From a virus: a stretch of 64,000 nucleotides of DNA. The stretch is from the UHGV virus genome UHGV-0072281; one strand, 5' to 3'. The notes beneath the pieces were generated by a model, which saw only the letters and a list, made by a program, of their open reading frames with translations, did not search any database and was not told where the DNA came from. Position 1 is the first letter of the stretch. Every line of letters begins with the position of its first letter. The translations under genes were made by a program, and so were the position numbers. Positions 1 to 64,000 of the stretch are shown here, piece by piece.

Positions 1-103
1 GGCAGCGGCTGCGCCTACCAATAGCTTCGGTTCTTTCGGTAGCTTTGGTGCTCCTGACAATATTTCCACCACAGGCGGTGTATTCGGCGCTTTCGGCGAG
101 TAA
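1..103 (+). CDS. 3' end of an ORF entering from upstream; C-terminus is an FG-repeat tail (..AAAAPTNSFGSFGSFGAPDNISTTGGVFGAFGE*)
   Basis: Open frame (phase of position 2) from window edge to TAA at 101-103; shares APTNSFG motif with the next gene. Confidence 0.5.
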   Translation, partial: AAAAPTNSFGSFGSFGAPDNISTTGGVFGAFGE

Positions 104-122
104 AAATATCAAGGATTAATAA

Positions 123-1502
123 ATGAAAATTATTGAATTCTATAAATCGTTTCTTAAATCACAAGGATTCGATTTCGAGAACGATTTGCTTACCCGTGAT
201 GACGGTGAGCCAGCAGAATTTACCTACAACAAAGTGAAGCGCCGCCTGGCGCTTCCAACGTCGGCAATGATTAAGAAAGGAATGGAAGATGACGACGGGC
301 GTGAATGTCAGGCATTCCATCCTCTCTGTGAATCTGTGCTGGCCGGTGAATCGGGCACTATCCGTTTCTTGAAGAAATCCATCAATGCGAATTTGTTCAT
401 TCGTTCCTTTGCGTTGATTGACGCTATTCTGGAAACGGCTGCCAGCGGTAAAGCAATTCGTTCTGCGGCGTACAAGAAGTTCTTAACGGAACAGATTTGT
501 GAAGGGATGAAAGATCCGACGTTTGACGATCGTTTGGTAAAATCCTGGGAAGCAGTTAAACAATACGTTTATGGCTTATTGGAGCGCGATAAAAAGCACA
601 AAGTTACCCAGCTCTTTATTGCATCTGATTTAGTTATCGACGGTGTGAAGTTTAACCGTGTGGCTAATTATCGCCATATGTTCGAAGAAGAATCCTTAGA
701 CGGTACAGCAATGTACTTCTCGGTGAAGCTTCAACGTAAACAGGATAAGGTGATTATTCATCGCCTGCTGACCACTGTGTTCGGTTGGTATCCAAGCGTC
801 ACCGGTTCTAACGATTCCCGTCCGTACTTCGGGTCGTTAGCACGCGGTTGGGCACAGTACGTGGTAAACTACAATAACGTAGTGAAAGGGCTACGTGACC
901 ACACGCCACTGCGTCCGTTAGACGATGAATGGATTTCACAGCTGGACAACATGGAGATTTACGATAATGTCATTCAGACCTTGCCGTATAACACCGGTCC
1001 ACGTTCAGACAATCCTGAGCGTGATACCAGTGCCCGTGAGTTCAGAATTGACAGATCGTCGGCAACGGAACAGATCCCGACGAAGAAGGCGTCTGATGCG
1101 GATAAACCGAACCTGGACGATCCGGTAGAGTTCTTCCGTGCGCGTAAACAACGGATGGCTCCAACGAACAGCTTCGGTAATCTTTCTCCAGCAATGCAGC
1201 GTTTTGTGGAAGAACACAACACGACTAACCTGGCTGGTACAGGAATGGTAGGACGGATTTCTGTAGTAGATGCTTTCGGTGGCGAGCGTAAGAACAGCGG
1301 TTTTGGTGACGTAGGTGGATTCGGTCAACCGAACTCGTTGTCGAATACGTTTGGTGGTGGGCACTCTTTTGGCGGGGGTTCATCATTCGGAGGCAGCTCT
1401 TTCGGCAGCCAGCCTCAGTTTGGTTCGTCTAGCGGATTTGGTAGTAGTACAGGCAACCCATTTACCAGTGCTTCTACGAGTCCGTTTAAGAGCTCGTACT
1501 AA
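123..1502 (+). CDS. hypothetical protein with ~110-aa C-terminal Gly/Ser-rich FG-repeat tail
   Basis: 459-aa ORF, AAGGA SD 8 nt upstream of ATG; C-terminal region carries ~10 FG dipeptides (SFG, GFG, TFG, QFG); followed by terminator. Confidence 0.85.
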   Translation: MKIIEFYKSFLKSQGFDFENDLLTRDDGEPAEFTYNKVKRRLALPTSAMIKKGMEDDDGRECQAFHPLCESVLAGESGTIRFLKKSINANLFIRSFALIDAILETAASGKAIRSAAYKKFLTEQICEGMKDPTFDDRLVKSWEAVKQYVYGLLERDKKHKVTQLFIASDLVIDGVKFNRVANYRHMFEEESLDGTAMYFSVKLQRKQDKVIIHRLLTTVFGWYPSVTGSNDSRPYFGSLARGWAQYVVNYNNVVKGLRDHTPLRPLDDEWISQLDNMEIYDNVIQTLPYNTGPRSDNPERDTSAREFRIDRSSATEQIPTKKASDADKPNLDDPVEFFRARKQRMAPTNSFGNLSPAMQRFVEEHNTTNLAGTGMVGRISVVDAFGGERKNSGFGDVGGFGQPNSLSNTFGGGHSFGGGSSFGGSSFGSQPQFGSSSGFGSSTGNPFTSASTSPFKSSY

Positions 1503-1509
1503 GGTAGTA

Positions 1510-1540
1510 AAAAGAAGGGACACTGTCCCTTCTTTTTTTA
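1510..1540. terminator. bidirectional intrinsic terminator between convergent genes
   Basis: Hairpin gaaggga-cactg-tcccttc flanked by A-run upstream and T-run downstream. Confidence 0.7.
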
Positions 1541-1861
1541 ATCGTCTACGATGGTGCTAAGAATACTGGCGACGACCCCGGCATCTGGAACTATCAGCTC
1601 TGTAATCTCAGGGGTGAAGTTCATAGGGTCTTCCAAGTTATTGAGTAGCATCATTGGGTAGATGATGTTTTCGGCATAACCTTTCAGTTTGCAATAAGCG
1701 TAGAAATTGTGAATCTCAGGATAACTGAATCGTGGGTCTACAGTTTCTACTTTAGTTTGTGGGTGTTTACGCAGAAAATCTGTGTAATCGTGCAGCACTT
1801 TCCAGGTGCTGGTATAGGGCGCAGGTATGATTTCTTTTAGGGTAATAAAATCTTCAAGCAT
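1538..1861 (-). CDS. hypothetical protein
   Basis: 107-aa ORF, AGGAA SD upstream on minus strand, convergent with 123-1502. Confidence 0.6.
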   Translation of the reverse strand: MLEDFITLKEIIPAPYTSTWKVLHDYTDFLRKHPQTKVETVDPRFSYPEIHNFYAYCKLKGYAENIIYPMMLLNNLEDPMNFTPEITELIVPDAGVVASILSTIVDD

Positions 1862-1924
1862 AGTTGTTCCTAAATTAAGTGAGATAGATATTATCCTACC
1901 GAATCAACCTAAAGGAGCATTAAA

Positions 1925-4165
1925 ATGAAAACGCCAGTTGAGCTATTGAGCAGCGTCGCTGACCGTGAAGTCAATATCGCACAGGTATCAGGTGCAAGGG
2001 CATCGATGGTAGGTAACCATATGAAGTCCTCGGTCCCGATTGACCATCCTGAGCCGTCACCTCACTTTACGGGCGCAGATACCAATTACCACGATTTTCT
2101 GTTTAACGATATTGTGGAAGACAGTGGGAGCATCTGTCATTACACAACTAAGGAAGGTAGACAACGTCGTGCAACGTTTACCCGTTATGGTCGTCGTGGG
2201 GATTCCCGTGCGCTGGAACACGCGATATTCTTCCGTCGTGCAGAATGCCGTATTCCGGGCAAAACAATGATAGACGTTATCGAGATTAACTTTTATACTA
2301 ACCACGATAACGTGTTCTCTTCTGAGAAATGGGAATCACCAAAACTGCGTAGTTTGTTACGTGGTGAAACCGACCAGTTAGAAAAGGATGAAATCCTGAC
2401 GACGATGCCGTGCATGGTGGATGGTGAATTCGCAGACAGTGTGGTGCTGCCGACGGTTACCATCTCACACCCAGACATTATCGAGGATTCCTACACGATT
2501 TCCGAAGAAGCGGCACAGAAGCTTCACGGGTATGGGTTGAAGGTTATCGAGAAAACGTTGCGTGAAGACGAATTCTTACTGGATACCTACGGCTATAACG
2601 ATCCCGAGGGGAATCGTGTACCGCGCTATTTCCCAGACGTGGGTGAAGCGATTCGTGATGACGGGTTAGTTATCGCTTCTCGTCGTTTCGATGACCTGTA
2701 CGCAGCGATTGATGCAACCTTAGGGGAAACTCAACACGTTTCTCCGTTCTTCGATAGCTGTGATTACGTGGATGCCGATCCGATACACTATAAAGCACGT
2801 TTGGAAAACAACCACGAACTGATGGAACGTAGCGGAACGCGCATTGTTGATATTCAGGTTTGGCGTGATGAAACGTCGTGCGGTAATGGAACGAATAACA
2901 TTAACTGTACTGAAGAGAACAAACGTGAGCTTGACAAATACGCATTGGCGTTAAAGGACTACTACAATGCGATTGTTCGCTTCTATTTCTCCGTGTCGAG
3001 AGATAAAAACGTTATCTGGTCTCCCAAAGCGTGTGTGTTGCTGGAGAAAGCTTTTGCATCCGAAACGTACGAAGTCTACGCAGAGTTTCGTGAAGAAATT
3101 CGCGGGGTGATTGAAGATGCAATTCGTCGTGGCGAATACGGTAAAGAGAACGTAAGTCAACAGATTATCTCCAAATTGACTTCACCTGTTCAGCGTGGAT
3201 TAAGCGATCCCATCAATACGTACACAATTCGTATCGCGGTACGTTATCCGATCCCGGTGACGGTGTCTTCTAAGATTACCGACCGTTCGGGTACGAAAGG
3301 GATTGTGGGTCGTGTACTGCCAGTTGAACAGATGCCAATTAACGAGTTCGGCGAACGTGTTCACGTACTACGTTCAATGAACGCCGTAATTCGTCGTTCT
3401 ACCTACGCCGCGCTGTTCCACATGTATTGGTCAGCAGCATCTGAACAGCTGAAGATGCGTCTTAAACCGATGCTGGATGAAGGACGCATTGGTGAGTGTT
3501 GGGAAATCCTGATGGACTACCTTTCACGCTATAATCCAGAATGGGCGAACACGTTACAGGCTACGCATCCTACGGAGGATTTGCAGCGAGAACTCTTTAA
3601 AGAGATTTACGATTTCACCATCCGCATTTACCTACCTCACGAACTTGATGACACTCCGGTGGAAATCAGTGAACGTTTAGGTGAGTTTAAACCCCGTAAG
3701 TCGAAACTGCTTATTACCAATTACGATGGTAAACAGGAATGGACAAAAGACGAGTTTTACGTGGGTGGTGTAGAAACATTACGGCTTGATAAAACGGGAC
3801 GTGAATTCTCAAGTATTTCGTCGATGTACCTGAACTACCTGGGCACGATCGATGCGTCTAACCAAGGACGTGGTTCGTATCCGGTAAACTATAAAACGCT
3901 AAAATGGGCTGGTCCTTCGGAAGAACGACTATTAGCGGGTTATGGTCCAGGTAACTACGAAGAGGTTCACGATAGGGCAAATAACCCTGCTGTGCATCGA
4001 GAGATTTTAGTAGGGCTGTACCGATCTCAAACTCCTTCCAATCCGGGCGTACTGGTAGACCGGAATAAGCTCCCATTAGGAGATTCGCAGATTGACAGAA
4101 TGATGAAAAACATTCACAGCTGCGAAGGGTTTGAATTGGTGAAAATGAAAAGGGGCGAAGAATAA
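1925..4165 (+). CDS. multisubunit RNA polymerase beta-subunit-like protein (C-terminal portion of a split beta)
   Basis: 746 aa; AAAGGAG SD; motif SSKITDRSGTKGIVGRVLPVEQMP resembles conserved bacterial beta motif GDKxAGRHGNKGVxSKIxPxEDMP; immediately followed by beta-prime-like gene (rpoB-rpoC order). Confidence 0.55.
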   Translation: MKTPVELLSSVADREVNIAQVSGARASMVGNHMKSSVPIDHPEPSPHFTGADTNYHDFLFNDIVEDSGSICHYTTKEGRQRRATFTRYGRRGDSRALEHAIFFRRAECRIPGKTMIDVIEINFYTNHDNVFSSEKWESPKLRSLLRGETDQLEKDEILTTMPCMVDGEFADSVVLPTVTISHPDIIEDSYTISEEAAQKLHGYGLKVIEKTLREDEFLLDTYGYNDPEGNRVPRYFPDVGEAIRDDGLVIASRRFDDLYAAIDATLGETQHVSPFFDSCDYVDADPIHYKARLENNHELMERSGTRIVDIQVWRDETSCGNGTNNINCTEENKRELDKYALALKDYYNAIVRFYFSVSRDKNVIWSPKACVLLEKAFASETYEVYAEFREEIRGVIEDAIRRGEYGKENVSQQIISKLTSPVQRGLSDPINTYTIRIAVRYPIPVTVSSKITDRSGTKGIVGRVLPVEQMPINEFGERVHVLRSMNAVIRRSTYAALFHMYWSAASEQLKMRLKPMLDEGRIGECWEILMDYLSRYNPEWANTLQATHPTEDLQRELFKEIYDFTIRIYLPHELDDTPVEISERLGEFKPRKSKLLITNYDGKQEWTKDEFYVGGVETLRLDKTGREFSSISSMYLNYLGTIDASNQGRGSYPVNYKTLKWAGPSEERLLAGYGPGNYEEVHDRANNPAVHREILVGLYRSQTPSNPGVLVDRNKLPLGDSQIDRMMKNIHSCEGFELVKMKRGEE

Positions 4166-6264
4166 TGAAGGCGACTCCGGTTCACGTAAGAGACTTGTGC
4201 AAGTTGAATTCGGATCAGGTGTGGCTACTTCGGGGCGTTTACGACGTGTCCTTCGACGATGGGGTCACGTTGAGAATGTCTGGTCGACACATTAAGTTGA
4301 GCTGGCCGTATTGGGGATTAACCCAGTTTTATCCCCAAGTGCCAATCTCGTCGAACATGGCGTATAAGCATGGCGACACGGCAACTGACGATGCGCATCT
4401 GCGCTTTATGTCGTTGGCAGCTGTAGCAGCACGTAAGGCCGGAGTGGATCTGGCCGATACCCGTTACCTGTTATCACAGCACGTTTATGCGAATGCGTTT
4501 AACCTGACGGTGAAAAACCTGTTGTCGTATTGTGTTACCATTGACTACGATACGATGATGGAGATTTATCAGCATGAAAACTTCAAGCTGATTATCGAAT
4601 GGTCTAAACTCTATCCGACGGGTTACGATGAGGAGGGTAACGATAAGGTAGAAGAAGCCTATCAGCTCATTGAGAAAATCTTCAAAGATCCGAGACTCTC
4701 AAACAACCCAGTCGTCATGTCTGTGTTAGACCGCACACTGAAAATGGATCAGATTCTCCAGGCTTACATTCGTGGTAAGACTTCAGAGATTGACTCCCGT
4801 GTGTACTCTAACCAGGTATGGGAAGGTTTCTTCACCGGCTTGCATTCTGTTATCAGTCGACTGAAAGAAGCAGGTGCGACATCGCGTTCTCACCTGTATA
4901 ACACCGACAAGATTGCAGACGCAGAGTACGCATCGCGTAAGTTGCAGTTAGCGGCTAACGTGCTGATGTTCTTCGATTACGAAGACTGTGGTACACATCA
5001 CGTACACAGACACACCTTTACGAATTCGCCGTTGGAAGAAGCGAAATTCAAAGCGATGAAAGGAATGCGTTATCGCTTCGAAGGTACTGGTGGTCCGTGG
5101 TTACGATTCGAAGATGGTGAGTTTGAGAAAGTCTTGAACAAACCTATCGAGTTCCGTACCGCGATGTGTTGCAAAGGAATGTCACGACAGACTATCTGTG
5201 CAACGTGTATGGGTGACTTGATTTATAACCTGTCACCTGGCACATCGCCGGGTCACCTTGCGTCAACCGCAATCTCGGAAAAGGGTACTCAAGGTATTCT
5301 GTCGACGAAACACCTTGACTTCCTGCGTTATCTGCTGAACTTGGTCTTGTCGCCAAGAATGCGTGATTATCTCACGGAGTATAAGCACAACTCCGTTAAA
5401 GGGATTAGTTTACTGGAGAAGCCGCAATACGGTACCTGGGATGAATACCAACTAGTAATTTCGGATGAAGTGTATTCAGAGATTAGCCAGATTGCGTATC
5501 ATGAAGACCTGGACGATATTGATGAAACGGCACTCCCGGAAATTAATGACCTTACGTTTGTTCGTTTAGATGCAGAAGGGAATATACTGGCAGAAGATCC
5601 GATTGACGTTCGAATGGGCGTGTGCGGTAACTTCTCTAAGTCGTTCCTTCGCTTCTTCTTGAAGAATCGTGATAAGCTCGTATTCCCCAGCAAGAAAACG
5701 GTGCGTGTTCCGCTAAAAGGATGGAAACCGTCCTGGCCGATCCTAATTTATACGAATCGGTCTGAATCTATGGCGGAGTTTGTAGCAGGGTTGGAATTGA
5801 TTTTACGTTCGGTAGCATCGGACAAGTCAGATAACTTCGAACAGTTCTCGGACGAGTCAATGCGTTTGAGCAAGAAGAGTGGTAAGGTTAAACCGATTAC
5901 CCTCGTTCAGATGCGTGGTGCCACGGAGAAACAATGTACTCATGCGTTGTTCTACGTGTTCAAATATATCCAACGTAAGCTCAAAGGGATTCCGATGACG
6001 CACATCGCGATTATGTTGGCAATCTCTCGTGTTGAGTCACCTACTAACCCATTCCCGGCAGTAGGGTTTGACAGTGAGGATGCTGATGCCGCAGAAGGAA
6101 AACGTTTCGAAGATCACAATACGCTGATTGCGATGCGTTCTGCAATTCCGATGTTGTTGTTTGAGGGACAACAGAAGAACTTGGACAACGTACGTTTCTA
6201 TACGTCACGTAAACGTCCTGCTTCGTTGTACGACAATTCTGTCGCGGCAACGATTATTGAGTAA
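4165..6264 (+). CDS. multisubunit RNA polymerase beta-prime-like protein (C-terminal part: bridge helix, DCGT, trigger loop)
   Basis: 699 aa; ATGA start/stop overlap with upstream gene; FFDYEDCGTHH resembles E. coli beta-prime TEDDCGTHEG; CCKGMSRQTICATCMGDL...AISEKGTQGILSTKH resembles CDTDFGVCAHCYGRDL...SIGEPGTQLTMRTFH. Confidence 0.75.
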   Translation: MKATPVHVRDLCKLNSDQVWLLRGVYDVSFDDGVTLRMSGRHIKLSWPYWGLTQFYPQVPISSNMAYKHGDTATDDAHLRFMSLAAVAARKAGVDLADTRYLLSQHVYANAFNLTVKNLLSYCVTIDYDTMMEIYQHENFKLIIEWSKLYPTGYDEEGNDKVEEAYQLIEKIFKDPRLSNNPVVMSVLDRTLKMDQILQAYIRGKTSEIDSRVYSNQVWEGFFTGLHSVISRLKEAGATSRSHLYNTDKIADAEYASRKLQLAANVLMFFDYEDCGTHHVHRHTFTNSPLEEAKFKAMKGMRYRFEGTGGPWLRFEDGEFEKVLNKPIEFRTAMCCKGMSRQTICATCMGDLIYNLSPGTSPGHLASTAISEKGTQGILSTKHLDFLRYLLNLVLSPRMRDYLTEYKHNSVKGISLLEKPQYGTWDEYQLVISDEVYSEISQIAYHEDLDDIDETALPEINDLTFVRLDAEGNILAEDPIDVRMGVCGNFSKSFLRFFLKNRDKLVFPSKKTVRVPLKGWKPSWPILIYTNRSESMAEFVAGLELILRSVASDKSDNFEQFSDESMRLSKKSGKVKPITLVQMRGATEKQCTHALFYVFKYIQRKLKGIPMTHIAIMLAISRVESPTNPFPAVGFDSEDADAAEGKRFEDHNTLIAMRSAIPMLLFEGQQKNLDNVRFYTSRKRPASLYDNSVAATIIE

Positions 6265-6266
6265 AC

Positions 6267-6293
6267 GAGAGGGGCCTGCGCCCCTCTTTTTTT
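6267..6293 (+). terminator. intrinsic terminator
   Basis: Hairpin gaggggc-ctgc-gcccctc followed by T7 run. Confidence 0.75.
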
Positions 6294-6306
6294 GTAAGAG
6301 GGGAGC

Positions 6307-8016
6307 ATGTACGAATTCCACATGACCTTTACCAGCATGGGGGTAAGGGTTGAAGTCCCGTGCCGACAGATAGAGTCGGCGATACTTAAGTGGGCAGAAG
6401 AACATATGCACGCTCCTAAGATGGGCAAGCAATACGGTCGTATATTCACTGAACGTGGCGATCCGTATTACGCGCATATACCTTCTCTCCGCTCGTTTAT
6501 CTTCCACAGGAACTTTTCTGAGCGTTTACGCATTATTATTAATCGTACGGCCACCGAATTTGGCATTGAGTATAAGCTTTACGAGCATTACTTAACGCAG
6601 GGAACACCTTATCGGTGTAAGTTTGAAAACTACGGCTTTAAGATGGTGGAGGACGATGAGAATTCACGTTTCTTTTACCAGAATGCTGTGGTTGAAACGG
6701 CTTGCGAACCAAATCGTTTTCAAACCATCTTTGAAATTGGTACAGGGATGGGTAAGTCGAAAACGAACATGAAAGTAATGGTACGTAAGGGTGTCAGGAC
6801 GCTACTGATTCACCGTCCGACGTACATCTCAAAATGGTTGTTTGATTTAACTGAAGACCCAACGGGTTTACGTGAGTCGAAAGATGATGTTTTGGTTATC
6901 CAAGGCGTTCAGGCTATCTACGAAGCGTTAGAGATGGGGGAATCAGGCGAATTAGACAAACGTGGGATTAAGGTTATCATTATCTCGACGGTAACGTTGC
7001 AACGATTCCTTAAAGAGTACATTAACACTGCCGCAACTAACCCAGTGAACATTGATGATTTCTACAACACCTTAGGCGTTGGGTTCTTGTCAATGGATGA
7101 AGTGCATGAGCATTTTCATCTGGTGTACATGGCAGGAATAATGCTCAACCCACCACCGTCTGTTGAGATGTCTGCGACGTTACAGCCAGGTGAATCAAAA
7201 GCGTTTTTAGCCGAACGGTATCGAGAGCGTTTTCCACAAGAGTCACGTATATTCATTCCGATTATTCCTGCTGTACACGTTAAAGCGTTGTACTACAGCA
7301 TTGAGAATAAACGGTTTGCGTGGTGGGCGAATAAGATGACGCCGTATAACCACAAGCTATTCGAAGGTAAGTTAATAAGTGAGAACATGCACTTATCTTA
7401 CGCGGATATGGTGTGGGACGTCATCGAGCGAACGTATCTGGCGAGTTACCAGCCTGGTCAGAAAGTGCTGGTGTTGTTTGCAACCGTTGCGATGTGTGAG
7501 TTCTTTACAGAGTACGTGCGAGAGAAACTGGCACAGTCTGATAAGTTCCACGCGCTGATGGTTGCGAAATACAACGCGGGGGATTCGTATGACGACTTTA
7601 TTCAAGCGGATTTCTCGATTTCAACACCAGGGAAAGCAGGCACTGCGGTTGACAAACCGGGGTTGGTCCACATGTACATCACAACGCCTGTGGAAGACCA
7701 GCAGTTAAACCGTCAGATGGCCGGTCGCCCGCGTAAGATACTTCACAACGATTGGGGTGAACTCGATCCCGTTGTGTGGTTATTCCATTCACTCTCGATA
7801 GGGAAACACTGCAATTACTTGAATGCGCGTCAAAAGTCGCTTAGTGATTCTGTGTTGTCGTTTAAGATAGCTTCTTCACCGTATGTTGTAAGGAAAACCA
7901 ATGTTACTACCGCCGCAGCCGACCGAGCCAACAGCACCGTATGCCGGGCTGAACTTAGCAAGTTTTCTCGAAAAGGTTTTAAAGGCATACCCAGACGTCG
8001 AAAACGTCGTCGATAA
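6307..8016 (+). CDS. SF2 DExH-box helicase-like protein
   Basis: 569 aa; motif I-like GTGMGKSKT, motif II MDEVHEHFH (DExH), motif III MSATLQP in correct order and spacing; C-terminus ends IPRRRKRRR. Confidence 0.55.
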   Translation: MYEFHMTFTSMGVRVEVPCRQIESAILKWAEEHMHAPKMGKQYGRIFTERGDPYYAHIPSLRSFIFHRNFSERLRIIINRTATEFGIEYKLYEHYLTQGTPYRCKFENYGFKMVEDDENSRFFYQNAVVETACEPNRFQTIFEIGTGMGKSKTNMKVMVRKGVRTLLIHRPTYISKWLFDLTEDPTGLRESKDDVLVIQGVQAIYEALEMGESGELDKRGIKVIIISTVTLQRFLKEYINTAATNPVNIDDFYNTLGVGFLSMDEVHEHFHLVYMAGIMLNPPPSVEMSATLQPGESKAFLAERYRERFPQESRIFIPIIPAVHVKALYYSIENKRFAWWANKMTPYNHKLFEGKLISENMHLSYADMVWDVIERTYLASYQPGQKVLVLFATVAMCEFFTEYVREKLAQSDKFHALMVAKYNAGDSYDDFIQADFSISTPGKAGTAVDKPGLVHMYITTPVEDQQLNRQMAGRPRKILHNDWGELDPVVWLFHSLSIGKHCNYLNARQKSLSDSVLSFKIASSPYVVRKTNVTTAAADRANSTVCRAELSKFSRKGFKGIPRRRKRRR

Positions 8017-8284
8017 ACTGTGTACCGATCCAACATTGTCCGTAGCGTTCCACTACTATATGGTAACGGAACACTTCGCCGGTATGCAGATTTTCCAACG
8101 TGGTAAATGTTATTACATTACGCGTAACTCCAGTATCCGCAATACCTCGGCCTACGAGCTTTACAGCTGGGTGCTGTGGTCTGAAAACCCTGCGGGCAAT
8201 ATCGATGAAAACCCGAAGGTGGCTTATCGACTATACTCTGAGAAATGGCACAGTTGGGTAGCCGTTCCTCACGATAGCAATTAA
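7901..8284 (+). CDS. hypothetical protein (overlaps 3' end of helicase gene by 116 nt in another frame)
   Basis: 127-aa ORF with strong AAGGAAAA SD before ATG 7901 and terminator directly downstream. Confidence 0.5.
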   Translation: MLLPPQPTEPTAPYAGLNLASFLEKVLKAYPDVENVVDKLCTDPTLSVAFHYYMVTEHFAGMQIFQRGKCYYITRNSSIRNTSAYELYSWVLWSENPAGNIDENPKVAYRLYSEKWHSWVAVPHDSN

Positions 8285-8296
8285 AAAGTACAGAAC

Positions 8297-8328
8297 GGGT
8301 GTATATTGTGTACACCCTTTCTTTTTTT
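8297..8328 (+). terminator. intrinsic terminator
   Basis: Hairpin gggtgta-tattgtg-tacaccc then tttcttttttt. Confidence 0.7.
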
Positions 8329-8345
8329 GTTAAAGGAATATTAAA

Positions 8346-8918
8346 ATGTCACGTCGTAAGAAGAAACCCGCTTATAACCCACGTACTCTGGCGAAAAAAG
8401 AACTTCGCGAAAGCGTGAAATCAGTGTATAAACTACTGGTTATCTTTGAAGAACAGATGAAGATTCTGGCGGAGCGTATCGACAAAGAACGTGAAGTCTT
8501 GGAAGCTCTGGAGGAGCCAGAATACAAAGCCTTTGCTATTAAAGCGTTGGACGAAGCCAAAGCTGCGTTCGTTGGTCTGATGGCAGAAGGTAAAGAAAAA
8601 CTGGGTGCAAAACTTATTGAGATCGATAAGGTTGCGACCAATGCAAAAACCATGCTGGAAAACAACAGCTGGGCGTCTGTGAAAGACGAGTTTAGCGTGG
8701 AAAGCATGAACGTGACCACGTTAGAGACCGAAGCTGTGTGGCTGGGCAAAGATATCCAGGGCGCTGCCATTGAAATCCTGTCGCTGTATAACGGCCGCGC
8801 TGATTTTGTAAAACGCGCTATGCACCAGGGCCACACCTTTGCAGAAGCCTACGAACTGCTTCAACAAGCTGAAGCCGCAGTAAAACAACCCGACACTGAA
8901 GTCGTTACCGAGGTATAA
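8346..8918 (+). CDS. hypothetical protein (helical, Lys/Glu/Ala-rich)
   Basis: 190 aa; AAAGGAA SD. Confidence 0.8.
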   Translation: MSRRKKKPAYNPRTLAKKELRESVKSVYKLLVIFEEQMKILAERIDKEREVLEALEEPEYKAFAIKALDEAKAAFVGLMAEGKEKLGAKLIEIDKVATNAKTMLENNSWASVKDEFSVESMNVTTLETEAVWLGKDIQGAAIEILSLYNGRADFVKRAMHQGHTFAEAYELLQQAEAAVKQPDTEVVTEV

Positions 8919-8920
8919 AG

Positions 8921-10879
8921 ATGTCTGATTCATTAGACCAACGTCCTGGCAATGGACGCCGTCGTCTACAGACGGAACCTGTACAGGTTCACATCCCTGA
9001 GCTCGACTACAGCACTATGTCAGCGGACGATGGGATTATGGCCATTAAACGTGCCAACCCACAACTGTCCTTTGCAGAAGCTGAAGAAGCGTACAAAGGA
9101 CTGAACGTGGTGAAAGAAGAACCTATTCTTCAACCGCCTACGTTCGAAGAAGAACCCCTTCCTGAATTTCTACAGACCGAACTGACAGGACAACCTGTCA
9201 TTGCTGAAGTTGTAGAGCGTAAAGAAGTGGTCGTTGAAGAACGTAAACCGGAACCTGTCCTGGTAGCGGAAAAAACGCGGGAAGAATATGTTCCACCGGC
9301 TCCTGAACCTCAGGCACCTGCGGCGGATCACGAACCAGAAGCGACGCCCGTAGTAAAAGAGAAAGCTTCTACCGAACGTATCAACTTTGGCGATCAACCT
9401 GTTCATGAAGAGTTCTCGGAATTGGAAGAGGATTCAGAAGCCAGTGTAATGGCAAGCTTCGGCACGCTTATCGGTCTTTGCCAGGACCCGAACCTCGTCG
9501 GAAATGATTTGAAGAAGTTCTTCTCAAGTATTCCGAAAAGCAAAGACGGGCGCATGTTGTTCAAGTCCGAAGAACAGCGCGATTTGTACGAACGTCTGTA
9601 TCGTGCCCTGAACATGTCCCCACCTCGTTTACAGAATAACCTGCAAGCGTTTGATGTGGCCCTGTCACGTGATGACACAGCTTGGGAGCAGCGAGTACAG
9701 TTGCCGGGGATGAATAAACCGGTAGGTCTGATCAGTACCCGTCTCAACCAGCAGACAGGTGCAATTGCAGCCCTGCGTCGTCGTCGTAAATCTGGTATTC
9801 CTAACTGGGTATGGTTACCTGCCACGGGTATCTTCGTCGGCTTCCGTGCACCGTTGGAGCGCGAGATTTGTGACTTCGATATTGAATTGGCGTTAGAAAC
9901 CGCGAAGATTGGGATGCAGACTTATGGTCTGATGCTCTCCGCATCTTCTGGTGTTTACTTAAGCCACATGATCGAATTCGCTTTACGGTTTGTTACCGAT
10001 TGCAGCTTAGACTGCGAAGGTAACGACATGAAGACCGTACTGATGGATACCATCGATATTGCTGACTACTGGTTACTGTTAATCGGCGTTATGCAAGCGA
10101 AGTTCCCAGGTGGTTTACCGTGGACGCTGATTTGTGGCCACGAAGGTTGCGGTCATCAGGAAGACGTTCGTCTGAACCTGGCACGCTGTATCCGTATGGG
10201 GACTTCTCTGTATACGGACATTCAGCGTAATCTGTGGGCACTTCAACGCGGTAAAGACGACGCGACGATCACCCGTGCTGACCAGCGTAAGTTCGTTGAA
10301 GAACACATTAAAGACCCATCAGCGATTTTCGAACAAGACGGTATTATCGTTAAGTTTGGTCGTTCTACCCTGGGTAAATTCTTCGACAACACCGAACGTT
10401 GGATTGAAGAAACTAACGCTGCCACGACCTCTGCGTTGGCAGAGAAGGGCACAGAACGTGAGCGTGAAGACCACTTACGCTTAACCGCTGAAGCTCGTCG
10501 TCTAACCCGTTACGCGCACATGGTTGAATCTATCACCGTTATGGAAGAAATCTACGACGGTGAAGAATCCCACGAAGAACCTATCGTAGAGAAAGATTAC
10601 GATAAGATCGTCCAGATGTTGGAAGAACTGTCGTCCGATCGTAAATACGTGGCTAACTTCGAAGGCGCTATTGCGACGTACAACGACCGTAGCCGTCTGG
10701 CGGTGTTCGGGTATATGGGTCAACGTTGCCCAGCGTGTGGTAAAGCCGATGAAGGCGAGAAAGAAGGCGTGTATCGTGGTATCGTAACGATTTCCCCGGA
10801 CCGCGTTTTTTTCGAGCTATCTCGAGTGGTGTTCGAGATTCAGCGGTTTATGAGGGATCAATTCGGCGTTACTGGCTAG
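8921..10879 (+). CDS. hypothetical protein with acidic Pro/Glu-rich linker and C-terminal Cys pairs
   Basis: 652 aa; GAGG SD; region PEPVLVAEK..PAPEPQAPAADHEPEATP; CPACGK and CGHEGCGH motifs. Confidence 0.8.
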   Translation: MSDSLDQRPGNGRRRLQTEPVQVHIPELDYSTMSADDGIMAIKRANPQLSFAEAEEAYKGLNVVKEEPILQPPTFEEEPLPEFLQTELTGQPVIAEVVERKEVVVEERKPEPVLVAEKTREEYVPPAPEPQAPAADHEPEATPVVKEKASTERINFGDQPVHEEFSELEEDSEASVMASFGTLIGLCQDPNLVGNDLKKFFSSIPKSKDGRMLFKSEEQRDLYERLYRALNMSPPRLQNNLQAFDVALSRDDTAWEQRVQLPGMNKPVGLISTRLNQQTGAIAALRRRRKSGIPNWVWLPATGIFVGFRAPLEREICDFDIELALETAKIGMQTYGLMLSASSGVYLSHMIEFALRFVTDCSLDCEGNDMKTVLMDTIDIADYWLLLIGVMQAKFPGGLPWTLICGHEGCGHQEDVRLNLARCIRMGTSLYTDIQRNLWALQRGKDDATITRADQRKFVEEHIKDPSAIFEQDGIIVKFGRSTLGKFFDNTERWIEETNAATTSALAEKGTEREREDHLRLTAEARRLTRYAHMVESITVMEEIYDGEESHEEPIVEKDYDKIVQMLEELSSDRKYVANFEGAIATYNDRSRLAVFGYMGQRCPACGKADEGEKEGVYRGIVTISPDRVFFELSRVVFEIQRFMRDQFGVTG

Positions 10880-10992
10880 ACCCGAGAGAGATTCCTTCAG
10901 ACCACGTCATTAACACGCTTAAGTTAGACACCACCTCTTTATTCAAGCAACGCAGCACCCGCCCTATCACTTATCAAGAAGCGCATGACGAA

Positions 10993-11301
10993 TTGTTAGG
11001 TGCTTACGATTTGTCGATAGGGCTGGACACCGGTTCAAAGCACGTCGGCTTGTCAGATTTCGAAAACCCGGAATACGGGAGCTTACACGAAATTTGGATG
11101 GAAGTTTATTTGCGTGAGCAGATAAATGAACATTATCGACTCTCGTTTGACGAGTGGCTTAATCGTCCTCGTTGGGAGATTATGATGATGTTACGTGTGC
11201 TTAATCGCCGTAAAGCGTCGATTAAGAAAATCATGAGTGATGTTGCTGGCAGTGACCCAGAACTGCAAAATCTTGAGAAAGAGCTTAAGTTGAAAGGTTG
11301 A
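10993..11301 (+). CDS. hypothetical protein (start uncertain, TTG at 10993 or ATG at 11098)
   Basis: 102-aa ORF ending just before terminator. Confidence 0.45.
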   Translation: MLGAYDLSIGLDTGSKHVGLSDFENPEYGSLHEIWMEVYLREQINEHYRLSFDEWLNRPRWEIMMMLRVLNRRKASIKKIMSDVAGSDPELQNLEKELKLKG

Positions 11302-11304
11302 ATT

Positions 11305-11346
11305 TAAGGGAGTCTTAATAGACTCCCTTAGCTTTTTCTTTTTTTT
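11305..11346 (+). terminator. intrinsic terminator
   Basis: Hairpin taagggagtc-ttaata-gactccctta followed by long T-run. Confidence 0.8.
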
Positions 11347-11382
11347 TTGCTTTGGTATGAACCCCTTGTATTGGAAAAGGCT

Positions 11383-12234
11383 ATGATTGACATTTATACA
11401 GATTACGCCGCCGTTCTTACCGTCAATCGTTCGGAGGAACGTGCTGCACCGTTTCTGGATTTAGTCACGCTTTGCATGGACTACGGATACGACGTTGCGT
11501 TAAGTGATGTATACTGGCAACCGTCTTCTGACCCGGCTGACGAAACGGTTCGATTAGAAGGCATTATCGTTAAGTGTGCGGTAGCGTTAGGTAACCGTCT
11601 AGGGATAGCGTTAAATCCCCAGGAAGTTTACCATAAACCCAAAGAAACCGTACGTATTTTGGACGGTATTACTTCCAAGTTTGAAGAGTTTGAAGACACC
11701 GATACGCTTTATGGTATTGTGATGTCGGGCGAGACGCCAGAATACATTCTGGAAAGTATCTGTCGTTACGTTTACGGCGATGACAATATCCATTTCGAAG
11801 ATTTGGTTGTTCGGGTGTCTCCTCGTGTAATGACAGTGATGAGGAACTACCTGTCTTCTGTGACCGTAGACGAACAATTAGCGGCAGGTAACGACAGACG
11901 TTTGTCACGTATCGCTGATTACCTTCGTTTATATCCTCAAAACCCCTCAGCGTTCGTATTCCTTAACTTACCAGACCTGCCTGATTTGACCGTGGTTCAG
12001 CAGTCGCTGGTCTTCGATGTTGAAGACTACTCGGAAGCCGAGCTGTTGGTAATGTATGCAGTGGGCTTAACGATTATCGATAACGAGGATTACGAAGATG
12101 CGTATGGTGCGTTATCAGAGAACCTGGAGAAGCTCAACAACGAAGGGTTAAAACCGATTCCTATCTTGCAACCTGCTCTGGAAAGCTTGAAGGAGATTTA
12201 TAAGGTAGCGGAGGAAGACAATGACGAGATTTGA
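11383..12234 (+). CDS. hypothetical protein
   Basis: ATG 11383 preceded by GGAAAAGG; 283 aa; 14-nt overlap with next gene. Confidence 0.7.
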   Translation: MIDIYTDYAAVLTVNRSEERAAPFLDLVTLCMDYGYDVALSDVYWQPSSDPADETVRLEGIIVKCAVALGNRLGIALNPQEVYHKPKETVRILDGITSKFEEFEDTDTLYGIVMSGETPEYILESICRYVYGDDNIHFEDLVVRVSPRVMTVMRNYLSSVTVDEQLAAGNDRRLSRIADYLRLYPQNPSAFVFLNLPDLPDLTVVQQSLVFDVEDYSEAELLVMYAVGLTIIDNEDYEDAYGALSENLEKLNNEGLKPIPILQPALESLKEIYKVAEEDNDEI

Positions 12235-13522
12235 GTTTCTGGTGGCGGCTTGTAAAGCTGAAGCCTGGCGTCGTTTAGTGTGGCGTATTGCAATATTCAA
12301 CATGTCAGTGTTCCCGTCGAATCGTGAAGAACCTGAAGCGTTCGATATTACGTATATCGACGGAATGCCGCACTATTACGCGGTAGAAGATGGGAAAGGG
12401 GATTGGCAGCCCATTACTGATGGCGTGAAAGACCAAGAACTGTTTATTCCCGAAGAACAGTTTGAGTTGAAAGTCGATGACTACCCAGGATTAGAAGGAC
12501 CGATTCCTACTACCGTAGGACGTTATATTTTTAACTGGGTTGTTATCTGGTATGCGTTTGGTACACGCTTGCCGTATATGGGTATTTCACAAAACCCGTT
12601 AGAGTATCGTAAAGAGATGCACCGTCGTTGTTTGGATCACGAAACCGATGAACCTGAGAACGAAGGTGCTATTCGTCCGAGCATGATAGAACGCTTTGTA
12701 AGCGGCTTACACGAACTTGCACCGTTAACCGCTGGTATTGCACCAACAGGTACACTTAGAAGCCTTACGGTGCATCCTGATGCGTATAAAATACGTGATG
12801 CGTTGCTGTTAAAGCATAAGGACGAGTTAGACGACCCAGCAGTGATTGTTAAGATAGAAAAAGCACTGGACGAACTGGATAAACAGTGGCTGTCAGGTGA
12901 CCAATCTATCGAGTTCTATAACTCACCAAAATCACGAATGCGTCGACGTAAGTTGATGCTGATGTACGGGATTGAATCGTCTTTCCAGGAAGGGGGTAAC
13001 TATACGTTAATTCCTAACGCACTGGTGGAAGTTGATAAGGCGGGAATGGATAACCTGGTCGCGAAGTTTAACTCTATTCGCGAAGGTTCGTTCTCGCGTG
13101 GTGCAGAAACCGCGAAAGGTGGGGAACAGGTACGTATCATTCAGATGATTTTCCAGAACCACCGAATCGTTGCAGGTGATTGCGGGACGAAACTCACGCA
13201 CCCTGTGGTTATCACAAAAGACAACGTAAAACGTTACGTTGGGATGAACGCGATGGTTAATGGGAAGTTAACCTCCTTGACGGAAGAGTTTTTGAATAGT
13301 CAGCTAGGGAAAGTTGTGCGTCTACGCCGACCCATCTTATGTCAATACGGCCACATCGACTGCTGTACTGCGTGCTCCTCCGAAGCGAAAGGTGAAGAAC
13401 CTCGCGCTATCGCGGCGGATATTTCGTCAGCGTTCTCTAACGTTATGTCCGTGGCAATGGCCGCAATGCACGGTAAAGAAACCGTCGTTCAAGAATACGA
13501 TCCGTTGATCCATATCACCTAA
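12221..13522 (+). CDS. hypothetical protein
   Basis: 433 aa; GAGGAAGA SD before ATG. Confidence 0.8.
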   Translation: MTRFEFLVAACKAEAWRRLVWRIAIFNMSVFPSNREEPEAFDITYIDGMPHYYAVEDGKGDWQPITDGVKDQELFIPEEQFELKVDDYPGLEGPIPTTVGRYIFNWVVIWYAFGTRLPYMGISQNPLEYRKEMHRRCLDHETDEPENEGAIRPSMIERFVSGLHELAPLTAGIAPTGTLRSLTVHPDAYKIRDALLLKHKDELDDPAVIVKIEKALDELDKQWLSGDQSIEFYNSPKSRMRRRKLMLMYGIESSFQEGGNYTLIPNALVEVDKAGMDNLVAKFNSIREGSFSRGAETAKGGEQVRIIQMIFQNHRIVAGDCGTKLTHPVVITKDNVKRYVGMNAMVNGKLTSLTEEFLNSQLGKVVRLRRPILCQYGHIDCCTACSSEAKGEEPRAIAADISSAFSNVMSVAMAAMHGKETVVQEYDPLIHIT

Positions 13523-13534
13523 GGATTATTAGTA

Positions 13535-14044
13535 ATGGCAACCAAAGACATTTCTACCCAAGATGCTCGTCCCGCTGCTGTTAAGCGCTCCGCAGAAGCG
13601 GCAGTAGCTTATAGCCAAGATGACTCTTATCAGGTAAACCTTATTGCTGCGCAGTTAGACGAAGCAGGGAATACCATCGGTACCAACAAACCGAAAAACA
13701 CGTCGGAAGCAGACGACGCTTTCCGTAAACTGCATCAGTCTTTCCGTAGCCTGTTTGAACTGCGTGGTCAGGCGTTTATCGACGCTTTTAACGTTTTCGT
13801 TGCTGCTGCGATTAAACACAAGCGTAGCATCTTCTATTACCCGAATGTGAACTACCACCTGGATTGGTTCCACGATTCTGCTGAACGTGAAACCTACGTG
13901 GTGTTTATCAACATGCTGGTACGTTTTGCTAACTCTCAAGATAAAGCAAACTTCGCACAGCGTGACAACGTTAACCGTCTGCTGCAACGCGTAACTGACC
14001 CAGAGCTGCAACAGCTGCTGGCGTACTGCTTCAACGCGGCTTAA
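13535..14044 (+). CDS. hypothetical protein
   Basis: 169 aa; AAGGA SD; followed by terminator. Confidence 0.8.
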   Translation: MATKDISTQDARPAAVKRSAEAAVAYSQDDSYQVNLIAAQLDEAGNTIGTNKPKNTSEADDAFRKLHQSFRSLFELRGQAFIDAFNVFVAAAIKHKRSIFYYPNVNYHLDWFHDSAERETYVVFINMLVRFANSQDKANFAQRDNVNRLLQRVTDPELQQLLAYCFNAA

Positions 14045-14050
14045 TAAGCA

Positions 14051-14096
14051 TTACCCTACTCCCGAGAGGAGTAGGGTAGCTTTTATTTTTTCTTAG
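14051..14096. terminator. bidirectional intrinsic terminator; copy 1 of a duplicated 47-bp module
   Basis: Hairpin taccctactcc-cgaga-ggagtagggta then gcttttattttttc; stop codon of minus gene (TTA 14093-14095) inside module. Confidence 0.8.
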
Positions 14097-15874
14097 TGGG
14101 TGGTTTTGATGTATTCAAACGGATCGGTAATAGCCTCACCTTGACGACGTAAGAATGCTTCTAACACAACGTTCTTATCTGGCAGTAAGAAGAAGTCTGT
14201 TGCAATTTCCATTGCATTAACACGCCCTGCGGTAAGGTTAATCCCTACACGACGTCGTACTTCTTCAGGAACACCATGAATACTCAGTAACTCGATTAAC
14301 GTTGTTTCACGAGACTGGTTCATCATGTTCGTTGCAGAAGGATACGCCTGGGTTAAATCCGCATCTGCGGTTTGCCCACGGAATGCAGTGTAGAAATCAT
14401 CAAACTCTTTAATGATTCCTCGCAGGCCGTTTTCCGCGTTCATACACGCAGTTAACGTAACAATCCAACCGTCCGTACCGATAACCTCTTCATCGAAATC
14501 ATTACGCATTGCACTACCTACACAACCGATAACTAATCCTTGTTCATAAAGGTAATAGGTGTAAGCAATACAAATACGTTTTGGTAACGAAGGGAAGATA
14601 TCGTACATCGAATAACCCGCCAGTACGGAAATTGCTGAAGACAAGTCGTTCGTCTTTTTATCCAACAACACAATCATCAGGTTATCGAAGATGTTGTAAA
14701 CGCAGTATTCGAGCGGGAACTCTTTCTGTGCTTTTAAGTGCCATTCCAGTTTCTCCTCGTAAGGCAGCTCTGGCAAGTCTAACTTGTTTAAGCCCAGTTC
14801 AGTTTCCAGAATAGCGTTAAGTTTGTAAGAAGGACGTTGACCTTCGTGAACCCGCAGTGAACGGAACAGACACATTGCATCCACACAGTAGAACGATGCG
14901 GTACAATAAAGTACGTGCCACTGTTGTGAAGGCGCTTTGGTCAGTGATTTCGATTCCGTTTTCTTCGATGCTTCGTCTTTCTTGAAGTAAACACGACGGT
15001 ATTGTTTCGGTACATCAGGATGACAAAAGACGTCTTCCGGCGGAATCCCTGCGGCTTCTAGTGCTTCTAACATGCGTGAAATATCGAACTCGTGGTTCCA
15101 TGCGACTAATAAGTCAGGTAGACGAGGGTGAATCTCTTCAAACATGCGTTGAATACAGCAGCCGGAGTTTAAGCATTCGTAAACGAAGATTTTATATCCG
15201 GCAATAACGTCTTTGATTTCGGTCTTAGAATTGCCTTCCTTGTCTTTGCCACGAAAAGCAATTTTAGAAAGTAACTCCTTCGCACGTTTAATTAGTCGCG
15301 CTTCGAAGTTCTCACGACCGCAACGCGCAACGTAGTCTTTCGTTGCGAAGAAATGAATTTCGTCATCCAAAACAAAACTCATAATCCAAGGGTCTCGAGA
15401 TTTGTCTTCTTCTCGAGTTTCCACGTCGTATACGCAAATACGGTTAGGTGAAACGGCGTTAGGCCATTTCTTTATATATCTTTCTTTAATCCAGCTGGTG
15501 ATGGGTAAGTCAGCCCAGTAAACGTACGGAGAGGTACAGACTTGACGTAATGAACGTTTTTTGTCAGGAAATCTTGCTCCTAGACCCATCTGGATAGTTT
15601 GTGACATCATCACATCCGTGGTCATGTATTCCTGACACTTACTGCGTTCTTCGTATTCTTTCTTTTCTTGATGGTTACGGTGTTGTGGTAAAGTAATGTA
15701 GATAGGCCGTTTCAGATTTTCACGCATGACGATACGCGGGATGAATCTGCCATCTTTAGTATGGACGACCTCCTTTATGAGCACGAAGTCGTTTTCTTTC
15801 TGCTGATCGGTTGCGTACGAAACAAATTTGCACTCTTTGGCAATAACGTCTTCCGGTGCGTAATAGTTATTCAT
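14093..15874 (-). CDS. family-B DNA polymerase-type 3'-5' exonuclease domain protein (possible N-terminal piece of a split DNA polymerase)
   Basis: 593 aa from ATG at 15874; Exo I-like ICVYDVETRE, Exo II-like WNHEFDISRML, Exo III-like YCVDAMCL in order; no YGDTDS-type polymerase motif seen. Confidence 0.5.
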   Translation of the reverse strand: MNNYYAPEDVIAKECKFVSYATDQQKENDFVLIKEVVHTKDGRFIPRIVMRENLKRPIYITLPQHRNHQEKKEYEERSKCQEYMTTDVMMSQTIQMGLGARFPDKKRSLRQVCTSPYVYWADLPITSWIKERYIKKWPNAVSPNRICVYDVETREEDKSRDPWIMSFVLDDEIHFFATKDYVARCGRENFEARLIKRAKELLSKIAFRGKDKEGNSKTEIKDVIAGYKIFVYECLNSGCCIQRMFEEIHPRLPDLLVAWNHEFDISRMLEALEAAGIPPEDVFCHPDVPKQYRRVYFKKDEASKKTESKSLTKAPSQQWHVLYCTASFYCVDAMCLFRSLRVHEGQRPSYKLNAILETELGLNKLDLPELPYEEKLEWHLKAQKEFPLEYCVYNIFDNLMIVLLDKKTNDLSSAISVLAGYSMYDIFPSLPKRICIAYTYYLYEQGLVIGCVGSAMRNDFDEEVIGTDGWIVTLTACMNAENGLRGIIKEFDDFYTAFRGQTADADLTQAYPSATNMMNQSRETTLIELLSIHGVPEEVRRRVGINLTAGRVNAMEIATDFFLLPDKNVVLEAFLRRQGEAITDPFEYIKTTH

Positions 15875-15945
15875 GTTTTCACTCTCAAATCTAGCGGCTG
15901 CTATACTGATTTGTGGGTAATGTAATTTCTCAAAAGGAAACACAA

Positions 15946-17280
15946 ATGGGATACTGGCAAAATCACATTGCATCAGTTGCGGATGCAAAGGTTGTAGCCG
16001 CAGAATCGATTAAATTCCAAGATAAAAAGAAACTCGCAGAACTGGCAGACATTATTGCTAAATTTCGTGCAGCCGGAGACTTTAGTCCGGCCGGTTACGA
16101 GAGTTCTGGTGTTTCTGATTGGGTATTTAAAACCAATGGTATTAGCATTAACTTTAAGAACGGTAGCGAACTCGGTTTATTCGACGTTGCCTTTGCAGGT
16201 GTAGAACCACCTAAACTGGACGCTAACAGTCCGGTAATTGCGTCAATGGCGCGTGCACTGTACGCAGGTAATAAAGACCTGGACATGTACAGTAAGTTCA
16301 TTAAAGAAAACGAACTGAACAGCAGCATTGACGATTCCAGTGCGAAAATCAGCGGCGACTTGAGCAAAGTCAGTTCCCCGCTTTACCTGACCCCGGTGCT
16401 GTTGGAGAAACTGGAGCTCACCGATTTGGAGGTTGCTGCGGTAATCCTTCATGAAGTCGGTCACGTTTATTATTACTTCCGTACGCTGATGCGTACCGTG
16501 GTAACGGATTTACTGGCAGACGCTGCGGCTAACCGTATCATGGAAACCGAAGACCCGGCTGTTCGTTTACGTGTGGTTAAAGACGTTGAACGAATGCTGA
16601 ACACGAAAGTGAATCAGCCAGAGACCATCTGCACTGAGTACAAGAAAGAAAACGTCTACATGCACCTGGTAACAGATTTGCTGTTAGACCGTCCGTTCAT
16701 TAGCGGTAGTCAAGGCTTTGCAAACCGTACCTGGGAACGTGCTGCTGACGACTTCGCTGCCCGCTTTGGTGCTGCCCCGTACTTAGCTTCTGCACTGTAC
16801 AAAATGGAAACCAGCCCGTTCTATCTACTGCGTAACTCGTCGTATATGAACATGGGTGTCCATTTGACGATTGAGTTGTTCCGTGTGACTGCGCTGATTG
16901 CCCAAGCTGCCATTCCGATTCTTCCGGTTATCTCTGTTACGTTTGGGATGATTCTGAACGACCCAGATAACACCATCTACGATCCGCCGCAGGAACGTTT
17001 TGAAGCGATGCGCCGTACGCTGGTAGAAGAACTGAATACCATCAAAGACAAAAACACGAAAGCGGCTAACGAGCAACGTAAACGTATTCTGGATGGTATC
17101 GCGGTAATTGATCGAATTCTACTCACGGTTAAAGACAAAGATAACCTGTATCAGTTTATCTGGAAGACGCTGACACCGAAAGGGCGTCGTGACCGTGCTG
17201 CGGTGGATTATCAGCGCGCTATCGGGAAGTATATGTCGAATGACCTCCGTATCGCATCTGCCATGTTTAACGTCGATTAA
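15946..17280 (+). CDS. HExxH zinc metallopeptidase-like protein
   Basis: 444 aa from ATG 15946 (AAGGAAA SD); motif AAVILHEVGHVYYY. Confidence 0.4.
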   Translation: MGYWQNHIASVADAKVVAAESIKFQDKKKLAELADIIAKFRAAGDFSPAGYESSGVSDWVFKTNGISINFKNGSELGLFDVAFAGVEPPKLDANSPVIASMARALYAGNKDLDMYSKFIKENELNSSIDDSSAKISGDLSKVSSPLYLTPVLLEKLELTDLEVAAVILHEVGHVYYYFRTLMRTVVTDLLADAAANRIMETEDPAVRLRVVKDVERMLNTKVNQPETICTEYKKENVYMHLVTDLLLDRPFISGSQGFANRTWERAADDFAARFGAAPYLASALYKMETSPFYLLRNSSYMNMGVHLTIELFRVTALIAQAAIPILPVISVTFGMILNDPDNTIYDPPQERFEAMRRTLVEELNTIKDKNTKAANEQRKRILDGIAVIDRILLTVKDKDNLYQFIWKTLTPKGRRDRAAVDYQRAIGKYMSNDLRIASAMFNVD

Positions 17281-17294
17281 GTAAAGGTAAAACC

Positions 17295-17738
17295 ATGACG
17301 CATAAAGTTTCTCTGAATTCGTTAGTTCTTGATTTTAAACGCGCTAACGAAGGTAAAGGTGTCCAGGCGCAGCGTGCCCTGACTGGCCTGGTTGCATTCT
17401 CGCTGGCGTATAATGCCGATATGCCAGACAACGGACCGTATGGTTCTAATGAAGTTTCACAAATCAAACTTCGTCCACTGATGAAAAACGTGGTATCCGA
17501 CGTTAACGAACTTTACTGCGTTGACTTAGGCACTGTCGAAGACCTGACCGTTGCGTTGTTCTGTAATCGTTACGACAGCGCCTGGGGTGGACGTCGTGCA
17601 ATTGAAAACTTCTCCGTACGTGAGATTTTCAACGAAGCCTTAGGTGATGATGTTTGGAACACTGTCAACTTGTGGCTGGAACGTTTTGTCGACGCAGTGA
17701 AATTCTACATGGATGAAACGCGAGGCAAATTATCATGA
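17295..17738 (+). CDS. hypothetical protein
   Basis: 147 aa; AAAGG SD; ATGA overlap with next gene. Confidence 0.75.
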   Translation: MTHKVSLNSLVLDFKRANEGKGVQAQRALTGLVAFSLAYNADMPDNGPYGSNEVSQIKLRPLMKNVVSDVNELYCVDLGTVEDLTVALFCNRYDSAWGGRRAIENFSVREIFNEALGDDVWNTVNLWLERFVDAVKFYMDETRGKLS

Positions 17739-19408
17739 GTATGGAAATGACAGCAAACATTGCACAACCGCAATGGAAACTCGACGAACTTCCAACTATT
17801 ATCGAACAGCGAATGGAAGAACGTATCGATTCTGTCAGCCAGCTCAACCTCTACATGCAGCGTAACGAAGCCGATTTGATTTACGGTTCACGTATTATCG
17901 CGCAGATTGAAGCGATTCTTCGTGAAGTTCGTAAAGCGGGTCTAAACCGCGACGTTGCCGTAGCGACGGAATCTTTGCGTCCGGGCACTATCCCGAAAGC
18001 GGTGCAGAGCATCCTGACGTCGAACTACAGCCGTACTCATCAGAAAGAAACCGTCATCGCGCTAGAGTCTTACGCGAACTTCGGTAAGATCAGTCTTATC
18101 GTGATGGTAATGATGGGGATTATGAAAATCCTGAACTGGATTATCAGTAACGCTGTACCGTTTGCAGGGGCTGCTGACGTAGATGGGGACGAGTATCGTG
18201 ACAAACTCTTAGAGAAGATCGATGCGGTTCCTTTCATTGAACGTCTGAAAATCACCGCGCTGAAAGAAGCGTATATGGACGCGTCGAAGGGACTGAAAGA
18301 CGGTGAACTGAATAACCTGGAATTGGCTATTCTGATGGCCGATGAAGTCCTGACGAACATGAACGCAGAAGACCTGTTGAATAAGCTTAGCGCAGCTCTG
18401 GGACGTTCTCCGTTCGTAGGGATGTTTAAAGACTACACGAAACGTCGTCAGAATGAACAGCAGGTTATCCACGATATCCTCGATACGTTGCTGCGTACTA
18501 ATATCGGTTGTGCGGTATTCAGTCAGCAGGTTTGTGACGAAGTGTACAAAGCTTTACCGGCGGACGTTCGTAAAGCAGGTATCAACATTCCTAACGAAGC
18601 GTTCTACCGCCAGATGGGAAGAAACCTGGAGAGCTTCTCCGCAGGGTTAAAACGTTTAGATCAGTCGTTAAAAGACCTCAAGTCGTATTACTTCTCGGGT
18701 GACCGCACGCTGGGTACGGATCAAGAAAACCGCATTAGTGCAACGGGGATCGTTCAAGCACTGGCGTTGCTTAACGGCGAAATTGAAATAGCGTTAACCG
18801 ATTTTGCATCGTGTCGTGGTGCACCGCTACCAACGATAATGGTGAAATCCGATCGTGACTTAATCGGTTATTCGTCTCGAGAGTTCGGTAATGGATTCAT
18901 CATCGCTTCTGCGGGGGTTAACTCGTATTTCGGTTCTGCGGCTAACATGGAAATTATGCGCCAGGAACTGAGCTTTACCAGCGGTGATTCTCGTGAATTG
19001 TTAGCGTGTCTGATTACGTTAGCTCGCAGCGGGATTACTAAAGGGCCAGCCGATACGTCTATTGACCGCTTCAAAGTGGTGGAGAAACAGATCGAGAAAG
19101 TGGTTAGCCAGTTGAAAGACATGTCACGCCAATCTCGTTCTGGTATGAACAGCAAAGCTTGGCAGATGATGGAACAAGCGTTCCGTGACGAAGCACAACG
19201 TTCAGATCTGTACGAATTGGGCTTTGGTCGTGAATTGACGACGATGACCGTGATGGACCCAGAACGAAACGTGTGGGATTCTGTTGCGTTTACGACGGAA
19301 CTGATTAAGTCCTGGACAACTGCCGCCGGTGCTCTGGCGACGATTCTGAAACGGGCTAAGAACAACCCGCTGGTAAAAGGTGGGAAGTTTAATAAACTCG
19401 TCGATTAA
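17735..19408 (+). CDS. hypothetical protein
   Basis: 557 aa ORF, translationally coupled to upstream gene. Confidence 0.8.
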   Translation: MSMEMTANIAQPQWKLDELPTIIEQRMEERIDSVSQLNLYMQRNEADLIYGSRIIAQIEAILREVRKAGLNRDVAVATESLRPGTIPKAVQSILTSNYSRTHQKETVIALESYANFGKISLIVMVMMGIMKILNWIISNAVPFAGAADVDGDEYRDKLLEKIDAVPFIERLKITALKEAYMDASKGLKDGELNNLELAILMADEVLTNMNAEDLLNKLSAALGRSPFVGMFKDYTKRRQNEQQVIHDILDTLLRTNIGCAVFSQQVCDEVYKALPADVRKAGINIPNEAFYRQMGRNLESFSAGLKRLDQSLKDLKSYYFSGDRTLGTDQENRISATGIVQALALLNGEIEIALTDFASCRGAPLPTIMVKSDRDLIGYSSREFGNGFIIASAGVNSYFGSAANMEIMRQELSFTSGDSRELLACLITLARSGITKGPADTSIDRFKVVEKQIEKVVSQLKDMSRQSRSGMNSKAWQMMEQAFRDEAQRSDLYELGFGRELTTMTVMDPERNVWDSVAFTTELIKSWTTAAGALATILKRAKNNPLVKGGKFNKLVD

Positions 19409-19415
19409 AAAAGAA

Positions 19416-19462
19416 GTACCCTACTCCTTATCGGGAGTAGGGTAGCTTTTATTTTTTCTTAG
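19416..19462. terminator. bidirectional intrinsic terminator; copy 2 of duplicated 47-bp module
   Basis: Hairpin taccctactcc-ttatcg-ggagtagggta then gcttttattttttc; stem and flank identical to 14051-14096, loop differs. Confidence 0.8.
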
Positions 19463-22413
19463 TCTGCGCTGGTATCGTGACGGTTGTAAGCGATAACAAT
19501 ATCGTCTTTCAGACCGATGTCACCACTGGCTTCAATATCCAGTTTCTTACCAATCGTTGCACGTGCAGCTTCGGATACTACAGTAAACAGACGCATGTCT
19601 TTGTCTGGCCCCATCGCATCCAACTCAACGCCGATAATCGACGTGTCAAGCGTTTCGCTGAGCTTATTACCAATCTCTGTTGCCGAGATAGTAAGATGTG
19701 AACCCAAGTAGTCGTTGATAACTTGAGACGTTTTCTTACGGATCTGCGTTAACAGATCGCTGTTGCTACGGTTAGCCGCAGTCAGGTAATAACGAACGGT
19801 AAACTGGTTTTCAGCTGGTATCGGCGTAACCACCCCGTCTTCGGTACGTGCATCGATATAACCCATCGTGGTGATAGGAACGAAATACCCTTCCGTACGC
19901 TCTAACAACATCGGTTTTAACGTCGGTAGAACCACGGTCACGTAGTTAACGATATTCTCAATAACTGCGTTCAGATAGGATTTCGCAGACGCTGTGGTAG
20001 CGAATTTATAACGTGCGTCGAAGACCGCCATTTCACTACGGAACTTAATAGAACGAGATTTCGCAATCTTAGGATTACCGTACTCGTCTTTTACTAAGTC
20101 CCCTTCGTGGTGTAGGATAATCTGCTGGCCGGTTTCGTCAAGCTTAGGATCGCCTTTACGGTGTTCGTAAGTGATTTGTAGCGGTGGTGTACGGCCTGCG
20201 TCGTACGTGTAAACCGGAACCCCATTCTCATCACGTTTCACCACGTCAATTTCCCACGTCGCTAACACGTCTTTGTCGTAATACTCGTAGTTGATGCTGT
20301 CAGTAACAGCACGAGCTTTACGCCAATAGTACGTCATCGCTTTACCCAGTTCGATTTTGAATATCTCGTGAGTAATACCGATAGCGTCGCGAGAAGGCGG
20401 TATGATTAACGCATCCATCTCTACACGTTCGTAGTTCCCAGGGTAATAACCTGTACAACCGTAGAACAGGTTAAAATCTGTCAGCAGTGCGACAGGGGTT
20501 TCCGTTGGGTTACTTCCGTTAATACGGGTGTTGGTCAGTACCAGTTCGTCGTTACGGTCAACGTCCAGGTTAGTTTCCAGCAAGAACTCCCAAACACGTT
20601 CACTGCCCTGCTTACCGACTAACGTACCGTTAATGTACGCCAAGGTGTTATCGGAATTACGAGGACGGAAAGACAGTTGTGCAAAGACTTGGTCATCAGC
20701 CAGTGCCTGGTAAGGTGCTTCTGATTTCGTAACCGTACGCAGCACATAACCCGCTTCCGTTTTCTCGATAGTGTAGTCAGCAGTAACGACACTGAGCTCC
20801 GTCGAGACGTTGGTCGCAATAAAGCGTTTGGAGTTTAATACCGGTTTATCCAACTGGTAAATACGTACGTCAATCGCTTTGTTGTTAATGTCAACAACGT
20901 AATGGAACGGTGTAAACAAATAACGGTTAGTGTTTGCTGCGTTAATCAGGTCTTCCTTACGCATGGTCTTCGCTAACACCGTCATTTCGGCATCTACAGT
21001 TAGACTGGTATCCGTAAAGCGATACAGCGTGTCAGGAAGAATGGTCAGGCGATTACCGTTGACTTTCACCGTCGGGAGATTAACCAGCTCGTTCCAGGAG
21101 AAATAGAACGGGGCAGTAATCGTTCCTATCGGTGAACTGACGTTAGCAATCGTCGATTCCAACATCGGTGCGGTCATGAAGTACGTACGACTGGTCACGT
21201 AGTCGTTAGGTTTAGACAACATGAGACCGTAATCAGAAACCGTAGCCTCAAGCTGCTTTTCTGTCACGGGCAGTTTACGTGCACCTACGGCGTTGTTAAC
21301 AACGCGAGTACGTAAATCACTGAACGAAAGCTGACTACGACCACCCGATAGCATCTTCCCAGCTTTTGCTGCAAGCTGTTTAATAGAGAACGCTTTAATC
21401 GGGTTGATATAGTTCGCGTCGTATTCTTCGTTTAAATCGCGTAGGCTGAAACTATACTCGTCGGACGGATACGCAGAGATGTCCAATTCCAACGGCCCTA
21501 AGGTCGTAAAGACGTCCATCCTGATAGTCCCACTGACGAGATTCTTCGCCATGTAAATAGATGGAATCGTACAACGGATGTTGCCGTTACCCACCTGAAT
21601 CAATGCTGTTGGTGTGTTCGGGTCGTAAACATCACGACTGTGGGTGTGTTGAATCTCTACCCACTTGTTGCTGCCCGTTGCCTTCATCCAAACACGAACA
21701 TAGAAGAACTTGTTAGTGTAACTACGCGTCATGACAAACGTGTTGCTACCTTCGACGGTGTTACTTTCTTCTTTTACCGCATACTGCATCACCGGAATAT
21801 GGATAGCCAGTAGCTGTGAAGATGTTGTGTTAGCGGACGTTAGTTCCCATTCCAGTGCGTTCGTGGAAACTGGTGAAATCGGTGATTGTGTTTCAGTAAT
21901 CCACAGTACCTGGAAAGCCGGGTTCTCGTTCGTTCCGTACGGGAGTACACGGATTTCGATTGGATATTGAATAGCAAACGTGTAACCAGAAACCGTAAAG
22001 ACCGTGTCACGTGGGATAACGACTTTACGAACCCCCGCGATTTGCAACGGATACGCTTTCGAGATTAAGCTGTCAACGTCAATTAACAGTAACAGTTCTG
22101 TAGTAGCAGGCTGCGCAAAGACGTCAACGTAATCCACGTCTGACATGTGTCGGAACAGGTCATCGTAAGTCTGCGCCATTGACGGGAACGTTTTAGGAAT
22201 AGATTCCTGGAGTCCCATCAATGTAGCGTGCCCCATCATTGTTCCCATTTCTGCCAAATAAACGACAGGGTCGGTAGGGTCACGGAGATAAATCTGACCA
22301 TCGGCATCTTCAACATCTTGAAGCTGGTTTAGCAGCATTGTCTGCATCGCCGCAGGGTTGTGTGCGAACAGCAGAAGTTTCTTTGCCAAAGTATCGTAAG
22401 TTGTTGAACTCAT
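19459..22413 (-). CDS. hypothetical large protein (possibly virion structural)
   Basis: 984-aa ORF; TGATG-type junction with upstream minus-strand gene. Confidence 0.8.
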   Translation of the reverse strand: MSSTTYDTLAKKLLLFAHNPAAMQTMLLNQLQDVEDADGQIYLRDPTDPVVYLAEMGTMMGHATLMGLQESIPKTFPSMAQTYDDLFRHMSDVDYVDVFAQPATTELLLLIDVDSLISKAYPLQIAGVRKVVIPRDTVFTVSGYTFAIQYPIEIRVLPYGTNENPAFQVLWITETQSPISPVSTNALEWELTSANTTSSQLLAIHIPVMQYAVKEESNTVEGSNTFVMTRSYTNKFFYVRVWMKATGSNKWVEIQHTHSRDVYDPNTPTALIQVGNGNIRCTIPSIYMAKNLVSGTIRMDVFTTLGPLELDISAYPSDEYSFSLRDLNEEYDANYINPIKAFSIKQLAAKAGKMLSGGRSQLSFSDLRTRVVNNAVGARKLPVTEKQLEATVSDYGLMLSKPNDYVTSRTYFMTAPMLESTIANVSSPIGTITAPFYFSWNELVNLPTVKVNGNRLTILPDTLYRFTDTSLTVDAEMTVLAKTMRKEDLINAANTNRYLFTPFHYVVDINNKAIDVRIYQLDKPVLNSKRFIATNVSTELSVVTADYTIEKTEAGYVLRTVTKSEAPYQALADDQVFAQLSFRPRNSDNTLAYINGTLVGKQGSERVWEFLLETNLDVDRNDELVLTNTRINGSNPTETPVALLTDFNLFYGCTGYYPGNYERVEMDALIIPPSRDAIGITHEIFKIELGKAMTYYWRKARAVTDSINYEYYDKDVLATWEIDVVKRDENGVPVYTYDAGRTPPLQITYEHRKGDPKLDETGQQIILHHEGDLVKDEYGNPKIAKSRSIKFRSEMAVFDARYKFATTASAKSYLNAVIENIVNYVTVVLPTLKPMLLERTEGYFVPITTMGYIDARTEDGVVTPIPAENQFTVRYYLTAANRSNSDLLTQIRKKTSQVINDYLGSHLTISATEIGNKLSETLDTSIIGVELDAMGPDKDMRLFTVVSEAARATIGKKLDIEASGDIGLKDDIVIAYNRHDTSAD

Positions 22414-23717
22414 CAGTTAGTACCTGCCTCTGTAACAAGACCATTGACACTGTCAAGTAATCCTGCTTTCTTGAGAATATATTGATAGTCTGCTTGGTAG
22501 ACATACCAGGTAAGCTTGCGCCGTACGGAATCGATATGTGGATAACCGTAATAGTTAAATAAAGGCAATAACTGTGGCGCGATAGGAACAAGTTGGTTGC
22601 TGGCCATCGGGATAAAATTCCCCGAAGCGACTGAGCCGGGCTGCGGGAGCATATCTGGGTTAAACATCCCAACGGTTTTATTGAACATCTCCATGTAAAG
22701 CGGATCGTTAAACCGTGCCCCGATTGCTTGCCAGTTGATGTTAATCGTCACGTCGTCGTTTAACTGCGGTTTTGAGTTATCGACGTTCGCCATTTGACCC
22801 GCGTTATCGTTCATCGGCCAGGCTACACAAATTGTCCAGAAACGGGTAATGTTCCCTAACGCATCGTAACGTAGACCGTAGATACGTGACTGGTAATCAA
22901 TGCGTCGTTGGATGGAGTTGCGCATCTTCGGACGGAACTTACCCATCTTAACACCCGCCATATACTCCAACCACACGCCCATCATTCTCATTAATGGGTC
23001 ACCGTAGGGGTTGTTTAGGGACATTGACACAGAGAACGCGTTGTTGATTTCGTGCGTAGAATCAACCATACCCCATTGTTCACGCATCAAACCTTCACTG
23101 GCCATCCAGTTATCGACGGACTGATCGGGTGTTCCGCTTAAACTGATCAGCTGCGTACTGAGTATTGGTATGAACGCTTGTAGATTATCGAATCTTACCT
23201 GCGGCATAAACGGAGTACCTAAGCGGTTTCTTCGTATCCCCGTTTTGCTCTCAACAGGTGAGTCCGAAAACCCTAATTCGAAATCAGGGTCGAGAGCAGC
23301 AAGTATCGAATAATCTAAAGAGTCCTTCGGCTGCAATGCCATGTTTGACATTTTACGCGACTTGGCAATGTTGTCGTAGCACAGGTTGAAATCGGGCCGG
23401 GTAATAAATGTTAGACCACCGTATTCTCGGTTGATTGGCGTGGGGTTAGACGCCATCATATGGTTGAACCCCATGTAGGGGTTGGTCAAACGCTGCGCAG
23501 CAAGACCCAAACCTACAGTAAGGCGGATACGATCGTTCCATGCCGTAAGTTCGGTGTTTGCATCGTAAGGTGTTGCCGGATTGTTGTTGCTGAGTCGGTT
23601 ATTAAAATACCCGGCAACAGAAGGCACCGCATCTGCGTTATTCGGATTGTGGAGAGAATCGTCGTAATCAGTATTCGGGTCATACCCCGGATCGTTCTTA
23701 TCTGTCTCGTCACTCAT
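22413..23717 (-). CDS. hypothetical protein (Asn/Pro/Asp-rich N-terminus)
   Basis: 434-aa ORF; GGAG SD within palindrome AACTCCGGAGTT. Confidence 0.8.
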   Translation of the reverse strand: MSDETDKNDPGYDPNTDYDDSLHNPNNADAVPSVAGYFNNRLSNNNPATPYDANTELTAWNDRIRLTVGLGLAAQRLTNPYMGFNHMMASNPTPINREYGGLTFITRPDFNLCYDNIAKSRKMSNMALQPKDSLDYSILAALDPDFELGFSDSPVESKTGIRRNRLGTPFMPQVRFDNLQAFIPILSTQLISLSGTPDQSVDNWMASEGLMREQWGMVDSTHEINNAFSVSMSLNNPYGDPLMRMMGVWLEYMAGVKMGKFRPKMRNSIQRRIDYQSRIYGLRYDALGNITRFWTICVAWPMNDNAGQMANVDNSKPQLNDDVTININWQAIGARFNDPLYMEMFNKTVGMFNPDMLPQPGSVASGNFIPMASNQLVPIAPQLLPLFNYYGYPHIDSVRRKLTWYVYQADYQYILKKAGLLDSVNGLVTEAGTN

Positions 23718-23743
23718 CTTTAACTCCGGAGTTCATTAGGAAA

Positions 23744-24850
23744 ATGTTAGAAAAAACGTTTGAGACAAGCGTTGTCTCTTTCCTCTCCAGACTTCCCATG
23801 CTGTTTCGTTCGCGTGCGGAGTCGACGGAGGAATTTAACTCAGTGCTCTATAACGAGCACATTACCTTAGTCGAACAAAGCCTGCTGGGTTTAGATTACC
23901 TTCCGGGAATTCTGGAGAAAATCCAAGTTTTGCTGGCAGGAAACCAACTTACTGCAATCTCCCTGTTAACGGGTGTGCCTGATGTTGATATTATCGGTAC
24001 GCTGGATCAAGTAAGTACCCGTCGTAGCGCACTCGATAACGCAGTGCGTAGCGGCTCACGCTTAGCAGCACTGGCAGTCGGCGAATCTTCCCGCCTAGGA
24101 TTACCATCATACGATAAAATCGGCATTGCTGTGGGTGAATCCACCCGCCGTGTCGCACAGGAATCCAAAGGTTCCGTTACTGGTGGTAAAGCAGACCCGA
24201 TTAAACAACTGTTCGATCAGGAAGGACTGTCTAACGGGAAAATGTTCTCTGTAACGTTTGAACGTGACGGTAATAAAGTCGAACTTCCAATGCGTTTACG
24301 TTTGGACGTTAAGTCTCTTCCGACCGACCAGATTGAAACACTGATTGCATTCAGCGACCAGACGAAAACGTTCTGGGAACGTTGGCTACGAGCGCGTGTA
24401 GGTGCACTGAGCTATGTTAAAGACATTGCGTTCTGCAACGACCTGGTAGAAGAATACCGTAAGAACCGTTATCGCGATAAGTCAGGTTACTATCGTAAGA
24501 TGATGGAGAAGAAAAACGGCAACTGGCTGTCTGGCTTGCTGACGCTGGCACCGTCTATTAATAACGCTTCTTCTGTTATGGTGGTTTCTCAAGACACTAT
24601 CGACGGTCTGACCGCCCAGCTAGGCGGTGAGTTTGACGATTTCAATATTCGTCAGCGTGTCTTTAAAGACACCTTAACCGTCTATTACGTGGTAGTGGAC
24701 ACTGCGTGGAACCGCGTTACTATTTATACTCGCGGTCAGAACGGTTCTCAGGAACTTGATAAATCCGATTTCAGCAAAGCGAAGTCCGGTAGCGCCGATG
24801 TGAACAAAATCATTGAAGCGTATCGCTCTGGCGCACAGCCAGTTCTTTAA
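23744..24850 (+). CDS. hypothetical protein
   Basis: 368 aa; AGGAAAA SD. Confidence 0.8.
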   Translation: MLEKTFETSVVSFLSRLPMLFRSRAESTEEFNSVLYNEHITLVEQSLLGLDYLPGILEKIQVLLAGNQLTAISLLTGVPDVDIIGTLDQVSTRRSALDNAVRSGSRLAALAVGESSRLGLPSYDKIGIAVGESTRRVAQESKGSVTGGKADPIKQLFDQEGLSNGKMFSVTFERDGNKVELPMRLRLDVKSLPTDQIETLIAFSDQTKTFWERWLRARVGALSYVKDIAFCNDLVEEYRKNRYRDKSGYYRKMMEKKNGNWLSGLLTLAPSINNASSVMVVSQDTIDGLTAQLGGEFDDFNIRQRVFKDTLTVYYVVVDTAWNRVTIYTRGQNGSQELDKSDFSKAKSGSADVNKIIEAYRSGAQPVL

Positions 24851-24860
24851 GGGGTAAGGC

Positions 24861-25796
24861 ATGGCATTCCCGAATATGCTCGCTATGTTGTTGCCGAGCT
24901 TTGAAGCAACAAACTTGAAAAATCAGCTTTCGTCCAACTGCGATGCAATTGGCGAACAACTTTTACCACGTTTCCAGTCTTTACAAGAACTGGTAGCGTC
25001 GAAAGAAGGCAAACCGTTTAAATCGAAAACGGTACAAGAAATATCCGATGAGGTGGTTAACTACCTGCGGACTTCCGGTCTGGAAGCCAAAGGTCTCCGC
25101 AATCCATCGATGTTAGAGTACATCGTTTCCTCGATGGAAAACGTGTTGCAGTTGCGTTCTTTCTTAGACCAATGTATTGCGCGTGACATTGGTAAATCGT
25201 TAGTCACGTCTTCAATGACGTTTAATAAATTAACGGTGCTCAGACTGCTTGACCTGATTGATTTCTTCACAGGTTACAGCGCTACTTTACTTAACTACGT
25301 TACCGCAGAAGAGATTGCCGCTGTCGAAGGCTCGAATATTGAAGTGAAGGGCATCGGTCCGAATGACCTTCAATACCTCAATACTCGTTCGGTCTCTTAC
25401 TGCATCGCCATCCGTGTTTTGGCAACGCCGGTAAATAAACTGAAAGCGGATTATGCCGAAATCCCAGAAGCGATTTTCAATGACGAAACTTACGGTGAGT
25501 TGGTTCAGCAGTTCGGTTCGGGCTCGACTGACCCGCTGGGAATGAGCAGTGTACCGTTCCCGATCTCACTGGTACTTCGCGTTCGTTTGAATATTGCTGA
25601 AAGGCAGATGGATAAATACGACGAGTGCGTAGAAGCAGCGAAAGCTGCGGAGTTGCGTATCCTGCTTTACAAAAAGCAAGTAGCGGAAGGTAAGGGAGAT
25701 GCGCACATCGAAAAACTCATCGAGCTAAGTGAAAAGCATCTGTTGGAACTCAAGCATAAGCGTGAGCGTCTTGAGAAGAAATACGGTTTAGTGTAA
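24861..25796 (+). CDS. hypothetical protein
   Basis: 311 aa; AAGGGG SD. Confidence 0.8.
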   Translation: MAFPNMLAMLLPSFEATNLKNQLSSNCDAIGEQLLPRFQSLQELVASKEGKPFKSKTVQEISDEVVNYLRTSGLEAKGLRNPSMLEYIVSSMENVLQLRSFLDQCIARDIGKSLVTSSMTFNKLTVLRLLDLIDFFTGYSATLLNYVTAEEIAAVEGSNIEVKGIGPNDLQYLNTRSVSYCIAIRVLATPVNKLKADYAEIPEAIFNDETYGELVQQFGSGSTDPLGMSSVPFPISLVLRVRLNIAERQMDKYDECVEAAKAAELRILLYKKQVAEGKGDAHIEKLIELSEKHLLELKHKRERLEKKYGLV

Positions 25797-25813
25797 ACCG
25801 TTAGGAGAGCCTC

Positions 25814-26374
25814 ATGTTTGAGCACGATAGTCCCGATTTTAATGTGGCTGTAGAGCGCATTAAAACCTATATGTCGATTTTATCAAAAAACCCAATCGAC
25901 ACACACGATGACGAGCTTATTCACAAAACGCTGGAAGCGTGTGCGGTTGTATTACCGTACTTTCGTCTGTTAGCTGCTGACTCTGTGCAGCAGGTATTAT
26001 ATGACGAATATCCGCAGGTCGGATTTACCTTTAATACGTTTTATAACGAAAGCGTAGCCTTCCTGCTTGATGGTAAACGACGCACCGTGACGTTAGGACA
26101 GTGGTCCGTATTGCTGTCGTCGTACATGAATGATGTTCGCAATACGAAGAACGTTGAACAGACGGGCTCATTGGGTGGACGTCTTCTTGCTGCTGCGTTT
26201 GGTCGCCGGGGTACTGTACGTAATATGGGTTCCGCTCACCAGTCTGTTGAGTGTAGCAAACGTCTTTTATCTTATGCAGACCATGAACTGCTGGCACGCT
26301 GGATGACACGCCCGAACGGGTTGTCCGACATGATCTCGTCGTTAGCAGTGTTTTTGAAAATCGCACGTCCCTAA
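25814..26374 (+). CDS. hypothetical protein
   Basis: 186 aa; AGGAGAG SD. Confidence 0.75.
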   Translation: MFEHDSPDFNVAVERIKTYMSILSKNPIDTHDDELIHKTLEACAVVLPYFRLLAADSVQQVLYDEYPQVGFTFNTFYNESVAFLLDGKRRTVTLGQWSVLLSSYMNDVRNTKNVEQTGSLGGRLLAAAFGRRGTVRNMGSAHQSVECSKRLLSYADHELLARWMTRPNGLSDMISSLAVFLKIARP

Positions 26375-26433
26375 GGGGGCCCCTCATTCTAGGGGCGTGT
26401 AATTGGGTTATATAACCAAAGGAAATAAACGAA

Positions 26434-27705
26434 ATGGCAAATTTCGCAAAAACTCGCGCCGCTCGTGAATCGATGGAAGCGGCCGATGAAGTAATCGACG
26501 GTATCAGCAACGTTGAACCGGCAGAAGAGAACCTGGACGTCCAGCTTGCAGACGTAGCCTCTATCGACGGTCAGCTCGAACAGCTGGAAACCGACGGTGA
26601 AACCCTGGCTGCCGATACTGAGCGTACTGAAGACGCTATCGATCAGGCGGAAGAAGCCGTTGCTAACGGTGAAGAAATGCCGGAAGAAGCGGTTGCCCTG
26701 CAAGAAGTGGCTCAGGAATCCATCTCACGTCGTTGGAACCTGGAACGCACCAAACTGGCTCGCGAATCCTATCGCCGTGGCCGTGGCATGACTGCTGCTG
26801 CGCAGGAAGGCTGGAAAGAAACCCTGAAAGGTCTTTACGAGCGTTTCATTCAGTTCTGTAAAGAAGTGATTGCGAAGATCAAAGACCTGAAACTGAAATA
26901 TTTCAACGTCGGTAAGACCGCACAGAAACGTGCGAAGAAATATCAGGAAATGCTGCGCAAGCTGGGCAAACAGAAAAATGATACCATCTCCGGTGGCTTC
27001 ATTACTAAGCTGTCCATTGAAGGTAAATTCGATGCAGCTGGTTCTATCGCTATCGCGAAAGAAGTAACCTCTGGTAAAGCTAAAGGTGCTATTAGCGCAC
27101 TGGAAAAACAAGCTGGTGAAGCTGTTACTGCTGTAACCAAAGGTGACGATGAAGCATTCAAAGCAATGCGTGGCGATCAGCCGGTAGAACTGTTCGGTAA
27201 AGCAGCGTCTAAACTGCATAACCTGCCGAACTTTGAAAACGGCGATGCGTCTAAACTGCTGGCTCTGCCGGGTAACGCATACGTTCAGTCCGGTACTAAA
27301 GAACTGGCTGGCGGTCACAAATTTACCGCTGTTGCATTCATGAGCACTGGCGATGCCTCTGACGATAAAGACGTGAAAACTCCGTCTGTTTCTGAAATGG
27401 CTGGCGCTGCTTCTTCTCTGGAATCTATCGGTAAAGGCTTCGAAGCTGTACTGAAAGACTTCCGTGCTTACGATGCAGAGATTGCAAAACTGCAACAGGC
27501 CGCTGAGAAAGCTGCTAACGCGCTGAACAGCGAAAAAGACGAAAGCAAGTGGGATGGCCTGCGTAATGCTCGCCAAGCTGCTGACCAGTCTGTTAAGAAC
27601 TACCAGACCCTGAACCGTGCCGTTAGTTATGTTGCTAACACCGTAATTAGCGGTTTGAACGGTTACCTGGGCGCTGGTATCGGTGCTTACGAAAAATCTA
27701 AGTAA
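26434..27705 (+). CDS. abundant-looking paralogue A: acidic N-terminal propeptide-like region, coiled-coil middle, conserved C-terminal GAGIGAYEKSK
   Basis: 423 aa; AAAGGAAA SD; visibly enriched for ctg/cgt/ggt/aac/gaa codons; N-term MANFAKTRAARESMEA..; motif ALQEVAQESISRRWN. Confidence 0.9.
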   Translation: MANFAKTRAARESMEAADEVIDGISNVEPAEENLDVQLADVASIDGQLEQLETDGETLAADTERTEDAIDQAEEAVANGEEMPEEAVALQEVAQESISRRWNLERTKLARESYRRGRGMTAAAQEGWKETLKGLYERFIQFCKEVIAKIKDLKLKYFNVGKTAQKRAKKYQEMLRKLGKQKNDTISGGFITKLSIEGKFDAAGSIAIAKEVTSGKAKGAISALEKQAGEAVTAVTKGDDEAFKAMRGDQPVELFGKAASKLHNLPNFENGDASKLLALPGNAYVQSGTKELAGGHKFTAVAFMSTGDASDDKDVKTPSVSEMAGAASSLESIGKGFEAVLKDFRAYDAEIAKLQQAAEKAANALNSEKDESKWDGLRNARQAADQSVKNYQTLNRAVSYVANTVISGLNGYLGAGIGAYEKSK

Positions 27706-27785
27706 TACTTAGGTTTACGGTTCCGAACAGTTCTTGAAATAAATCATCAGGGGAGCGAAACGCTCCCCTTAGAGGAAAGCTTAAA

Positions 27786-29048
27786 ATGGCGAATTTCTAC
27801 AAAAACAAAATTGCTCGTGAGTCAATGGAAGCGAACTCTACTGTCGTTCCAGATGGTATTGAGCTGCCAGCAGAGTCTATCGAAGGTACTCTGGCTGATA
27901 TCGAGCACGACACTAAACCGATCGAAGCGCTGGACGCTGACGCAGAGCTGCTGGCGGAAGACGGCGACGAAACCGATGCGCAGCTGGACGTTCTGGACGA
28001 AGCTCAGGCTTCCGCTGACGGCGAAGGTGGTGAAGATGGCGACGATCAGATGGACGCTGAAGAAGACATGCCGGACGACGCTGCTAAAGCGCTGGATGTT
28101 GCTCAGGAATCCATCCGTTCTCGCTGGAACTTCGAACACCGTTCTTCCGTTGCTCACGAATCTTACGGCGCTCGTAACCGTCGTCAGGTTGCTCGTGAAT
28201 CCCTGTGGGACGACATTAAAGCCTTCCTGAAACGTTTCTGGGAATGGCTGAAAGAGCAAGGCCGCAAACTGAAAGATCGTTGGCTGAAATTCCACAACCA
28301 GGGTAAATCTATCCAGGCTCGTGCGAAGAAATACGACGAAGCTATTCGTAAACTGGGCAAACAGAAGAAAGATGAAATCTCCGGTGGTTTCATCAAGTGC
28401 CTGTCTGTTGACGGTAAGTTCGTTGGTAACGATGTACCACGTCTGAAAGACGCGATGAGCCGTGTTTCTTCTTTCTACAGCAAACACGTTCCAACTCTGC
28501 TGGCTTCTGGTACCGCTCTGGTTGCAGACGTATCCAAAGCTAACGGTGCTCAGGCTGAGCAACTGCGTGCTGAATTTGCTGCGCTTTCTAAAGAAGATGG
28601 CGACAAAGAATTCCGCCTGGGCAACATGGTTATGCAGACCAACTTCGATGAAGATGGTGGCTTTAGCTTCACTCACGTTGAAGCAGAAAATGCTGTTGAA
28701 ACCAGCGTGAAAACTCCGTCTGTAAGCGAACTGGCTAAACTGAACGGTTTCTTCACCGATCTGGGTAAACAGATTGAGAAGAACGTTCTCGAATACCGTA
28801 AGACCGAGCAGGCTCGTGAGAAGTTCGCTCAGTCTATCGAGAAACTGCTGAAAGAAATCGATAACGTCAAGATCGATGAAAAACCAGAACTGACTGAAGG
28901 CGTACGTGTTGCACGTCGCTATGTTAACAGCATTCGCAGCGCAGTATCCCTGTGCGAGAAAGTTGTTGCTTCTGCTCAGAAAAACCTGGTTAGCGGCGTT
29001 AGCGGTTATATCAGCGCCGGTATCGCAGCGTACGAAAAGTCTAAGTAA
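27786..29048 (+). CDS. abundant-looking paralogue B of 26434-27705
   Basis: 420 aa; N-term MANFYKNKIARESMEA.., motif ALDVAQESIRSRWN, C-term SAGIAAYEKSK; same codon bias. Confidence 0.9.
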   Translation: MANFYKNKIARESMEANSTVVPDGIELPAESIEGTLADIEHDTKPIEALDADAELLAEDGDETDAQLDVLDEAQASADGEGGEDGDDQMDAEEDMPDDAAKALDVAQESIRSRWNFEHRSSVAHESYGARNRRQVARESLWDDIKAFLKRFWEWLKEQGRKLKDRWLKFHNQGKSIQARAKKYDEAIRKLGKQKKDEISGGFIKCLSVDGKFVGNDVPRLKDAMSRVSSFYSKHVPTLLASGTALVADVSKANGAQAEQLRAEFAALSKEDGDKEFRLGNMVMQTNFDEDGGFSFTHVEAENAVETSVKTPSVSELAKLNGFFTDLGKQIEKNVLEYRKTEQAREKFAQSIEKLLKEIDNVKIDEKPELTEGVRVARRYVNSIRSAVSLCEKVVASAQKNLVSGVSGYISAGIAAYEKSK

Positions 29049-29069
29049 TCGTTGATTATTTAGCGTAGA

Positions 29070-29113
29070 ATCACCCCGCGATGCGGGGTGATTTCTTTTT
29101 TCTTTTTTTTTTT
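29070..29113 (+). terminator. strong intrinsic terminator
   Basis: 10-bp stem atcaccccgc-gat-gcggggtgat followed by >20 nt T-rich run. Confidence 0.9.
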
Positions 29114-29118
29114 CGATT

Positions 29119-29168
29119 AAAAATAATTTCAGATATATATTACTTAAGTGAGATTACACAGTAATCTC
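29119..29168 (+). promoter_or_regulatory. conserved promoter-like element, copy 1 (core TTTCAGATATATATTACTTAAGTGAGA)
   Basis: Near-identical to 37372-37423 over ~50 nt; located between terminator and next gene. Confidence 0.5.
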
Positions 29169-29203
29169 TTTACGACTTGTTTATTACGTTTAGGAGAAAT
29201 ATC

Positions 29204-29845
29204 ATGAGCCGCATTAATTTAACTGATTTTGTTGATGGTGTTGTAACTTTAGAAAGCAAAGGCGCGACCTTAGTTGCTCCGAATGCCAAAGTGCTGGATT
29301 TAAATCCTGTAGAAGTGATTGCTATTTCTACTTGGTTACGTTTGTCTTACGACAAGAAATTCGAAGGGTTAGAGAAAGAATCTCTAACTGTCAATACTCG
29401 TGAGTTTGTCTTTAAAGAAATCGACAGCGAAAAATTGGAAGCTTTCTCAAAACAGATGGTTAATCCACGTACAGACGGTGATGTCGGTATGCGCGAATAC
29501 AGTGGTGAAAAATACCATGCGTTTACTGATGCCCATGTTGCGTTGTGTGAGAAAGGTGAAGGGAGATTCGTTGCTGTTTGTTTCTTCCATTTAATCGCGC
29601 CGAAACAGAAAGATTTGCTGTTTGAAATCGCGAAGGATTCGGCAGAAGCGGTTATGGATACGATTGTTGAACTTTTCGAAGCGATGCGTGATATTCCGCG
29701 TGTGTTAGAAGTAAGTGAGGGACCTATGGATAGCTTTAAAATTCTACCATTGATTTATAGTAAGGACCATGAAGAGGAATGTACATTCGTCCTGTTCAAT
29801 GGTTCGATGGCTGCGTCTGTAAAACAGTTCGCTGCATCCATTTAA
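29204..29845 (+). CDS. hypothetical protein
   Basis: 213 aa from ATG 29204 with AGGAGAAA SD. Confidence 0.8.
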   Translation: MSRINLTDFVDGVVTLESKGATLVAPNAKVLDLNPVEVIAISTWLRLSYDKKFEGLEKESLTVNTREFVFKEIDSEKLEAFSKQMVNPRTDGDVGMREYSGEKYHAFTDAHVALCEKGEGRFVAVCFFHLIAPKQKDLLFEIAKDSAEAVMDTIVELFEAMRDIPRVLEVSEGPMDSFKILPLIYSKDHEEECTFVLFNGSMAASVKQFAASI

Positions 29846-29850
29846 ATACA

Positions 29851-29880
29851 AAGCCCTCCGTAGAGGGCTTTTATTTTTTC
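29851..29880 (+). terminator. intrinsic terminator
   Basis: Hairpin aagccctc-cgta-gagggctt then ttattttttc. Confidence 0.8.
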
Positions 29881-29899
29881 GACCTTTAGGAGAATAGAA

Positions 29900-30451
29900 A
29901 TGAACAAATTTAATATCTTAGACGCTAAAATCGTATCCGAGTCTTCTATTCAGCAAGAAATCTTTCGTGTTCAGTTCGGCGAGAAAGTTCTGAATATCCC
30001 ACGTCCCGTTATGATTGGCTTAGCGATATTCGTTAACAACAGCCATTGCAACGGTTCGGCGTTGTCAGTTCTTGAGTACGGTGACTATCAGTTTTATATT
30101 CCAGAGCATCTCGAGTATAACCGTTTTATTGAACTTAAACCGTTCTATAAATTCATGCTTGATGCAGGGTATTCGATTCTAACCAAAACGTATATTCGTG
30201 ACTACTCGAAGTTAGAATCTTTCTATCGTGCCCGTGGTCTTCGTGTCCCGCAACCGTTTGACGGATACCAGACCCGCGTTGTGTTAACTGCGCCGTTAAC
30301 GAAAGAACTGGCTTCCTATAAACTGGATATCGAGCAGAAACTACTGCGTGACGACTTACTGAAAATCTATAACCAGTTGTCCGTGGTACCTTCTTCAACT
30401 GTCTCGAACATTGAACCAGAGTACGGAATAAGACAATACAAGGAAGGTTAA
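29900..30451 (+). CDS. hypothetical protein
   Basis: 183 aa; AGGAGAA SD. Confidence 0.8.
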   Translation: MNKFNILDAKIVSESSIQQEIFRVQFGEKVLNIPRPVMIGLAIFVNNSHCNGSALSVLEYGDYQFYIPEHLEYNRFIELKPFYKFMLDAGYSILTKTYIRDYSKLESFYRARGLRVPQPFDGYQTRVVLTAPLTKELASYKLDIEQKLLRDDLLKIYNQLSVVPSSTVSNIEPEYGIRQYKEG

Positions 30452-30452
30452 G

Positions 30453-30758
30453 ATGAAACCGAGAGCCGACCGAGTAGACGTAATACATTTTGAAGAGTGT
30501 GAAACCGAGTATCAGGTTAAACGCACTGATTTACGTTTAGTTATTCCTAAGCTAAACGAACCTGAGTGGAACGGCGAGCTGATGGTACCGCTTGCCGAAC
30601 CAATTAAAACGGGGACAGGCGAGATTAATTATCTCCATTTAGAAGCCGCCGGACGCAAAGTAACCGTTTGGCATCTTGCTGACGGTTACAAAACCAGTCA
30701 GCTTACACGTAAAGCATTTATTCGGAAATTAAGAAAGTCGACGGGAGTTGTGAAATGA
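30453..30758 (+). CDS. hypothetical protein
   Basis: 101 aa; AAGGAAGG SD; ATGA overlap with DHFR gene. Confidence 0.7.
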   Translation: MKPRADRVDVIHFEECETEYQVKRTDLRLVIPKLNEPEWNGELMVPLAEPIKTGTGEINYLHLEAAGRKVTVWHLADGYKTSQLTRKAFIRKLRKSTGVVK

Positions 30759-31291
30759 CAGTTACTGTATCTTTGATTGCGGCAGCGGGACTTAATAATG
30801 AAATAGGGAAAGACAATAAACTCCCTTGGCATATTCCCGATGACTTGAAGAACTTCAAAGCACTTACGTCAGGTAAGGTTATTGTGATGGGACGTAAGAC
30901 GTGGGAGTCTTTGGGATGTAAACCTTTACCAAACCGACATCATTTTGTGCTAACAAGAAAGCCTGATGATTTGCCCACAATGAAAGGGGTAATTTATTCT
31001 AAAGGTAAAATGGAAGCGTTTATTGAATTTCTCAAAATAACGATCAAGGAAAAAGATTTTCCCAAGGAAATTTTTATCATCGGGGGCGCAGAAATTTACC
31101 GCCAGGCGTTGCCATATGCGGATAAGATCTATCTGTCGCGCGTAGAAGCTAAAGTTGACGGTGCGGATGCGTTCTTTCCTGAAATCGATCGCGATGAGTT
31201 TAAATTGGTTTATAACTTAACGCACTGCTCGAAACCAGAAAGTGGTATTCCGCGTTGGCATTATCAGATTTGGAAAAGAGATGGGCACTGA
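30755..31291 (+). CDS. dihydrofolate reductase
   Basis: 178 aa; IAAAGLNNEIGKDNKLPWHIPDDLKNFKALTSGKVIVMGRKTWESLG and IIGGAEIYRQALPYADKIYLSRVEAKVDGDAFFPEID closely parallel E. coli FolA. Confidence 0.93.
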   Translation: MTVTVSLIAAAGLNNEIGKDNKLPWHIPDDLKNFKALTSGKVIVMGRKTWESLGCKPLPNRHHFVLTRKPDDLPTMKGVIYSKGKMEAFIEFLKITIKEKDFPKEIFIIGGAEIYRQALPYADKIYLSRVEAKVDGADAFFPEIDRDEFKLVYNLTHCSKPESGIPRWHYQIWKRDGH

Positions 31292-31577
31292 GTTTGTAAC
31301 CTTAGAAAAACTCTTTTTAGGCAGCGTCGCGAAAGGGAAGATAGCCAGTTTCACTTGGAACCGCACTCCCGTAAAATACGCGTTTCTACGTCGTTTACAC
31401 TACGAGAAAAGCATCAAGCTGGTCTTGGTCGTGTTGTTCGAAAACAAGCGTGGATTGTTGATTAATAATCATCGTTTTGCGGCGGAGATCTGGGCGACCA
31501 CATCTGGCGGCGAGGAAGCATCTGTTGGCTTTGCTAACGATGAGGTTATCTTTGAGGGTATACCTTATCTGTTATAG
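31281..31577 (+). CDS. hypothetical protein
   Basis: 98 aa from ATG 31281, overlapping DHFR stop by 11 nt; terminator downstream. Confidence 0.55.
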   Translation: MGTEFVTLEKLFLGSVAKGKIASFTWNRTPVKYAFLRRLHYEKSIKLVLVVLFENKRGLLINNHRFAAEIWATTSGGEEASVGFANDEVIFEGIPYLL

Positions 31578-31590
31578 CACAGATAAACGT

Positions 31591-31625
31591 AAAAGGGGAC
31601 TTCGGTTCCCTTTTATTTTTTTTTC
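31591..31625 (+). terminator. intrinsic terminator
   Basis: Hairpin aaaaggggac-ttcg-gttccctttt (one mismatch, UUCG loop) then T-run. Confidence 0.75.
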
Positions 31626-31666
31626 ATTTCGCGCCTGTGATATGACTATAACGAAGGAACAAGCCA

Positions 31667-33175
31667 ATGCAACAGTATTTTGAAATTCCGTCGTTAGACG
31701 CGACCATTCGCAAACCGATAATCGATGGCGTTATACAACGTGTACTTAATGAATCAGGTATTGATAAAGCAGCGGTTGTTTTCCTTGATGAATTCAATAG
31801 CGCTCATCAACCCGATTCCACGTTAGGCGACGGTACAGAAGTTGAGTACAGCTCGCCTGAAAAGGTGTATGTTGAAGTAGAAGAAGAACGCGATGAGTGG
31901 GCCAGAATCAATCGTCAGGTTGGTCAGCAAGCCGAACCGTACTTCTTTGAAAACTCCGTCGATCAGGTGCGTGCCTGGCCCGTTAGAACGATGTATAACG
32001 TAACGGTGACGTTACGACGTACCAGTGCTTCTCGCGATGAGTTATTGCGCTGGACAAACCGTTTAGACTCGTTAGTGGACATGGGTCGCTATTCGACAAT
32101 GACCGAGTCAGAAGCGTTTTATTATATTCCGAAGCCAGCACTGAAATTGTTGAATGCCTGTTATGTCGCCGCAGGGACTCGTGTACCGACGTTTGACGAT
32201 TTTAAAGCCTATCTCAAGGCGTACTTTACACCCGACGTGTTTCGCGCTGCTAACGTTGCCGGTGGACAGGAATCTATTGCGGTTCGCTATGCACCTACTC
32301 GCTTAGAGACTGTATACGACGTTCAGACACCTGCCTGGGATAAAGACGAGAACCACTGGGAAGCTACATTCGTCGTGCGTTTCTCTTATCAACGTCCTGA
32401 AGAGATTGTGGTTTCGTATCCGTATATCATCAACCAGACACCGCTTCCTGATGAATATTGGCCAGAGATAGATCCACCGTGGGTGTCTAACGAAGAACTG
32501 GTGTATCGTCATCCGCAACAAAAGAATCTCGATTCAACGTGGTGGATTAACGAAACCCGTCAGTATATTCGTTTACCGTATCTACTGTCACCGACAGAAC
32601 AGTTCCACCGTACACATTCCCCGTTAAAAGATAAACTCTTACACGTTTTCGGAACAGACGTTGTATTTGATGAAGACAACATGAGCTCACCGAAAGTGTT
32701 ATCTGTGGAGGATTTACCGTACGAGTGGAATCCAGATTTGTTGCCGTATATCGAACACTGTCGAGCAATAGACCCTACCGGGCAGACAGGTGTCTTCCGT
32801 GTGGAGCTGTTCGAAGAAGGACAAATCATCGAACCGCGTTTCTATCATTGGGAAGACAATACCTTCTTTTTGAAAGGACGTGATTTAAAAGTTAACAAGA
32901 GTTACTACCTAACCGAATCGGTGATGTTCGACTGGCGAGGGATGAACCTGTGGCCACTCCAGCTCTATCCTAAAGCTGCGAAGGTGTTGATAGAATGGTT
33001 ATTTCCGAAATGGGATGTACCGGACTGGTGGTGGGATAAACCCGTATTACCGCCTAGTGTTGTCGACGACATTAATAAACTGATTCCTAACGTAGAAGCC
33101 CGCGTCTTGCTGACGGTGCTGAACTCGACTGTGATTACCATGCGAGGGACAGAGAATGCTCAAAGCGAAGCGTGA
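31667..33175 (+). CDS. hypothetical protein
   Basis: 502 aa; AAGGAA SD. Confidence 0.8.
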   Translation: MQQYFEIPSLDATIRKPIIDGVIQRVLNESGIDKAAVVFLDEFNSAHQPDSTLGDGTEVEYSSPEKVYVEVEEERDEWARINRQVGQQAEPYFFENSVDQVRAWPVRTMYNVTVTLRRTSASRDELLRWTNRLDSLVDMGRYSTMTESEAFYYIPKPALKLLNACYVAAGTRVPTFDDFKAYLKAYFTPDVFRAANVAGGQESIAVRYAPTRLETVYDVQTPAWDKDENHWEATFVVRFSYQRPEEIVVSYPYIINQTPLPDEYWPEIDPPWVSNEELVYRHPQQKNLDSTWWINETRQYIRLPYLLSPTEQFHRTHSPLKDKLLHVFGTDVVFDEDNMSSPKVLSVEDLPYEWNPDLLPYIEHCRAIDPTGQTGVFRVELFEEGQIIEPRFYHWEDNTFFLKGRDLKVNKSYYLTESVMFDWRGMNLWPLQLYPKAAKVLIEWLFPKWDVPDWWWDKPVLPPSVVDDINKLIPNVEARVLLTVLNSTVITMRGTENAQSEA

Positions 33176-34526
33176 TAAGCCGTCAACATTTGAACCCGTA
33201 GACCGGCCTATCCCCGAATTAAATAAACCACAGGACGGTGTAAAAGAAACCACCAATATCGTTACGCAACCCACACGTACAACCGTTACTGATTTAGACC
33301 GTATTCCAAAGCAATACCTAATGAAGTATCTGGAGGGGTCAGCGTGGACGGTGGACTTCTTTAACTTCCTGAAAGGAAGAAACGACGCCAAGAAGTTTTT
33401 CGATTCGAAAGTGCTTACACCTGACCAACAGGTGGAGAAAATCATCGGGTTGGAGCTGCGTGTAACGTCACCTCTCGACCGAAGCCAAGACACCACGAAC
33501 AAAACGTTCAGCATGTCAGGCGCTGCAACAATTGCAAACTCGATTATCCCTAACGAAGGTTGCTTTTTCATCGCCCCTATCGGTGACGGTCGTTTCGCGT
33601 TGTTTAACGTTACCAACGTTGTGCGTATGTCGAATAACAAAGTCGCGACGTACAACATTGAATACACGTTACTTTTCGAAGTTGACCCAGAAACCGCAGA
33701 AACGATTCGTCGTTGTACCGTACGTGAATACTACTACGTTGCAGAGCGTGCCTGGACAGGTGGTGATACACTTCTCACACCGAAAGAGTACCGTGCGTTC
33801 CTGGAAGTCGTTGACGCGATTGAAGACATTGAACAGACATATGTGAAACGTTTCTACGACGGTGAAACGGCCACGTTGTTGTTCCCACACGATCGTCACA
33901 GCGACGGTTTGCGTAGCCGTGCTTACTACGACGTGTTCTTAGCGCTGTTTGTGCGTGCGGTGGGGTTACGTACCGTAGGTAAGGATATTCAGATTTATCC
34001 GCATCCACCGATGAACGTGGAAGACATTGAAACGGTGTGGACAGCGCTGCTGCAACAGTCGCCAACGTTCTTAGCAGATTACAAACGTGACAGCACGGTG
34101 TGGCAAACGAAAACTTTCCGTACGATGCAACATCGTAACTCGGTAACGTGGTCGTTGATCTCTGATACCCGGTTCTTTACGGAAGAGTTAAAGCCAGGTT
34201 ACGGGATGGCGCAACGTTTCCCCGGTCAGTGGCCAGAATGGAAACCATTTGAACCGGTTGAAGTTGAAAACTATCGTGGGAACGAAGGGGAGTCTATTCC
34301 GGCCTTCCTACCACTGTCCTTTAAACCGTATTTGCTGAGCGAGACGTTCTACGACGGTTCTTACAGTTCGTTGTTGGAATACGGCTTGTACTTGTATCTG
34401 CATAAACGTCCGCTACCGTCGGTAATTGCGTTAAAACTGTTTGAGGAAGTTTATAAGCTCCCGAAAGACGCACAGTTCTATTACATTCCGATGGTGTATC
34501 TGCTTTTAAGATATTCGAGGGATTAA
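33156..34526 (+). CDS. hypothetical protein
   Basis: 456 aa; overlaps upstream gene by 20 nt. Confidence 0.75.
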   Translation: MLKAKRDKPSTFEPVDRPIPELNKPQDGVKETTNIVTQPTRTTVTDLDRIPKQYLMKYLEGSAWTVDFFNFLKGRNDAKKFFDSKVLTPDQQVEKIIGLELRVTSPLDRSQDTTNKTFSMSGAATIANSIIPNEGCFFIAPIGDGRFALFNVTNVVRMSNNKVATYNIEYTLLFEVDPETAETIRRCTVREYYYVAERAWTGGDTLLTPKEYRAFLEVVDAIEDIEQTYVKRFYDGETATLLFPHDRHSDGLRSRAYYDVFLALFVRAVGLRTVGKDIQIYPHPPMNVEDIETVWTALLQQSPTFLADYKRDSTVWQTKTFRTMQHRNSVTWSLISDTRFFTEELKPGYGMAQRFPGQWPEWKPFEPVEVENYRGNEGESIPAFLPLSFKPYLLSETFYDGSYSSLLEYGLYLYLHKRPLPSVIALKLFEEVYKLPKDAQFYYIPMVYLLLRYSRD

Positions 34527-34527
34527 T

Positions 34528-35067
34528 GTGTCAGTGAAACGTAGTGCGGCATTTATGCTGTTCCATAAGTGGGTAGCATGGCGGGTTCCTGAATGGACAA
34601 CCATTACCCAGTATATGTCGCAAGAACACGGATTGTTCTTGCCGAATGACGAAAAGAAAGCACGAGCGATTTTGTTGAATAAGAAAACGGTGTATATGCG
34701 GCCATTTGAAGTGGCGGTGTATGCAGAGACCGGTGCTGCGTTAGATGTTCACGATCCGAATGATGGTATTATCGTTTACGGGTATATCATGGAACACCTA
34801 GCAGATTGGTTACATTACATGCAAGAGCCTCATCTGACGACGCGTAAAGTGCCGATAGAAGGACTCCGCCAGTTCAACGCCTTAGCATGTAAACTTTTTC
34901 CCGTTGCTAACCGATACGGTTATTTTAAGAAACCGGAAGTGACGATGGCGACGTCGGTACAAGCGTTATTTGGAGAGGTGCGTTTAGAAACGCAGCAACA
35001 CCGTTTTAACGATACGATAATGCGTCGCATAGAAGCGATTTATCGTAAAAGGGGAGGTATACTGTAA
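34528..35067 (+). CDS. hypothetical protein (GTG start proposed)
   Basis: 179 aa; GAGGGA SD 8 nt before GTG 34528. Confidence 0.6.
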   Translation: MSVKRSAAFMLFHKWVAWRVPEWTTITQYMSQEHGLFLPNDEKKARAILLNKKTVYMRPFEVAVYAETGAALDVHDPNDGIIVYGYIMEHLADWLHYMQEPHLTTRKVPIEGLRQFNALACKLFPVANRYGYFKKPEVTMATSVQALFGEVRLETQQHRFNDTIMRRIEAIYRKRGGIL

Positions 35068-36386
35068 TGTCGTTTGGTCGGTTACAGAACATAGCAAACG
35101 TGCACATTGCACAAGCGGCGGGATTACCGGCCATCGAATACGTGCCTATCATTACGGTACGTGGCACAGTTATCAGCGTATTCAAAACGTTGTCGATAAT
35201 CCATGCCAGTAACTTCGCACAGGACTTAACGACTATCACCCATCTTACCGTGATGATACCGTTAAGCCAACAGCGTGTGTTAACGTCTTCCGCAGACGGG
35301 GATTTGTCCGTGAAAATTCTAATGCGGACAATGAACAAGAAAACCGTTGCGAAACTCGACTATCGGGGTATCGTCGTGAACAACCACGATCCCGATATGG
35401 AATCGCCCACGATGTTCTTAGGTGAGTCTGACCAGAAAGCGTTAGCGGTCGTCACCCTGGAGTTGATGGACGAGTCGATGTGGTTCTTACGTTGCCGTCA
35501 AGTCGGTGGGATTTATCACGAGACAGATGGTCTTAGTGTTGTTCGTGCACTGCTGGCAGATACGTTACCTACTGGTGATGCGCCAGAAGGCCAGTTGGTG
35601 GGTGTGGAGTACGAGGAAGAGGAGCAACAGCCCTATCGGGATATTTTGATTCCTGACTCGGAAAGTTTCCTGTCCGTGTTCGATTACCTTCAGAATCGTT
35701 ACGGGGTTTATAGTCAAGGTCTGGGGGTGTTCCTCTACAAACACCGTTGGTATATTTTCCAACCTTGGGACTCTAAGAAGTTTTCATCAGCGAAGAATAA
35801 GCTGGTGATTATAAACCTACCGAAAGAGAAAGCAGCGTATCTGAATAAGACCTGCCACATTGACGGTGACGTGATTTACCTGATATGTGGTGGTGATGTC
35901 CACACCTTCGAAGATAAAGACTCCTTAGCACTAAACCAAGGTACCGGTTATCGTGTGGGGTCTATCCGTGCGTTGGATGGCCGTGCGTCTTCTTTCTCGT
36001 CAGGCGATGTTTCTGCTACAACGTCAGATTCGTTCGTGTCAGCGGCTGATCCGACGCAATATCCAGGTGGGGTAGTTAACGCACCAATAGACCCGAACCA
36101 ACACTTCTCGGATACGGATAAACCGCAACGGTCTAAGTTGGCGGCGGCGAAAGGGACGCTAACAGCAACAACCTGGAACGCATCAACGTACGGCTTACTC
36201 CGTCCTGGGATGGCAGTAAAATACATTTATGCGAATAACTATGGTGTATACACGCGTTACGGAACATTAGTTGCAGAAGTTTTCCAAGGTGCAATTGATG
36301 GTGGTTCAGCGGCTTCACCACGGTTTAATACCATTAGTCAGTTGACGTTGTGGCTGACTAATGAAAATTTTACATCCACAACGTAA
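35067..36386 (+). CDS. hypothetical protein
   Basis: 439 aa; GGAGG SD; TAATG overlap. Confidence 0.8.
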   Translation: MSFGRLQNIANVHIAQAAGLPAIEYVPIITVRGTVISVFKTLSIIHASNFAQDLTTITHLTVMIPLSQQRVLTSSADGDLSVKILMRTMNKKTVAKLDYRGIVVNNHDPDMESPTMFLGESDQKALAVVTLELMDESMWFLRCRQVGGIYHETDGLSVVRALLADTLPTGDAPEGQLVGVEYEEEEQQPYRDILIPDSESFLSVFDYLQNRYGVYSQGLGVFLYKHRWYIFQPWDSKKFSSAKNKLVIINLPKEKAAYLNKTCHIDGDVIYLICGGDVHTFEDKDSLALNQGTGYRVGSIRALDGRASSFSSGDVSATTSDSFVSAADPTQYPGGVVNAPIDPNQHFSDTDKPQRSKLAAAKGTLTATTWNASTYGLLRPGMAVKYIYANNYGVYTRYGTLVAEVFQGAIDGGSAASPRFNTISQLTLWLTNENFTSTT

Positions 36387-36418
36387 GTTATGTCGACAGC
36401 AACCTAAAGGATTTGTTA

Positions 36419-37219
36419 ATGAGCAATTTACTTACTTTCCGCATGTCTGGTCAAACGTTAATGCAGATTGACGAGTACGAAAAAGAACATTTCGCTAAAC
36501 CGTCCAAACTGTTAGAACGTTGCTTAAAGGTTATTCCAGGCGGCGAGCACTGTCAGCTAGATTTCGTCATGGCGTCTTCTGCTGACAAAACGGTCTCTGT
36601 TATCTACACGGTTGACGGAGTACAGGGCCATCGCTTATTACCGATTGAAGAAAAAGGTTCTTTGGGTAATTTGTTGTTCTTGCACGCAATCACGACTGCG
36701 GTAGTGACGGGAGCACTGGGAGCGCAGTACGGTTTCGCCTATTGTTATTTCTACGCACAGAAGTTGGCGAATGCGGTAGTTCCAGGAGAACCAGAAACGT
36801 ATCCGAAGTATATCGAACGTTTGCTTCCGACGCATTTTGCTGAGTCTGACGACTATGAGTTCAATGCTTTCCGTTTCACGATGATTGGCGAAGCACGCGA
36901 TCCTGAAAACACCATTGCGTTACGTGCTGTTGTTCGTTACGCAGTAATTTCGTCTGACAGCGGAATGGCAAGCAACTTCAACGAAGTGTTCCCGGTTATG
37001 CAACTAGGTCCGTATATCACGTTTAACGCGTATGTACCGTTTACTTGTCAGTTAATCGGCCCGCAGGATAATGATTCTATCCTCCCGATTACTGAAGAGA
37101 AAGGTCTACATATTCGTGATGCCGTAGAAGTCATCAACGATAAACGTTTTACGATCTCATCGAAAAGCGGCATCGCCGATGAAGAACTTGCGGTTGTGAA
37201 CAAAATGCAAGTGATGTAA
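36419..37219 (+). CDS. hypothetical protein
   Basis: 266 aa from ATG 36419 with AAAGGA SD. Confidence 0.8.
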   Translation: MSNLLTFRMSGQTLMQIDEYEKEHFAKPSKLLERCLKVIPGGEHCQLDFVMASSADKTVSVIYTVDGVQGHRLLPIEEKGSLGNLLFLHAITTAVVTGALGAQYGFAYCYFYAQKLANAVVPGEPETYPKYIERLLPTHFAESDDYEFNAFRFTMIGEARDPENTIALRAVVRYAVISSDSGMASNFNEVFPVMQLGPYITFNAYVPFTCQLIGPQDNDSILPITEEKGLHIRDAVEVINDKRFTISSKSGIADEELAVVNKMQVM

Positions 37220-37225
37220 AATTAT

Positions 37226-37264
37226 CCCGTTACCCACAAAGGTAACGGGATGTCCTTTTATTTA
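37226..37264 (+). terminator. intrinsic terminator
   Basis: Hairpin cccgttacc-cacaaa-ggtaacggg then tccttttattt. Confidence 0.7.
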
Positions 37265-37371
37265 CTCGTAAACGCGTCTTAGACGCTGTTTTACACCTTA
37301 AGACGATTAATGGTGTTTAAAAAATAAAAGGTCGTCAGAATGCGATACAGCGCGTTTTAGAGGGTGTTTTA

Positions 37372-37423
37372 ATTAAAATATTTTCAGATATATATTACTT
37401 AGGTGAGAGAATTACGTAATACT
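37372..37423 (+). promoter_or_regulatory. conserved promoter-like element, copy 2 (core TTTCAGATATATATTACTTAGGTGAGA)
   Basis: Matches 29119-29168 at nearly every position; 48 nt upstream of ATG 37456. Confidence 0.5.
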
Positions 37424-37455
37424 CATTTATCGTATACCTAATTAGGAGCTATATC

Positions 37456-37599
37456 ATGATTTCTGTAAAACACAAAAAAGCTATCTTCGCTGTTGTTATC
37501 GCTGTTGTTCTGGGTTGCCTGTACCTGGATATCGACAAAGGCTACGACACTTGCATCGACAACGGTAATTCCGTTGCGCAGTGCACTGGTCGTGGTTAA
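37456..37599 (+). CDS. small single-pass membrane peptide (47 aa)
   Basis: MISVKHKKAIFAVVIAVVLGCLYLDIDKGYDTCIDNGNSVAQCTGRG; AGGAG SD; optimal codons; own promoter-like element and terminator; too short for the ORF track. Confidence 0.65.
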   Translation: MISVKHKKAIFAVVIAVVLGCLYLDIDKGYDTCIDNGNSVAQCTGRG

Positions 37600-37603
37600 T
37601 GTA

Positions 37604-37636
37604 TAAGGCACCTTCGGGTGCCCTTAATTTTTTTAT
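37604..37636 (+). terminator. intrinsic terminator
   Basis: Hairpin ggcacc-ttcg-ggtgcc then cttaattttttt. Confidence 0.75.
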
Positions 37637-37653
37637 TAATTGGAGCATAAACG

Positions 37654-38469
37654 ATGATTACTATTAAAGATTATTTTCCGCGTGGGTTGAGCAATGAAAA
37701 CTTCGTTCCAACTGAAGACATTGCCATCGTTGCAGAGTCCAGCGATAAGTCTTTTAAACTCTACTTGAGTACGGCAGCAGGAAAATCCACTCTTATCCTT
37801 CGTGAACCTGAAGTGATAAGCATCTGCTCGTTTGGGGGTGGTGTAGAAGGAACGATTAACTGGTTGAAATCCAGAATGCATCGTTTGCTTATCGTGAATA
37901 CCGATCCTGTGATTCGTTTACAGCAATTGAAATCGTTGAATGAAATTATCGTCGGATTATTGGAACATGAAACGTTTGGTAATGCTGAGATTGCGGAAGC
38001 GATTAAATCTGTAGAACTAATCGAGTGGAGCGATATCGAATACGAACGTGCTGGGTTATTCGCAATGTACGGTGATGATAATCCCGTTGCGTTTGCACAA
38101 ACGTTGGATAATGTTACCGTAACAGCGCGCGTATTGTTTGGTTTACAACGTGTTGAGTTTGAACTGAAACACGTCTACGTGAGCAATAAACCGGAGATGG
38201 TGGAGACATTGATTCGTGCTTTCGCATACCCGTTAGACGGTGAATGGGAACAGCAGATTAATGAAGCGTTAGAAGCCATGCATTTCCTGGCTGAAACGTT
38301 AAGGAAGGATGAGAAATTGAAAGGTCGTGTTTATCCAGAACACGATTTTGTTTGTGAAGAATGTGGAGCACAGTATCAAATCCGTGTTCCTTTAACCGGC
38401 CTAACATTCCCGCAAGCCAACGTGCAATGTAAGGAATGTGGTCATGTTCAATACGTAGCGATTAAATAA
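37654..38469 (+). CDS. hypothetical protein with C-terminal zinc-ribbon-like Cys pairs
   Basis: 271 aa; GGAG SD; C-terminal CEECGAQ...CKECGH. Confidence 0.8.
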   Translation: MITIKDYFPRGLSNENFVPTEDIAIVAESSDKSFKLYLSTAAGKSTLILREPEVISICSFGGGVEGTINWLKSRMHRLLIVNTDPVIRLQQLKSLNEIIVGLLEHETFGNAEIAEAIKSVELIEWSDIEYERAGLFAMYGDDNPVAFAQTLDNVTVTARVLFGLQRVEFELKHVYVSNKPEMVETLIRAFAYPLDGEWEQQINEALEAMHFLAETLRKDEKLKGRVYPEHDFVCEECGAQYQIRVPLTGLTFPQANVQCKECGHVQYVAIK

Positions 38470-38475
38470 AAGCAA

Positions 38476-38518
38476 CCCCTAATCCCGAAAAGGATTAGGG
38501 GTACACTTTATTTATTTT
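38476..38518 (+). terminator. intrinsic terminator
   Basis: Hairpin cccctaatcc-cgaaaa-ggattagggg then T-rich run. Confidence 0.8.
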
Positions 38519-38541
38519 CGCTCTTAAAAGGAAATTGTGTC

Positions 38542-38697
38542 ATGAGAAATGTTAATGCAATGCTTAACCAGGCATTTGTTAACCAACAGCGTTTTCAGGA
38601 ACGCTTAGCACAACTTAAAACACAACACAGACCACCACAACAAAGAGTGGTTAAGAGCAAGTTCGGCGAAATGGTTTTCGAAAGAAAATCTTTCTAA
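38542..38697 (+). CDS. small basic protein, paralogue 1 of 3 (51 aa)
   Basis: MRNVNAMLNQAFVNQQRFQERLAQLKTQHRPPQQRVVKSKFGEMVFERKSF; AAAAGGAAA SD; not in ORF track (<60 aa). Confidence 0.55.
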   Translation: MRNVNAMLNQAFVNQQRFQERLAQLKTQHRPPQQRVVKSKFGEMVFERKSF

Positions 38698-38704
38698 TAA
38701 CCGT

Positions 38705-38731
38705 TAGGGGTGTGACAGCACCCCTTTTTAC
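38705..38731 (+). terminator. intrinsic terminator
   Basis: Hairpin aggggtg-tgacag-cacccct then ttttt. Confidence 0.7.
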
Positions 38732-38847
38732 GCTTTAACTTTTCCAAAGAGAAGTTAAAGCAGTAAGGACTGTTGGCGCAGTCCTTACTTGTCATCGCTA
38801 TTACAGAAACGTGATAGCACAATTCTAATTTTTAGAGGCGATCAGAA

Positions 38848-39015
38848 ATGTTCGACAGTATTACACAAATTTTTAACACTACCGTAAACAATCACGCTCA
38901 GCAAGCGAAGTTTAATGAACGATTAAGGGAAGTTCAACAATTAGGATTAAATAAAAGATTAAAATCTTCCAATAATCCTCGAGTACAGATCTTCACCGAA
39001 AGGAGAAGTAACTGA
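38848..39015 (+). CDS. small basic protein, paralogue 2 of 3 (55 aa)
   Basis: MFDSITQIFNTTVNNHAQQAKFNERLREVQQLGLNKRLKSSNNPRVQIFTERRSN; shares QLG-NKRLK-S-N---QI-TE-RS with paralogue 3. Confidence 0.6.
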   Translation: MFDSITQIFNTTVNNHAQQAKFNERLREVQQLGLNKRLKSSNNPRVQIFTERRSN

Positions 39016-39023
39016 TAAAAACA

Positions 39024-39053
39024 AGGTGAGCTGTTGGAGCAGCTCACCTTTTA
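39024..39053 (+). terminator. intrinsic terminator
   Basis: Hairpin aggtgagctg-ttggag-cagctcacct then ttt. Confidence 0.65.
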
Positions 39054-39111
39054 CAACGCCATTACGTTTCCGTAATGGATTTCTTTAATCACCCTACAAA
39101 GAGGGCTTACC

Positions 39112-39285
39112 ATGAACAATGGTTACTACTTTACTGACAAAATGCTTGCAGAACAATATGCAGCAAAAACCAATTTACAGCAACGTATCTACGAGTATAG
39201 TCAACTCGGTGCGAATAAACGATTAAAACCATCAACCAACCGTTTCACACAGATAATCACTGAAAAAAGGAGTGAACGCTACTAA
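39112..39285 (+). CDS. small basic protein, paralogue 3 of 3 (57 aa)
   Basis: MNNGYYFTDKMLAEQYAAKTNLQQRIYEYSQLGANKRLKPSTNRFTQIITEKRSERY. Confidence 0.6.
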   Translation: MNNGYYFTDKMLAEQYAAKTNLQQRIYEYSQLGANKRLKPSTNRFTQIITEKRSERY

Positions 39286-39420
39286 CTAATAAAAGGGGGT
39301 GTGCTACCACCCCCTACTTAGTTCAGCAGTTGTCTTTCGTTCATAAATATTAGATGTCTTGTTTTTTTTTGCTTTTCGGGACGCATAAGGGGTCGTAGGG
39401 GGAGCCGAAGCTCCCCAGAC

Positions 39421-40983
39421 TCAAAAGAGTTCGTCACCCATACCGCCTGTAAAGACGTTAATCGACGATGCAGTCACTGTTTCTTCTTTATCGCAATCCC
39501 ATGGCAGAATGCCAACTTCACGGAAAGGTATTACTGTATAATGGTAAGCTTCTTTAGTATCGATAATTGTACGGTGTTTACCACGTTGTACTTCTAAGTA
39601 ACTATGCCCATTGACAACACGTTTGTTAAAATACATCTCACCGTCAGCTTCGTTATCCAAGCTGGAGCAGTTATCGTAAAGACCGCGACCTGGTAAGTTC
39701 TTACAGAAACTTGCTGGGTCTAACGCTTTTAATTTTTTGCCTTCTGGTGAGATTTGGTGTGGCGCTAACAAGAAACCACGGTTACGTACTACCTGGATGT
39801 TTCGAGCGATACGATAAATTTCTTTAATGTCGCTACCGGCAATCCCGTTACCGTGACCTGCTTTACTGATAGTCCCGAAATAGTCTCCGCGAATCCCAGC
39901 TACATGATAACCTCGACGCTTTAAGTCCAGTATTAAGTCGTTTAAGTAATGTATTTTAAAATCTGAGTTTGTGTGTTTCTGAAAGATGTACTCCCAACCG
40001 TTAGCCCGCATTTTACTACAGAGGTAGTCCGACATTTTTGTGTTGTGTAAAGCTTTCTCTTCGTCGGTAGCGTTTTCAGAAGCAACCATAACCGGTGCTT
40101 CACCTTCAAAATGACCGTAGAGCGCTTGGTACGCATACGCCAAATTAACGTCCAGTTCGTTCTCTAAACTTAAATCGAGAATAACCGGCTGTAAATCCCC
40201 TTTAACGTTTTCCATTACCTTTTCAGGCGTATTGAATACCGGAATACTGATAGACAACAACAGACTAAAAAGCGATTTACAGTTAAAGGGCAGTGCAGGC
40301 ATTAGCCAAAGTTCTTCAGTAATCCCTTTGTTACAACCCAACATCTGGTTAATGGCTTTCCATCCGGTACGTAAACCATTACCCGCTGCTTTCTTACTGA
40401 TTGAGTCGAACACATGTACGAACGGTGCACGGTTATCCGTAATAAGTTCACCTACGAGTGAGGGAATCTTATTATGAGAGCGTTCACTGAACGTAGAGAG
40501 ACTATCTCTGAGGTCGTTGAGCGCTGTTTGTAAATCAACGCGCGTTTCGGTTCCGTTCAGTGCGCCTAACGTACGACCTAATTTTTGTTTCAGTTGTACG
40601 CCTTGAATAGCTTGACGTAATTGGAAGTAGTATTGTGCTACTTGACGGTTAAGATGCTCGATGCGTGCTTCTGGTTCTTCTGGAATATCATCTTCCAGGA
40701 ATTTGGTAATCGTATCGTATAGAGGACGTATTTGCGTAGTGGCCAGTTTCAAACGTTTCATGACGTTTGTGTGGTCGTAAGGCATACCGCCGTCTATGAT
40801 GGATGTGATGATATCCTTGATTTCGACGAGGGCGGCACGTTCGTCACCTTCCTCTACGTAATCAGGAAGCTTAGCCTCTAACAGCACTTTTCTTATGACC
40901 TCGTGATCCTTCTCAGGGTCGGTCAGCAGACTTTCAGTGTATAGTGTGGCTAATGCGGTTATCAACATCATTTTGTTATTCAT
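39421..40983 (-). CDS. hypothetical protein
   Basis: 520-aa ORF; start codon 13 bp from divergent gene start. Confidence 0.8.
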   Translation of the reverse strand: MNNKMMLITALATLYTESLLTDPEKDHEVIRKVLLEAKLPDYVEEGDERAALVEIKDIITSIIDGGMPYDHTNVMKRLKLATTQIRPLYDTITKFLEDDIPEEPEARIEHLNRQVAQYYFQLRQAIQGVQLKQKLGRTLGALNGTETRVDLQTALNDLRDSLSTFSERSHNKIPSLVGELITDNRAPFVHVFDSISKKAAGNGLRTGWKAINQMLGCNKGITEELWLMPALPFNCKSLFSLLLSISIPVFNTPEKVMENVKGDLQPVILDLSLENELDVNLAYAYQALYGHFEGEAPVMVASENATDEEKALHNTKMSDYLCSKMRANGWEYIFQKHTNSDFKIHYLNDLILDLKRRGYHVAGIRGDYFGTISKAGHGNGIAGSDIKEIYRIARNIQVVRNRGFLLAPHQISPEGKKLKALDPASFCKNLPGRGLYDNCSSLDNEADGEMYFNKRVVNGHSYLEVQRGKHRTIIDTKEAYHYTVIPFREVGILPWDCDKEETVTASSINVFTGGMGDELF

Positions 40984-40996
40984 GGAGCATCCTTAA

Positions 40997-41521
40997 ATGC
41001 AAATTCGTTTTAGTCCACCGTGGGAAGTTCAGCCTAACATAGATAAAGGCGCTGCCGTTAAAAGTGTAGAATTGCTCCAGGCAGGGTTCTTTAACTGGTT
41101 ATATGACTGTCCGAATGGTTTCAGTTCTATCATCTTACCTGAAGTAAGTCGTTCTGCTATTTATAAAGCGTTAATGGCTCCGCCTGTACTTCCAGGTAAA
41201 TATTATGATCAGGTGTTACGTCTGGTCGAATCAGGCGAAAAGGTTTCCCTTGACGATTTATATGGGGAAACAATTCCTTGTCGCTTACGCTGGGTCTTTA
41301 CCCAACGTGGTGATACGATTGTGGCGTCATTTGCAGAAGCGAAGTCCGGTTCGGGTTTTTCTTCGGGTGAAGACCACGCTGCGAAAAAGATGTTCTGCGC
41401 AGAACTTTTTAAATATATGCGTACCAAGACTCGCGTCGTGGATGACTGCTTCAGTACCTCAACGCAGTTTGCCGCTAACGAAGTGCTGACGCAATTATAC
41501 GCATGTCATTTATCTCATTAA
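40997..41521 (+). CDS. hypothetical protein
   Basis: 174 aa; GGAG SD 9 nt upstream. Confidence 0.75.
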   Translation: MQIRFSPPWEVQPNIDKGAAVKSVELLQAGFFNWLYDCPNGFSSIILPEVSRSAIYKALMAPPVLPGKYYDQVLRLVESGEKVSLDDLYGETIPCRLRWVFTQRGDTIVASFAEAKSGSGFSSGEDHAAKKMFCAELFKYMRTKTRVVDDCFSTSTQFAANEVLTQLYACHLSH

Positions 41522-41533
41522 GGTATTAAACAA

Positions 41534-43819
41534 ATGAAAGATACCCGAATCTCTAATTTAGAGAAACTCGTAGAAGCCGGTACTAGTCTGGCCCAAAACG
41601 TCATCGGCAACAACACCGCCAGCGAAATGTGGAAGACGATTGTTGCAGGCGAGTCCGTACGTAGCAACGCAAAAGTATTTGGCGCTCTGCGTGACGAAGC
41701 ATCACAGCACTATGCCAACGCTTTTGGCGGCAAGAAAATGTCTCATGCTGCGACCGTCGCTTCCGCAATGATTCTGGGCGTAGCTAACCACGGTAAAGAC
41801 CTGCAAGAACGTGTTGCCCAGGAATACGCTAAGCCGGAATTCCACACCAAGTATAACCTGGATATTGGTATCCCTGGTGCGCAAGGTGGTGATTGGGGTC
41901 GTGAGCGTATGGTTGTTGCTCAGGAATACTACAGCAACAAAGACTACGACAAAAACTTGGGCCTGACCTGGACCCTGAACGTACGTGCTCTGGAAACTCA
42001 GTCCAAGTTTGCTGAAACACTGTTCCCGACCATTACCGTTGACACCAACGATGTTGGTATTACCGTACGTACTAAAGTGACTACCGTTTCTCGCGGTATC
42101 ATGAACGCGCTGCTGAGCAAAGACGTCGTTGAAGATCATCGTCGTCCGCTGCACAACGCACTGACTGACCACACCGTTCTCCAGGACGAAGCGATCAACA
42201 TCGTTCCTTACGTAATGGAAACCGGTGAAAACCAGGAATACTTCGTAAGCGAAGATCTGGTTCCGAACGAAAAAGTTCGCCTGGGTCGTGTACCTCCGTA
42301 TCCGACTAACTACCTGAGCTTTGCAAACGACACGCTGAACCTGTTCCAGCTGTCTGCGCATCCGGGTATCGTTCAGGAAGGTTACGATGAAACTGATGAA
42401 ATCGCACCGGGTTGTGCTCTGGGCAGCCTGCTGATTTCTGTACGTAAACCGGCCGAAGAAGCGAAAGCGGGTAAATTCATCAAACTGCACGTTCGTGACA
42501 TGCAGTTCGCAACCTTCCAGCGTCCTGCTGAAGGTGACGGCCGTGAACTGGTTCTGCAATTCCGTCGTACCGCGTTCTCTCTGAATGCGAAAACCACTGA
42601 CTGGAAAGGCGACGCTATTCCGGCACTGCAAGCACTGGGCCAGAACTCCTACACCCTGCGCTACGTTATCACCATCACCATGTCCCTGTTCACCAGCGGC
42701 CAGTTCGGTGGTAAAGTAGACATTTCCGGCCACAAACTGGAAATCGAAGGTCTGTACGATGCAACTGGTAACAAAGTTGATACCAAGTCTGGTACCGGCA
42801 AAGTTATCCTGGATGGCCTGAAACTCGAACTGATGGGCTGGCGCTTCGATGGTACTCGTACCAACGAAAACCGTCGTACCCAGGGTCTGCTGCTTGACCC
42901 AATTTGGGAACAGGAAAACTACAAACTGCAATACGGTTCTCCGATTCTGACCAAGTCTCCGGTTGGTGTTGAATACGACGACACTGAACGTCTGGATGAC
43001 CTGATCTCTGCGGTGAACATCCGTAACGAACAGCTGGCTATTACTCAGACGCTGTCTTACACTGAAGCAGTACGTAACGCAGCCGCTGCGATGATCACTC
43101 CGTGGGACAAACCGGCTATCCGTGGTCTGGGCCGTCACTGGGTTGCTCCGTGGTTCAAAGAGTCTGACTACAAAGTCGATGAAGTTGTTCAGTCTCTGGA
43201 TACCAAAGAAGCGCTGATCAACGCTCGTCAGGGTCTGTTGCAGCGTATCGGTAGCCAGGTAACTCAGGCTATCCAGGATTCTCGTTTCATTCCTGCACTG
43301 CGCCTGCTGACCGCTGATCCGGACATTCTTCCGAAAGTTATTATCGCAACTGACGAACCGACTGCATCCATGCTGCTGCTGGTTCAGGGCGACCAACGTC
43401 TGCTGGGCGACCGTTATGAATACGAAGTCGTTACCACCAACGATGACCGCTGGCGTATCTACAACGCAGCTGACGATTCCTGGACTCGTCGTCTGCAATG
43501 GTTCCTGAAAGTTCCGACTGCGGACGATGGTTCCTACTGCGTACTGAACTGGGGTAACCACTTCTGGTCTCCGATCATGGTTACCAACATCAACATTCAG
43601 CGTAACGGTTCTACTTCTAAAGAACTGGCTGTACAGCCGCGTAACGCGCATATCTGCCACTGCCCGATCACTGGTCTGATTTGGGTTAAAGGCATCACCA
43701 AACTGGTTGAAGAAAAACTGGCTTACAACGTTTCTGTAGAACAGAACGGCCAGAAACAAACCGAAGGTGGTGTAGCAGGTAACCTTGCTGTCGAAGGCAA
43801 AGCTACCGCTGGTAAATAA
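41534..43819 (+). CDS. candidate major capsid protein
   Basis: 761 aa, size class of phiKZ-type major capsid proteins; strongest optimal-codon bias in window; AAGG SD; strong terminator downstream; S/A/G-x-E motifs in N-terminal ~100 aa; no homology check possible. Confidence 0.45.
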   Translation: MKDTRISNLEKLVEAGTSLAQNVIGNNTASEMWKTIVAGESVRSNAKVFGALRDEASQHYANAFGGKKMSHAATVASAMILGVANHGKDLQERVAQEYAKPEFHTKYNLDIGIPGAQGGDWGRERMVVAQEYYSNKDYDKNLGLTWTLNVRALETQSKFAETLFPTITVDTNDVGITVRTKVTTVSRGIMNALLSKDVVEDHRRPLHNALTDHTVLQDEAINIVPYVMETGENQEYFVSEDLVPNEKVRLGRVPPYPTNYLSFANDTLNLFQLSAHPGIVQEGYDETDEIAPGCALGSLLISVRKPAEEAKAGKFIKLHVRDMQFATFQRPAEGDGRELVLQFRRTAFSLNAKTTDWKGDAIPALQALGQNSYTLRYVITITMSLFTSGQFGGKVDISGHKLEIEGLYDATGNKVDTKSGTGKVILDGLKLELMGWRFDGTRTNENRRTQGLLLDPIWEQENYKLQYGSPILTKSPVGVEYDDTERLDDLISAVNIRNEQLAITQTLSYTEAVRNAAAAMITPWDKPAIRGLGRHWVAPWFKESDYKVDEVVQSLDTKEALINARQGLLQRIGSQVTQAIQDSRFIPALRLLTADPDILPKVIIATDEPTASMLLLVQGDQRLLGDRYEYEVVTTNDDRWRIYNAADDSWTRRLQWFLKVPTADDGSYCVLNWGNHFWSPIMVTNINIQRNGSTSKELAVQPRNAHICHCPITGLIWVKGITKLVEEKLAYNVSVEQNGQKQTEGGVAGNLAVEGKATAGK

Positions 43820-43834
43820 TATCGAATAAAAAGT

Positions 43835-43872
43835 GTCTAAGCCCCAAAAGGGCTTAGACCTTTTATTTTTTT
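43835..43872 (+). terminator. strong intrinsic terminator
   Basis: Hairpin gtctaagccc-caaaa-gggcttagac then ttttatttttttc. Confidence 0.85.
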
Positions 43873-43884
43873 CTTTCTATTATT

Positions 43885-43911
43885 TTTCGGATAGATATTA
43901 TTAAAGAGAGA
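43885..43911 (+). promoter_or_regulatory. conserved promoter-like element, copy 3 (TTTCGGATAGATATTATTAAAGAGAGA)
   Basis: 22/27 identity to copies 1 and 2; again directly downstream of a terminator. Confidence 0.4.
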
Positions 43912-43937
43912 CTGTCAGTTGGTTTAAAGGAGAGTTT

Positions 43938-43988
43938 ATGGAAAAATTACAGTTAAAACTAAAGATATGTACCATTATTAAAACTTAA
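43938..43988 (+). CDS. 16-codon upstream ORF / possible leader peptide (MEKLQLKLKICTIIKT)
   Basis: Strong SD AAAGGAGAG 6 nt before ATG; stops 12 nt before ATG of 44001 gene, which itself lacks an SD. Confidence 0.3.
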   Translation: MEKLQLKLKICTIIKT

Positions 43989-44000
43989 TCTGGCCCTTAC

Positions 44001-45011
44001 ATGAACCGTCTTGATATTGATGTGGTACCCAGTGTTACTGACCGCTCGTTGTATCAAAAGTCAGGACTACAAAAACTCATCACTTTTGAGAATAATACTG
44101 GTGTGCCAATTTACGTCACTGAAACCAGTGGCGGTAGCTTTATTTTAACTCCGTCCAAAAGCACGGCTGATGAGCATGGGGTTGTTGTTTATGTAACGTA
44201 TCAATCGTTCGGAAATCTGGCTAACCTGAACGGGTTTGCAGAAGTCTTACCAGAAAAACAATTCACTAAATTTTGTGCAGATTTAAAGGAGAAAGGAGAG
44301 GTCACACTCCGATACGTCGTCGACGATATCGGTGCTTTATTACGTGGGGACTTGGTTGTATTGAAGCAGTTAGGATTTGCATTTTCAATTACACCAGTTC
44401 GATTAGAAAGTACACCACCGAGTGTAAGGCCAGGAGGTGAGAGAACTGAATTTACATTGGGTGTTATTGTTGTGCAGCGTTACGACGATCCCGAATTATA
44501 TCGTTGGATTAGATTCTACGGAACGCGCATGGAAGTACAACCGATTCTATCGCGGTATTACGAACCGGGTGTGTACATGGTAATAGGAGGAGGAGACAAA
44601 GTAGAAGGGAGCAGGATGATTCACTTTGAGTTCGATGACTTATTGTCACCGTTCCGTGTTTTTAAAGATAAAGAAACAGCCACTGCGTTTCGATGGCAAG
44701 AAACGTTACCGGATATTCACGAGATAAAGGAAAAGCTGGAAAGTCAATACAGAGAAAAATTAGAAAGTTTGGATTCGGCAAAAGACAAACTGGAATTAGA
44801 ACACAAAAAACAACTACAGAATTTGGCTTTAGAAAAGGAGCGTTTGACTCTAGCGTATAAACAACAAGAACTAGAAGCAAAGTCTCGGGCAGAGGCACGA
44901 AAAGAATTCTACGAGACTCGTTCTTACATTCGTAAAGATGGGTCAGACCTATTTAAATCAGTCCCTGCGTATCTGGCGGCGGGTGTCGCATTTATAGGGA
45001 TGCTAAAGTAA
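44001..45011 (+). CDS. hypothetical protein with C-terminal coiled coil and terminal hydrophobic segment
   Basis: 336 aa; C-terminal KLESQYREKLESL...KQQELEAK then AYLAAGVAFIGML; AT-rich codon usage. Confidence 0.75.
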   Translation: MNRLDIDVVPSVTDRSLYQKSGLQKLITFENNTGVPIYVTETSGGSFILTPSKSTADEHGVVVYVTYQSFGNLANLNGFAEVLPEKQFTKFCADLKEKGEVTLRYVVDDIGALLRGDLVVLKQLGFAFSITPVRLESTPPSVRPGGERTEFTLGVIVVQRYDDPELYRWIRFYGTRMEVQPILSRYYEPGVYMVIGGGDKVEGSRMIHFEFDDLLSPFRVFKDKETATAFRWQETLPDIHEIKEKLESQYREKLESLDSAKDKLELEHKKQLQNLALEKERLTLAYKQQELEAKSRAEARKEFYETRSYIRKDGSDLFKSVPAYLAAGVAFIGMLK

Positions 45012-45021
45012 GGAGCGTGGC

Positions 45022-46797
45022 GTGTTTAAAGATGCAATCAGAAAGCTTAAAGAGGATGGCAAAATAGTACCCTTTAACCGAGCGATTGCGGAAGGTGTCG
45101 GTTATACCCAGGCCAAAGATGGTATACACGAACGTGTTCAGATTATCTTGAAACGTGAGCTGGATTATCATCCTGTTGATAATCCGCGTGTTCCTGAAGG
45201 GCTGGCTGTATTAGGTGTACGGTTAATGTCGCCGTTTGAAACGTTCATCTATAAGCTGTCTCGTTCTGAGAGCAGCAGAATGGATAGACGCCGTGGTGTG
45301 ATGTCCATTGCGAACACCGATGCGTATATGGTCATGTCAACATTCCGTATTCCAGGAGATTCTCGACCGATCTCAAGACCGATTAACTTACCCTTTATCC
45401 GTCGTGGTGGTTTAATGAACTATTACGGTACGACGTATCACGTTGCGCCGGTTATTCACCAGCCAGGTATCTGTCGCGAACACGGTGGGGTATTTGTTAA
45501 CTTTGACTTTAAACGTAAAGCCTCGTTGAAATTCTGTAAGCAACCTGTCCGTGTGTTAGTCAACGGTAAAAAAGAGGAGCTATTCTTACCAGGAACCAAA
45601 AACCTGTTCAAAGCGAAGAACGCAACACATCCCGATACTGACGAGAAACCGTTAATGTATTGGTTGTTCGGACGTTACGGATTTAAAGAAGCGATTAAAC
45701 GCTATACTGGTGTTGACGTAGAAATTTATCCATCGTTTAAGATCCCAGAACTCGATCTCAACGAGAAAGTTGTAATCAGTTCCGGTGAATCGAAATATAA
45801 CCGTTCGATAATGTACGCGGTTGTCGTACCCGCAGAAGCATTGCCGAACGTGGATAAAGTCGGTTGGGATCAAAACGAGCATTTATTGCTGGCTGCAATT
45901 GCTGCGTTCTTCAAAGCTGCTCACTACTATTGCAGTAAACAATCTATTAAGAACGGTAACGTCACACCGCTGCCGCCGCTGTTTACCGCAATTAACGAGT
46001 TAGCGATGGAAGACGATATTGCTAATCTGAACTCTGCTCCGATTTGGCGTGAGATTCTGGGAAGAAGTATCGTAGGACTGAAACCTTCCGATATTGAGTT
46101 AGCGCACAGTATGGCGAAACACTATACTGAATGTGATCGCTATGTTAACTCAACGTTCCGTGCAGAACTGAAGATGACCGATCCCGACATTCCAGACGAT
46201 ATGGATATGTTTGATTTCTTCTGGTATGCAACGAAACTGATGGTACGTACCCGTTTGACCAAACAGGGCGACATTCCGTCGATGTACGGAAAACGTTTAA
46301 CCGTAACTGACTACTTACTGTTAGGTGACCGTGGGTTTACACCAACGGTAGCGGCTATTCGTTTCCAGCTGGGACAAACGGAGAACCGTTCGCCGGAATC
46401 CTGCGCGAATATGATTCGTAGCGCACTCAATAAAGAAATTGTCACGAGTCTGGTACTGCGTAATATCACCGGTAATGGCGGTGTAAGTTATTTTAACGCA
46501 TCAACAGAATCCATGGTGTTAGGAGTATCCACACACGCGATCAGTCAAACTGAAACGGAATCTAAACGCAACAGCAAGGGCGGTAAAACGGTTAACCTTA
46601 ACGACCGTACGAAACACGCTTCTGCATCGCATCTGGAGTGTGGTAACGTTTATTATATTCCGAAATCATCCCCGTTCAAATGGGGTGTCCTTAACCCGTA
46701 TATGAAAACTAACCGTCAGTTAGTGATGGTTCGTAATCCAAAACTTGACGAGTTAATTCAAGCAACTGAAGAAGACATTGCGAAGATTGGCCGTTAA
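45022..46797 (+). CDS. hypothetical protein (GTG start proposed)
   Basis: 591 aa; AAGGAG SD 6 nt before GTG 45022. Confidence 0.75.
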   Translation: MFKDAIRKLKEDGKIVPFNRAIAEGVGYTQAKDGIHERVQIILKRELDYHPVDNPRVPEGLAVLGVRLMSPFETFIYKLSRSESSRMDRRRGVMSIANTDAYMVMSTFRIPGDSRPISRPINLPFIRRGGLMNYYGTTYHVAPVIHQPGICREHGGVFVNFDFKRKASLKFCKQPVRVLVNGKKEELFLPGTKNLFKAKNATHPDTDEKPLMYWLFGRYGFKEAIKRYTGVDVEIYPSFKIPELDLNEKVVISSGESKYNRSIMYAVVVPAEALPNVDKVGWDQNEHLLLAAIAAFFKAAHYYCSKQSIKNGNVTPLPPLFTAINELAMEDDIANLNSAPIWREILGRSIVGLKPSDIELAHSMAKHYTECDRYVNSTFRAELKMTDPDIPDDMDMFDFFWYATKLMVRTRLTKQGDIPSMYGKRLTVTDYLLLGDRGFTPTVAAIRFQLGQTENRSPESCANMIRSALNKEIVTSLVLRNITGNGGVSYFNASTESMVLGVSTHAISQTETESKRNSKGGKTVNLNDRTKHASASHLECGNVYYIPKSSPFKWGVLNPYMKTNRQLVMVRNPKLDELIQATEEDIAKIGR

Positions 46798-46836
46798 CCA
46801 CGAAAGACGTATTAAGACCTATTAGGAGAATTAAGA

Positions 46837-48447
46837 ATGGCAAGCTACAGCGAAACTCGTGAATTTATCTTGAAAGTTGTAATGGCTAAACAGGATCAGC
46901 TGTTGAACTATCTCGTCGATGCGATGAATGCGAAAGGGATAAAAGAAGATCCGTTTGTTAATGCAGCGTGCATTGTAGGTAACTGGTATCTGCAAAACCG
47001 TCGTCCTAACGACCAGACTAACGTTGCGGTTATCGAAACCTTTAAGGCAACGCTGTATAGCCGTCTGTTAGGTTTAGGCCTGACGCCGTTGCAGCCGGAC
47101 ATTCATAGCGCGTTAGAGAAAGCGTTTGTGCTGGCGAATCAACTTGCAGAAGAAGCTCGTCGTGCCGGGCAGGGTGGATTCGGTGTACGTACTGAACCAG
47201 TTAACTTCGGTATTCAGAATTCACAGAATGCGCAACCAACCGCACCGATTCAGGGTTCTTCTGTACCAATGGCCAGCTATACTCCGGCAGGTGTAACAGT
47301 GCAACCTGTACAACCCGCTCCGGTATTCGGCGGTACTCCGCAACCTCAACCTCAGCCGCAATCGCAGCCTGCTATTATTCAGCCGGCTGTTCCGCAGGAA
47401 GTGATGAACAAAAGCAAGCCTGTGGATATGAATAAGGAAACGATGGATGATATCATTCAACGTGCTAACCGTCCTCACCATGACATTTTGCGGGTAGAAA
47501 TTGTGGAAGACTATTTAGATCACGAGCTGAAAGAAAAGATTCAGCAAAACGTTGTTTCGCCGAAAGAAGCTAACACACGCGTCAAGAATTCTGTGTATGC
47601 AGAACATCGTGACTGGGGTGATAAGGTTAGTGAACTGGTTGAAGATAACGACAAACAATATTGCTCGTATGACGATGCGGGTATCATGGTGAAAGTCGAA
47701 AGCGAATATCGTCTGTATCCGATGGCACAGACTGAAACTTCTGCGGTGTATCTCCAGGAGTTTTATAGTTCGGTTCGCCAGATTATCGACGATCTCGATA
47801 CCGTACGTGATATTGACGATATTGAAAAGCTGATGGAGCGTGTTTCTAATGACGTCTTCAGACTGCGTGACCTTGCACAACGTTTGTTAATGTACTTCCT
47901 CACCAAATCTGATGAGAATGAAACGTATCGTAGCGAATGTTCAATGTTTACTCGTCGTTTCGTTGCAACATTAACCGTGCTGGTTCACAACGCTATCTCC
48001 GTGGCATCTGCTTACGGTAAAGACGTTCCGGGTACGAAATTCGTACAATTGGAATGCTGCCTGGATGACATGACCTACTTTAAAGAGACAGTGTATGGTC
48101 GTACCATCGGTGAAAACGGCGTGAGCAAGTCTGCGGATTATTTCCGTGAAATGTTCCTGCTAATCGCACGTTCTCTGCGTAAGCTGCACATTCGTCTGAC
48201 CTGCGATAATAAAGCCATTGAACTGTCTCAGGTAACGTACACGATTTCTCTGCAAGCAGATTATCAATCCGCTAACGATCGTCATATCGTGGAAATCTCT
48301 TCGTTTGGTAATAGCTTCGAACCGATTGTTTCAATCTACGAAGTCATTAACCAGAAAGCACCAGAAGCGTTCATTAAACTTAAGACCCCGTCTCACGTTT
48401 ATTCGCTACTGAGCACAGGTGACGTTACTGCACCGGTTCGTTATTAA
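46837..48447 (+). CDS. hypothetical protein with PQ-repeat linker
   Basis: 536 aa; AGGAGAA SD; low-complexity GTPQPQPQPQSQPAIIQPAVPQ. Confidence 0.8.
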   Translation: MASYSETREFILKVVMAKQDQLLNYLVDAMNAKGIKEDPFVNAACIVGNWYLQNRRPNDQTNVAVIETFKATLYSRLLGLGLTPLQPDIHSALEKAFVLANQLAEEARRAGQGGFGVRTEPVNFGIQNSQNAQPTAPIQGSSVPMASYTPAGVTVQPVQPAPVFGGTPQPQPQPQSQPAIIQPAVPQEVMNKSKPVDMNKETMDDIIQRANRPHHDILRVEIVEDYLDHELKEKIQQNVVSPKEANTRVKNSVYAEHRDWGDKVSELVEDNDKQYCSYDDAGIMVKVESEYRLYPMAQTETSAVYLQEFYSSVRQIIDDLDTVRDIDDIEKLMERVSNDVFRLRDLAQRLLMYFLTKSDENETYRSECSMFTRRFVATLTVLVHNAISVASAYGKDVPGTKFVQLECCLDDMTYFKETVYGRTIGENGVSKSADYFREMFLLIARSLRKLHIRLTCDNKAIELSQVTYTISLQADYQSANDRHIVEISSFGNSFEPIVSIYEVINQKAPEAFIKLKTPSHVYSLLSTGDVTAPVRY

Positions 48448-48491
48448 GTTTGGATTGGGGGTGGAAACATCCCCATTTTTAAGGAGTGCGT

Positions 48492-48740
48492 ATGGCCGCT
48501 TATGTTGATTACAGTAAAGCCAAGATAGAGCTAAACGTAATTGATACCGTAGAGCGTTTAAAGCAACAACTTTCTTTGGAGTTATATCAACTTCGCGTCC
48601 GTATTCACGAGCGTGAACAACTTATTGAGAAACATCCATTATTTATCGACGAGAAGCAGGTAAAACTTATCACTGCGGAGTTAGAAGTTATGGCCGCAGA
48701 GAAACTGTTACTCGAAGAACGCATCGCTGCTATTGGTTAA
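48492..48740 (+). CDS. small coiled-coil protein
   Basis: 82 aa from ATG 48492 (AAGGAG SD 5 nt upstream); followed by terminator. Confidence 0.65.
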   Translation: MAAYVDYSKAKIELNVIDTVERLKQQLSLELYQLRVRIHEREQLIEKHPLFIDEKQVKLITAELEVMAAEKLLLEERIAAIG

Positions 48741-48750
48741 TCATCACACA

Positions 48751-48782
48751 AGGAGAGCCGAAGCTCTCCTCCTTTATTTTTA
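48751..48782 (+). terminator. intrinsic terminator
   Basis: Hairpin aggagagc-cgaa-gctctcct then cctttatttttatt. Confidence 0.75.
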
Positions 48783-48828
48783 TTCCCCAATTTATTATAG
48801 CCGCCCACTATAGTGAGGGAATGAGGAA

Positions 48829-49134
48829 ATGATTAAATATGTTGTTATTAATGTAAACTACGAACGTAGTCCACGTTTTCGCTTCGAATTACCTGAAACC
48901 AATGCAACCATGGAGTTTAATCGCTACTTTTTAGAGCATTCAAACACCAAAGTCAATCGCGGTAGATACTAGCTTATCTACTATAATGCACGTAATGAGT
49001 TACTGAAAGCCGTCAAGAAATCAGGTCAGCAAGAATTGTTAGCGAAACTGATGGCGTTTGATAACGATCCTTTAGCAATAGGAATTATGTTAGACCTTGT
49101 TATCAATAAAGACGAAATAGCGTGGTCCGAATAA
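48829..49134 (+). pseudogene. 101-codon reading frame interrupted by one in-frame TAG (48970-48972): pseudogene or readthrough/suppression candidate
   Basis: ATG 48829 with GAGGGA/AGGAAA SD; 47 codons, TAG, then 53 further sense codons in the same frame ending TAA 49132-49134 just before a terminator. Confidence 0.4.
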
Positions 49135-49190
49135 AAAAGCTACTCCGACCCCAGAAGGGTCGGAGTAGGCTCGAATTATTTTTTTTTTGC
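49134..49190. terminator. bidirectional intrinsic terminator
   Basis: 12-bp stem ctactccgaccc-cagaa-gggtcggagtag flanked by A-run upstream and T10 downstream. Confidence 0.85.
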
Positions 49191-49193
49191 TAT

Positions 49194-51911
49194 TTAGAGA
49201 GTTTCATCGCTGTTGTCATCTGCACCGGTATCCGTCTCGTCCGTGCCTTCAGTTGAAACGTCTTCTTCCGTTGCCGTATCGGTTTCCGTCGTTTCATCGT
49301 CAGTCATGTCCAAGTCTTCATCACCGCCCAGATCGTCACCACCTAAGTCCTCATCGCCTCCTAAGCCGCCGTCATCTTCAGTGCCGCCGCCAAAGTCGCT
49401 GCTACCGCCGAAGTTATTGGCGTCTTCAGGATTCAGATCAGCCGCTTTTGCTAACGTTTCAACTTTCCCTGTTACACGTTTTGCCAACTGAATCAGTGTC
49501 TTAGATGCAGACGCAATTTCGTCAGAGATCATCTTAACGTTTTCACCGCGTTTCTCTTCATCGTAAATCAGGTCGAACATATCGTTCTCAATACCCTGAC
49601 TACGTAACCAGTGGCGCGCGTAGAAGGTCTTAACCATCGTCTTGAGGTCATCAGGTGACATTTCAATACCTTCGTTCTGAAGCATATTAGCAATGTCATC
49701 CGTGACCACCAGATCTGCAAGTTTCTCGATAAATTCATAGCGTTTATCGAAGAGATCAGCTTGAGATGCTGTTGCAGAAGTATCAGGTGGTGGCAAGGTG
49801 ACCTTCATACCGTTGATAAACTTCGCCATATACTCTGACGTTTGTTTTGTCATCTCTTCGCTAGATACATTCGGATTCTGCTCACGGATATACTCAACGA
49901 TAATACGGATGAGTTCTGCTTGCAGTTTCGGTGAAGCTTGCAGACTGTTTGTAACGTAGCGCGTAAGCGGGGTTGAGAGGATTTCCTGTTTCTTCACAAT
50001 CTGTTGAGTAACCAACAGCGATTTAGAATAAATCTGAGAAGCAAACTCCAGGTTCTCCGGGGTAAGTACAAGGTCAGGATCAACACACGCGATGTGACAT
50101 GTACGGCGTAACAGGTTCTCGTCAATTTGTTGATCAGGAACTTTATACTCCGGCGTGGTATCAGACACAGACACTTTGTGGCTGGCGTAGTAATCGTTAC
50201 CCGTTACGTTAAAGGCAATCCCCGCGTTAGCTCCCATTGCCCAAGCATCGTTAATATCCCCCCACATCGGTAAACGACGGTTGTAGGAGTTAAGGATATC
50301 TGATTTGGCTTGGTCGACAGTTTTTTGACCGTTTGCATCGTCCGGTGACAGCTCAATGTCGTACTGCATGTGACGTGCCGAGTTTAGTACAGATGAGTTC
50401 ATTGTCGCAAACAGCAGTGCCATCCTGACGGTGGAGATGATAAAAGAGCGTTCAGTGATAGAAACCCCGATACCATCTTCGTTAAAATCCGTTGCAAAAT
50501 AGCATAGGTTATTAACCGGAATGTAAACCACTTGAGTATGACGTTTTGCGAGATGACGCGCTAACAGAATACGGCCGAATGTTTCGGTAATATTCATGCT
50601 GATTTCTGCGCCACCTAGTGCCTGACTTAATGCGCGAGCAAATTCGTTTTCAGCGATTTCACCGCAACGTGTACTTAAACGGTTGGCGATTTCCGGGGTA
50701 ATGCGAGAAGTGTTCCCTAAGCCCAGATTAGAACGGTTAATGATGCTGTCCGTCATCCCGTCGTTATTCAGGTAGTTCATAAAGTTCGCATCGCCGTACA
50801 GCGAGGAGCGAGCATTGATGAAGTTACCCATGTCATCTACGATGGTCAGATAACCAATAGGGTTACGAACGTCATCGCCAATTACCAGTGGCAGCGTTGA
50901 CTCTGCGGGCAGTAAACGTTCGATGTATTCGATTTTGTTATTCTCATCCATTGAGATAATAGGAATATCACCGTACGTTTGTGTTTTCGGTGTTGACTTA
51001 TACGCCTCGTTTAAATCACCCAAGTTAATGAACCCTTTTTCAGCAGCGTCACGCTGACGGTCATCGAAAGATTGGTTAGGGTCGAACGGACTGCCACCGT
51101 TTGGTGTAGACGGCTTTTCATATGCGGCTTGCTCTAATTGCCCGTACAAACCCGTACGTGCGTTCTCATGCGCGATACGACGATACAAATCCGGCAGCAT
51201 GGTAATGCGCGGGTTATCGGTAATCGTGATTTCCATCTGGAATTTATCCGAGAACATCGAATCGTGCTTACCGAAATCGATTTTCAACGTCTGAGGACCA
51301 GTAACGGCTCCGTGTAAACGGTTGAGAATTGATTCCACACCAACTCGCTGCCCTTCTTTCGGCGCATTAATAGGCCCGAGAATACCAAGCTGTTGTTCGA
51401 AGAACGCCGTTTGGGAACGACGAATAGATTCAGTAGCGACCTTTGTATTCAGACCGAATAATTGGTCGAAGCCGGTATCCGAGATTATCATCACTGGACT
51501 TGCGCCTTTGGTTTTTAACGCATCGTAAATCCACTGATATAATTTCTTAGGTAGCTGACGAATGTTATCGTGATAATCACGGGTCGGTGTCAGTAGCGCG
51601 TTACGCAGATCAATGGGGATGTCCGCGAAGTTGTCGTAAATCAACGTCGTGTTGATTAAGTCTTTTGTTGATAACAGGCTCGAAGTTGCAATAGTAACGA
51701 TTGTTTCGAGTTCAGGTAACGCATCAAAGATACGTTCCGCATTTTTGATAGTACGAATACGTGAACTCGCAATTGCCGTGAGTTCTTGACGTGTTGGCGT
51801 AGAACCACCCTCGCTACGCGTACCGCGTTGTTGCTGAGGTGCTGGGCCCGTAGTTTTACGAAGAATTGCAGCTACGGCGGGGTCGCCCGTTAATTTACTA
51901 ATATCGTCCAT
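49194..51911 (-). CDS. hypothetical large protein with extremely acidic Gly/Asp/Glu/Thr-rich C-terminal tail
   Basis: 905-aa ORF; C-terminal ~75 aa NNFGGSSDFGGGTEDDGGLGGDEDLGGDDLGGDEDLDMTDDETTETDTATEEDVSTEGTDETDTGADDNSDETL. Confidence 0.8.
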   Translation of the reverse strand: MDDISKLTGDPAVAAILRKTTGPAPQQQRGTRSEGGSTPTRQELTAIASSRIRTIKNAERIFDALPELETIVTIATSSLLSTKDLINTTLIYDNFADIPIDLRNALLTPTRDYHDNIRQLPKKLYQWIYDALKTKGASPVMIISDTGFDQLFGLNTKVATESIRRSQTAFFEQQLGILGPINAPKEGQRVGVESILNRLHGAVTGPQTLKIDFGKHDSMFSDKFQMEITITDNPRITMLPDLYRRIAHENARTGLYGQLEQAAYEKPSTPNGGSPFDPNQSFDDRQRDAAEKGFINLGDLNEAYKSTPKTQTYGDIPIISMDENNKIEYIERLLPAESTLPLVIGDDVRNPIGYLTIVDDMGNFINARSSLYGDANFMNYLNNDGMTDSIINRSNLGLGNTSRITPEIANRLSTRCGEIAENEFARALSQALGGAEISMNITETFGRILLARHLAKRHTQVVYIPVNNLCYFATDFNEDGIGVSITERSFIISTVRMALLFATMNSSVLNSARHMQYDIELSPDDANGQKTVDQAKSDILNSYNRRLPMWGDINDAWAMGANAGIAFNVTGNDYYASHKVSVSDTTPEYKVPDQQIDENLLRRTCHIACVDPDLVLTPENLEFASQIYSKSLLVTQQIVKKQEILSTPLTRYVTNSLQASPKLQAELIRIIVEYIREQNPNVSSEEMTKQTSEYMAKFINGMKVTLPPPDTSATASQADLFDKRYEFIEKLADLVVTDDIANMLQNEGIEMSPDDLKTMVKTFYARHWLRSQGIENDMFDLIYDEEKRGENVKMISDEIASASKTLIQLAKRVTGKVETLAKAADLNPEDANNFGGSSDFGGGTEDDGGLGGDEDLGGDDLGGDEDLDMTDDETTETDTATEEDVSTEGTDETDTGADDNSDETL

Positions 51912-51922
51912 TGGGGTCTCCG

Positions 51923-54106
51923 ATGCAGAGATTTAACATATTTCGTGAACAGAACATCGCGTTGGCGAAATCACTGATTATTAAATCAGAATCAATCGCA
52001 CAACAGATGAATCTGGCAATAACCGAGAACGGCGGTTTCGTTTCCGATAACCGAAGTACGTGGCGATACTACCTGCATTTAGCAGGACAACGTCACGAAT
52101 GGGATAAGCCCATTTACATAACGTCGCTCGACACGCAAGAGCAGATAGAATTAACGACAGCCAACCTGTCCCGTCATAAAAAGACCTCAAACGTATTTCG
52201 TTCGAACGGTGAGTACATTGAGGAGCTGATCAGAACGTATCCTGACTACGCGATTTATATCCGAGGTGTGTTTAATCCGGTGGATATAAACTACGCCATC
52301 CGTGTGGCTGATTGTTCTATTCTCTATTACGACAGTTCATTAGTGGAGTCGCAAGAGACGTCACTGATGTCGAGATTGGAAGACAGAATAAGGGCAGCTC
52401 ACGTTCGCTATATGTCAGAAGGGTGGAAAGTTCACAACGATGCGTTCGTGTTAGCATTCTACTGTATTCTGTATCCGCAGCTACCCGGCATTATCGGCTA
52501 TATCCGTTCTTCTTTACAGCATACCACGGAAACACACTCGTTTTACGTGACAGAGTTCTTAGCATCACACCAAGAACTTCACGAGTTTATGCCGTATCTG
52601 ACCCAGAAACAGAAATTCATTCTTTATCGGAACATTCGTTACTGGGAACGTAACTCGGGGAAAGAGGAGATTTTCGACTGGCAGATTGATGCATTGCTGA
52701 CAGGTTGGGGGATGCCTGCGGTTGGGTATAATGTTGCACAACAGATACACGAACCGAAGGATGATGATGACTCCACGTTAACACCGTTACCGATCGGTTA
52801 TCAGCAATCGCTTAACTATACGGAAAAGGATTCTGGTCGAGACCTTGACATTGTAACGACGACAGACATTATCCAGAAGGAAGTCGCGTTAGCGTACAAT
52901 AACCCGGCGTACGAACCGGAGTATCAGGAAGACTTAGATACCCGTTTAAGTTTAACGCAATACCCTAACCTGAAAACCAAACTCATTGAAGTTACAGCAG
53001 TCGACCCAGAAGCGATTGAGCGCTTCGAGTATCTGCATAACCTCTTTAACGAATGGGTACATCTCGTCGCGAAAGGGAAATACAACATTTACCACGAGAT
53101 TCTTAACCCAACAAACGGGGATACCTTAAAGCTTAGCTCAAAAGAGTTATTGGCGCTGTTCTTATACGCGGCGTATAAAGGGTATTCTGACGTTGCGTTA
53201 GAAGAGATTCCTGCGTTCAACGTATTCGGGGTGTTAATCAAACGTTGGGTTTCGTTCGACGAAATGGAACAACATTTAATCCCGAGCTGGGAAAACCGTT
53301 TCGAAGCGTTGATTAACTATTATACCGATACACACACAGAAGTCGTCGGAACGATTCTTAGTGCTGATGAACTCTACGACACGGTTAATGAAATCATTAC
53401 CCAGAAACGTCGTCGTTGGCGTTATAGTCAAAACCGTCGGAAGATTCCTGACCGTGCTGCGGGCTTGATGCTGTTTAACTACCATTACCGTGATTATCGC
53501 TGCGATTTAAAACTGAACTACCGTAACTACGATGAGTTCTTTAAAACGTTCGGGTTAGATTATACATTGGTTTCGGCGGAGACGTGGCAAGACATTGCTA
53601 TTGATGCGTTTAACACCGCGACTAACCTGGAAACCCGTGCAACGATTTCACAGTCTGAGATTCAGCGTGCAATGGTACGATTGATGACGAAGTTGTCATC
53701 CTACACCGTACATTTTGCTGCGCGAATGGGGTCAGATTCTTACGACGTTATGGACCCGCTCTGTCCCATCTTAGGGGATATCCCTATGAGTGGGGAGGGG
53801 ACAATTACAATTATTGAACCCCTCTTAGGCGTACAGCAAGTTACGCGTCACCAGTATATATCCACCGACACTGTGTTACCGGCAGCGCCTGTTATTAAAG
53901 AACTGTCGATGCCGCAGCACATCAAACTCAGGATGAACATTTACATGGGCATCCGAGTGAAAGTAACACAGCAGGTTGTGGTGGATATTAACGAGCCGAC
54001 TACCGGGGTTGTTAAAGTGAAATCTTCGCTTGACGATTGGACGTTAAACGAACAGGTGAAAATTAACGATCTTGACGGCTTCACGCTTGACCAGCTACCT
54101 AAGTGA
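51923..54106 (+). CDS. hypothetical protein
   Basis: 727 aa from ATG 51923; start lies 12 nt from divergent gene start. Confidence 0.75.
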   Translation: MQRFNIFREQNIALAKSLIIKSESIAQQMNLAITENGGFVSDNRSTWRYYLHLAGQRHEWDKPIYITSLDTQEQIELTTANLSRHKKTSNVFRSNGEYIEELIRTYPDYAIYIRGVFNPVDINYAIRVADCSILYYDSSLVESQETSLMSRLEDRIRAAHVRYMSEGWKVHNDAFVLAFYCILYPQLPGIIGYIRSSLQHTTETHSFYVTEFLASHQELHEFMPYLTQKQKFILYRNIRYWERNSGKEEIFDWQIDALLTGWGMPAVGYNVAQQIHEPKDDDDSTLTPLPIGYQQSLNYTEKDSGRDLDIVTTTDIIQKEVALAYNNPAYEPEYQEDLDTRLSLTQYPNLKTKLIEVTAVDPEAIERFEYLHNLFNEWVHLVAKGKYNIYHEILNPTNGDTLKLSSKELLALFLYAAYKGYSDVALEEIPAFNVFGVLIKRWVSFDEMEQHLIPSWENRFEALINYYTDTHTEVVGTILSADELYDTVNEIITQKRRRWRYSQNRRKIPDRAAGLMLFNYHYRDYRCDLKLNYRNYDEFFKTFGLDYTLVSAETWQDIAIDAFNTATNLETRATISQSEIQRAMVRLMTKLSSYTVHFAARMGSDSYDVMDPLCPILGDIPMSGEGTITIIEPLLGVQQVTRHQYISTDTVLPAAPVIKELSMPQHIKLRMNIYMGIRVKVTQQVVVDINEPTTGVVKVKSSLDDWTLNEQVKINDLDGFTLDQLPK

Positions 54107-54113
54107 GAAAACC

Positions 54114-54641
54114 ATGGCATATCGCGTCGACTTAACGAAAACTCCGAAACAAATTCTGGTAGATCGTATTAACTACGTTTTCGGGGTATCCTATACCACT
54201 GACAACATCGATTTTAACGATAAAGGTGTGCAACCACTGACGAAAGACGAAGCCCGTCGTTATGGACTGGAATCGAAAGTGGCCGCTGACTTTAAAAACG
54301 GTGTTGCGGGGAACCAGGAATTCATCTTAACCCGTGTTGACCTGGCAGCGTTCTTAGCTGACGAACCGGTTACGGTACCGAAAGGCGAAGTAACCAGCAG
54401 CCAAGAACTGGCAGACTATATCGTTGCTCAGACCGGTATTGATTTGACCAAAGACGACATTATGATCGAGCCTATCAGTGAGGAACTCGATTCTTATGAT
54501 GTTCGCTTAGTCCCGAATCACTTATCTTTTAAAGGAACGATTCCGGTCGTATTTACTGACCCCACACCACGTACGTTGGCGTCTCTCGTGACGAAACTTG
54601 CGCTGGACGGGTTCCGCCCTGGAGAATTAATCAATGTCTAA
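54114..54641 (+). CDS. hypothetical protein
   Basis: 175 aa from ATG 54114. Confidence 0.7.
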   Translation: MAYRVDLTKTPKQILVDRINYVFGVSYTTDNIDFNDKGVQPLTKDEARRYGLESKVAADFKNGVAGNQEFILTRVDLAAFLADEPVTVPKGEVTSSQELADYIVAQTGIDLTKDDIMIEPISEELDSYDVRLVPNHLSFKGTIPVVFTDPTPRTLASLVTKLALDGFRPGELINV

Positions 54642-55521
54642 TGTCAAAGTTTACGACGGTAAACTCTCGACGGTAACACTTAATGCGATGCGTCTGGCTA
54701 CCGCATTAATTACCGGTGCCGATGTGCAATACCCACAGAAGTCCACACTGAATGAGTTTTATAAGCTCATGCAAACCCCAGTGCCGGACGGTAAAGCACG
54801 TCCCCATTTGCAGTACATGGCGATTGGTAACCGTGGCCACATGGTCGACACATCAGATGTTGTTGCTGATGTTGTTCCTGTAGCTAAAGAACCTATCGCG
54901 TCCGGGATGTTTTCACGCGTTCCGTTTGTCCTGCGTACTAAAGACAACGATTTGTCTGATGAACAGCGTAAGAACTACGCTTTCCGTACTCTGGAAACCA
55001 TCAACAAACGTGAGTATTGGGCGTACTATTTAAAACGCATTGACATGCGTGCAGTAAAAACTACCGACTACGACATTAAGCGTGAGAACGGTGTTGAAAC
55101 TGTAGAAGACTTTGTTTATACGGACACTGAACTGAACCCAGTACCGAAAGTGTTGCCGGATTACGATTACGATGATGACGGTACTGTTGCAATTCCAGAT
55201 GGCCGTTATGTGGAATCAGGTGCAGACCTGGTTATCCCGTGGACGGACTTTGATGTTCAGGAGTACATGAACGTGACCAGCATTATGCGCGGCAGCCCTC
55301 GTAGTTCGATTATCTCTGAACTGGCACTGTGCTCCGGTTTAGACCAGGTAACGTCTGGTGACTCTGCGACTGGTTCGAAGTTCAGTTACACTGAAGCTAT
55401 TGGTGTACAAGCCCTGTATTACATTTCGATGTTTACTAACCTGGCGCAGACGAACGATAAATTGTCACTGACAATCCGTATCGGTCAACCTGCGCCGTTC
55501 TTCTTAGGGACAGCGAATTAA
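54634..55521 (+). CDS. hypothetical protein
   Basis: 295 aa; GGAGAA SD. Confidence 0.8.
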   Translation: MSNVKVYDGKLSTVTLNAMRLATALITGADVQYPQKSTLNEFYKLMQTPVPDGKARPHLQYMAIGNRGHMVDTSDVVADVVPVAKEPIASGMFSRVPFVLRTKDNDLSDEQRKNYAFRTLETINKREYWAYYLKRIDMRAVKTTDYDIKRENGVETVEDFVYTDTELNPVPKVLPDYDYDDDGTVAIPDGRYVESGADLVIPWTDFDVQEYMNVTSIMRGSPRSSIISELALCSGLDQVTSGDSATGSKFSYTEAIGVQALYYISMFTNLAQTNDKLSLTIRIGQPAPFFLGTAN

Positions 55522-56165
55522 TGTTGATTCCTGAGCCGAGACTTCCCGATAAGATGGTCAGGATCGCGGCGATAGACCCCGGTACGAGCCATCTCGGGAT
55601 GGCGGTGTTGGATTGGGAATATGGCAGCGACCAAGCCGAAGTGGTGTGGGCTGATACTATGCATGTATTAGACCCAACACATCCAAGTGCGTTTGCAGAA
55701 TGTGTTGGTAAACGCGACGATCGCTTAGTAAAACTCGAAGCGTGCTACCGTGAGTTTCTTCGGATTGCGCGTCCGACGTTCGTTGCAACAGAAACGCCGT
55801 TCATGCGGCGGGCAAAACTCTCCGCGTATGAATCTGGCGTAGAGTTACAGCTGATGCTGAGACGGGCGTTATGGGACGTGTTTCCAGAGAAGGTGCTACA
55901 CGGGTTCAATCCGATTATTGTAAAATCATTCGTCGGTGTGGAAGCGAAAGGAACGGACAAAACAGATATGTTTCGTGCCGTAACGAAGTTGTATCGCGAC
56001 CACGCGTTGATTGACATTACGACTTTGGACGAGCACAGTATCGATGCCGTGGCGGTGGGGAATATCTTTGTCAGGGTAAACCTGTTAAACTTGAATAGTC
56101 TCCTACCGCCAAAACAAAAGTCTATTAAGACAGCAAAACGGCGGAGAAGACGTCGGAGGAAATAG
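55521..56165 (+). CDS. RuvC-like Holliday junction resolvase
   Basis: 214 aa; N-terminal RIAAIDPGTSHLGMAVLD, FVATETPF and HSIDAVAVGN match RuvC catalytic Asp/Glu/Asp-containing segments; C-terminus KTAKRRRRRRRK. Confidence 0.65.
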   Translation: MLIPEPRLPDKMVRIAAIDPGTSHLGMAVLDWEYGSDQAEVVWADTMHVLDPTHPSAFAECVGKRDDRLVKLEACYREFLRIARPTFVATETPFMRRAKLSAYESGVELQLMLRRALWDVFPEKVLHGFNPIIVKSFVGVEAKGTDKTDMFRAVTKLYRDHALIDITTLDEHSIDAVAVGNIFVRVNLLNLNSLLPPKQKSIKTAKRRRRRRRK

Positions 56166-56167
56166 CG

Positions 56168-56746
56168 ATGTCGCAACCAACACAAGACGTGTCGGCCGCA
56201 ATTCTTGACATTCTTATCCAAGCGGGGAACAGAAAGTTAAGTAAAGAGCAGTCCGAAGAACTGTCTAAGATTCTCAAAGACAACTTCGGTGACGAAATCT
56301 CTGTAGACGTAACACGGTCGGGTACAAAGATTCTGTCGGAGTTACGTCCAACGCTTCTTGAGAACCTCGGAAAGATGGCGGAAAACTTTCAGCAGCAAGC
56401 CACAAACGCTGTAGAGAGTTTAGGTGACGAAGTAAGCAAAGAAACGATGTTGACACTGTGGCCGAAACTTGCTGGCGCACAGAAGTTCATTATTGTTCTG
56501 CTTGCATTCGCCACTGTTGTCGTGACAGGCTTCTTAGCGTACGACACTCATCAGAACTTTCCAAAAGACAGCATGGAAGTGTTGTTTGTATCCTTACTTC
56601 CGCTGTTCGGATTGGTAGTGTTCTCAACGTGGCCAATTAAAACATTGGCTTACAAGTCGTTGGAGATTGCTACCAAAGTCGTCGAGAAGAAACTTGAGAA
56701 ATCAGGTCAGGTCATCGCGAAGCCAGAAACAAAGACAACGAAATAA
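56168..56746 (+). CDS. membrane protein (two predicted TM helices)
   Basis: 192 aa; GGAGG SD; hydrophobic segments FIIVLLAFATVVVTGFLAY and VLFVSLLPLFGLVVFSTWPI. Confidence 0.75.
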   Translation: MSQPTQDVSAAILDILIQAGNRKLSKEQSEELSKILKDNFGDEISVDVTRSGTKILSELRPTLLENLGKMAENFQQQATNAVESLGDEVSKETMLTLWPKLAGAQKFIIVLLAFATVVVTGFLAYDTHQNFPKDSMEVLFVSLLPLFGLVVFSTWPIKTLAYKSLEIATKVVEKKLEKSGQVIAKPETKTTK

Positions 56747-56750
56747 AACC

Positions 56751-56790
56751 AACCTCTACCTTCGGGTAGAGGTTTTCTTCTTTTTATTTT
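56751..56790 (+). terminator. intrinsic terminator
   Basis: Hairpin aacctctacc-ttcg-ggtagaggtt then T-rich run. Confidence 0.85.
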
Positions 56791-56834
56791 ACAATTTTTG
56801 ATCATACTGTGAGACTTCTAGCGAGGAGATTTAG

Positions 56835-57521
56835 ATGAAGGAATTGCAATTAAGAAAGCGTACTACTCTTATCCCCCTTAAGGAACTAAAACAGTGTCCC
56901 GTTTTCTACTCACCGAAAGATCACCTAGATTTATCTAAAGAGAAAAAGATTATTATTTCTGCCTTCCGAGAAGTAATCAATCTTCGTTATTTCGCGGCAC
57001 CAATGGATTGTGCTATCGAACATGCTATGTTGGATGGAAGAACGTCGCTTACAGTTTACGATTTGTTAGAAGAAAAGAATATCGGTATTGAAACTGGTAT
57101 ACTGAGAGTAAACAAAAATGAGTTATTAGAAAGTCAAAAACAACTAATGACAGGTGTTCAATTACTCTTAGAGCAATATGGCTTCTATTCGGAAAAACCA
57201 ACTTCTGCGGTATCTACACAACCCATCATCTGTGACCATGGGTTTGAGGTAGAATGGAAAACAATTCGAGGGCAAGATTTTATTTTAATACATTGGTTCG
57301 TTCCCTATCTTTGGAAAGAGCGTACCACAGTTTATGCTTTACTTGAATTCGCTGTCTACTGGAGCATTTATAAAAAAGAACGTGCTACTGCAATGAAAAC
57401 GGTAATGACCACACCGTTAAATCAACTTTTTACCTCTGGGTTAGAAACAGATTTTAACGAACTATGTACAACTATTTTCAAGATGGAGTATGGCTATGCA
57501 CCAGTTGGATATAACCGCTGA
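56835..57521 (+). CDS. hypothetical protein (AT-rich codon usage)
   Basis: 228 aa; GAGGAG SD. Confidence 0.75.
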   Translation: MKELQLRKRTTLIPLKELKQCPVFYSPKDHLDLSKEKKIIISAFREVINLRYFAAPMDCAIEHAMLDGRTSLTVYDLLEEKNIGIETGILRVNKNELLESQKQLMTGVQLLLEQYGFYSEKPTSAVSTQPIICDHGFEVEWKTIRGQDFILIHWFVPYLWKERTTVYALLEFAVYWSIYKKERATAMKTVMTTPLNQLFTSGLETDFNELCTTIFKMEYGYAPVGYNR

Positions 57522-57972
57522 TAAAATCTCCGCTAAATTTCCACAATTACGTGAATACATCAACGACTTAAATTCAATTCGGGAAACACCGGTTAGAATT
57601 ACGTTAGCAGTTGAAGATGATATTACTCACGGTATTGCGATCTGGGAGCCGGGGAATCTTATTTATCTGGTGGTGGCGGAAGGTTCTCGACGTTTCGGTG
57701 TTGGTTCGTTTTTATTGCAATATGTTCAATTGAATTCCGATCGTCAAATGGTGACGTGCCGTGTCCACCCTTCGAACATTGACGGCCTGTGTTTCTTTTC
57801 GAAAAAGGGCTACCAGATTGACCGTTGGTATATCGCCAGCGACTCTCGTCGGTATTTTCGTATGACGAACGGTAACGTTGTTTCGTCATACGCCCCGCCG
57901 GAAGAAGGATATTTGGTGGATTTTATCGAAAACACGCCCATCTTTCTCTCTGTTGCGGATAAAATTTATTAA
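57490..57972 (+). CDS. GNAT-family N-acetyltransferase-like protein
   Basis: 160 aa; motif A-like SRRFGVGSFLL and downstream FFSKKGYQI. Confidence 0.5.
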   Translation: MAMHQLDITADKISAKFPQLREYINDLNSIRETPVRITLAVEDDITHGIAIWEPGNLIYLVVAEGSRRFGVGSFLLQYVQLNSDRQMVTCRVHPSNIDGLCFFSKKGYQIDRWYIASDSRRYFRMTNGNVVSSYAPPEEGYLVDFIENTPIFLSVADKIY

Positions 57973-57988
57973 CCGTTGAGAGTCTAAA

Positions 57989-58465
57989 ATGATACGTGTC
58001 GAATATGAGACGCGGTGCTTAGAAGACAATCGAGCAAAAGCATTACGTTGTGTTGAAATCGTCCCCGCACACGAACTGGATATTCAAGCTGGTAAGGTTC
58101 GGGGCGTTCCGGTTAAGATCGTACAACACAGCCATTGTTCGCAATATAAAGAGAAAGCTGTCCCAGTAGTACGTTCCAGTAAACGAGAAGACTTTTCAGA
58201 ACTCCGTAAGTGTTTTCAACGACACTACCGCCGGAGTAAATGGAAGGTGTTGGTATTAATGTTAGTCGACGATTTCATTAAAGACCTGGTTTGGGAAGAA
58301 GTGCTTAAAGAGCGTGGTTTTCAACCCAAACCGTTCTCGTATCACTGGGAACGTTTCAAAAAGAAATACCACGAGTCATTGCGTTGGTCTCCGAACACAC
58401 GGAATATGATGCCACGTTTGGAATCAATGCCTTGGCTTCGTGTTTATCTCGATGAGGTAAACTGA
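57989..58465 (+). CDS. hypothetical protein
   Basis: 158 aa; GAGAG SD; TGATG overlap with next gene. Confidence 0.7.
   Translation: MIRVEYETRCLEDNRAKALRCVEIVPAHELDIQAGKVRGVPVKIVQHSHCSQYKEKAVPVVRSSKREDFSELRKCFQRHYRRSKWKVLVLMLVDDFIKDLVWEEVLKERGFQPKPFSYHWERFKKKYHESLRWSPNTRNMMPRLESMPWLRVYLDEVN

Positions 58466-64000: not shown

Follow-up and report, generated by a model that had tools for sequence, protein, structure and literature searches.

Genes and features at the start of the window

The DNA analyzed here is one strand of 64,000 nucleotides from a viral genome (UHGV virus genome UHGV-0072281), and we call this whole stretch the window. The beginning of the window falls in a conserved block of "nuclear shell" genes. 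The phage is an uncultured chimallivirus, that is, a nucleus-forming jumbo phage, and it is a relative of Erwinia phage Asesino. The features at this end of the window are listed below.

2..103, plus strand: 3' end of the picA/imp1 orthologue, comprising the last 33 codons and the stop codon (101-103); it encodes an FG tail
111..116, plus strand: Shine-Dalgarno-like AAGGAT, 6 nt ahead of the start codon ATG (123), from direct reading of the sequence
123..1502, plus strand: gp70-family gene, 459 aa (phiKZ gp70 / PhiPA3 gp64 / Asesino gp49; nuclear-shell associated), assigned from the ORF list, phrog_3520, tblastn and synteny
123..992, plus strand: globular N-terminal domain of this protein, of orphan fold (residues 1-290)
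318..359, plus strand: near-invariant family motif HPLCES..GESGT (H66-T79), from the invariant columns of alignments A1 and A2
993..1256, plus strand: low-confidence linker (residues 291-378; AlphaFold2 pLDDT 38-65)
1257..1499, plus strand: FG tail of the 459-aa protein (residues 379-459), from composition counts and pLDDT below 50
1509..1537, no strand assigned: hairpin with a 5' A-tract and a 3' U-tract, from RNA folding
1538..1861, minus strand: small convergent gene, 107 aa, phrog_3455, from the ORF list and a profile match (context only)
1925..6264, plus strand: two genes for non-virion RNA polymerase (nvRNAP) beta/beta'-like subunits (1925-4165 and 4165-6264; context only)

The gene order of the block is ChmC - gp68 - PicA - gp70 - nvRNAP, and it lies in a genome that encodes ChmA, judged from the ChmA genes detected in genomes with about 97% identity. 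The synteny of the gp70-family locus is kept in at least 45 loci, and the small phrog_3455 gene occupies the identical position in all loci examined. The polymerase genes were assigned from the Pfam domain RNA_pol_Rpb2_6 and from the annotation of Asesino gp51 and gp52. The hairpin at 1509..1537 was missed by a consensus scan for terminators. Its folding energy is -18.4 kcal/mol (z -4.5; an equally good fold in 0 of 200 shuffles), and it is probably a bidirectional terminator that separates the convergent genes.

Identity of the two neighboring proteins

The ORF that enters the window (frame 2, ..AAAAPTNSFGSFGSFGAPDNISTTGGVFGAFGE) encodes the end of a protein whose full length is 567 aa. The window holds only its last 33 codons, and the complete protein was taken from L005, a contig that matches the window with 100% identity across 9 kb. 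Judged by its sequence, this protein is the orthologue of PicA/Imp1 (phiKZ gp69, PhiPA3 gp63, Goslar gp174), the protein importer of the phage nucleus. Its residues 1-534 aligned with positions 2-505 of the 510 positions of phrog_3141 (E 1.7e-126), a profile that is also matched by PhiPA3 gp63 and Asesino gp48. The protein is placed between the gp68-like nvRNAP subunit and gp70, as PicA/Imp1 is, and its fold, like that published for PicA/Imp1, is an orphan. It differs in carrying a 38-residue FG tail, whereas the proteins of the model phages have short non-FG tails or none. In the literature we examined there was no analysis of the tail of PicA/Imp1; the sole remark was that the homologue of Vibrio phage pVa-21 has "a long tail".

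The product of the gene at 123-1502 is, from its profile and alignment matches, a member of the family of phiKZ gp70, PhiPA3 gp64, 201phi2-1 gp126 and Goslar gp173. It matched phrog_3520 with an E value of 5.9e-130 and PhiPA3 gene 064 by tblastn with an E value of 2e-13. It shares with this family the N-terminal domain, the synteny and the HPLCE..GESGT motif, of which the counterpart in Goslar gp173 is HPLSE..GESE. It also shares the low-complexity C-terminal tail that most members possess. The chemistry of the tail is different: the tail of the window protein is made of G/S/F with 10 FG, whereas those of the Pseudomonas phages are M/Q/P-rich and those of Asesino and SPN3US are LG-rich. The linker contains two short helices that are conserved among 37 aligned orthologues, DP..FF.. 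and L[ST]PxQQ..SL..A.GG. We found no Pfam domain in the 459-aa protein and no match in a sequence search of the PDB. A candidate PSBD/E3_binding-like mini-domain (PF02817) at residues 353-383 scored 14-16 bits, compared with the Pfam gathering cut-off of 23.7; a profile of 21 orthologue segments matched no such PDB domain either, and we take the resemblance as a coincidence.

The sequence-only reading had regarded the two proteins as tandem paralogues of each other, which our comparisons contradict. BLASTP alignments between them were confined to fragments of the tails, the two proteins belong to different PHROG families (3141 and 3520), and a profile-profile comparison of the two family alignments by hhalign gave a probability of 0.2%. 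Similarity outside the low-complexity tails was not detectable. The resemblance to nucleoporins that the same reading had raised is no homology either, as the 459-aa protein gave no Pfam match and neither protein gave a significant fold match in the structure search. That is, the two neighbors are unrelated proteins, each of orphan fold.

The idea that these proteins act at the phage nucleus holds up well through their orthologues. PicA/Imp1 is an essential import factor of the phage nucleus; its punctate localization on the shell and its requirement for cargo import have been reported for phiKZ, PhiPA3 and Goslar only. PicA forms a single punctum that co-localizes with stalled cargo. Both gp63 and gp64 of PhiPA3 localize to the nuclear shell, and virions contain neither of them. 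Shell association has been reported for PhiPA3 gp64, which ChmB pull-downs also recovered, and phiKZ gp70 is listed among nuclear proteins.

FG tails of the two proteins in this phage

FG tails had been noticed on both proteins, and the counts confirmed them. The 459-aa protein has FG at residues 351, 385, 394, 400, 410, 416, 422, 427, 433 and 439, the first of which lies in the linker within the sequence APTNSFG (nt 1155-1175). Residues 379-459 contained 9 FG against 2.7 in shuffled sequences, and the 33 C-terminal residues of the upstream protein contained 5 FG against 1.07; each number was reached in 0 of 5000 shuffles. In the globular parts of both proteins the FG content was at the chance level. 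When about 95 kb was scanned, an FG density of at least 3 per 40 aa was found among real genes only in ChmA, PicA and gp70, and no further FG-rich protein was found in the 64-kb window.

Residues 379-459 consist of 25% G and 25% S and include only 6 charged residues. The 11 Phe residues of this region are spaced by 7.0 +/- 1.55 residues (CV 0.22), and a spacing as even as this occurred in 2 of 20000 shuffles. In comparison with a lineage about 80% identical, 9 of the 11 Phe residues of the gp70 tail were conserved, against 10 of 20 G and 5 of 19 S. Both tails are predicted to be disordered, as had been supposed: AlphaFold2 gave pLDDT values below 50 to residues 386-459 of gp70 and residues 529-567 of PicA. 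Both therefore present what is expected of a nucleoporin-type tail, namely clustered FG in a disordered region of low charge. Disorder in PicA/Imp1 or gp70 was not discussed in the literature we searched, the Imp1 study in its final journal form excepted.

It had also been proposed that the repeat exists only at the protein level, and this proved correct. The FG codons are mixed (TTC and TTT for F; GGT, GGC and GGA for G), and Tandem Repeats Finder detected no repeat in 1-1600, so that no tandem repeat or slippage was found at the DNA level. The sequence APTNSFG is common to both proteins, with synonymous differences in 4 of its 7 codons.

These data bear on the reading that the tails are neutral appendages, that is, entropic spacers or tags for solubility with a drifting composition, and that they are alike through a mutational bias of the region, through slippage, or through gene conversion of adjacent genes. 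The tail-coding regions of PicA and gp70 are about 1.2 kb apart, and a change between Phe and Leu takes a single nucleotide, as this reading would have it. It is opposed by the lack of a DNA repeat, by the synonymous differences in APTNSFG, and by a conservation of evenly spaced Phe far above that of the spacer residues. We consider neutral appendages quite improbable, also in view of the comparisons among orthologues that follow.

Co-variation of tail chemistry between PicA and gp70

A low-entropy tail was present in 108 of the 146 gp70-family representatives, and its chemistry depended on the lineage, being FG, LG, NPF, M/Q/P, WG or mixed-charge R/D. FG was conserved within the window lineage only. 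The expectation that orthologues would keep the FG tail was thus disappointed: the tail is of the LG type in Asesino, M/Q/P in phiKZ and PhiPA3, and NPF, WG or R/D in others. The conserved feature is not FG itself but a tail of low complexity, with PicA and gp70 matching in tail chemistry. In Simmy50, Proteus phage 10, Eowyn and Goslar, PicA ends without a low-complexity tail. Since the tail is missing in several lineages, the tail of PicA is not universally required.

We compared the tails of PicA and gp70 from the same genome. The centered composition cosine was 0.34, against -0.07 +/- 0.07 when the pairs were permuted (0 of 20000), and the tails shared 2.9 3-mers against 1.56 (1 of 20000); these permutation tests ignore shared ancestry, and the clearly independent concordant switches number about six to eight. 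On the tree, two concordant Leu-to-Phe switches and two concordant origins of the R/D type were seen. Further independent FG-type pairs were found: both proteins carry LFG/MFG in L065 and NPFG in L066, and the pair of L064 is of MFG/LFG type. These results show two things that are newly found here: the tails of PicA and gp70 co-vary within a genome, and FG-type pairs have arisen independently in several lineages.

The flexible tails of ChmA showed the same Leu-to-Phe shift as the tails of PicA and gp70 in the eight genomes compared. In the window lineage they contain SSFGG, NAFGG and PNSFG, whereas Asesino and SPN3US have APLGG and SSLG instead. The ChmA gene is about 11 kb away from the tail-coding regions.

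The switch is confined to the tails. The protein bodies contain about 5% F and 9% L throughout, and the GC content ranges from 0.45 to 0.51. Since the bodies of the proteins do not change, we rejected the idea that a mutational or GC bias brought about the Phe/Leu switch. Similarly, determination of the tail chemistry by the host was rejected because the phages of one host, E. amylovora, have five tail types. As for neutral appendages, the fast turnover of tail composition between lineages fits them, but the bodies of the same genes without an F/L shift at similar GC, the shift of the distant ChmA in the same direction, and the repeated independent origin of the same tail pairing do not. The joint change of tail chemistry from phage to phage points to a working role of the tails at the phage nucleus.

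Another protein of the same block offers a comparison. ChmC/Imp6 (PhiPA3 gp61) is a Whirly-fold RNA binder, and its N/G-rich disordered tail drives the formation of condensates; deletion of the tail abolishes condensates in vitro. ChmC also binds Imp1 directly. It resembles PicA and gp70 in belonging to the common gene block, in its association with the shell and in having a disordered low-complexity C-terminal tail. It differs in that its fold is known and its RNA binding is shown. In addition, in every lineage examined its tail is rich in N/G/Y and ends in an acidic tip, and it does not follow the switches among F, L, M, W and RD. The tails of PicA and gp70 in the window are G/S/F-rich and have no acidic tip; only the general architecture, a folded domain followed by a low-complexity tail, is common to them and ChmC.

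C-terminal tips of the tails

The extreme C-terminus of ChmA, CTS2, docks on the adjacent protomer of the shell. A second reading of the tails starts from this fact. That is, the low-complexity stretch would be a flexible leash and the extreme C-terminal peptide the working element, which would plug into a pocket of the ChmA lattice by mimicking CTS2, or into a shared partner such as ChmB. On this reading the tails would co-vary because they co-evolve with that pocket.

Several features of the tips agree with such docking. A tip of the form [FYW]x[LFWMIY]-COOH was found in 6 of 23 PicA and 6 of 23 gp70 proteins, the background being 1.8% per position. The PicA tips NFKL, GFKL, DWKL, NFKF, GLKF and KLKF match the ChmA tips NFKL (SPN3US) and DYKL (Huxley). 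Tips from the same genome are identical or nearly so in PhiPA3 (LGLL/LGLL), L035 (RRI/RRI) and L020 (FNF/FSF), and in Goslar PicA, the gp70-family protein and ChmA all end in Phe. Among the 146 gp70-family proteins, the C-terminal residue is I, L, V, F, Y, W or M in 88 and R in 42. On the other hand, the three tips of the window phage are unlike each other (..AFGE, ..KSSY and ..YSPN), and the ChmA tips GFY and SFY of PhiPA3 and 201phi2-1 are unlike the LGLL tips of PicA and gp70. A passive leash also leaves unexplained the conserved and evenly spaced Phe residues and the matching of stickers along the whole tail. Strict CTS2 mimicry holds in some enterobacterial lineages and fails in PhiPA3, 201phi2-1 and the window phage, and was rejected as a general rule. 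We regard the leash with a docking tip as possible, though rather unlikely.

Comparison with FG nucleoporins

The tails of the window resemble those of FG nucleoporins (GLFG, SxFG, FxFG) in several respects. FG lies in a disordered spacer of low charge rich in Gly/Ser/Asn/Gln, variation falls on the spacers and spares the motif residue, and a folded domain anchors the tail at the boundary of a DNA compartment; some distant family members even carry literal GLFG/SLFG repeats. The differences are also clear. There is no homology in sequence or fold, the window tails have 5-10 motifs where nucleoporins have tens, no transport receptors are known for the phage tails, and phage orthologues swap FG for LG, MG, WG, NPF or R/D. 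The FG domains of nucleoporins are an order of magnitude longer than the phage tails, and a karyopherin-like receptor is not known. In the literature searched we found no paper that treats "FG repeat" together with "phage nucleus".

From this likeness one might suppose a true nucleoporin-like barrier, in which an import pore of the ChmA lattice would be lined or capped by the FG tails. These would make up a cohesive phase of selective permeability, through which PicA-bound cargo could pass. The low charge, the Gly/Ser/Asn-rich composition and the even spacing of Phe suit such a barrier, as do the presence of one FG tail on the import factor itself, the single punctum of PicA together with stalled cargo, and the recurrence in distant family members of tails of the GLFG, SLFG, MFG and NPFG types, whose spacers are rich in Asn/Gln. 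Nevertheless, FG is missing from most orthologues, including all experimental models (phiKZ, PhiPA3, 201phi2-1 and Goslar), and many orthologues have charged R/D tails. Tomograms show no pore, the selectivity of import maps to folded surfaces of PicA and its cargo, and the shortness of the tails and the want of a known receptor also weigh against a barrier. We therefore think that such a barrier is improbable.

Proposed role of the tails

The explanation that we favor, with moderate confidence, takes the tails as sticker-spacer modules under selection, that is, cohesive tethers that keep PicA and gp70 together on the shell. They may resemble FG-nucleoporin domains by function, not by descent. 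In favor of tethers are the non-random FG content, the conserved and evenly spaced Phe, the tail-specific co-variation with its repeated FG-type pairs, the parallel shift in ChmA, the several tail types among phages of one host, the low-entropy tail of most family representatives, and the need of the ChmC tail for condensates. Each protein consists of an orphan fold and a low-complexity C-terminal tail predicted to be intrinsically disordered, and in the window lineage the evenly spaced Phe residues would serve as stickers in a nearly uncharged Gly/Ser spacer. Weak multivalent contacts of like with like may form between the tails of PicA and gp70, and the flexible tails of ChmA probably join the same contacts. 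Such contacts would hold the proteins at the shell, for example at the single import punctum reported for PicA; by binding one another or ChmA, the tails may organize the import site. The short C-terminal tip may supply a docking contact in addition.

Some observations count against the tether reading, among them the lack of a low-complexity PicA tail in several lineages. When co-expressed in E. coli, phiKZ gp70 was not co-purified with Imp1. In an antisense screen PhiKZ070 was outside the top hits, which included genes 065-069. The tails are also short, with 9-10 FG in gp70 and 5 FG in PicA.

A bolder reading is that the phage nucleus has evolved, by convergence, a device like the nuclear pore. 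In that case a cohesive phase would arise at the single import site from the disordered tails of PicA/Imp1, gp70 and ChmA, cargo-loaded PicA could cross it, and a lineage-specific "sticker code" (FG, LG, MG, WG, NPF, R/D) would keep the import machineries of co-infecting chimalliviruses apart. This reading is a long shot. If it is true, the sticker code would be a molecular barrier between self and non-self among chimalliviruses.

Significance

How folded proteins pass through the closed ChmA lattice and why PicA clusters in a single punctum are questions on which these tails may bear. The PicA paper stated that other components of import must be missing. The matched and selected tails on the importer, its neighbor and the shell protein suggest a concrete principle of clustering, which is testable by mutation, and the natural tail variants are ready material for exchanging tails. 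Even a partial validity of the analogy with FG nucleoporins would make these tails a case of convergent evolution of a principle of nuclear transport in a bacterial virus.

Identity of the two proteins and their local elements

The proteins at the start of the window belong to known families, namely PicA/Imp1 and gp70/gp64. The features concerned are as follows.

Frame 2, stop codon at 101-103: 3' end of the upstream ORF, reading ..AAAAPTNSFGSFGSFGAPDNISTTGGVFGAFGE
123-1502: gene of 459 codons, preceded by an AAGGAT ribosome-binding site
1509-1537: strong hairpin (-18.4 kcal/mol) between convergent genes, its 5' flank an A-tract and its 3' flank a U-tract

The complete upstream gene (567 aa) was read from L005, a 226-kb metagenomic scaffold with 100% identity to the window across 9 kb. 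Its product matched phrog_3141 over the full length (E 1.7e-126), the family that also takes in PhiPA3 gp63 (E 4e-170). PhiPA3 gp63 and phiKZ gp69 go by the name PicA/Imp1, an essential factor that selectively imports proteins into the phage nucleus. The 459-aa protein and PhiPA3 gp64 both matched phrog_3520, the phiKZ gp70 family. The sequence-only reading had regarded the two proteins as tandem paralogues. Paralogy was rejected, as BLASTP aligned tail fragments only and profile-profile comparison gave a probability of 0.2%, and neither protein is a nucleoporin homologue.

Among cultured phages, Asesino and phiEaH2 of Erwinia came closest, at about 75% identity in nucleotides and 73% in amino acids; next came SPN3US-like Salmonella phages and a large number of other chimalliviruses, and 163 phage records matched altogether. 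The gene order SbcD, gp66, ChmC/Imp6, nvRNAP gp68, PicA, gp70, small reverse gene, nvRNAP beta, beta' and helicase was unchanged in every locus inspected. In L004 (9803-12055), a contig of low coverage from this phage species, nvRNAP beta was called only as fragments, likely owing to sequencing errors, with an insertion as the alternative. PhiPA3 gp61 (ChmC), gp63 and gp64 have been reported to lie at the nuclear shell; all three were recovered together with ChmB, and none was present in virions.

AlphaFold2 modelled residues 1-290 of the 459-aa protein mostly at pLDDT above 90 and residues 297-459 below 65, with the FG tail below 50. PicA was folded through a long helix at 495-529, and its residues 529-567 were below 50. 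Both tails are thus modelled as disordered. Neither model had a significant PDB match, in agreement with the published description of the PicA fold as novel.

The N-terminal domain of gp70 carries a near-invariant HPLCES..GESGT motif (window 318-359), which does not vary across 37 orthologues, can still be recognised in PhiPA3 and Goslar, and may be a functional site of the family. Residues 353-383 (window 1179-1271, LSPAMQRFVEEHNTTNLAGTGMVGRISVVDA) were considered as a peripheral subunit-binding domain of 2-oxoacid dehydrogenase E2 and rejected; the Pfam match (E 0.014) was below the cut-off, and a profile built from orthologues did not support it. The hairpin, missed by a consensus terminator scan, is probably a bidirectional terminator of both convergent transcripts.

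FG repeats and signs of selection

FG occurs in the 459-aa protein at residues 351, 385, 394, 400, 410, 416, 422, 427, 433 and 439. Residues 379-459, composed of 25% G, 25% S and 14% F with six charged residues, contain 9 FG against 2.7 expected from shuffling, and the 33-residue upstream fragment contains 5 against 1.07; neither count was reached in 5000 shuffles, and the globular parts of both proteins were at chance. The FG excess noticed at first sight is thus real. The repeat also exists at the protein level only, as had been proposed, because this excess is found where Tandem Repeats Finder detected no DNA repeat in 1-1600, Phe is encoded by TTC and TTT, Gly by four codons and Ser by five, and the APTNSFG heptapeptide common to both proteins differs synonymously at 4 of 7 sites. 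The missing DNA repeat and the synonymous differences argue against the tails being neutral appendages that owe their form to local mutation or gene conversion, an idea we consider improbable.

Compared with a lineage of about 80% identity, the gp70 tail conserved Phe at 9 of 11 positions, Gly at 10 of 20 and Ser at 5 of 19. The 11 Phe residues are spaced 7.0 +/- 1.55 residues apart, an evenness matched in only 2 of 20000 shuffles; conservation and spacing likewise oppose a neutral origin. In FG nucleoporins and other phase-separating domains, aromatic stickers are conserved and regularly placed while the polar spacer between them is free to vary, and the gp70 tail, with its even Phe spacing and variable polar residues, shows this pattern. 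A genuine nucleoporin-like permeability barrier is improbable in our view.

Within the 64-kb window no other FG-rich protein was found, and in about 95 kb scanned of the window phage only ChmA, PicA and gp70, among real proteins, had at least 3 FG per 40 residues. Low-complexity stretches of another kind were seen in three ORFs.

26434-27705 (+): 423 aa, acidic low-complexity stretch
27786-29048 (+): 420 aa, acidic low-complexity stretch
49194-51911 (-): 905 aa, Asp/Glu/Gly-rich near the C-terminus, from about residue 839 (DFGGGTEDDGGLGGDEDLGGDDLGGDEDLD)

The first two are adjacent, end almost identically in ..GY(L/I)(G/S)AGI(G/A)AYEKSK and, unlike PicA and gp70, look like real tandem paralogues.

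Tail chemistry across orthologues

Searched exhaustively, a set of 1.84 billion proteins yielded 345 gp70 family members at E <=0.001, and tails were compared in 45 loci and 146 representatives. Almost all members have a low-complexity C-terminal tail (low entropy in the last 80 residues of 108/146). Judged from these sequences, the chemistry of the tail depends on lineage and FG itself is not conserved.

Table. Types of gp70 tail
FG: window phage and relatives at about 80% identity
LG: Asesino, SPN3US
NSLLD/LG: Machina, ChrisDB
NPF: CR5, Phobos
M/Q/P: phiKZ, PhiPA3, Simmy50, Proteus phage 10
P/Q/M/W: Goslar
WG: FLC9 and others
Mixed-charge R/D: 36/146 representatives

By strict criteria 9/146 were FG-type, including literal SLFG/GLFG, MFG and NPFG repeats with Asn/Gln-rich spacers. 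Because of this variation, the sequence-only reading, which counted orthologues lacking the FG tail against its proposal, is contradicted in the letter. Phages of E. amylovora alone have five tail types, so the host does not dictate tail chemistry. SPFM Salmonella phage records (P0043-P0047, P0075-P0078) contain gp70 and PicA with permuted segments, which look like assembly or annotation artefacts.

Co-variation of the PicA and gp70 tails

The PicA and gp70 tails of the same genome match each other in chemistry.

Table. Tails of PicA and gp70 in the same genome (L numbers are compared contigs)
Window phage: PicA FG; gp70 FG
Asesino: PicA GLGGG; gp70 GLGGG
Machina, ChrisDB: GNSLLD in both
L026, L035: PicA R/D-rich; gp70 R/D-rich
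PhiPA3: PicA end ..LGLL; gp70 end ..LGLL
L035: PicA end ..RRI; gp70 end ..RRI
L064: PicA ..SGLFGGGTDNLFSAP..; gp70 SNMFGAPQQA repeats
L065: PicA ..DNLFG..SLFGGG..DLFGGGNNFKF; gp70 MFG/LFG
L066: PicA ..GGNPFG..NNNPFGGLKF; gp70 NNPFG repeats

Among 23 representative genomes, and without phylogenetic correction, the centred composition cosine of same-genome tails was 0.34 against -0.07 +/- 0.07 when permuted (0/20000), and shared 3-mers were 2.9 against 1.56 (1/20000). On the N-terminal-domain tree Leu was the original "sticker" in the enterobacterial clade; Phe replaced it in both proteins twice, once in the lineage of the window phage and once in that of CR5/Phobos, and the R/D type arose in both proteins in two lineages. 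The contigs L064-L066, which carry remote gp70 proteins of FG type, contribute more FG-type pairs of independent origin. The switch was limited to the tails: F and L remained near 5% and 9% in the protein bodies, and the GC content of the loci varied only from 0.45 to 0.51. The independent pairs and the constant bodies also speak against neutral appendages.

The flexible N- and C-terminal tails of ChmA, encoded about 11 kb upstream, follow the same Leu-to-Phe trend. In genomes that share about 97% identity with the window (L056:11628-13466, L057:2482-4320) the N-tail has SSFGG and NAFGG and the C-tail GPNSFGSD, whereas Asesino and SPN3US have APLGG and SSLG, with LG at matching N-tail positions. 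Leu is almost absent from the ChmA tail segments of both F-type lineages. GPNSFGSD echoes the APTNSFG of PicA and gp70.

C-terminal tips and interpretation

Among the unrelated PicA, gp70 and ChmA proteins, a [F/Y/W]-x-[hydrophobic]-COOH tip, often F-K-L or F-K-F, recurs in many loci (e.g. in L018, L021, L043, L064-L066, L052, L060 and L062). Goslar PicA, gp70 and ChmA all have a terminal Phe (..FNLF, ..KGNF, ..VNRF). ChmC tails have acidic-aromatic tips, ..PDSSFDDII, ..DSYDDFV, ..GFDDEIPNF and ..DDDDPSVAFDGLAF, in the following orthologues.

L005/L003:3839-4480 (just upstream of the window)
L001:1759-2427
L002:881-1639
L062:10932-11720

They resemble DFDDDIPF, the tip through which E. coli SSB recruits its partners. 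The tip region is described in the ChmC paper as an electronegative cluster.

It is possible, if rather unlikely, that the extreme tip docks and the low-complexity stretch is only its leash. An aromatic-x-hydrophobic-COOH end is strongly enriched, occurring in 6/23 PicA and 6/23 gp70 proteins against a per-position background of 1.8%, PicA ends NFKL, GFKL, NFKF and GLKF match NFKL and DYKL of ChmA in sister phages, and CTS2, the extreme C-terminus of ChmA, is known to dock on the neighbouring protomer. However, the PicA, gp70 and ChmA tips of the window phage differ from each other, and PhiPA3 and 201phi2-1 do not fit. Such docking is compatible with the tails being selected cohesive tethers, the most likely reading, to which we give about an even chance. 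That is, weak, multivalent, like-with-like contacts among PicA and gp70 tails, and probably ChmA tails too, would retain the importer and neighbouring gp70 together on the shell. Such cohesion would also give a possible reason why PicA forms a single punctum, which the PicA authors were unable to account for through PicA oligomerisation. The ChmC tail, from the same gene block, is known to be needed for condensates, and ChmC binds Imp1. The tether reading is limited by phiKZ gp70, a listed nuclear protein that did not co-purify in the Imp1 pull-down, by the place of PhiKZ070 outside the top hits of the antisense screen, by several lineages in which PicA has no tail, and by the lack of phylogenetic correction of the co-variation statistics.

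In the literature consulted no paper joins "FG repeat" with "phage nucleus", and the tails are discussed neither in the preprints on PicA and Imp1, nor in the paper on the interaction network, nor in two recent reviews. To our reading, the FG-type tails, the diversity of tail chemistry and the co-variation among PicA, gp70 and ChmA are absent from that literature, and the tail finding is directly testable.

Follow-up and report, generated by a model that had tools for sequence, protein, structure and literature searches.

Two short palindromic modules at 14052-14097 and 19417-19463 of the window, the whole 64,000-nt stretch of DNA analysed here, belong to a clade-wide family of palindromic terminators, each a hairpin followed by a T-tract. 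Erwinia phages Asesino and phiEaH2 and Salmonella phage SPN3US are relatives of the jumbo phage from which the window comes, and the family marks most convergent junctions in this phage group. The two modules are probably compact intrinsic terminators, the one at 19417 bidirectional, the one at 14052 weaker on the minus strand. They look alike because both are members of this one family, and gene conversion or template switching has probably preserved the likeness.

Anatomy of the two convergent junctions

Both modules carry exactly the same 11-bp inverted-repeat stem, TACCCTACTCC/GGAGTAGGGTA, and the same 19-nt T-rich tail, in which the converging gene has its stop codon; the loops alone vary. 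At the first junction (J1), the hairpin occupies 14052-14078, with TACCCTACTCC at 14052-14062, the loop cgaga at 14063-14067 and GGAGTAGGGTA at 14068-14078, and the plus-strand tail GCTTTTATTTTTTCTTAGT follows at 14079-14097, the second arm and tail together forming the 30-mer GGAGTAGGGTAGCTTTTATTTTTTCTTAGT (14068-14097). At the second (J2), the hairpin occupies 19417-19444, with TACCCTACTCC at 19417-19427, the loop ttatcg at 19428-19433 and GGAGTAGGGTA at 19434-19444, and the same tail lies at 19445-19463, so that the 30-mer recurs at 19434-19463. The near-identical 47-base elements with differing loops reported in the initial annotation can be read directly from the DNA, as can the reverse-strand stop TTA at the same place in both copies; the G placed before the stem is found at J2 (19416) but not at J1, which has T at 14051.

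Each module is approached by genes from both sides. On the plus strand, J1 follows a 169-aa gene of unknown function (phrog_7825; 13535-14044, stop 14042-14044), the final gene of a block that includes an RNA polymerase beta-like subunit (12221-13522), and on the minus strand a 626-aa DNA polymerase gene (phrog_3011; 14093-15973) converges on it, with its TAA stop read as TTA at 14093-14095. J2 lies between a plus-strand 557-aa gene of unknown function (phrog_8131; 17735-19408, stop 19406-19408) and a minus-strand 984-aa gene (phrog_3248; 19459-22413, TAA stop read as TTA at 19459-19461), the orthologues of which in Asesino and SPN3US are annotated as virion structural protein. From the positions of the plus-strand and reverse-strand stops, it follows that each module spans the complete convergent gap, 48 nt at J1 (14045-14092) and 50 nt at J2 (19409-19458). 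These gaps contain the hairpin and tail only, with no promoter, and both neighbours end there; J1 and J2 also border a conserved syntenic block. No direct repeats indicative of target-site duplication flank either module, and no Rfam match at gathering score was obtained across the entire window.

The stems are perfect, G+C-rich and 11-12 bp long, RNA folds of both junctions on both strands reach -21.9 to -24.2 kcal/mol (z = -3.9 to -6.0), and the U-rich GCUUUUAUUUUUUC lies directly 3' of the stem on the plus strand at each. Nascent RNA of either strand would fold the same helix just before a U-rich stretch, and actual termination at J1 and J2 is predicted on this basis. The J2 hairpin has an A-tract (AAAAAAGAAG) upstream and a T-tract downstream and therefore looks bidirectional, with 9 and 8 T in the 12 nt past the stem on the two strands; transcription is predicted to halt in both directions at 19417-19463. 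At J1, the corresponding counts are 10 on the plus strand and 5 on the minus strand, where the tail is AUGCUUAUUAAG, and since this minus-strand U-tract is poor, 14052-14097 would act mainly as a stop for plus-strand transcripts, including that of the 169-aa gene. The earlier proposal of a terminator at convergent junctions is supported by the GC-rich perfect stem, the T-tract, the placement between two stops and the persistence of the hairpin in relatives (below), whereas the bidirectional character also proposed looks sound for J2 and is weak for J1.

A hairpin family across related jumbo phages

In the whole genome of phiEaH2, the core ACTCC-N3-8-GGAGT occurs 14 times against 1.1 expected, and 9 of 14 convergent-junction terminators contain it, versus 3 of 43 others (Fisher p = 3.6e-5). 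In SPN3US, arms ending in CTCC are found in 8 of 13 convergent versus 4 of 40 other terminators (p = 4.7e-4). All convergent-junction hairpins in both phages possess a C-rich 5' arm (14/14 in phiEaH2, 13/13 in SPN3US), a uniformity beyond what plain terminator function explains. The idea that only convergent junctions have C-rich 5' arms was considered and rejected, as tandem junctions have them too (38475, 56751 and 63463 in the window). G.U wobble pairs are not rarer in convergent than in other terminators, a comparison confounded by stem ends. The family consensus is roughly AATAAAAG-CTACC(C/T)(T)ACTCC-N3-8-GGAGT(A)(G/A)GGTAG-CTTTTATTTT, and its loops are free in sequence. The spacer between half-sites is not fixed, ranging from 3 to 8 nt across the family and differing between the window copies (5 vs 6 nt), which argues against an operator palindrome bound by a dimeric protein.

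All 17 relatives examined have a hairpin at J1 and at J2, and the stems vary among them yet stay paired throughout, with a double-sided compensatory change in 6 of 10 pairs at J2. The MAFFT/RNAalifold alignment of J1 was poor because the stems differ by indels, and hairpins were called per sequence instead. Loci retrieved via the phiEaH2 gp176 protein included none from the window's lineage. In relatives that are 96-98% identical, the J1 and J2 tails are 1-2 bases apart, so part of the perfect match over 30 nt comes down to a one-base coincidence or to a conversion event.

Within the window, a search for the stem with a 3-9-nt loop returned two matches, J1 and J2, and none in 100 shuffles, and a repeat search placed the 30-mer in an exact two-copy family with a third member at 70% (49162-49191). 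The related stem described in the initial annotation at 49140-49168 does exist and has only CTACTCC/GGAGTAG in common with J1 and J2. The hairpin to which it belongs, AGCTACTCCGACCC cagaa GGGTCGGAGTAGGCT (49137-49171), lies between the end of a plus-strand block and a minus-strand 905-aa virion gene and contains the family core ACTCC/GGAGT, a second small palindrome replacing the loop; at the orthologous junction, phiEaH2 has the canonical family hairpin TACCTACTCC cgaa GGAGTAGGTA, which supports the link drawn in the initial annotation. A scan for the exact 49140 stem gave no match because relatives have GGAGTAA, not GGAGTAG, as seen when the orthologous loci were fetched. The tail CTTTTATTTTTT is a generic terminator tail, occurring in 6 exact copies in the window versus 1.0 expected and following other hairpins too. 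Elsewhere in the window, terminator-plus-promoter-like composites are seen at 29068/29120 and 43835/43878. An IMG/VR scan with CTACTCC-N-GGAGTAG yielded, among the matches listed, mostly unrelated contigs and is of no use as a census. Across 185,579 bacterial and archaeal genomes, the motif was absent save for one unrelated low-GC MAG, and it is therefore not a host element.

Homogenisation, loop inversion and competing explanations

In the window's lineage, the CCCTACTCC core is present at six junctions and the full 11-bp stem at five: contigs 78-98% identical to the window have the exact stem at J1-J5 and a 9-bp core at J6, in a partial census, drawn from contigs rather than whole genomes, that puts the stem at at least 5-6 copies per genome. 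The further copies that the initial annotation had proposed to search for thus turned up both in this lineage and in relatives, and its description of the pair as duplicated is misleading, as the intervening 5.4 kb is not duplicated, the left flanks differ, the tail is generic and the stem is not confined to the pair. A one-off recent duplication, or a chance likeness of independent hairpins of no wider meaning, would suit the presence of just two exact copies within the 64-kb window; however, no match is expected by chance, the same stem stands at further junctions of related genomes and distant relatives already have family hairpins at both junctions. These observations, with the core count in phiEaH2, refute this explanation, the probability of which is taken to be close to nil.

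At the orthologues of J1-J5, phiEaH2 and SPN3US have three variants (CCCACTCC, CCTACTCC or CCCTCTCC), and the contrast with one stem in the window's lineage indicates, on sequence comparison, a lineage-specific homogenisation. Outgroups L033 and L037 have CTACCCACTCC at J2, and the window's J2 form is therefore derived. The copies in the window's lineage have been homogenised to a single exact stem, the likely route, to judge from the pattern, being short-patch gene conversion or template switching among dispersed copies. Loop inversion and one-step compensatory change can, according to published work, result from template switching (PMC8794818). Between near-identical genomes, a loop is often replaced by its reverse complement (cgaga/tctcg, ttttcg/cgaaaa, tccg/cgga and taat/atta), and such flips are very frequent, with 3 of 5 hairpins differing among genomes 96-98% identical; the same palindrome-driven DNA processes would flip the loops and hold the arms perfectly complementary. 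Two ORFs that phiEaH2 lacks each lie between a pair of family hairpins, in line with recombination at the modules: one of 308 aa in an Asesino-like contig, the other of 182 aa in the lineage of the window. The inserted 308-aa ORF has no Pfam match, falls in a PHROGs family of unknown function and is not recognisable as an endonuclease or a transposase.

The pattern left by gene conversion would equally be expected from directional selection by a co-evolving factor. The helix may also be viewed, as the initial annotation suggested, as a site recognised by a sequence-specific factor, here one that the phage encodes and that acts at convergent junctions. It might be an RNase or a protein that serves in termination, 3'-end processing, RNA stability or RNA export, with the copies identical via co-evolution with that factor. 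This is considered unlikely, even though stem sequence, beyond structure alone, recurs over junctions and genera, the family is strongly enriched and uniform in arm polarity at convergent junctions, and six loci of one lineage converged on a single sequence: the freely varying and often inverted loops of 3-8 nt ill fit a dimeric dsDNA-binding protein or RNA binders that read the loop, at least three stem variants stand side by side within phiEaH2 and within SPN3US, a perfect A-form helix leaves little to read, and no candidate factor was identified. A shade more doubtful is that the polarised C-rich/G-rich helix (ACUCC-loop-GGAGU) is a dedicated signal, recognised either by a phage factor or by the non-canonical multisubunit RNA polymerases of the phage, forming a clade-specific code for termination or 3'-end formation where transcription units collide; if so, the lineage-wide shift of six loci to one sequence would represent co-evolution with the reader. 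Hairpins occupy the same orthologous junctions in all relatives, where the sequence alone changes, and this makes it very improbable that the modules arose through transposition of a small non-autonomous mobile element (REP/REPIN- or MITE-like) into intergenic gaps. Such an element would be in keeping with a multi-copy, extragenic palindrome with GTAG/CTAC words and with two inserted ORFs flanked by duplicated copies, but not with the lack of target-site duplications, a low copy number (about 6-14), the lack of any annotated transposase in the phiEaH2 or SPN3US records or the virtual absence of the motif from bacterial and archaeal genomes.

Significance and relation to known systems

Termination by the phages' own multisubunit RNA polymerases has been little studied (PMC7598289), and no terminator or transcriptome studies were found in the literature on SPN3US-like phages. 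For jumbo phages, where such termination is almost unstudied, the family offers defined, conserved candidate terminators, some predicted to be bidirectional and some unidirectional, with natural stem variants. It further provides a clean natural example of homogenisation among dispersed copies, of loop flip-flop and of modules as gene-cassette borders. For annotation, the lesson is that an exact non-coding repeat in phages of this kind is not necessarily a duplication or a mobile element.

Enterobacteria likewise have extragenic palindromic repeats, the REP/BIME (REPIN) elements, which frequently lie between convergent genes and can be terminators or mRNA stabilisers. REPs are imperfect palindromes present in hundreds of copies and spread by RAYT transposases, whereas members of the present family are perfect palindromes, 6-14 in number, that stay at fixed orthologous sites; the phiEaH2 and SPN3US records have no annotated transposase, and host genomes have none of the palindromes. 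Hairpin loop inversions occur in non-coding chloroplast DNA. As in the present family, loops reverse-complemented between close relatives and arms that change together are the expected product of intra-strand template switching at palindromes, although the published work on such hairpin evolution concerned rRNA genes (PMC8794818) and the substrate here is phage terminators. Bidirectional intrinsic terminators of bacteria and of phage LUZ7 (PMC9163698) share with the modules one perfect hairpin with an A-tract and a T-tract between convergent stops and a predicted two-way stop; however, the examples known so far have not been described as forming a sequence family, whereas here one stem is found across many junctions and genera with uniform arm polarity, termination being predicted. 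The PeSLs (promoter-early stem-loops) of T4-like phages (PMC2839356, PMC4122927) are also short, conserved, multi-copy regulatory modules with a terminator hairpin. PeSLs, however, are composites of terminator and early promoter in hyperplastic regions, whereas J1 and J2 are promoter-free, lie between convergent conserved core genes, are full palindromes and belong to an unrelated phage group. Both PeSLs and the present family are similar enough among their copies to recombine. PeSLs are found at the borders of gene-cassette indels, and in the present family, of which J1 and J2 themselves flank a conserved block, two such cases were seen in relatives.

The modules at two convergent junctions

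The initial annotation had proposed two like elements, and both are seen where it described them. At the first convergent junction (J1), the arm TACCCTACTCC (14052-14062) is followed by the loop cgaga and by GGAGTAGGGTAGCTTTTATTTTTTCTTAGT (14068-14097); at the second (J2), the same arm (19417-19427) is followed by the loop ttatcg and the same 30-mer (19434-19463), as read directly from the sequence, the base preceding the stem being T at 14051 in one copy and G at 19416 in the other. Within the window this stem pattern is matched twice, and 100 shuffles gave no match. The genes on the plus strand have their stop codons at 14042-14044 (J1) and 19406-19408 (J2), and the minus-strand genes that converge on them have theirs in the TTA at 14093-14095 and 19459-19461, respectively; each module therefore constitutes the whole intergenic gap, of 48 nt at J1 and 50 nt at J2. 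J1 is bordered by a 169-aa gene closing the RNA-polymerase-subunit block and by a DNA polymerase gene, J2 by a 557-aa gene and by one of 984 aa, the orthologues of which carry the annotation virion structural protein. The hairpins fold on both strands at both junctions (-21.9 to -24.2 kcal/mol, z = -3.9 to -6.0), and a simple terminator scan flagged 4/4 strand/site combinations. No Rfam family matched the modules. The best-supported reading is that both are compact predicted intrinsic terminators of a conserved family, and the earlier terminator proposal is broadly right. J2 looks bidirectional; J1 is weak on the minus strand, where T makes up only 5 of the 12 nt past the stem. Termination at these junctions is what we infer, as transcript data for the Asesino/phiEaH2/SPN3US group of jumbo phages were not found in the literature; termination by jumbo-phage RNA polymerases has been little studied (PMC7598289).

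A hairpin family across the clade

The window comes from a jumbo phage; its DNA is ~70-73% identical to that of Salmonella phage SPN3US and of the Erwinia phages Asesino and phiEaH2, and closer relatives are IMG/VR contigs only, comprising clade A (3300045988_078609, 98%; 3300045988_095954, 96.5%) and clade B (3300045988_113438, ~82%; 3300029126_000001, ~79%). In all 17 related loci obtained via the nearby RNA polymerase subunit gene, a perfect hairpin is present at both J1 and J2, with a 5' arm almost wholly of C, T and A and a stem that varies by lineage while pairing is kept; at J2, 6/10 consensus pairs have undergone double-sided compensatory change. The whole phiEaH2 and SPN3US genomes were assembled and every hairpin-plus-T-tract site listed. 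ACTCC-N3-8-GGAGT occurs 14 times in phiEaH2 (1.1 expected), at 9/14 convergent-junction terminators versus 3/43 others (p = 3.6e-5), and CTCC-ending arms are found at 8/13 convergent versus 4/40 other terminators of SPN3US (p = 4.7e-4). A C-rich, G-poor 5' arm characterizes every convergent-junction hairpin (14/14 in phiEaH2, 13/13 in SPN3US), compared with 17/43 and 26/40 elsewhere, and stems such as TTACCCACTCC, CTACCTACTCC and CGAGTA(G/C)CCC are kept junction-for-junction across the two genera. UUCG tetraloops predominate in the terminators of both phages, and a second recurrent stem, GGAGACC ttcg GGTCTCC, lies in one-directional terminators of phiEaH2 (record coordinates 21271, 60733, 86801 and 92249).

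A stem at 49140-49168 had also been called related. Clades A and B retain this hairpin in the form AGCTACTCCGACCC cagaa GGGTCGGAGTA(A/G)GCT. It is a diverged family member, the orthologous phiEaH2 junction carrying the canonical hairpin TACCTACTCC cgaa GGAGTAGGTA; it is no copy of J1 or J2.

Origin of the identical stems

The alike copies are real, but the claim that one module was duplicated is wrong in detail. The tail CTTTTATTTTTT lies behind different hairpins at six exact window sites (14080, 19446, 29868, 31610, 37319 on the minus strand, and 43860; 1.0 expected) and looks like a house consensus U-tract with one interrupting A; the J1 and J2 tails of 96-98% identical relatives are 1-2 bases apart, in the T-run, and on their left side the two copies have unrelated flanks. 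Further copies also exist, the exact 11-bp stem recurring at several junctions per related contig (J1-J5, with a 9-bp core at J6); among 185,579 bacterial and archaeal genomes, it was absent from all except one unrelated low-GC MAG. When the extra junctions were placed on phiEaH2 and SPN3US, the orthologous stems were TACCCACTCC and a different one, CCTCTCTACC, respectively, at J1, CTACCCACTCC and CTACCCTCTCC at J2, and, in both phages, TTACCCACTCC at J3, CTACCTACTCC at J4 and CCCTCTCC at J5. In clades A and B, J1-J5 all carry exactly TACCCTACTCC, and all ACTCC..GGAGT copies found in these contigs are of that type. In the RNA polymerase subunit tree, the two clades jointly branch outside the phiEaH2/SPN3US pair; the J2 form of the window is derived, because two further outgroup loci (L033, L037) carry CTACCCACTCC there.

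That 5-6 loci should have converged independently, each through paired changes on the two arms, is very improbable; the sameness requires either inter-locus copying, through template switching or gene conversion, or a co-evolving reader that selects for it. A sequence-specific factor, as the initial annotation had suggested, may recognize the modules, but three observations speak against it: loop length ranges from 3 to 8 nt, loop sequence is unconstrained with frequent inversions, and several stem variants stand side by side in one genome. In the best-supported reading, recombination-type processes keep the terminator copies alike; template switching is a published mechanism of both loop inversion and one-step compensatory change (PMC8794818). 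Exact loop reverse-complements occur in 3/5 hairpins of window 5.6-25 kb between 96-98% identical genomes; close relatives differ in this way at J1 (cgaga versus tctcg), J2 (ttttcg versus cgaaaa; tccg versus cgga), J4 (ttttcg versus cgaaaa) and J6 (cgga versus tccg), as does an unrelated terminator (taat at window 11304-11331, atta at 9086-9113 of the related locus L025). An origin of the modules in a mobile element is unlikely, since their positions are orthologous, target-site duplications are absent and no transposase is annotated in phiEaH2 or SPN3US.

Possible cassette borders and neighbouring elements

Several other elements of the window were observed. An AT-rich repeat, TTTCAGATATATATTACTTAAGTGAGA (29120-29153, 37375-37408 and 43878-43911), lies each time shortly past a terminator-like hairpin and ~45-60 nt ahead of an ATG. 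The virion RNA polymerase may use this repeat as an early promoter; the early promoters of jumbo phages have AT-rich motifs of ~10 nt (PMC7598289). With the preceding terminators the repeats look like PeSL-type composites. At 38730-39420, strong hairpins cluster in a region of 50-57-aa ORFs, and their tops resemble one another (CTGT tggc GCAG, 38762-38789; CTGT tgga GCAG, 39023-39050). The junction ahead of the DnaB-like helicase gene (39421-40983, minus strand) holds AGGGGGTG..CACCCCCT and GGGGAGC cgaa GCTCCCC, and phiEaH2 has a family hairpin there. Neighbouring paralogous genes (26434-27705 and 27786-29048) share a 76-nt stretch of 71% identity (26671-26746 / 28062-28137) and match, by position only, the internal-head-protein pair annotated in phiEaH2 and SPN3US.

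Two inserted ORFs, both missing from phiEaH2, are each flanked by two copies of the family hairpin. An Asesino-like contig (L174, 16087-17115) has one of 308 aa, which belongs to phrog_6160, a family of unknown function; clades A and B (L172, 5542-6185; also L173, L009 and L013) have one of 182 aa, placed between J6 and J4. This arrangement suggests a role of the family terminators as borders at which gene cassettes recombine, and the insertions resemble the PeSL cassettes found in T4-like phages (PMC2839356, PMC4122927). The modules themselves are akin to bidirectional terminators and to PeSL-like and REP-like repeated regulatory hairpins.

Follow-up and report, generated by a model that had tools for sequence, protein, structure and literature searches.

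The gene examined here raises a simple question: does its 593-amino-acid (aa) product work as a nuclease in its own right, or is it one part of a DNA polymerase? It lies in a 64,000-nucleotide stretch of viral DNA (the window). The open reading frame (ORF) was confirmed as real; it runs from an ATG at 15874 to a stop codon at 14093-14095, and independent gene calls in four other assemblies give the same length of 593 aa. An in-frame TTG at 15988 is an alternative start that would yield 631 aa, which is disfavored because the orthologs align from M1. The sequence GAGAG, located 7 nt upstream of the ATG, may serve as the Shine-Dalgarno element.

14093..15874, minus strand: gene probably encoding the N-terminal subunit of a split family B DNA polymerase (PolB), from the ORF list, PHROG 3011, and relatives
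15882..15886, minus strand: Shine-Dalgarno-like GAGAG, read from the sequence

The protein aligned end to end with PHROG 3011, which is labeled "DNA polymerase" (E value of 2.7e-252; aa 3 to 583 against positions 2 to 573 of the 576 in the profile). Homologs were present in 302 phage records, nearly all of them from phiKZ-like jumbo phages, and at least 80% of the query was covered in 287 phage records. The best relative was from Erwinia phage Asesino (80% identity); proteins of the Asesino/SPN3US group were 75 to 80% identical over their full length, and a deposited protein from an E. coli-associated assembly was 99% identical to the window protein. No difference of substance separates it from the "DNA polymerase" proteins of SPN3US (gp44), Asesino, and phiEaH2, which have the same neighbors and are orthologous. 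The 593-aa protein is thus identified, by its sequence, as an ortholog of SPN3US gp44 and PHROG 3011 in an SPN3US/Asesino-like nucleus-forming jumbo phage. Kazlauskas and Venclovas (2011; PMC3201878) place the divergent PolB of phiKZ-like phages in a "PolBrPhiKZ" group, and the T4-like and phiKZ-like PolBs are sister clades (PMC4889955).

This likeness to PolB was recovered by profiles only and not by Pfam or single-sequence phmmer searches: the window protein had no match in Pfam and, by phmmer, no match in the Protein Data Bank (PDB). PF03104 was matched by 5 of 30 relatives (best E value of 4.1e-6), and a profile built from the 30 relatives matched RB69 gp43 in the PDB (E value of 8.8e-8) over three collinear stretches, namely, Exo I/II, Exo III, and motif A. 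To describe conservation, we compared 151 family sequences, some of which are truncated. The nuclease part of the protein contains the following features.

14651..15442, minus strand: 3'-5' exonuclease domain, aa 145 to 408 (approximate boundaries), from hhalign (98.7%), the PDB profile, and PF03104 in relatives
15410..15430, minus strand: Exo I, YDVETRE, aa 149 to 155 (D150, E152), opposite FDIE of RB69 (D114/E116)
15068..15100, minus strand: Exo II, WNHEFDISRML, aa 259 to 269 (N260, D264), opposite WNVESFDIPY of RB69 (D222)
14867..14890, minus strand: YCVDAMCL, aa 329 to 336, a conserved block between motifs, opposite VLDYIDLYKKF of RB69
14672..14707, minus strand: Exo III proper, YCVYNIFDNLMI (Y393, D397), opposite YISYNIIDVYRV of RB69 (Y323, D327)

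Exo I and Exo II are present where the original prediction had placed them. D150 and E152 pair with RB69 D114 and E116 in all 151 sequences, and D264 pairs with RB69 D222; position 264 is D in 145 sequences and E in the other 6, and N260 is found in 145 of 151. Exo III had been misplaced. YCVDAMCL, which had been read as this motif, aligns to the "LDYIDLYKKF" block of RB69, and its D332 is a cysteine in 15 of the 151 sequences. The real Exo III is Y393-x3-D397 (YNIFD) within EYCVYNIFDNLMI, where both the Y and the D are invariant (151/151). Profile and structure searches, which had been proposed as a check on the nuclease assignment, returned a PolB match, and the acidic motif residues proved to be conserved, with D or E at position 264. 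These data show a 3'-5' exonuclease domain in which no catalytic residue is missing. The DnaQ-type epsilon subunit of E. coli shares the DEDD carboxylates and 3'-5' proofreading chemistry; however, the 593-aa protein is three times larger, has an Exo III of the form YxxxD rather than HxxxxD, and contains PolB-specific domains and motif A. We rejected a DnaQ/epsilon-type identity on the basis of this YxxxD and of the PolB N-terminal and palm segments that flank the exonuclease.

Alignment with T4-like gp43 extended well beyond the nuclease. Residues 127 to 529 are collinear with RB69 gp43 residues 91 to 434 in one alignment (hhalign probability of 98.7%, E value of 3.9e-16), and this single alignment pairs RGQTADADLTQAYPSATNMMNQSRETT with YKYVMSFDLTSLYPSIIRQVNISPET. 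It also pairs PKRICIAYT..YYLYEQGLVIG with RB69 IKTWDAIIFNSLKEQNKVIP. The AlphaFold2 (AF2) model has a pLDDT of ~90 over aa 1 to 455, and its top 22 Foldseek matches were all RB69 gp43 (E value of 2.5e-13, ~470 columns). When the protein was folded alone, the pLDDT fell below 50 for aa 456 to 593 and was mostly below 60 in the tail (aa 531 to 593).

15443..15874, minus strand: first part of the PolB N-terminal domain, aa 1 to 144 (approximate boundary), from AF2 (pLDDT of 81 to 96), Foldseek, and hhalign, whose register starts at aa 127, equivalent to RB69 residue 91
14522..14650, minus strand: second part of the PolB N-terminal domain, aa 409 to 451 (approximate), from hhalign (pLDDT of 80 to 94)
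14285..14521, minus strand: fragment of the polymerase palm domain, aa 452 to 530, aligned by hhalign up to aa 529 (RB69 residue 434), with a pLDDT below 50 when folded alone
14447..14473, minus strand: box preceding motif A, DGWIVTLTA, in which W470, I471, T473, and L474 are nearly invariant
14336..14365, minus strand: polymerase motif A, DADLTQAYPS, aa 504 to 513, from HMMER and hhalign against FDLTSLYPS of RB69
14300..14320, minus strand: NQSRETT, equivalent of N424-ISPET of RB69, from HMMER and hhalign; N519 in 143 and T524 in 141 of 151 sequences
14096..14284, minus strand: family-specific C-terminal tail, aa 531 to 593, with conserved R541, G550, and N553

The protein continues past the exonuclease into a motif A that the original prediction had missed. 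The sequence D506-LTQA-Y511-P512-S513 pairs with RB69 D411-LTSL-Y416-PS, so that D506 would correspond to the metal ligand D411 and Y511 to the sugar steric gate Y416. D504 is present in 151 of 151 sequences and D506 in 149, the remaining 2 having gaps; Y511 and P512 are each kept in 145 of 151, with 5 more gapped in truncated sequences. By itself, the motif A stretch is not significant (HMMER i-Evalue of 96), and the assignment stands on collinearity and conservation rather than on its own score. Upstream, we equated DGWIVTLTA by eye with the PolB "G-x-x-V-x-x-P" box (RB69 GAFVKEP, 391 to 401), a tentative correspondence, as hhalign sets this stretch opposite a gap in RB69; the 593-aa protein also has ~19 extra residues between the box and motif A compared to RB69/T4 gp43. 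In some orthologs, a group I intron interrupts the gene between the codons for I471 and V472 (GWI|VTL). Functionally critical sequence is a typical target of such introns, and we counted this position in favor of the polymerase reading.

The protein thus follows the order N-terminal domain, exonuclease, second N-terminal segment, and start of the palm with motif A, which is also the order in the single-chain gp43 of RB69 and T4 (Exo I to III included), although identity to these proteins is only ~15%. Unlike them, its body stops ~25 residues past the NxSxET of motif A, and a 63-aa family-specific tail stands where gp43 has the fingers, palm-2, and thumb. There is no motif B; the chain ends 68 residues after NQSRETT, before the fingers. 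The suggestion that the gene might encode the N-terminal part of a split DNA polymerase is borne out, since collinearity with RB69 gp43 covers the first ~430 residues of the latter and relatives encode the remainder separately. The label of a stand-alone exonuclease domain protein does not fit a chain that also holds the N-terminal domain of PolB and part of the palm, where motif A is invariant. We conclude that the gene probably encodes the N-terminal subunit of a replicative DNA polymerase of family B, related to that of T4 and made of two subunits, in a phiKZ-like jumbo phage. On this reading, it is an ordinary core replication gene whose cut would lie inside the polymerase active site and not between the exonuclease and the polymerase.

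A search of 1.84 billion representatives bears on two other readings. The family was matched by 2035 representative clusters of constant length, 774 of them at an E value of ≤1e-30; longer matches carry unrelated N- or C-terminal extensions. Among the best 150 of the 2035, the split state holds throughout, and we found no natural fusion of the two polymerase halves. The original prediction had allowed for an independent proofreading or processing exonuclease, that is, a nuclease that would act without a polymerase subunit, in processes such as recombination or the breakdown of host DNA. The intact exonuclease carboxylates would suit such an enzyme, as would a gene that forms its own transcription unit and, in SPN3US, lies ~27 kb from the polymerase subunit gene (gp44 at 41224-43008, gp18 at 11544-13823). 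However, separated subunit genes are usual in these phages, as for RNA polymerase (RNAP) and SbcCD (PMC5105663), and the whole N-terminal half of PolB, including motif A, is retained even though a free nuclease has no need of it, with the C-terminal module kept end to end in the best 150 of the 2035 representatives. We consider this reading, in which Exo III had moreover been misplaced, very improbable. The chance that the gene is a decaying, functionless polymerase fragment is negligible: nothing beyond the missing motifs B and C speaks for it, whereas the ORF is intact, the length is constant, the catalytic residues are invariant, and chimallin-encoding phages have DNA polymerase among their conserved core genes (PMC10299810). 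We excluded it on the basis of this conservation.

In relatives, the rest of the polymerase is a separate protein of the SPN3US gp18 type, assigned to Pfam PF20286 ("divergent family B DNA polymerase"; E value of 6e-284 for gp18). On this second protein lie the fingers with motif B, the remainder of the palm with motif C and KxY, and the thumb. The PF00136 match of gp18 spans only profile positions ~98 to 197, which correspond to the fingers and motif B; gp18 also aligns to residues 1018 to 1098 of Pol zeta and to the KKRY region of RB69, and its motif C is SDTDS (418 to 422). An hhalign comparison of the gp18 family with T4-like gp43 gave a weak thumb/KKRY match (probability of 25%) and left the gp18 N terminus unplaced. 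The best structural match of each half is RB69 gp43.

The window itself has no gene of the gp18 type (best tblastn E value for SPN3US gp18 of 0.3). The original prediction had found no motif C in the 593-aa ORF, and indeed both motif C (DTDS) and motif B are missing from it and from all real ORFs of the window. When all six frames of the window were scanned with regular expressions for motifs A, B, and C and KKRY, only motif A of the 593-aa ORF was recovered, all other matches lying in short or stop-interrupted frames. Two ORFs were considered as the missing half and rejected: 41534-43819 (761 aa) encodes the major head protein, and 45022-46797 (a PHROG "polymerase") encodes a homolog of phiKZ gp123, an RNAP subunit. 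Judging from its relatives, this phage presumably has a partner gene, which by the SPN3US layout would fall ~15 kb beyond the left end of the window, in the direction of the RNAP beta-subunit gene.

That phiKZ-like phages have a split PolB is already known, having been published in 2011-2012, and is described in PMC3201878, PMC5105663, and PMC7824862; the refinement offered here concerns the location of motif A. In the published model, the protein studied here would be only a proofreading 3'-5' exonuclease subunit, its partner would possess the entire palm, including a motif A of its own, and the DxDxxxxYP segment would be a conserved docking or DNA-binding remnant. Kazlauskas and Venclovas put both aspartates of the active site (phage EL residues D229 and D398) in the polymerase ORF (PMC3201878), and Iyer et al. 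draw a complete RRM-fold palm in that ORF next to a stand-alone exonuclease (PMC7824862). However, EL D229 (QFADRDL), the published motif A aspartate, falls after motif B, contrary to the motif order of a PolB, and its column is not conserved (F/Y/W/M/L in the --add alignment); a shift by one residue leads to a D/N position, occupied by Asn in the SPN3US clade. The N terminus of gp18 offers another candidate. Its first ~100 residues fold confidently alone (pLDDT of 80 to 95), and a β hairpin with a nearly invariant G76-D77-R78 might conceivably provide the first strand of the palm, but 3 of 40 sequences have H, E, or N in place of D77, and none of the 68 invariant columns upstream of motif B in the 40-sequence alignment is acidic. 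On the exonuclease subunit, in contrast, the catalytic aspartate and steric-gate tyrosine are kept in every full-length sequence, even though family members share <30% identity, and a single alignment (98.7%) places the segment collinearly opposite RB69 motif A. Our alignments suggest that the literature's assignment of motif A to the polymerase ORF breaks down when the whole family is considered, and we regard the published model as unlikely.

A cut inside the palm domain leads us to infer that the active site is assembled from two polypeptides. We lean toward the view that this composite site is common to all phiKZ-like (Chimalliviridae-type) phages, with motif A coming from the "exonuclease" subunit and motifs B and C from the "polymerase" subunit; the split inside the palm would then be family wide, the published assignment of both catalytic aspartates to the polymerase ORF would be wrong, and activity would depend strictly on the heterodimer. 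The two polypeptides would associate, probably in the phage nucleus, and the palm fragment and tail (aa ~452 to 593) would fold onto the second subunit. We propose the tail, aa 531 to 593, as a candidate element for docking onto the polymerase subunit. The polymerase site would be completed by D506, together with D504, and by Y511, the other carboxylates (DTD) being supplied by the partner; as in RB69/T4 gp43, proofreading of the nascent 3' end would fall to the exonuclease domain. Neither subunit alone would be a polymerase. The low pLDDT of aa 456 to 593 and the model of gp18 in isolation, which lacks a called β strand at motif C and has a pLDDT below 50 in the motif B loop, are consistent with mutual dependence.

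A comparable arrangement is known from T4-related phages with a split gene 43, namely, Aeromonas phages 25 and 44RR, vB_AsM_ZHF, and Acinetobacter phage Apostate. Their 43A protein (498 to 502 aa) holds the N-terminal domain, exonuclease, and motif A, and both it and the 593-aa protein result from a cut in PolB downstream of motif A. In phage 25, the two gp43 pieces copurify and are active (PMC2988022). The 43A/43B cut, however, lies at the fingers tip: 43A retains the first fingers helix (ZHF, Apostate) and ends near RB69 residue ~505, whereas the 593-aa protein is cut ~50 to 70 residues earlier, before the hairpin preceding the fingers. The 43A and 43B genes are adjacent or parted only by an inserted cassette, which in Apostate consists of five small ORFs and a MobE homing endonuclease, unlike the distant phiKZ-like halves in SPN3US. 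A T4-like gp43A identity was rejected because the chain stops short of the fingers and the neighborhood contains no 43B-like gene.

As first flagged, the finding matters little, since what was recognized, correctly, belongs to an already published family; the refinement is of modest value. If motif A resides on the "exonuclease" subunit, the annotations as an exonuclease and as "the" DNA polymerase are both incomplete, and a gp18-type protein expressed alone should show no activity. No homolog of a sliding clamp or primase has been detected for the replisome of nucleus-forming phages (PMC3201878, PMC4889955, and PMC7824862). With motif A so placed, work on this replisome would need to treat both proteins, perhaps together with the SH3 protein (PF20287) encoded beside the partner gene, as one enzyme.

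The surroundings of the gene match those in its relatives. It had been described as the first gene of a minus-strand unit and is instead a lone minus-strand gene flanked by plus-strand genes. A hairpin parts it from the convergent gene at 13535-14044 (plus strand).

14051..14079, no strand assigned: 12-bp G+C-rich hairpin between convergent genes, from a pattern scan

This putative element is terminator-like on both strands. An RNAP beta-subunit-family gene (PHROG 2962; SPN3US gp42 homolog), a small ORF, the 593-aa gene, and an M48-like gene follow one another in the same order as in SPN3US gp42-gp47 and phiEaH2 gp225-231. The M48-like neighbor is annotated as virion structural in relatives.

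The gene at 14093-15874 is a minus-strand open reading frame (ORF) with its stop end at 14093. The longest version in the ORF list runs from a TTG at 15988 (631 aa), and ATG 15874 gives exactly the 593-aa product of the original prediction. ATG 15874 is the true start, because the alignment of relatives begins at Met1, gene callers on four independent assemblies return the same 593-aa product, GAGAG lies 7 nt upstream, and the TTG version would overlap the divergent gene starting at 15913. The gene had been taken for the first of a minus-strand unit; with plus-strand genes on both sides, it is the only minus-strand gene there and therefore does not head a longer unit, and a hairpin found by pattern scan separates it from its convergent neighbor.

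13535-14044, plus strand: convergent gene
14051-14079: 12-bp G+C-rich perfect hairpin
14093-15874, minus strand: gene for the 593-aa protein
15913-17280, plus strand: divergent gene

The hairpin is terminator-like on the plus strand, where a T run follows, and weaker on the minus strand. The divergent gene product has an HEVGH motif and a subthreshold Peptidase_M48 match (E 8.6e-4; 19.6 bits, where the cut-off is 20.3). Among its orthologs, the annotation is either virion structural protein (SPN3US gp45) or "beta-barrel assembly-enhancing protease."

Single-sequence searches of the 593-aa protein found no Pfam or PDB match. A profile from an alignment of 30 relatives matched RB69 gp43, the single-chain T4-like family B DNA polymerase (PolB), in three collinear stretches (E 8.8e-8), and profile-profile comparison with T4-like gp43 gave a single alignment, equating aa 127 to 529 with RB69 91 to 434 (probability 98.7%, E 3.9e-16). 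Its register places the exonuclease motifs as follows.

Exo I: D150/E152
Exo II: N260/D264
Exo III: Y393/D397, in EYCVYNIFDNLMI

For conservation, the window protein was compared with 150 representatives of clusters at 50% identity, making 151 sequences in all. D150, E152, Y393, and D397 were invariant. The Exo I and Exo II motifs originally proposed align in the RB69 register, but YCVDAMCL was rejected as Exo III: it lies opposite the RB69 LDYIDLYKKF block, and its D332 is Cys in 15 of the 151. Structure prediction, suggested earlier as a check, gave an AF2 model from the alignment that is confident over aa 1 to 455 (pLDDT ~90), and RB69 gp43 chains head its PDB matches (E 2.5e-13, ~470 aligned columns). 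Collectively, profile, conservation, and fold therefore uphold the exonuclease domain, with one motif relocated.

Homology extends past the exonuclease, through a second N-terminal-domain segment and then three elements. The first, DGWIVTL, may by eye be the PolB G-x-x-V-x-x-P box (RB69 GAFVKEP); hhalign places a gap in RB69 opposite this stretch. The second, D504-A-D506-L-T-Q-A-Y511-P512-S, aligns to RB69 D411-L-T-S-L-Y416-P-S and, judged from sequence, is polymerase motif A, with its predicted metal-binding Asp and steric-gate Tyr. D504 is present in all 151 sequences, D506 in 149 (the remaining two are gaps), and Y511 and P512 in 145, with five gaps coming from truncated sequences. The third, N519-Q-S-R-E-T-T, aligns to RB69 N424-I-S-P-E-T, and 68 residues follow it to the chain end. 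In the AF2 model of the protein alone, aa 456 to 593 have pLDDT <50.

The surrounding genes belong to PHROG families of phiKZ-like jumbo phages (among them RNA polymerase beta-subunit fragments, a helicase, and the major head protein). At the DNA level, the window shares ~73% identity with Erwinia phages phiEaH2, Stratton, and Asesino and Salmonella phage SPN3US, and its gene order is that of SPN3US gp42-gp47. The 593-aa protein shows an end-to-end match (E 2.7e-252) to PHROG 3011 "DNA polymerase." Identity is 80% with the protein of Asesino and ~75% with those of the SPN3US group, and an E. coli-associated assembly has already contributed a 99%-identical protein to the databases. The window protein is orthologous to SPN3US gp44, and its gene belongs to the known replication core of phiKZ-like phages.

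Searched with a profile, 1.84 billion representatives yielded 2035 homolog clusters with E<=0.001, of which 774 reached E<=1e-30. Nearly all of the best 150 representatives are 550 to 620 aa and match through the profile end, and a fused polymerase domain occurs in none of the 150. Family members of ~480 to 500 aa are first exons. Orthologs at two metagenomic loci are interrupted between the W-I and V-T-L codons, equivalent to window residues 471/472, by a group I intron (Rfam RF00028; score 51.4 bits, gathering score 50; E ~1e-10). Motif A and the tail are encoded beyond it, in exon 2.

L017, 5443-5864: group I intron in ortholog gene
L019, 5409-5805: group I intron in ortholog gene

In L017, there is also an ORF of 217 aa after exon 2. 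Another six or so representatives of ~490 to 525 aa stop near the same profile position. Three members, P0186 (894 aa), P0229 (682 aa), and P0308 (699 aa), carry extensions, either ~330 aa, acidic, helical, and C-terminal or ~130 aa and N-terminal; neither is polymerase-like.

In relatives, the remaining polymerase motifs lie on a separate protein typified by SPN3US gp18 (760 codons, 11544-13823), which matches PHROG 2927 "DNA polymerase" and Pfam PF20286 "Divergent Family B DNA polymerase" (E 6e-284). Its match to the general PolB model PF00136 is limited to profile positions ~98 to 197, which we read from the sequence as fingers plus motif B; the gp18 family profile aligns to Pol zeta 1018 to 1098, a span from the pre-fingers hairpin up to and including motif B.

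gp18 418-422: SDTDS, motif C
gp18 496-499: AKHY, aligned to RB69 KKRY

The gp18 AF2 model (pLDDT 84.7) also has RB69 gp43 as its best PDB match. In the AF2 model of the SPN3US gp18-type protein (mdb3e13388089), ~220 residues between the post-motif-B helix and motif C are confidently all-helical, which agrees with what Iyer et al. call a "long multi-helical insert." Internally, confidence is low only in the motif B loop (aa 164 to 182). Directly upstream of the PF20286 gene, relatives encode a 137-aa PF20287 "SH3DP" protein (L015 2487-2900; L016 2036-2449), an adjacency noted by Iyer et al. 2021 (PMC7824862); this protein may be a third subunit.

Within the 64-kb window, a search for an ORF with the remaining motifs found none: tblastn for a gp18-type gene gave a best E of 0.3, and a regex scan for the partner motifs was negative. 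The other large ORFs encode head protein, RNA polymerase subunits, helicases, and structural proteins. The PHROG "polymerase" at 45022-46797 (plus strand) is not a DNA polymerase but a homolog of phiKZ gp123, a non-virion RNA polymerase subunit (PDB 7OGP chain E, E 9.7e-18). By SPN3US synteny, the partner gene would lie ~15 kb past the window's left end.

Both subunits are affected in Salmonella phages SPFM1, 5, 6, 7, 9, 10, 12, 15, and 20 (P0049-P0058, P0153, P0180; e.g., LR535905.1 198176-198604). Each protein on deposit consists of the normal sequence cut into exact 20-aa blocks and put together in reversed order, and 20 aa is one 60-nt FASTA line; it looks as if the genomes were "reverse-complemented" line by line, which would make this a database artifact rather than biology.

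That phiKZ-like phages carry exonuclease and polymerase on two polypeptides has been described (PMC3201878); the enzyme has been called a "split subunit DNA polymerase" (PMC5105663) and the exonuclease "a standalone protein" (PMC7824862). Both active-site aspartates (phage EL D229 and D398) were assigned to the polymerase ORF (PMC3201878), which would give that subunit its own complete palm. In the EL protein, D398 corresponds to the second motif C Asp; D229, in QFADRDL, lies downstream of motif B, the wrong order for PolB. Its column holds F/Y/W/M/L, and shifting the alignment by one residue brings D229 to a D/N position, where the SPN3US clade has Asn. Upstream of motif B, no invariant column of a 40-sequence gp18 alignment is acidic, and the best candidate, gp18 D77, is replaced by H, E, or N in three of the 40. 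In contrast, the gp44-type motif A is invariant and collinear with RB69. There is still room for a complete palm on gp18, whose N-terminal 100 residues are predicted to fold well and to contain a G-D-R hairpin.

We nevertheless consider it reasonably likely that the cut falls inside the palm, between NxSxET and the pre-fingers hairpin, and that the catalytic centre is a composite: the two chains would assemble it together, with motif A supplied by the gp44-type protein. Consistent with a composite site, the palm fragment and tail of the window protein are disordered when folded alone, and the isolated gp18 model lacks a beta strand around motif C and has a low-confidence motif B loop. The original prediction is partly confirmed: its reading as the N-terminal part of a split DNA polymerase is borne out by collinearity through motif A, with the rest on a gp18-type protein in relatives, and an independent exonuclease is unsupported, since homology continues into motif A. 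Only the split position and resulting composite site possibly go beyond the literature examined, and they are of moderate specialist interest.

Also consistent with a composite site, motif A likewise stays on the N-terminal piece in the split gene 43 of T4-related phages, although the cut comes ~50 to 70 residues later, at the fingers tip; those pieces copurify and are active (PMC2988022). In Chryseobacterium phage MA9V-2 (L010 1763-4429), a T4-like polymerase gene has an annotated product, "DNA polymerase II," of 495 aa, which extends through motif A and the first fingers helix and then stops. A 369-aa "hypothetical protein" that aligns poorly to 43B, the C-terminal piece of split gp43, comes next; this may be another split or a replaced C-terminal half.

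Follow-up and report, generated by a model that had tools for sequence, protein, structure and literature searches.

The gene at positions 15,946 to 17,280 of the window, by which we mean the whole stretch of 64,000 nucleotides of viral DNA analysed here, raises two questions: whether its HExxH motif marks a true metallopeptidase, and at which stage of infection such an enzyme would act. The 444-aa reading frame and the AAVILHEVGHVYYYF motif given in the preliminary description are real. The frame opens with the ATG at 15946, its stop codon ends at 17280, and HEVGH occupies residues 169-173 (Table 1). The same 444-aa product was called independently on a contig of 99% identity. An alternative GTG start at 15913 was ruled out because the homologues and the independent gene call begin with MG(Y/H)W.

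The encoded protein is an orthologue of SPN3US gp45 and phiKZ gp84. This assignment is well supported. Residues 1-442 matched PHROG 2767 (E 9.6e-152), and in tblastn the counterparts of SPN3US, phiEaH2, and Asesino were 72-74% identical across 99-100% of the query, with 72% for SPN3US gp45. phiKZ gp84 shares 25% identity (BLASTP E 1e-18) and keeps the motifs as HEIGH and EQLAD. With SPN3US gp45, SEGD1 gp047, and phiKZ gp84 the window protein has in common its length, HExxH and ExxAD, a hydrophobic hairpin, and orthology over the full length. The phage itself is a giant (jumbo) Salmonella-type phage related to SPN3US and phiEaH2. It has no close relative among 50,697 deposited phage genomes, the highest values being 74% for protein and about 73% for nucleotide identity. 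The family comprises 2,205 cluster representatives at E<=1e-3 and is carried by 186 deposited phage genomes, the orthologue of PCH45 being located at 8792-10075 of MN334766. The gene is single-copy and core and does not show a patchy distribution. The genes designated gp84 in phage G and JS26 are unrelated. The family had been noticed before in group 1 jumbo phages, where Iyer et al. 2021 referred to SEGD1 gp047 (AMR59696.1), an orthologue, as a 'conserved, uncharacterized zincin-like metallopeptidase' (PMC7824862). The window gene is therefore a further copy of a known, biochemically uncharacterised family. Our literature search on gp84, PHIKZ084, and M48 in jumbo phages found no functional study.

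Table 1. Features of the peptidase gene and its surroundings (positions in the window).
Feature	Coordinates	Strand	Remarks
Bidirectional terminator hairpin	14052..14078	.	same stem TACCCTACTCC as in the hairpin at 19417..19444; ends the divergent DNA polymerase unit
DNA polymerase subunit, 593 aa, orthologue of SPN3US gp44	14093..15874	-	PHROG 3011, E 2.7e-252; PMC5694885
Divergent 71-bp spacer	15875..15945	.	conserved blocks CTCTCAAAT and GCTGCTATAyTGATTTGyGGGTA..GTAATTT
Shine-Dalgarno-like AGGA	15935..15938	+	7 nt 5' of the ATG; read directly from the sequence
CDS, 444-aa M48-like zinc metallopeptidase, orthologue of SPN3US gp45 / phiKZ gp84 (PHROG 2767)	15946..17280	+	
N-terminal leader/propeptide, aa 1-20, ending A18-A19-E20	15946..16005	+	predicted prohead-protease site, homologous to ASE-20 of SPN3US gp45
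Three-stranded beta-sheet, aa 126-148, with invariant G137	16321..16389	+	secondary structure of the model; directly before the active-site helix
HEVGH (H169, E170, H173)	16450..16464	+	predicted two zinc ligands and catalytic base; long helix aa 160-199
E264-R-A-A267-D268, M48-type E-x-x-A-D glutamate helix	16735..16749	+	predicted third zinc ligand; helix 256-273
Hydrophobic helix-turn-helix hairpin, aa 303-337	16852..16956	+	variable sequence, conserved hydrophobicity
Y345-D346-P-P-Q-E-R351 block	16978..16998	+	R351 invariant, Y345 and D346 nearly so
C-terminal all-helical domain, aa 348-443	16987..17277	+	predicted model
SPN3US gp46-like gene, 147 aa, PHROG 8529	17295..17738	+	co-directional, 14 nt past the peptidase stop
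SPN3US gp47-like head ejection protein, 557 aa, PHROG 8131	17735..19408	+	co-directional; PMC5694885
Bidirectional intrinsic-terminator hairpin	19417..19444	.	ends the peptidase operon

Conservation of the motif residues was checked in an alignment of 136 diverse homologues with a mean identity of 26%. E20, G137, H169, E170, G172, H173, E264, D268, and R351 were invariant in 136/136 sequences, and these include both histidines and the glutamate of HExxH. In a wider set of 171 sequences these three residues are kept in 170, the exception being a gapped fragment, and E264 and D268 are likewise conserved there. The residue before D268 is A or S throughout the homologue alignment. Searches for a third zinc ligand and for the fold family pointed to E264 in an E-x-x-A-D motif and to an M48-like core, which is compatible with a zincin active site. 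E-x-x-A-D is also found in E. coli BepA, LoiP, YcaL, and HtpX. In ZMPSTE24, HELGH aligns with HEVGH, and R-R-F-E415-F-Q-A-D aligns with the region of E264. Thus, the zincin-type reading of the preliminary description holds, backed by the invariant motif, the third-ligand candidate, and the M48-like core.

That the catalytic core is M48-like, with invariant predicted catalytic residues, is well supported. Single-sequence searches (Pfam, NCBIfam, and phmmer-type searches of the PDB) gave sub-threshold hints to M48 and HtpX, which became significant only with the 136-sequence profile. With PF01435 (Peptidase_M48) the window protein scores 19.3 bits (E 1.1e-3), 1 bit under the gathering threshold of 20.3, and all 17 of its 17 close homologues match at E<=1 (best E 5.2e-4). 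We therefore use the term M48-like, for a divergent sister family that lies outside the curated Pfam entry. The family profile matched PDB sequences of ZMPSTE24 (E 3.7e-5) with both motifs aligned and of Ste24p (E 3.8e-3). A comparison with E. coli BepA, LoiP, YcaL, and HtpX by hhalign resulted in a probability of 90.6% (E 1.3e-6) over only 35 columns, corresponding to residues 139-175 with the last strand of the beta-sheet, the linker, and HExxH. A coincidental HExxH in a protein that is no peptidase might be considered, as the motif is short and HEHFH, the second HExxH among the proteins of the window, occurs in ORF 6307-8016. Such a coincidence has an expectation of 0.003 for the composition of the peptidase (5 His, 25 Glu), and it is effectively refuted by the invariance among homologues, the rightly placed second motif, and the profile and fold matches to M48 enzymes. 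We give it practically no weight.

The protein had further been described as otherwise of unknown fold. This must be revised, as the predicted core appears M48-like and structure comparison revealed full-length relatives in other jumbo phages. A first AlphaFold run with 17 close homologues reached a pLDDT of 60, with values below 50 around E264, and was replaced by a model from the deep alignment. With Foldseek, no PDB structure matched the model globally (best E 0.087, TM about 0.2), and the C-terminal helical domain had no significant structural match outside the jumbo phages. The invariant R351 and its surroundings may serve as a transition-state or structural element. Because hydrophobicity is conserved in the hairpin although its sequence varies, this segment is a possible membrane anchor. 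In 96% of the family, the hairpin region contains a 19-residue stretch with a Kyte-Doolittle hydropathy above 1.6, and its apparent insertion energy has a family median of +0.46 kcal/mol versus +7.3 for the rest of the protein. The hairpin of the window protein, which contains two prolines, is only marginally membrane-like, its best 19-mer summing to +4.66 kcal/mol on the Hessa scale.

None of the chains in the virion structures published for phiKZ and Goslar belongs to the family, which the structure papers do not mention either, and no PDB entry from any phage virion matched the family profile. This bears on the idea that the protein is an M48-derived building block, head-internal or vertex-associated, in which catalysis is no longer needed. 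GenBank records do name it 'virion structural protein', its SPN3US orthologue is of middle abundance in heads (SC/M 2.99 versus 8.84 for the sheath with about 264 copies; PMC5694885 Table 1), and most of the 444 residues, in an N-terminal domain and a C-terminal helical domain, lie outside the catalytic core. Pseudo-enzymes, however, normally lose residues such as H169, E170, H173, E264, and D268, which are invariant here at 26% mean identity, and the protein is absent from the ordered capsid and tail proteins of these structures. We regard this explanation as improbable.

Evidence on the location of the protein comes from its orthologues. SPN3US gp45 was found in virions and in tailless heads (PMC5694885 Table 1) and is cut by the prohead protease at ASE-20 (PMC10052503 Table 2), and the phiKZ record annotates gp84 as a structural head protein. 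Membership in this known family of virion head proteins had been missed in the preliminary description. The window protein shares the A-x-E-20 leader site with gp45, reading AAE-20 followed by SIKFQ, and its model has a low pLDDT over residues 1-20. The invariant E20 is preceded at P3 by S, A, G, or T in 129 of the 136 homologues. In most of the family the leader has 7-26 residues (mode 12) and ends with [S/A/G/T]-x-E, followed by [A/S]-I-x-[F/Y/H]-Q. By analogy with the orthologues, the window protein is probably packaged into the head and, through its 20-residue leader, probably also a target of the prohead protease.

In some relatives an N-terminal protein of 370-1,040 residues takes the place of the leader. 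Six such N-terminally extended fusion proteins from metagenomes keep the exact cleavage motif at the junction. One of the fusions, P0082, contains upstream of the peptidase module a stretch resembling the propeptide region of the gp47-like protein. In Pfam, the only hint for the N-terminal extensions of these fusions was a weak one to PhiKZ_gp86 (E 0.007).

The genomic neighborhood is that of a head-protein operon. The gene order corresponds to SPN3US, namely RNAP-beta, a hypothetical gene, DNA polymerase (minus strand), gp45, gp46, gp47, and gp48 (minus strand), with the gp48-like gene convergent to the peptidase operon. The gp47-like gene overlaps the gp46-like gene by 4 nt, and its product keeps ATE-79 and ALE-111. 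The upstream gene, earlier taken for an exonuclease, is indeed divergent, starting with an ATG at 15874 on the opposite strand, and encodes a DNA polymerase subunit (PHROG 3011) and not merely an exonuclease. The 71-bp length of the intervening spacer (15875-15945) was confirmed from both gene starts.

That this spacer must hold promoters for both divergent units was part of the preliminary description. Judged from sequence, this is plausible, and its blocks, conserved across four phages, are candidate promoter elements of a phage RNA polymerase. Both units end at strong terminators. Alternatively, the promoters may lie inside the neighboring coding sequence. A second copy of the conserved block CTGCTATACTGATTTG was not found within the window, and neither TATG, an element of phiKZ late promoters, nor an AT-rich candidate early-promoter motif occurs in the 71 bp. 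A scan for sigma-70-like sites remained at chance level (10 sites versus 7.5 +/- 2.5 expected). It is probably irrelevant for this phage because of the analogy with phiKZ, which transcribes without the host RNA polymerase (PMC7598289).

These findings bear on the candidate roles in the preliminary description, which listed cleavage of host proteins and anti-defence. A cytoplasmic effector of this kind, directed at the host and not a virion protein in the window phage, would have counterparts in the host-aimed zincin-like peptidases that occur sporadically in other jumbo phages (PMC7824862). The orthologues of the window protein, however, are head proteins proven by proteomics (PMC5694885, PMC10052503), leader and cleavage motif are kept, the gene is part of a head-protein operon with no candidate early-promoter motif found upstream, and as a single-copy core gene it lacks a patchy distribution. 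We consider such an effector very improbable.

We tentatively favor, with somewhat less than even confidence, a catalytically competent M48-like zinc metallopeptidase that is packaged into the head, trimmed at E20, and acts after ejection with the DNA. It would be expressed late from the operon that also encodes the gp46-like and gp47-like proteins and would enter the prohead, where the prohead serine protease would cut after E20 and remove the leader. The mature enzyme of about 47.6 kDa would be kept inside the DNA-filled head. Zinc would be bound by H169 and H173 of HExxH and by E264 of E-x-x-A-D, with E170 as the general base. At the start of infection the enzyme may leave the capsid together with the DNA and other ejection proteins. 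The conserved hydrophobic hairpin would then keep it at a membrane, which may be the inner membrane or that of the early phage infection (EPI) vesicle, and its substrates there may be phage proteins ejected with it or proteins of the host envelope. Action outside the maturing head is suggested by the operon common to the peptidase and the gp47-type ejection protein, by the gp47-like stretch in the fusion P0082, by the fit of all mapped SPN3US head cleavages to the prohead-protease motif, by the retention of the orthologue in mature heads, by the hairpin, and by the absence from the chains of virion structures.

Prohead processing, also proposed in the preliminary description, is unlikely as the main role, since this task belongs to a different, known enzyme, the prohead protease gp245. 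A related possibility is a maturation or clean-up peptidase active only in the prohead beside this serine protease. Such an enzyme would introduce additional cuts in head proteins or degrade propeptides, which have 111-254 residues when released in SPN3US, to peptides that escape from the shell, and what is seen of it in mature heads would be a remnant. This role was put forward for the SEGD1 orthologue AMR59696.1 by Iyer et al. 2021 (PMC7824862). Head assembly brings the enzyme together with its would-be substrates, mature SPN3US heads contain no detectable propeptides, and proteolysis in phiKZ and 201phi2-1 heads is extensive (PMC10052503). On the other hand, all of the mapped cleavages in SPN3US heads (14/14) obey the A-x-E rule of gp245 while 42 head proteins are uncut, and recombinant gp245 alone fragmented the gp53 propeptide in vitro (PMC10052503). 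In addition, the SC/M of 2.99 in mature heads is above the value of about 1 for the prohead protease (PMC5694885), and the hydrophobic hairpin conserved family-wide would be left unexplained. An activity restricted to the prohead seems unlikely, though one that leaves mature heads without a trace, e.g. the breakdown of freed propeptides, deserves serious consideration.

For action after ejection, a more specific course can be envisaged. The protease may pass through the tail with the genome, insert into one of these two membranes by means of its hairpin, and cut phage or host proteins at this site. We think this full course rather unlikely. If true, the enzyme may activate or release co-ejected proteins, e.g. 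the gp47/gp86-type protein or the virion RNA polymerase, remodel the vesicle, or destroy defence or quality-control proteins located in the envelope. The EPI-vesicle stage of chimallivirus infection would then have its first assigned enzyme. The mechanisms of EPI vesicle formation and transport are listed as open questions (PMC12908238).

For the window itself, our analysis mainly provides a solid annotation, a probably head-packaged M48-like zinc peptidase with a predicted cut at E20, and not a new kind of system. The family is universally conserved with an intact active site in phages of the phiKZ and SPN3US type and stands out among their roughly 50 head proteins, few of which can be recognised as enzymes. 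These phages are candidates for phage therapy, and the phage nucleus and the early infection vesicle are studied in them as models. A concrete gap would be filled by learning if an M48-like protease packaged in the head serves head maturation or acts at the membrane during entry.

The similarity to M48 enzymes (Ste24/ZMPSTE24, HtpX, BepA, LoiP, Oma1) comprises HExxH on a long helix following a beta-strand, the glutamate in an E-x-x-A-D helix, and a hydrophobic segment that may point to membrane association, a trait of most of these enzymes. In contrast, the spacing from HExxH to the glutamate is 95 residues here, versus 65 in BepA and somewhat more in HtpX as aligned by us, and about 80 in ZMPSTE24 (H335 to E415). 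Signal peptide, N-terminal transmembrane helices, and a seven-TM chamber are missing, the hairpin follows the glutamate helix instead of preceding it, and the N-terminal domain and the C-terminal helical domain are unique. Judging from the orthologues, packaging in the capsid and processing by a viral serine protease also set it apart. The minigluzincins proabylysin and projannalysin are soluble archaeal zymogens of about 105 residues blocked by their own C-terminal tail, whereas the window protein, with its N-terminal leader, is four times as large.

Among phages, the C1 subdomain of the giant RNA polymerase ejected by N4 likewise brings a zincin-type HExxH motif into the capsid of a phage that ejects its own RNA polymerase (PMC13434306, PMC8472413). 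This subdomain is part of the polymerase, and no homology to the family was detected. The comparison is an analogy only. The internal proteins of T4 (IPI-III and Alt), cleaved by gp21, likewise have a short leader ending at a prohead-protease glutamate and a mature form that stays in the head, as sequence and orthologues suggest for the window protein. The same comparison was made by the SPN3US authors (PMC5694885). There is no sequence relationship to the T4 proteins, and the exchange of the leader for a large N-terminal protein in some relatives differs from T4. The leader is a putative targeting signal, and its 20 residues resemble the capsid-targeting sequence of T4.

The open reading frame at 15946-17280 (+ strand) begins with an ATG, with AGGA located 7 nt upstream, and encodes a product of 444 aa. 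The gene call on an independent contig of 99% identity likewise gave this 444-aa product. The HExxH motif which the preliminary description had placed in this protein was confirmed (AAVILHEVGHVYYYF, with HEVGH at residues 169-173). The protein contains only five histidines, and from its own composition 0.003 HExxH motifs are expected by chance; the likelihood that the motif is a chance occurrence is negligible. A second HExxH motif in the window, HEHFH at residue 267 of the 569-aa ORF 6307-8016 (+; context LSMDEVHEHFHLVYMAG), may have arisen by chance.

When 1.84 billion representative proteins were searched with a profile, 2,205 were recovered as members of the family at E<=1e-3, 830 of these at E<=1e-30; nearly all are 415-450 aa long and match end to end. 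In an alignment of 136 members with a mean column identity of 26%, residues E20, G137, H169, E170, G172, H173, E264, D268, and R351 were invariant. Q25, P89, N94, N188, R273, G275, Y345, and D346 were among the nearly invariant positions. Thus, the objection that the motif might not be conserved in homologues fails, and the zincin reading withstood this check decisively. A purely structural pseudo-enzyme is hard to reconcile with invariant catalytic residues and is regarded as improbable.

Residues E264-R-A-A267-D268 represent the E-x-x-A-D 'glutamate helix' motif, which provides the third zinc ligand in M48 peptidases and is also found in BepA, LoiP, YcaL, and HtpX of E. coli; E264 is the predicted equivalent. 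As a single sequence, the window protein scored 19.3 bits with Pfam Peptidase_M48, below the cut-off of 20.3, and 17 out of 17 close homologues matched it at E<=1, the best of them at 5.2e-4. The profile built from the 136 sequences matched human ZMPSTE24 (E 3.7e-5) and yeast Ste24p (E 3.8e-3), aligning HExxH with H335-H339 and the Glu helix with the E415 region of ZMPSTE24. The hhalign match to the four E. coli enzymes (probability 90.6%, E 1.3e-6) was limited to the strand and the HExxH motif, as the Glu follows at a different distance; in the window protein this distance is 95 residues, which is the family median. AlphaFold with a deep alignment gave a confident model (pLDDT 89.4, pTM 0.90), and the predicted fold is not incompatible with a zincin site. 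Among predicted viral structures, the whole chain matched jumbo-phage 'virion structural proteins' (TM 0.5-0.77), and weaker matches were obtained to the 'Zincin protease' of AR9 and to proteins of uncultured myoviruses named 'Peptidase M48'. Some family members carry automatic GenBank names such as 'beta-barrel assembly-enhancing protease' and 'putative M48 family lipoprotein protease'.

The window region shares only ~73% nucleotide identity with the jumbo phages of the SPN3US, phiEaH2, and Asesino group, and no closer phage genome was found among 50,697 records. Its gene order (virion RNAP beta-type subunit, hypothetical protein, DNA polymerase (-), gp45, gp46, gp47, gp48 (-)) is the same as in SPN3US. 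Thus, the window protein is the orthologue of SPN3US gp45 (72% identity) and, more distantly, of phiKZ gp84 (25% identity, E 1e-18), which is annotated as 'structural head protein'. By tblastn, 186 phage genomes were each found to carry a single copy of the gene; the hosts of these phages include Erwinia, Pseudomonas, Salmonella, Serratia, Ralstonia, Klebsiella, and Vibrio. In Serratia phage PCH45, the subject of a 2025 preprint that includes Tn-seq and virion proteomics, the orthologue lies at the same position adjoining the DNA polymerase gene (L007, MN334766 8792-10075).

SPN3US gp45 (50.3 kDa) has been detected in virions as well as in purified tailless heads and is entered as 'Head, unknown function'. 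The prohead protease gp245 cleaves it at ASE-20, and the 20-residue leader lost in this way was likened by the SPN3US authors to the capsid-targeting sequence of T4 (PMC5694885; PMC10052503 Table 2). Normalised to mass, the spectral count of gp45 is 2.99, compared to 8.84 for the tail sheath (~264 copies) and about 1 for vRNAP subunits and prohead protease (PMC5694885 Table 1); by rough scaling, each head would contain between some tens and about a hundred copies. AMR59696.1, named a 'conserved, uncharacterized zincin-like metallopeptidase' by Iyer et al. (PMC7824862), was confirmed to be SEGD1_047, the gp45 orthologue in a Seoulvirus. Hence, zincin nature and head location of the gp45/gp84 family are already in the literature, in which our search found no functional study of any member, and the window protein is a further member. 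The finding of the preliminary description holds, with room for a considerably sharper annotation.

Most family members possess a leader of 7-26 residues (mode 12; 20 in the clade of the window protein). It ends in [S/A/G/T]-x-E, with the P1 Glu present in 136 out of 136 sequences and P4 mostly V, L, or I, and is followed by [A/S]-I-x-[F/Y/H]-Q. This motif equals the published specificity of the prohead proteases of these phages. In the window protein, the predicted site is V-A-A-E20 / S-I-K-F-Q. Seven relatives from metagenomes are far longer (804-1,452 aa). Six of them carry an N-terminal segment of 370-1,040 residues before the peptidase module, and all six junctions retain the motif (GIE/GISFQ, AME/AIDFQ, GME/AIDHQ, STE/SISFQ, TLE/SVRFQ, and TTE/SISFQ; consensus [G/A/S/T]-x-E / [A/G/S]-[I/V]-x-[F/H]-Q). 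Judged from sequence, these six look like polyproteins from which the prohead protease would free a peptidase of standard size. The seventh, P0099, differs in having a C-terminal extension of ~540 residues.

The N-terminal part of the fusion protein P0082 matches PHROG 8131, the family of the gp47-like protein of the window. By BLASTP, the match lies over the propeptide region of this gp47-like protein (E 6e-9), and the alignment crosses the ALE-111 site. A weak PhiKZ_gp86 match was obtained for P0167. In the window, gp45, gp46, and gp47 form an operon with a 14-nt gap followed by a 4-nt overlap. The peptidase and the gp47/gp86-type head protein are thus tied together by operon structure here and by fusion elsewhere. 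In SPN3US, gp47 is an ejection protein of the head and is essential (PMC5694885). The gp47-like gene (17735-19408, +) overlaps the gp46-like gene by ATGA, and its product retains both prohead protease sites known in SPN3US gp47, ATE-79 and ALE-111.

Residues 305-338 are the sole strongly hydrophobic stretch of the window protein (Kyte-Doolittle peak 1.9) and the segment least conserved in sequence among close relatives. Nevertheless, hydropathy in this region exceeds 1.6 over 19 residues in 96% of the 136 members, and the best 19-mer has a median summed Hessa energy of +0.46 kcal/mol versus +7.3 for the rest of the protein. Hydrophobicity maintained throughout the family despite sequence drift fits a lipid-facing anchor. 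The hairpin of the window protein itself is marginal (+4.66 kcal/mol, two prolines), with short modelled helices of 18 and 12 residues; its membrane association is plausible.

That the window protein is an M48-like zinc peptidase with intact active site, probably carried in the head and cut at E20, is well supported by these comparisons. Taken as a whole chain of reasoning, action after ejection is proposed tentatively, its probability being somewhat below even. It is favoured by the mid abundance at which the enzyme is kept in mature heads, by the link to an ejection protein through operon and fusion, and by the conserved hydrophobic hairpin, a feature also of membrane-bound M48 enzymes. It is also favoured by the absence of gp45/gp84-type peptidases from the ordered virion proteins of published structures. 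Furthermore, every mapped cleavage in SPN3US heads follows the A-x-E rule of gp245, and 42 head proteins are uncut (PMC10052503). This likewise argues for action after ejection rather than maturation inside the capsid as proposed by Iyer et al.; the latter, or a clean-up of propeptides leaving no trace in mature heads, is the main alternative and rather unlikely. A host-directed effector in the cytoplasm is very improbable. Substrate and place of action are of interest because the early-infection vesicle stage of these phages is unexplained (PMC12908238).

Features of the peptidase, its relatives, and the window
Feature	Position	Strand	Remark
N-terminal helices and small beta-sheet	aa 67-148		AlphaFold model
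Long active-site helix	aa 160-199		AlphaFold model
Glu helix	aa 256-273		AlphaFold model
Helix-turn-helix	aa 303-337		AlphaFold model
Helical C-terminal domain	aa 348-443		AlphaFold model
Fusion proteins P0054, P0082, P0094, P0154, P0159, P0167			N-terminal head-protein or propeptide segment
Bidirectional intrinsic-terminator hairpin	14052-14078		shared stem TACCCTACTCC...GGAGTAGGGTA
Bidirectional intrinsic-terminator hairpin	19417-19444		shared stem TACCCTACTCC...GGAGTAGGGTA
AT-rich motif, 0-2 mismatches	1882-1894	+	intergenic
AT-rich motif, 0-2 mismatches	29131-29143	+	intergenic
AT-rich motif, 0-2 mismatches	37386-37398	+	intergenic
AT-rich motif, 0-2 mismatches	43889-43901	+	intergenic

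The divergent arrangement across a 71-bp spacer was reproduced, with the neighbouring minus-strand gene starting at 15874. This gene had been described as an exonuclease gene; its product of 593 aa instead matches PHROG 3011, a DNA polymerase subunit (E 2.7e-252). In SPN3US the DNA polymerase subunits are gp44 and gp18 (PMC5694885). A start at TTG 15988 (ORF 14093-15988, overlapping the peptidase start) was rejected in favour of ATG 15874, based on homologous 593-aa calls and the SPN3US annotation. The spacer is 75-76% identical to those of SPN3US and phiEaH2, and the blocks CTCTCAA, CTATA, and GTAAT are invariant even in Wellington. It holds a single sigma-70-like match, no more than expected by chance in the region, and neither the late element of phiKZ, TATG, nor the AT-rich motif AGATAGATATTAT. 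Location of the promoters of both divergent units within this spacer is a reasonable assumption.

Two terminator hairpins with an identical 11-nt stem arm, each at a convergent gene junction, mark the outer ends of the divergent DNA polymerase and gp45-gp46-gp47 units. The arms TACCCTACTCC / GGAGTAGGGTA have their only copies in the 64-kb window here (4 arm matches versus 0.45 expected by chance). The intergenic AT-rich motif AGATAGATATTAT / AGATATATATTAC is located 5' of + strand genes and in most cases directly follows a terminator. It resembles the AT-rich consensus of ~10 nt described for early promoters (virion RNAP) in phiKZ-type phages (PMC7598289). Two more copies with 1-2 mismatches lie inside ORFs at 31122 (-) and 41194 (+). 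At 3 mismatches there is no excess (19 versus 14.9 by chance). Gaps of 330-950 nt without a long ORF were observed at 37220-37653, 38470-39420, 48741-49193, and 8017-8345; they contain only small ORFs of 31-57 aa, and several start with a terminator hairpin. No tRNA genes were found in the whole window.

A protein 99% identical to the product of 15946-17277 (P0001, locus L008) heads a cluster of 384 member sequences, with members named from assemblies of Salmonella enterica serovar Enteritidis and from sequencing run SRR7274982. It appears that sequencing data of Salmonella isolates repeatedly include a jumbo phage close to that of the window, either in a carrier state or as contamination.
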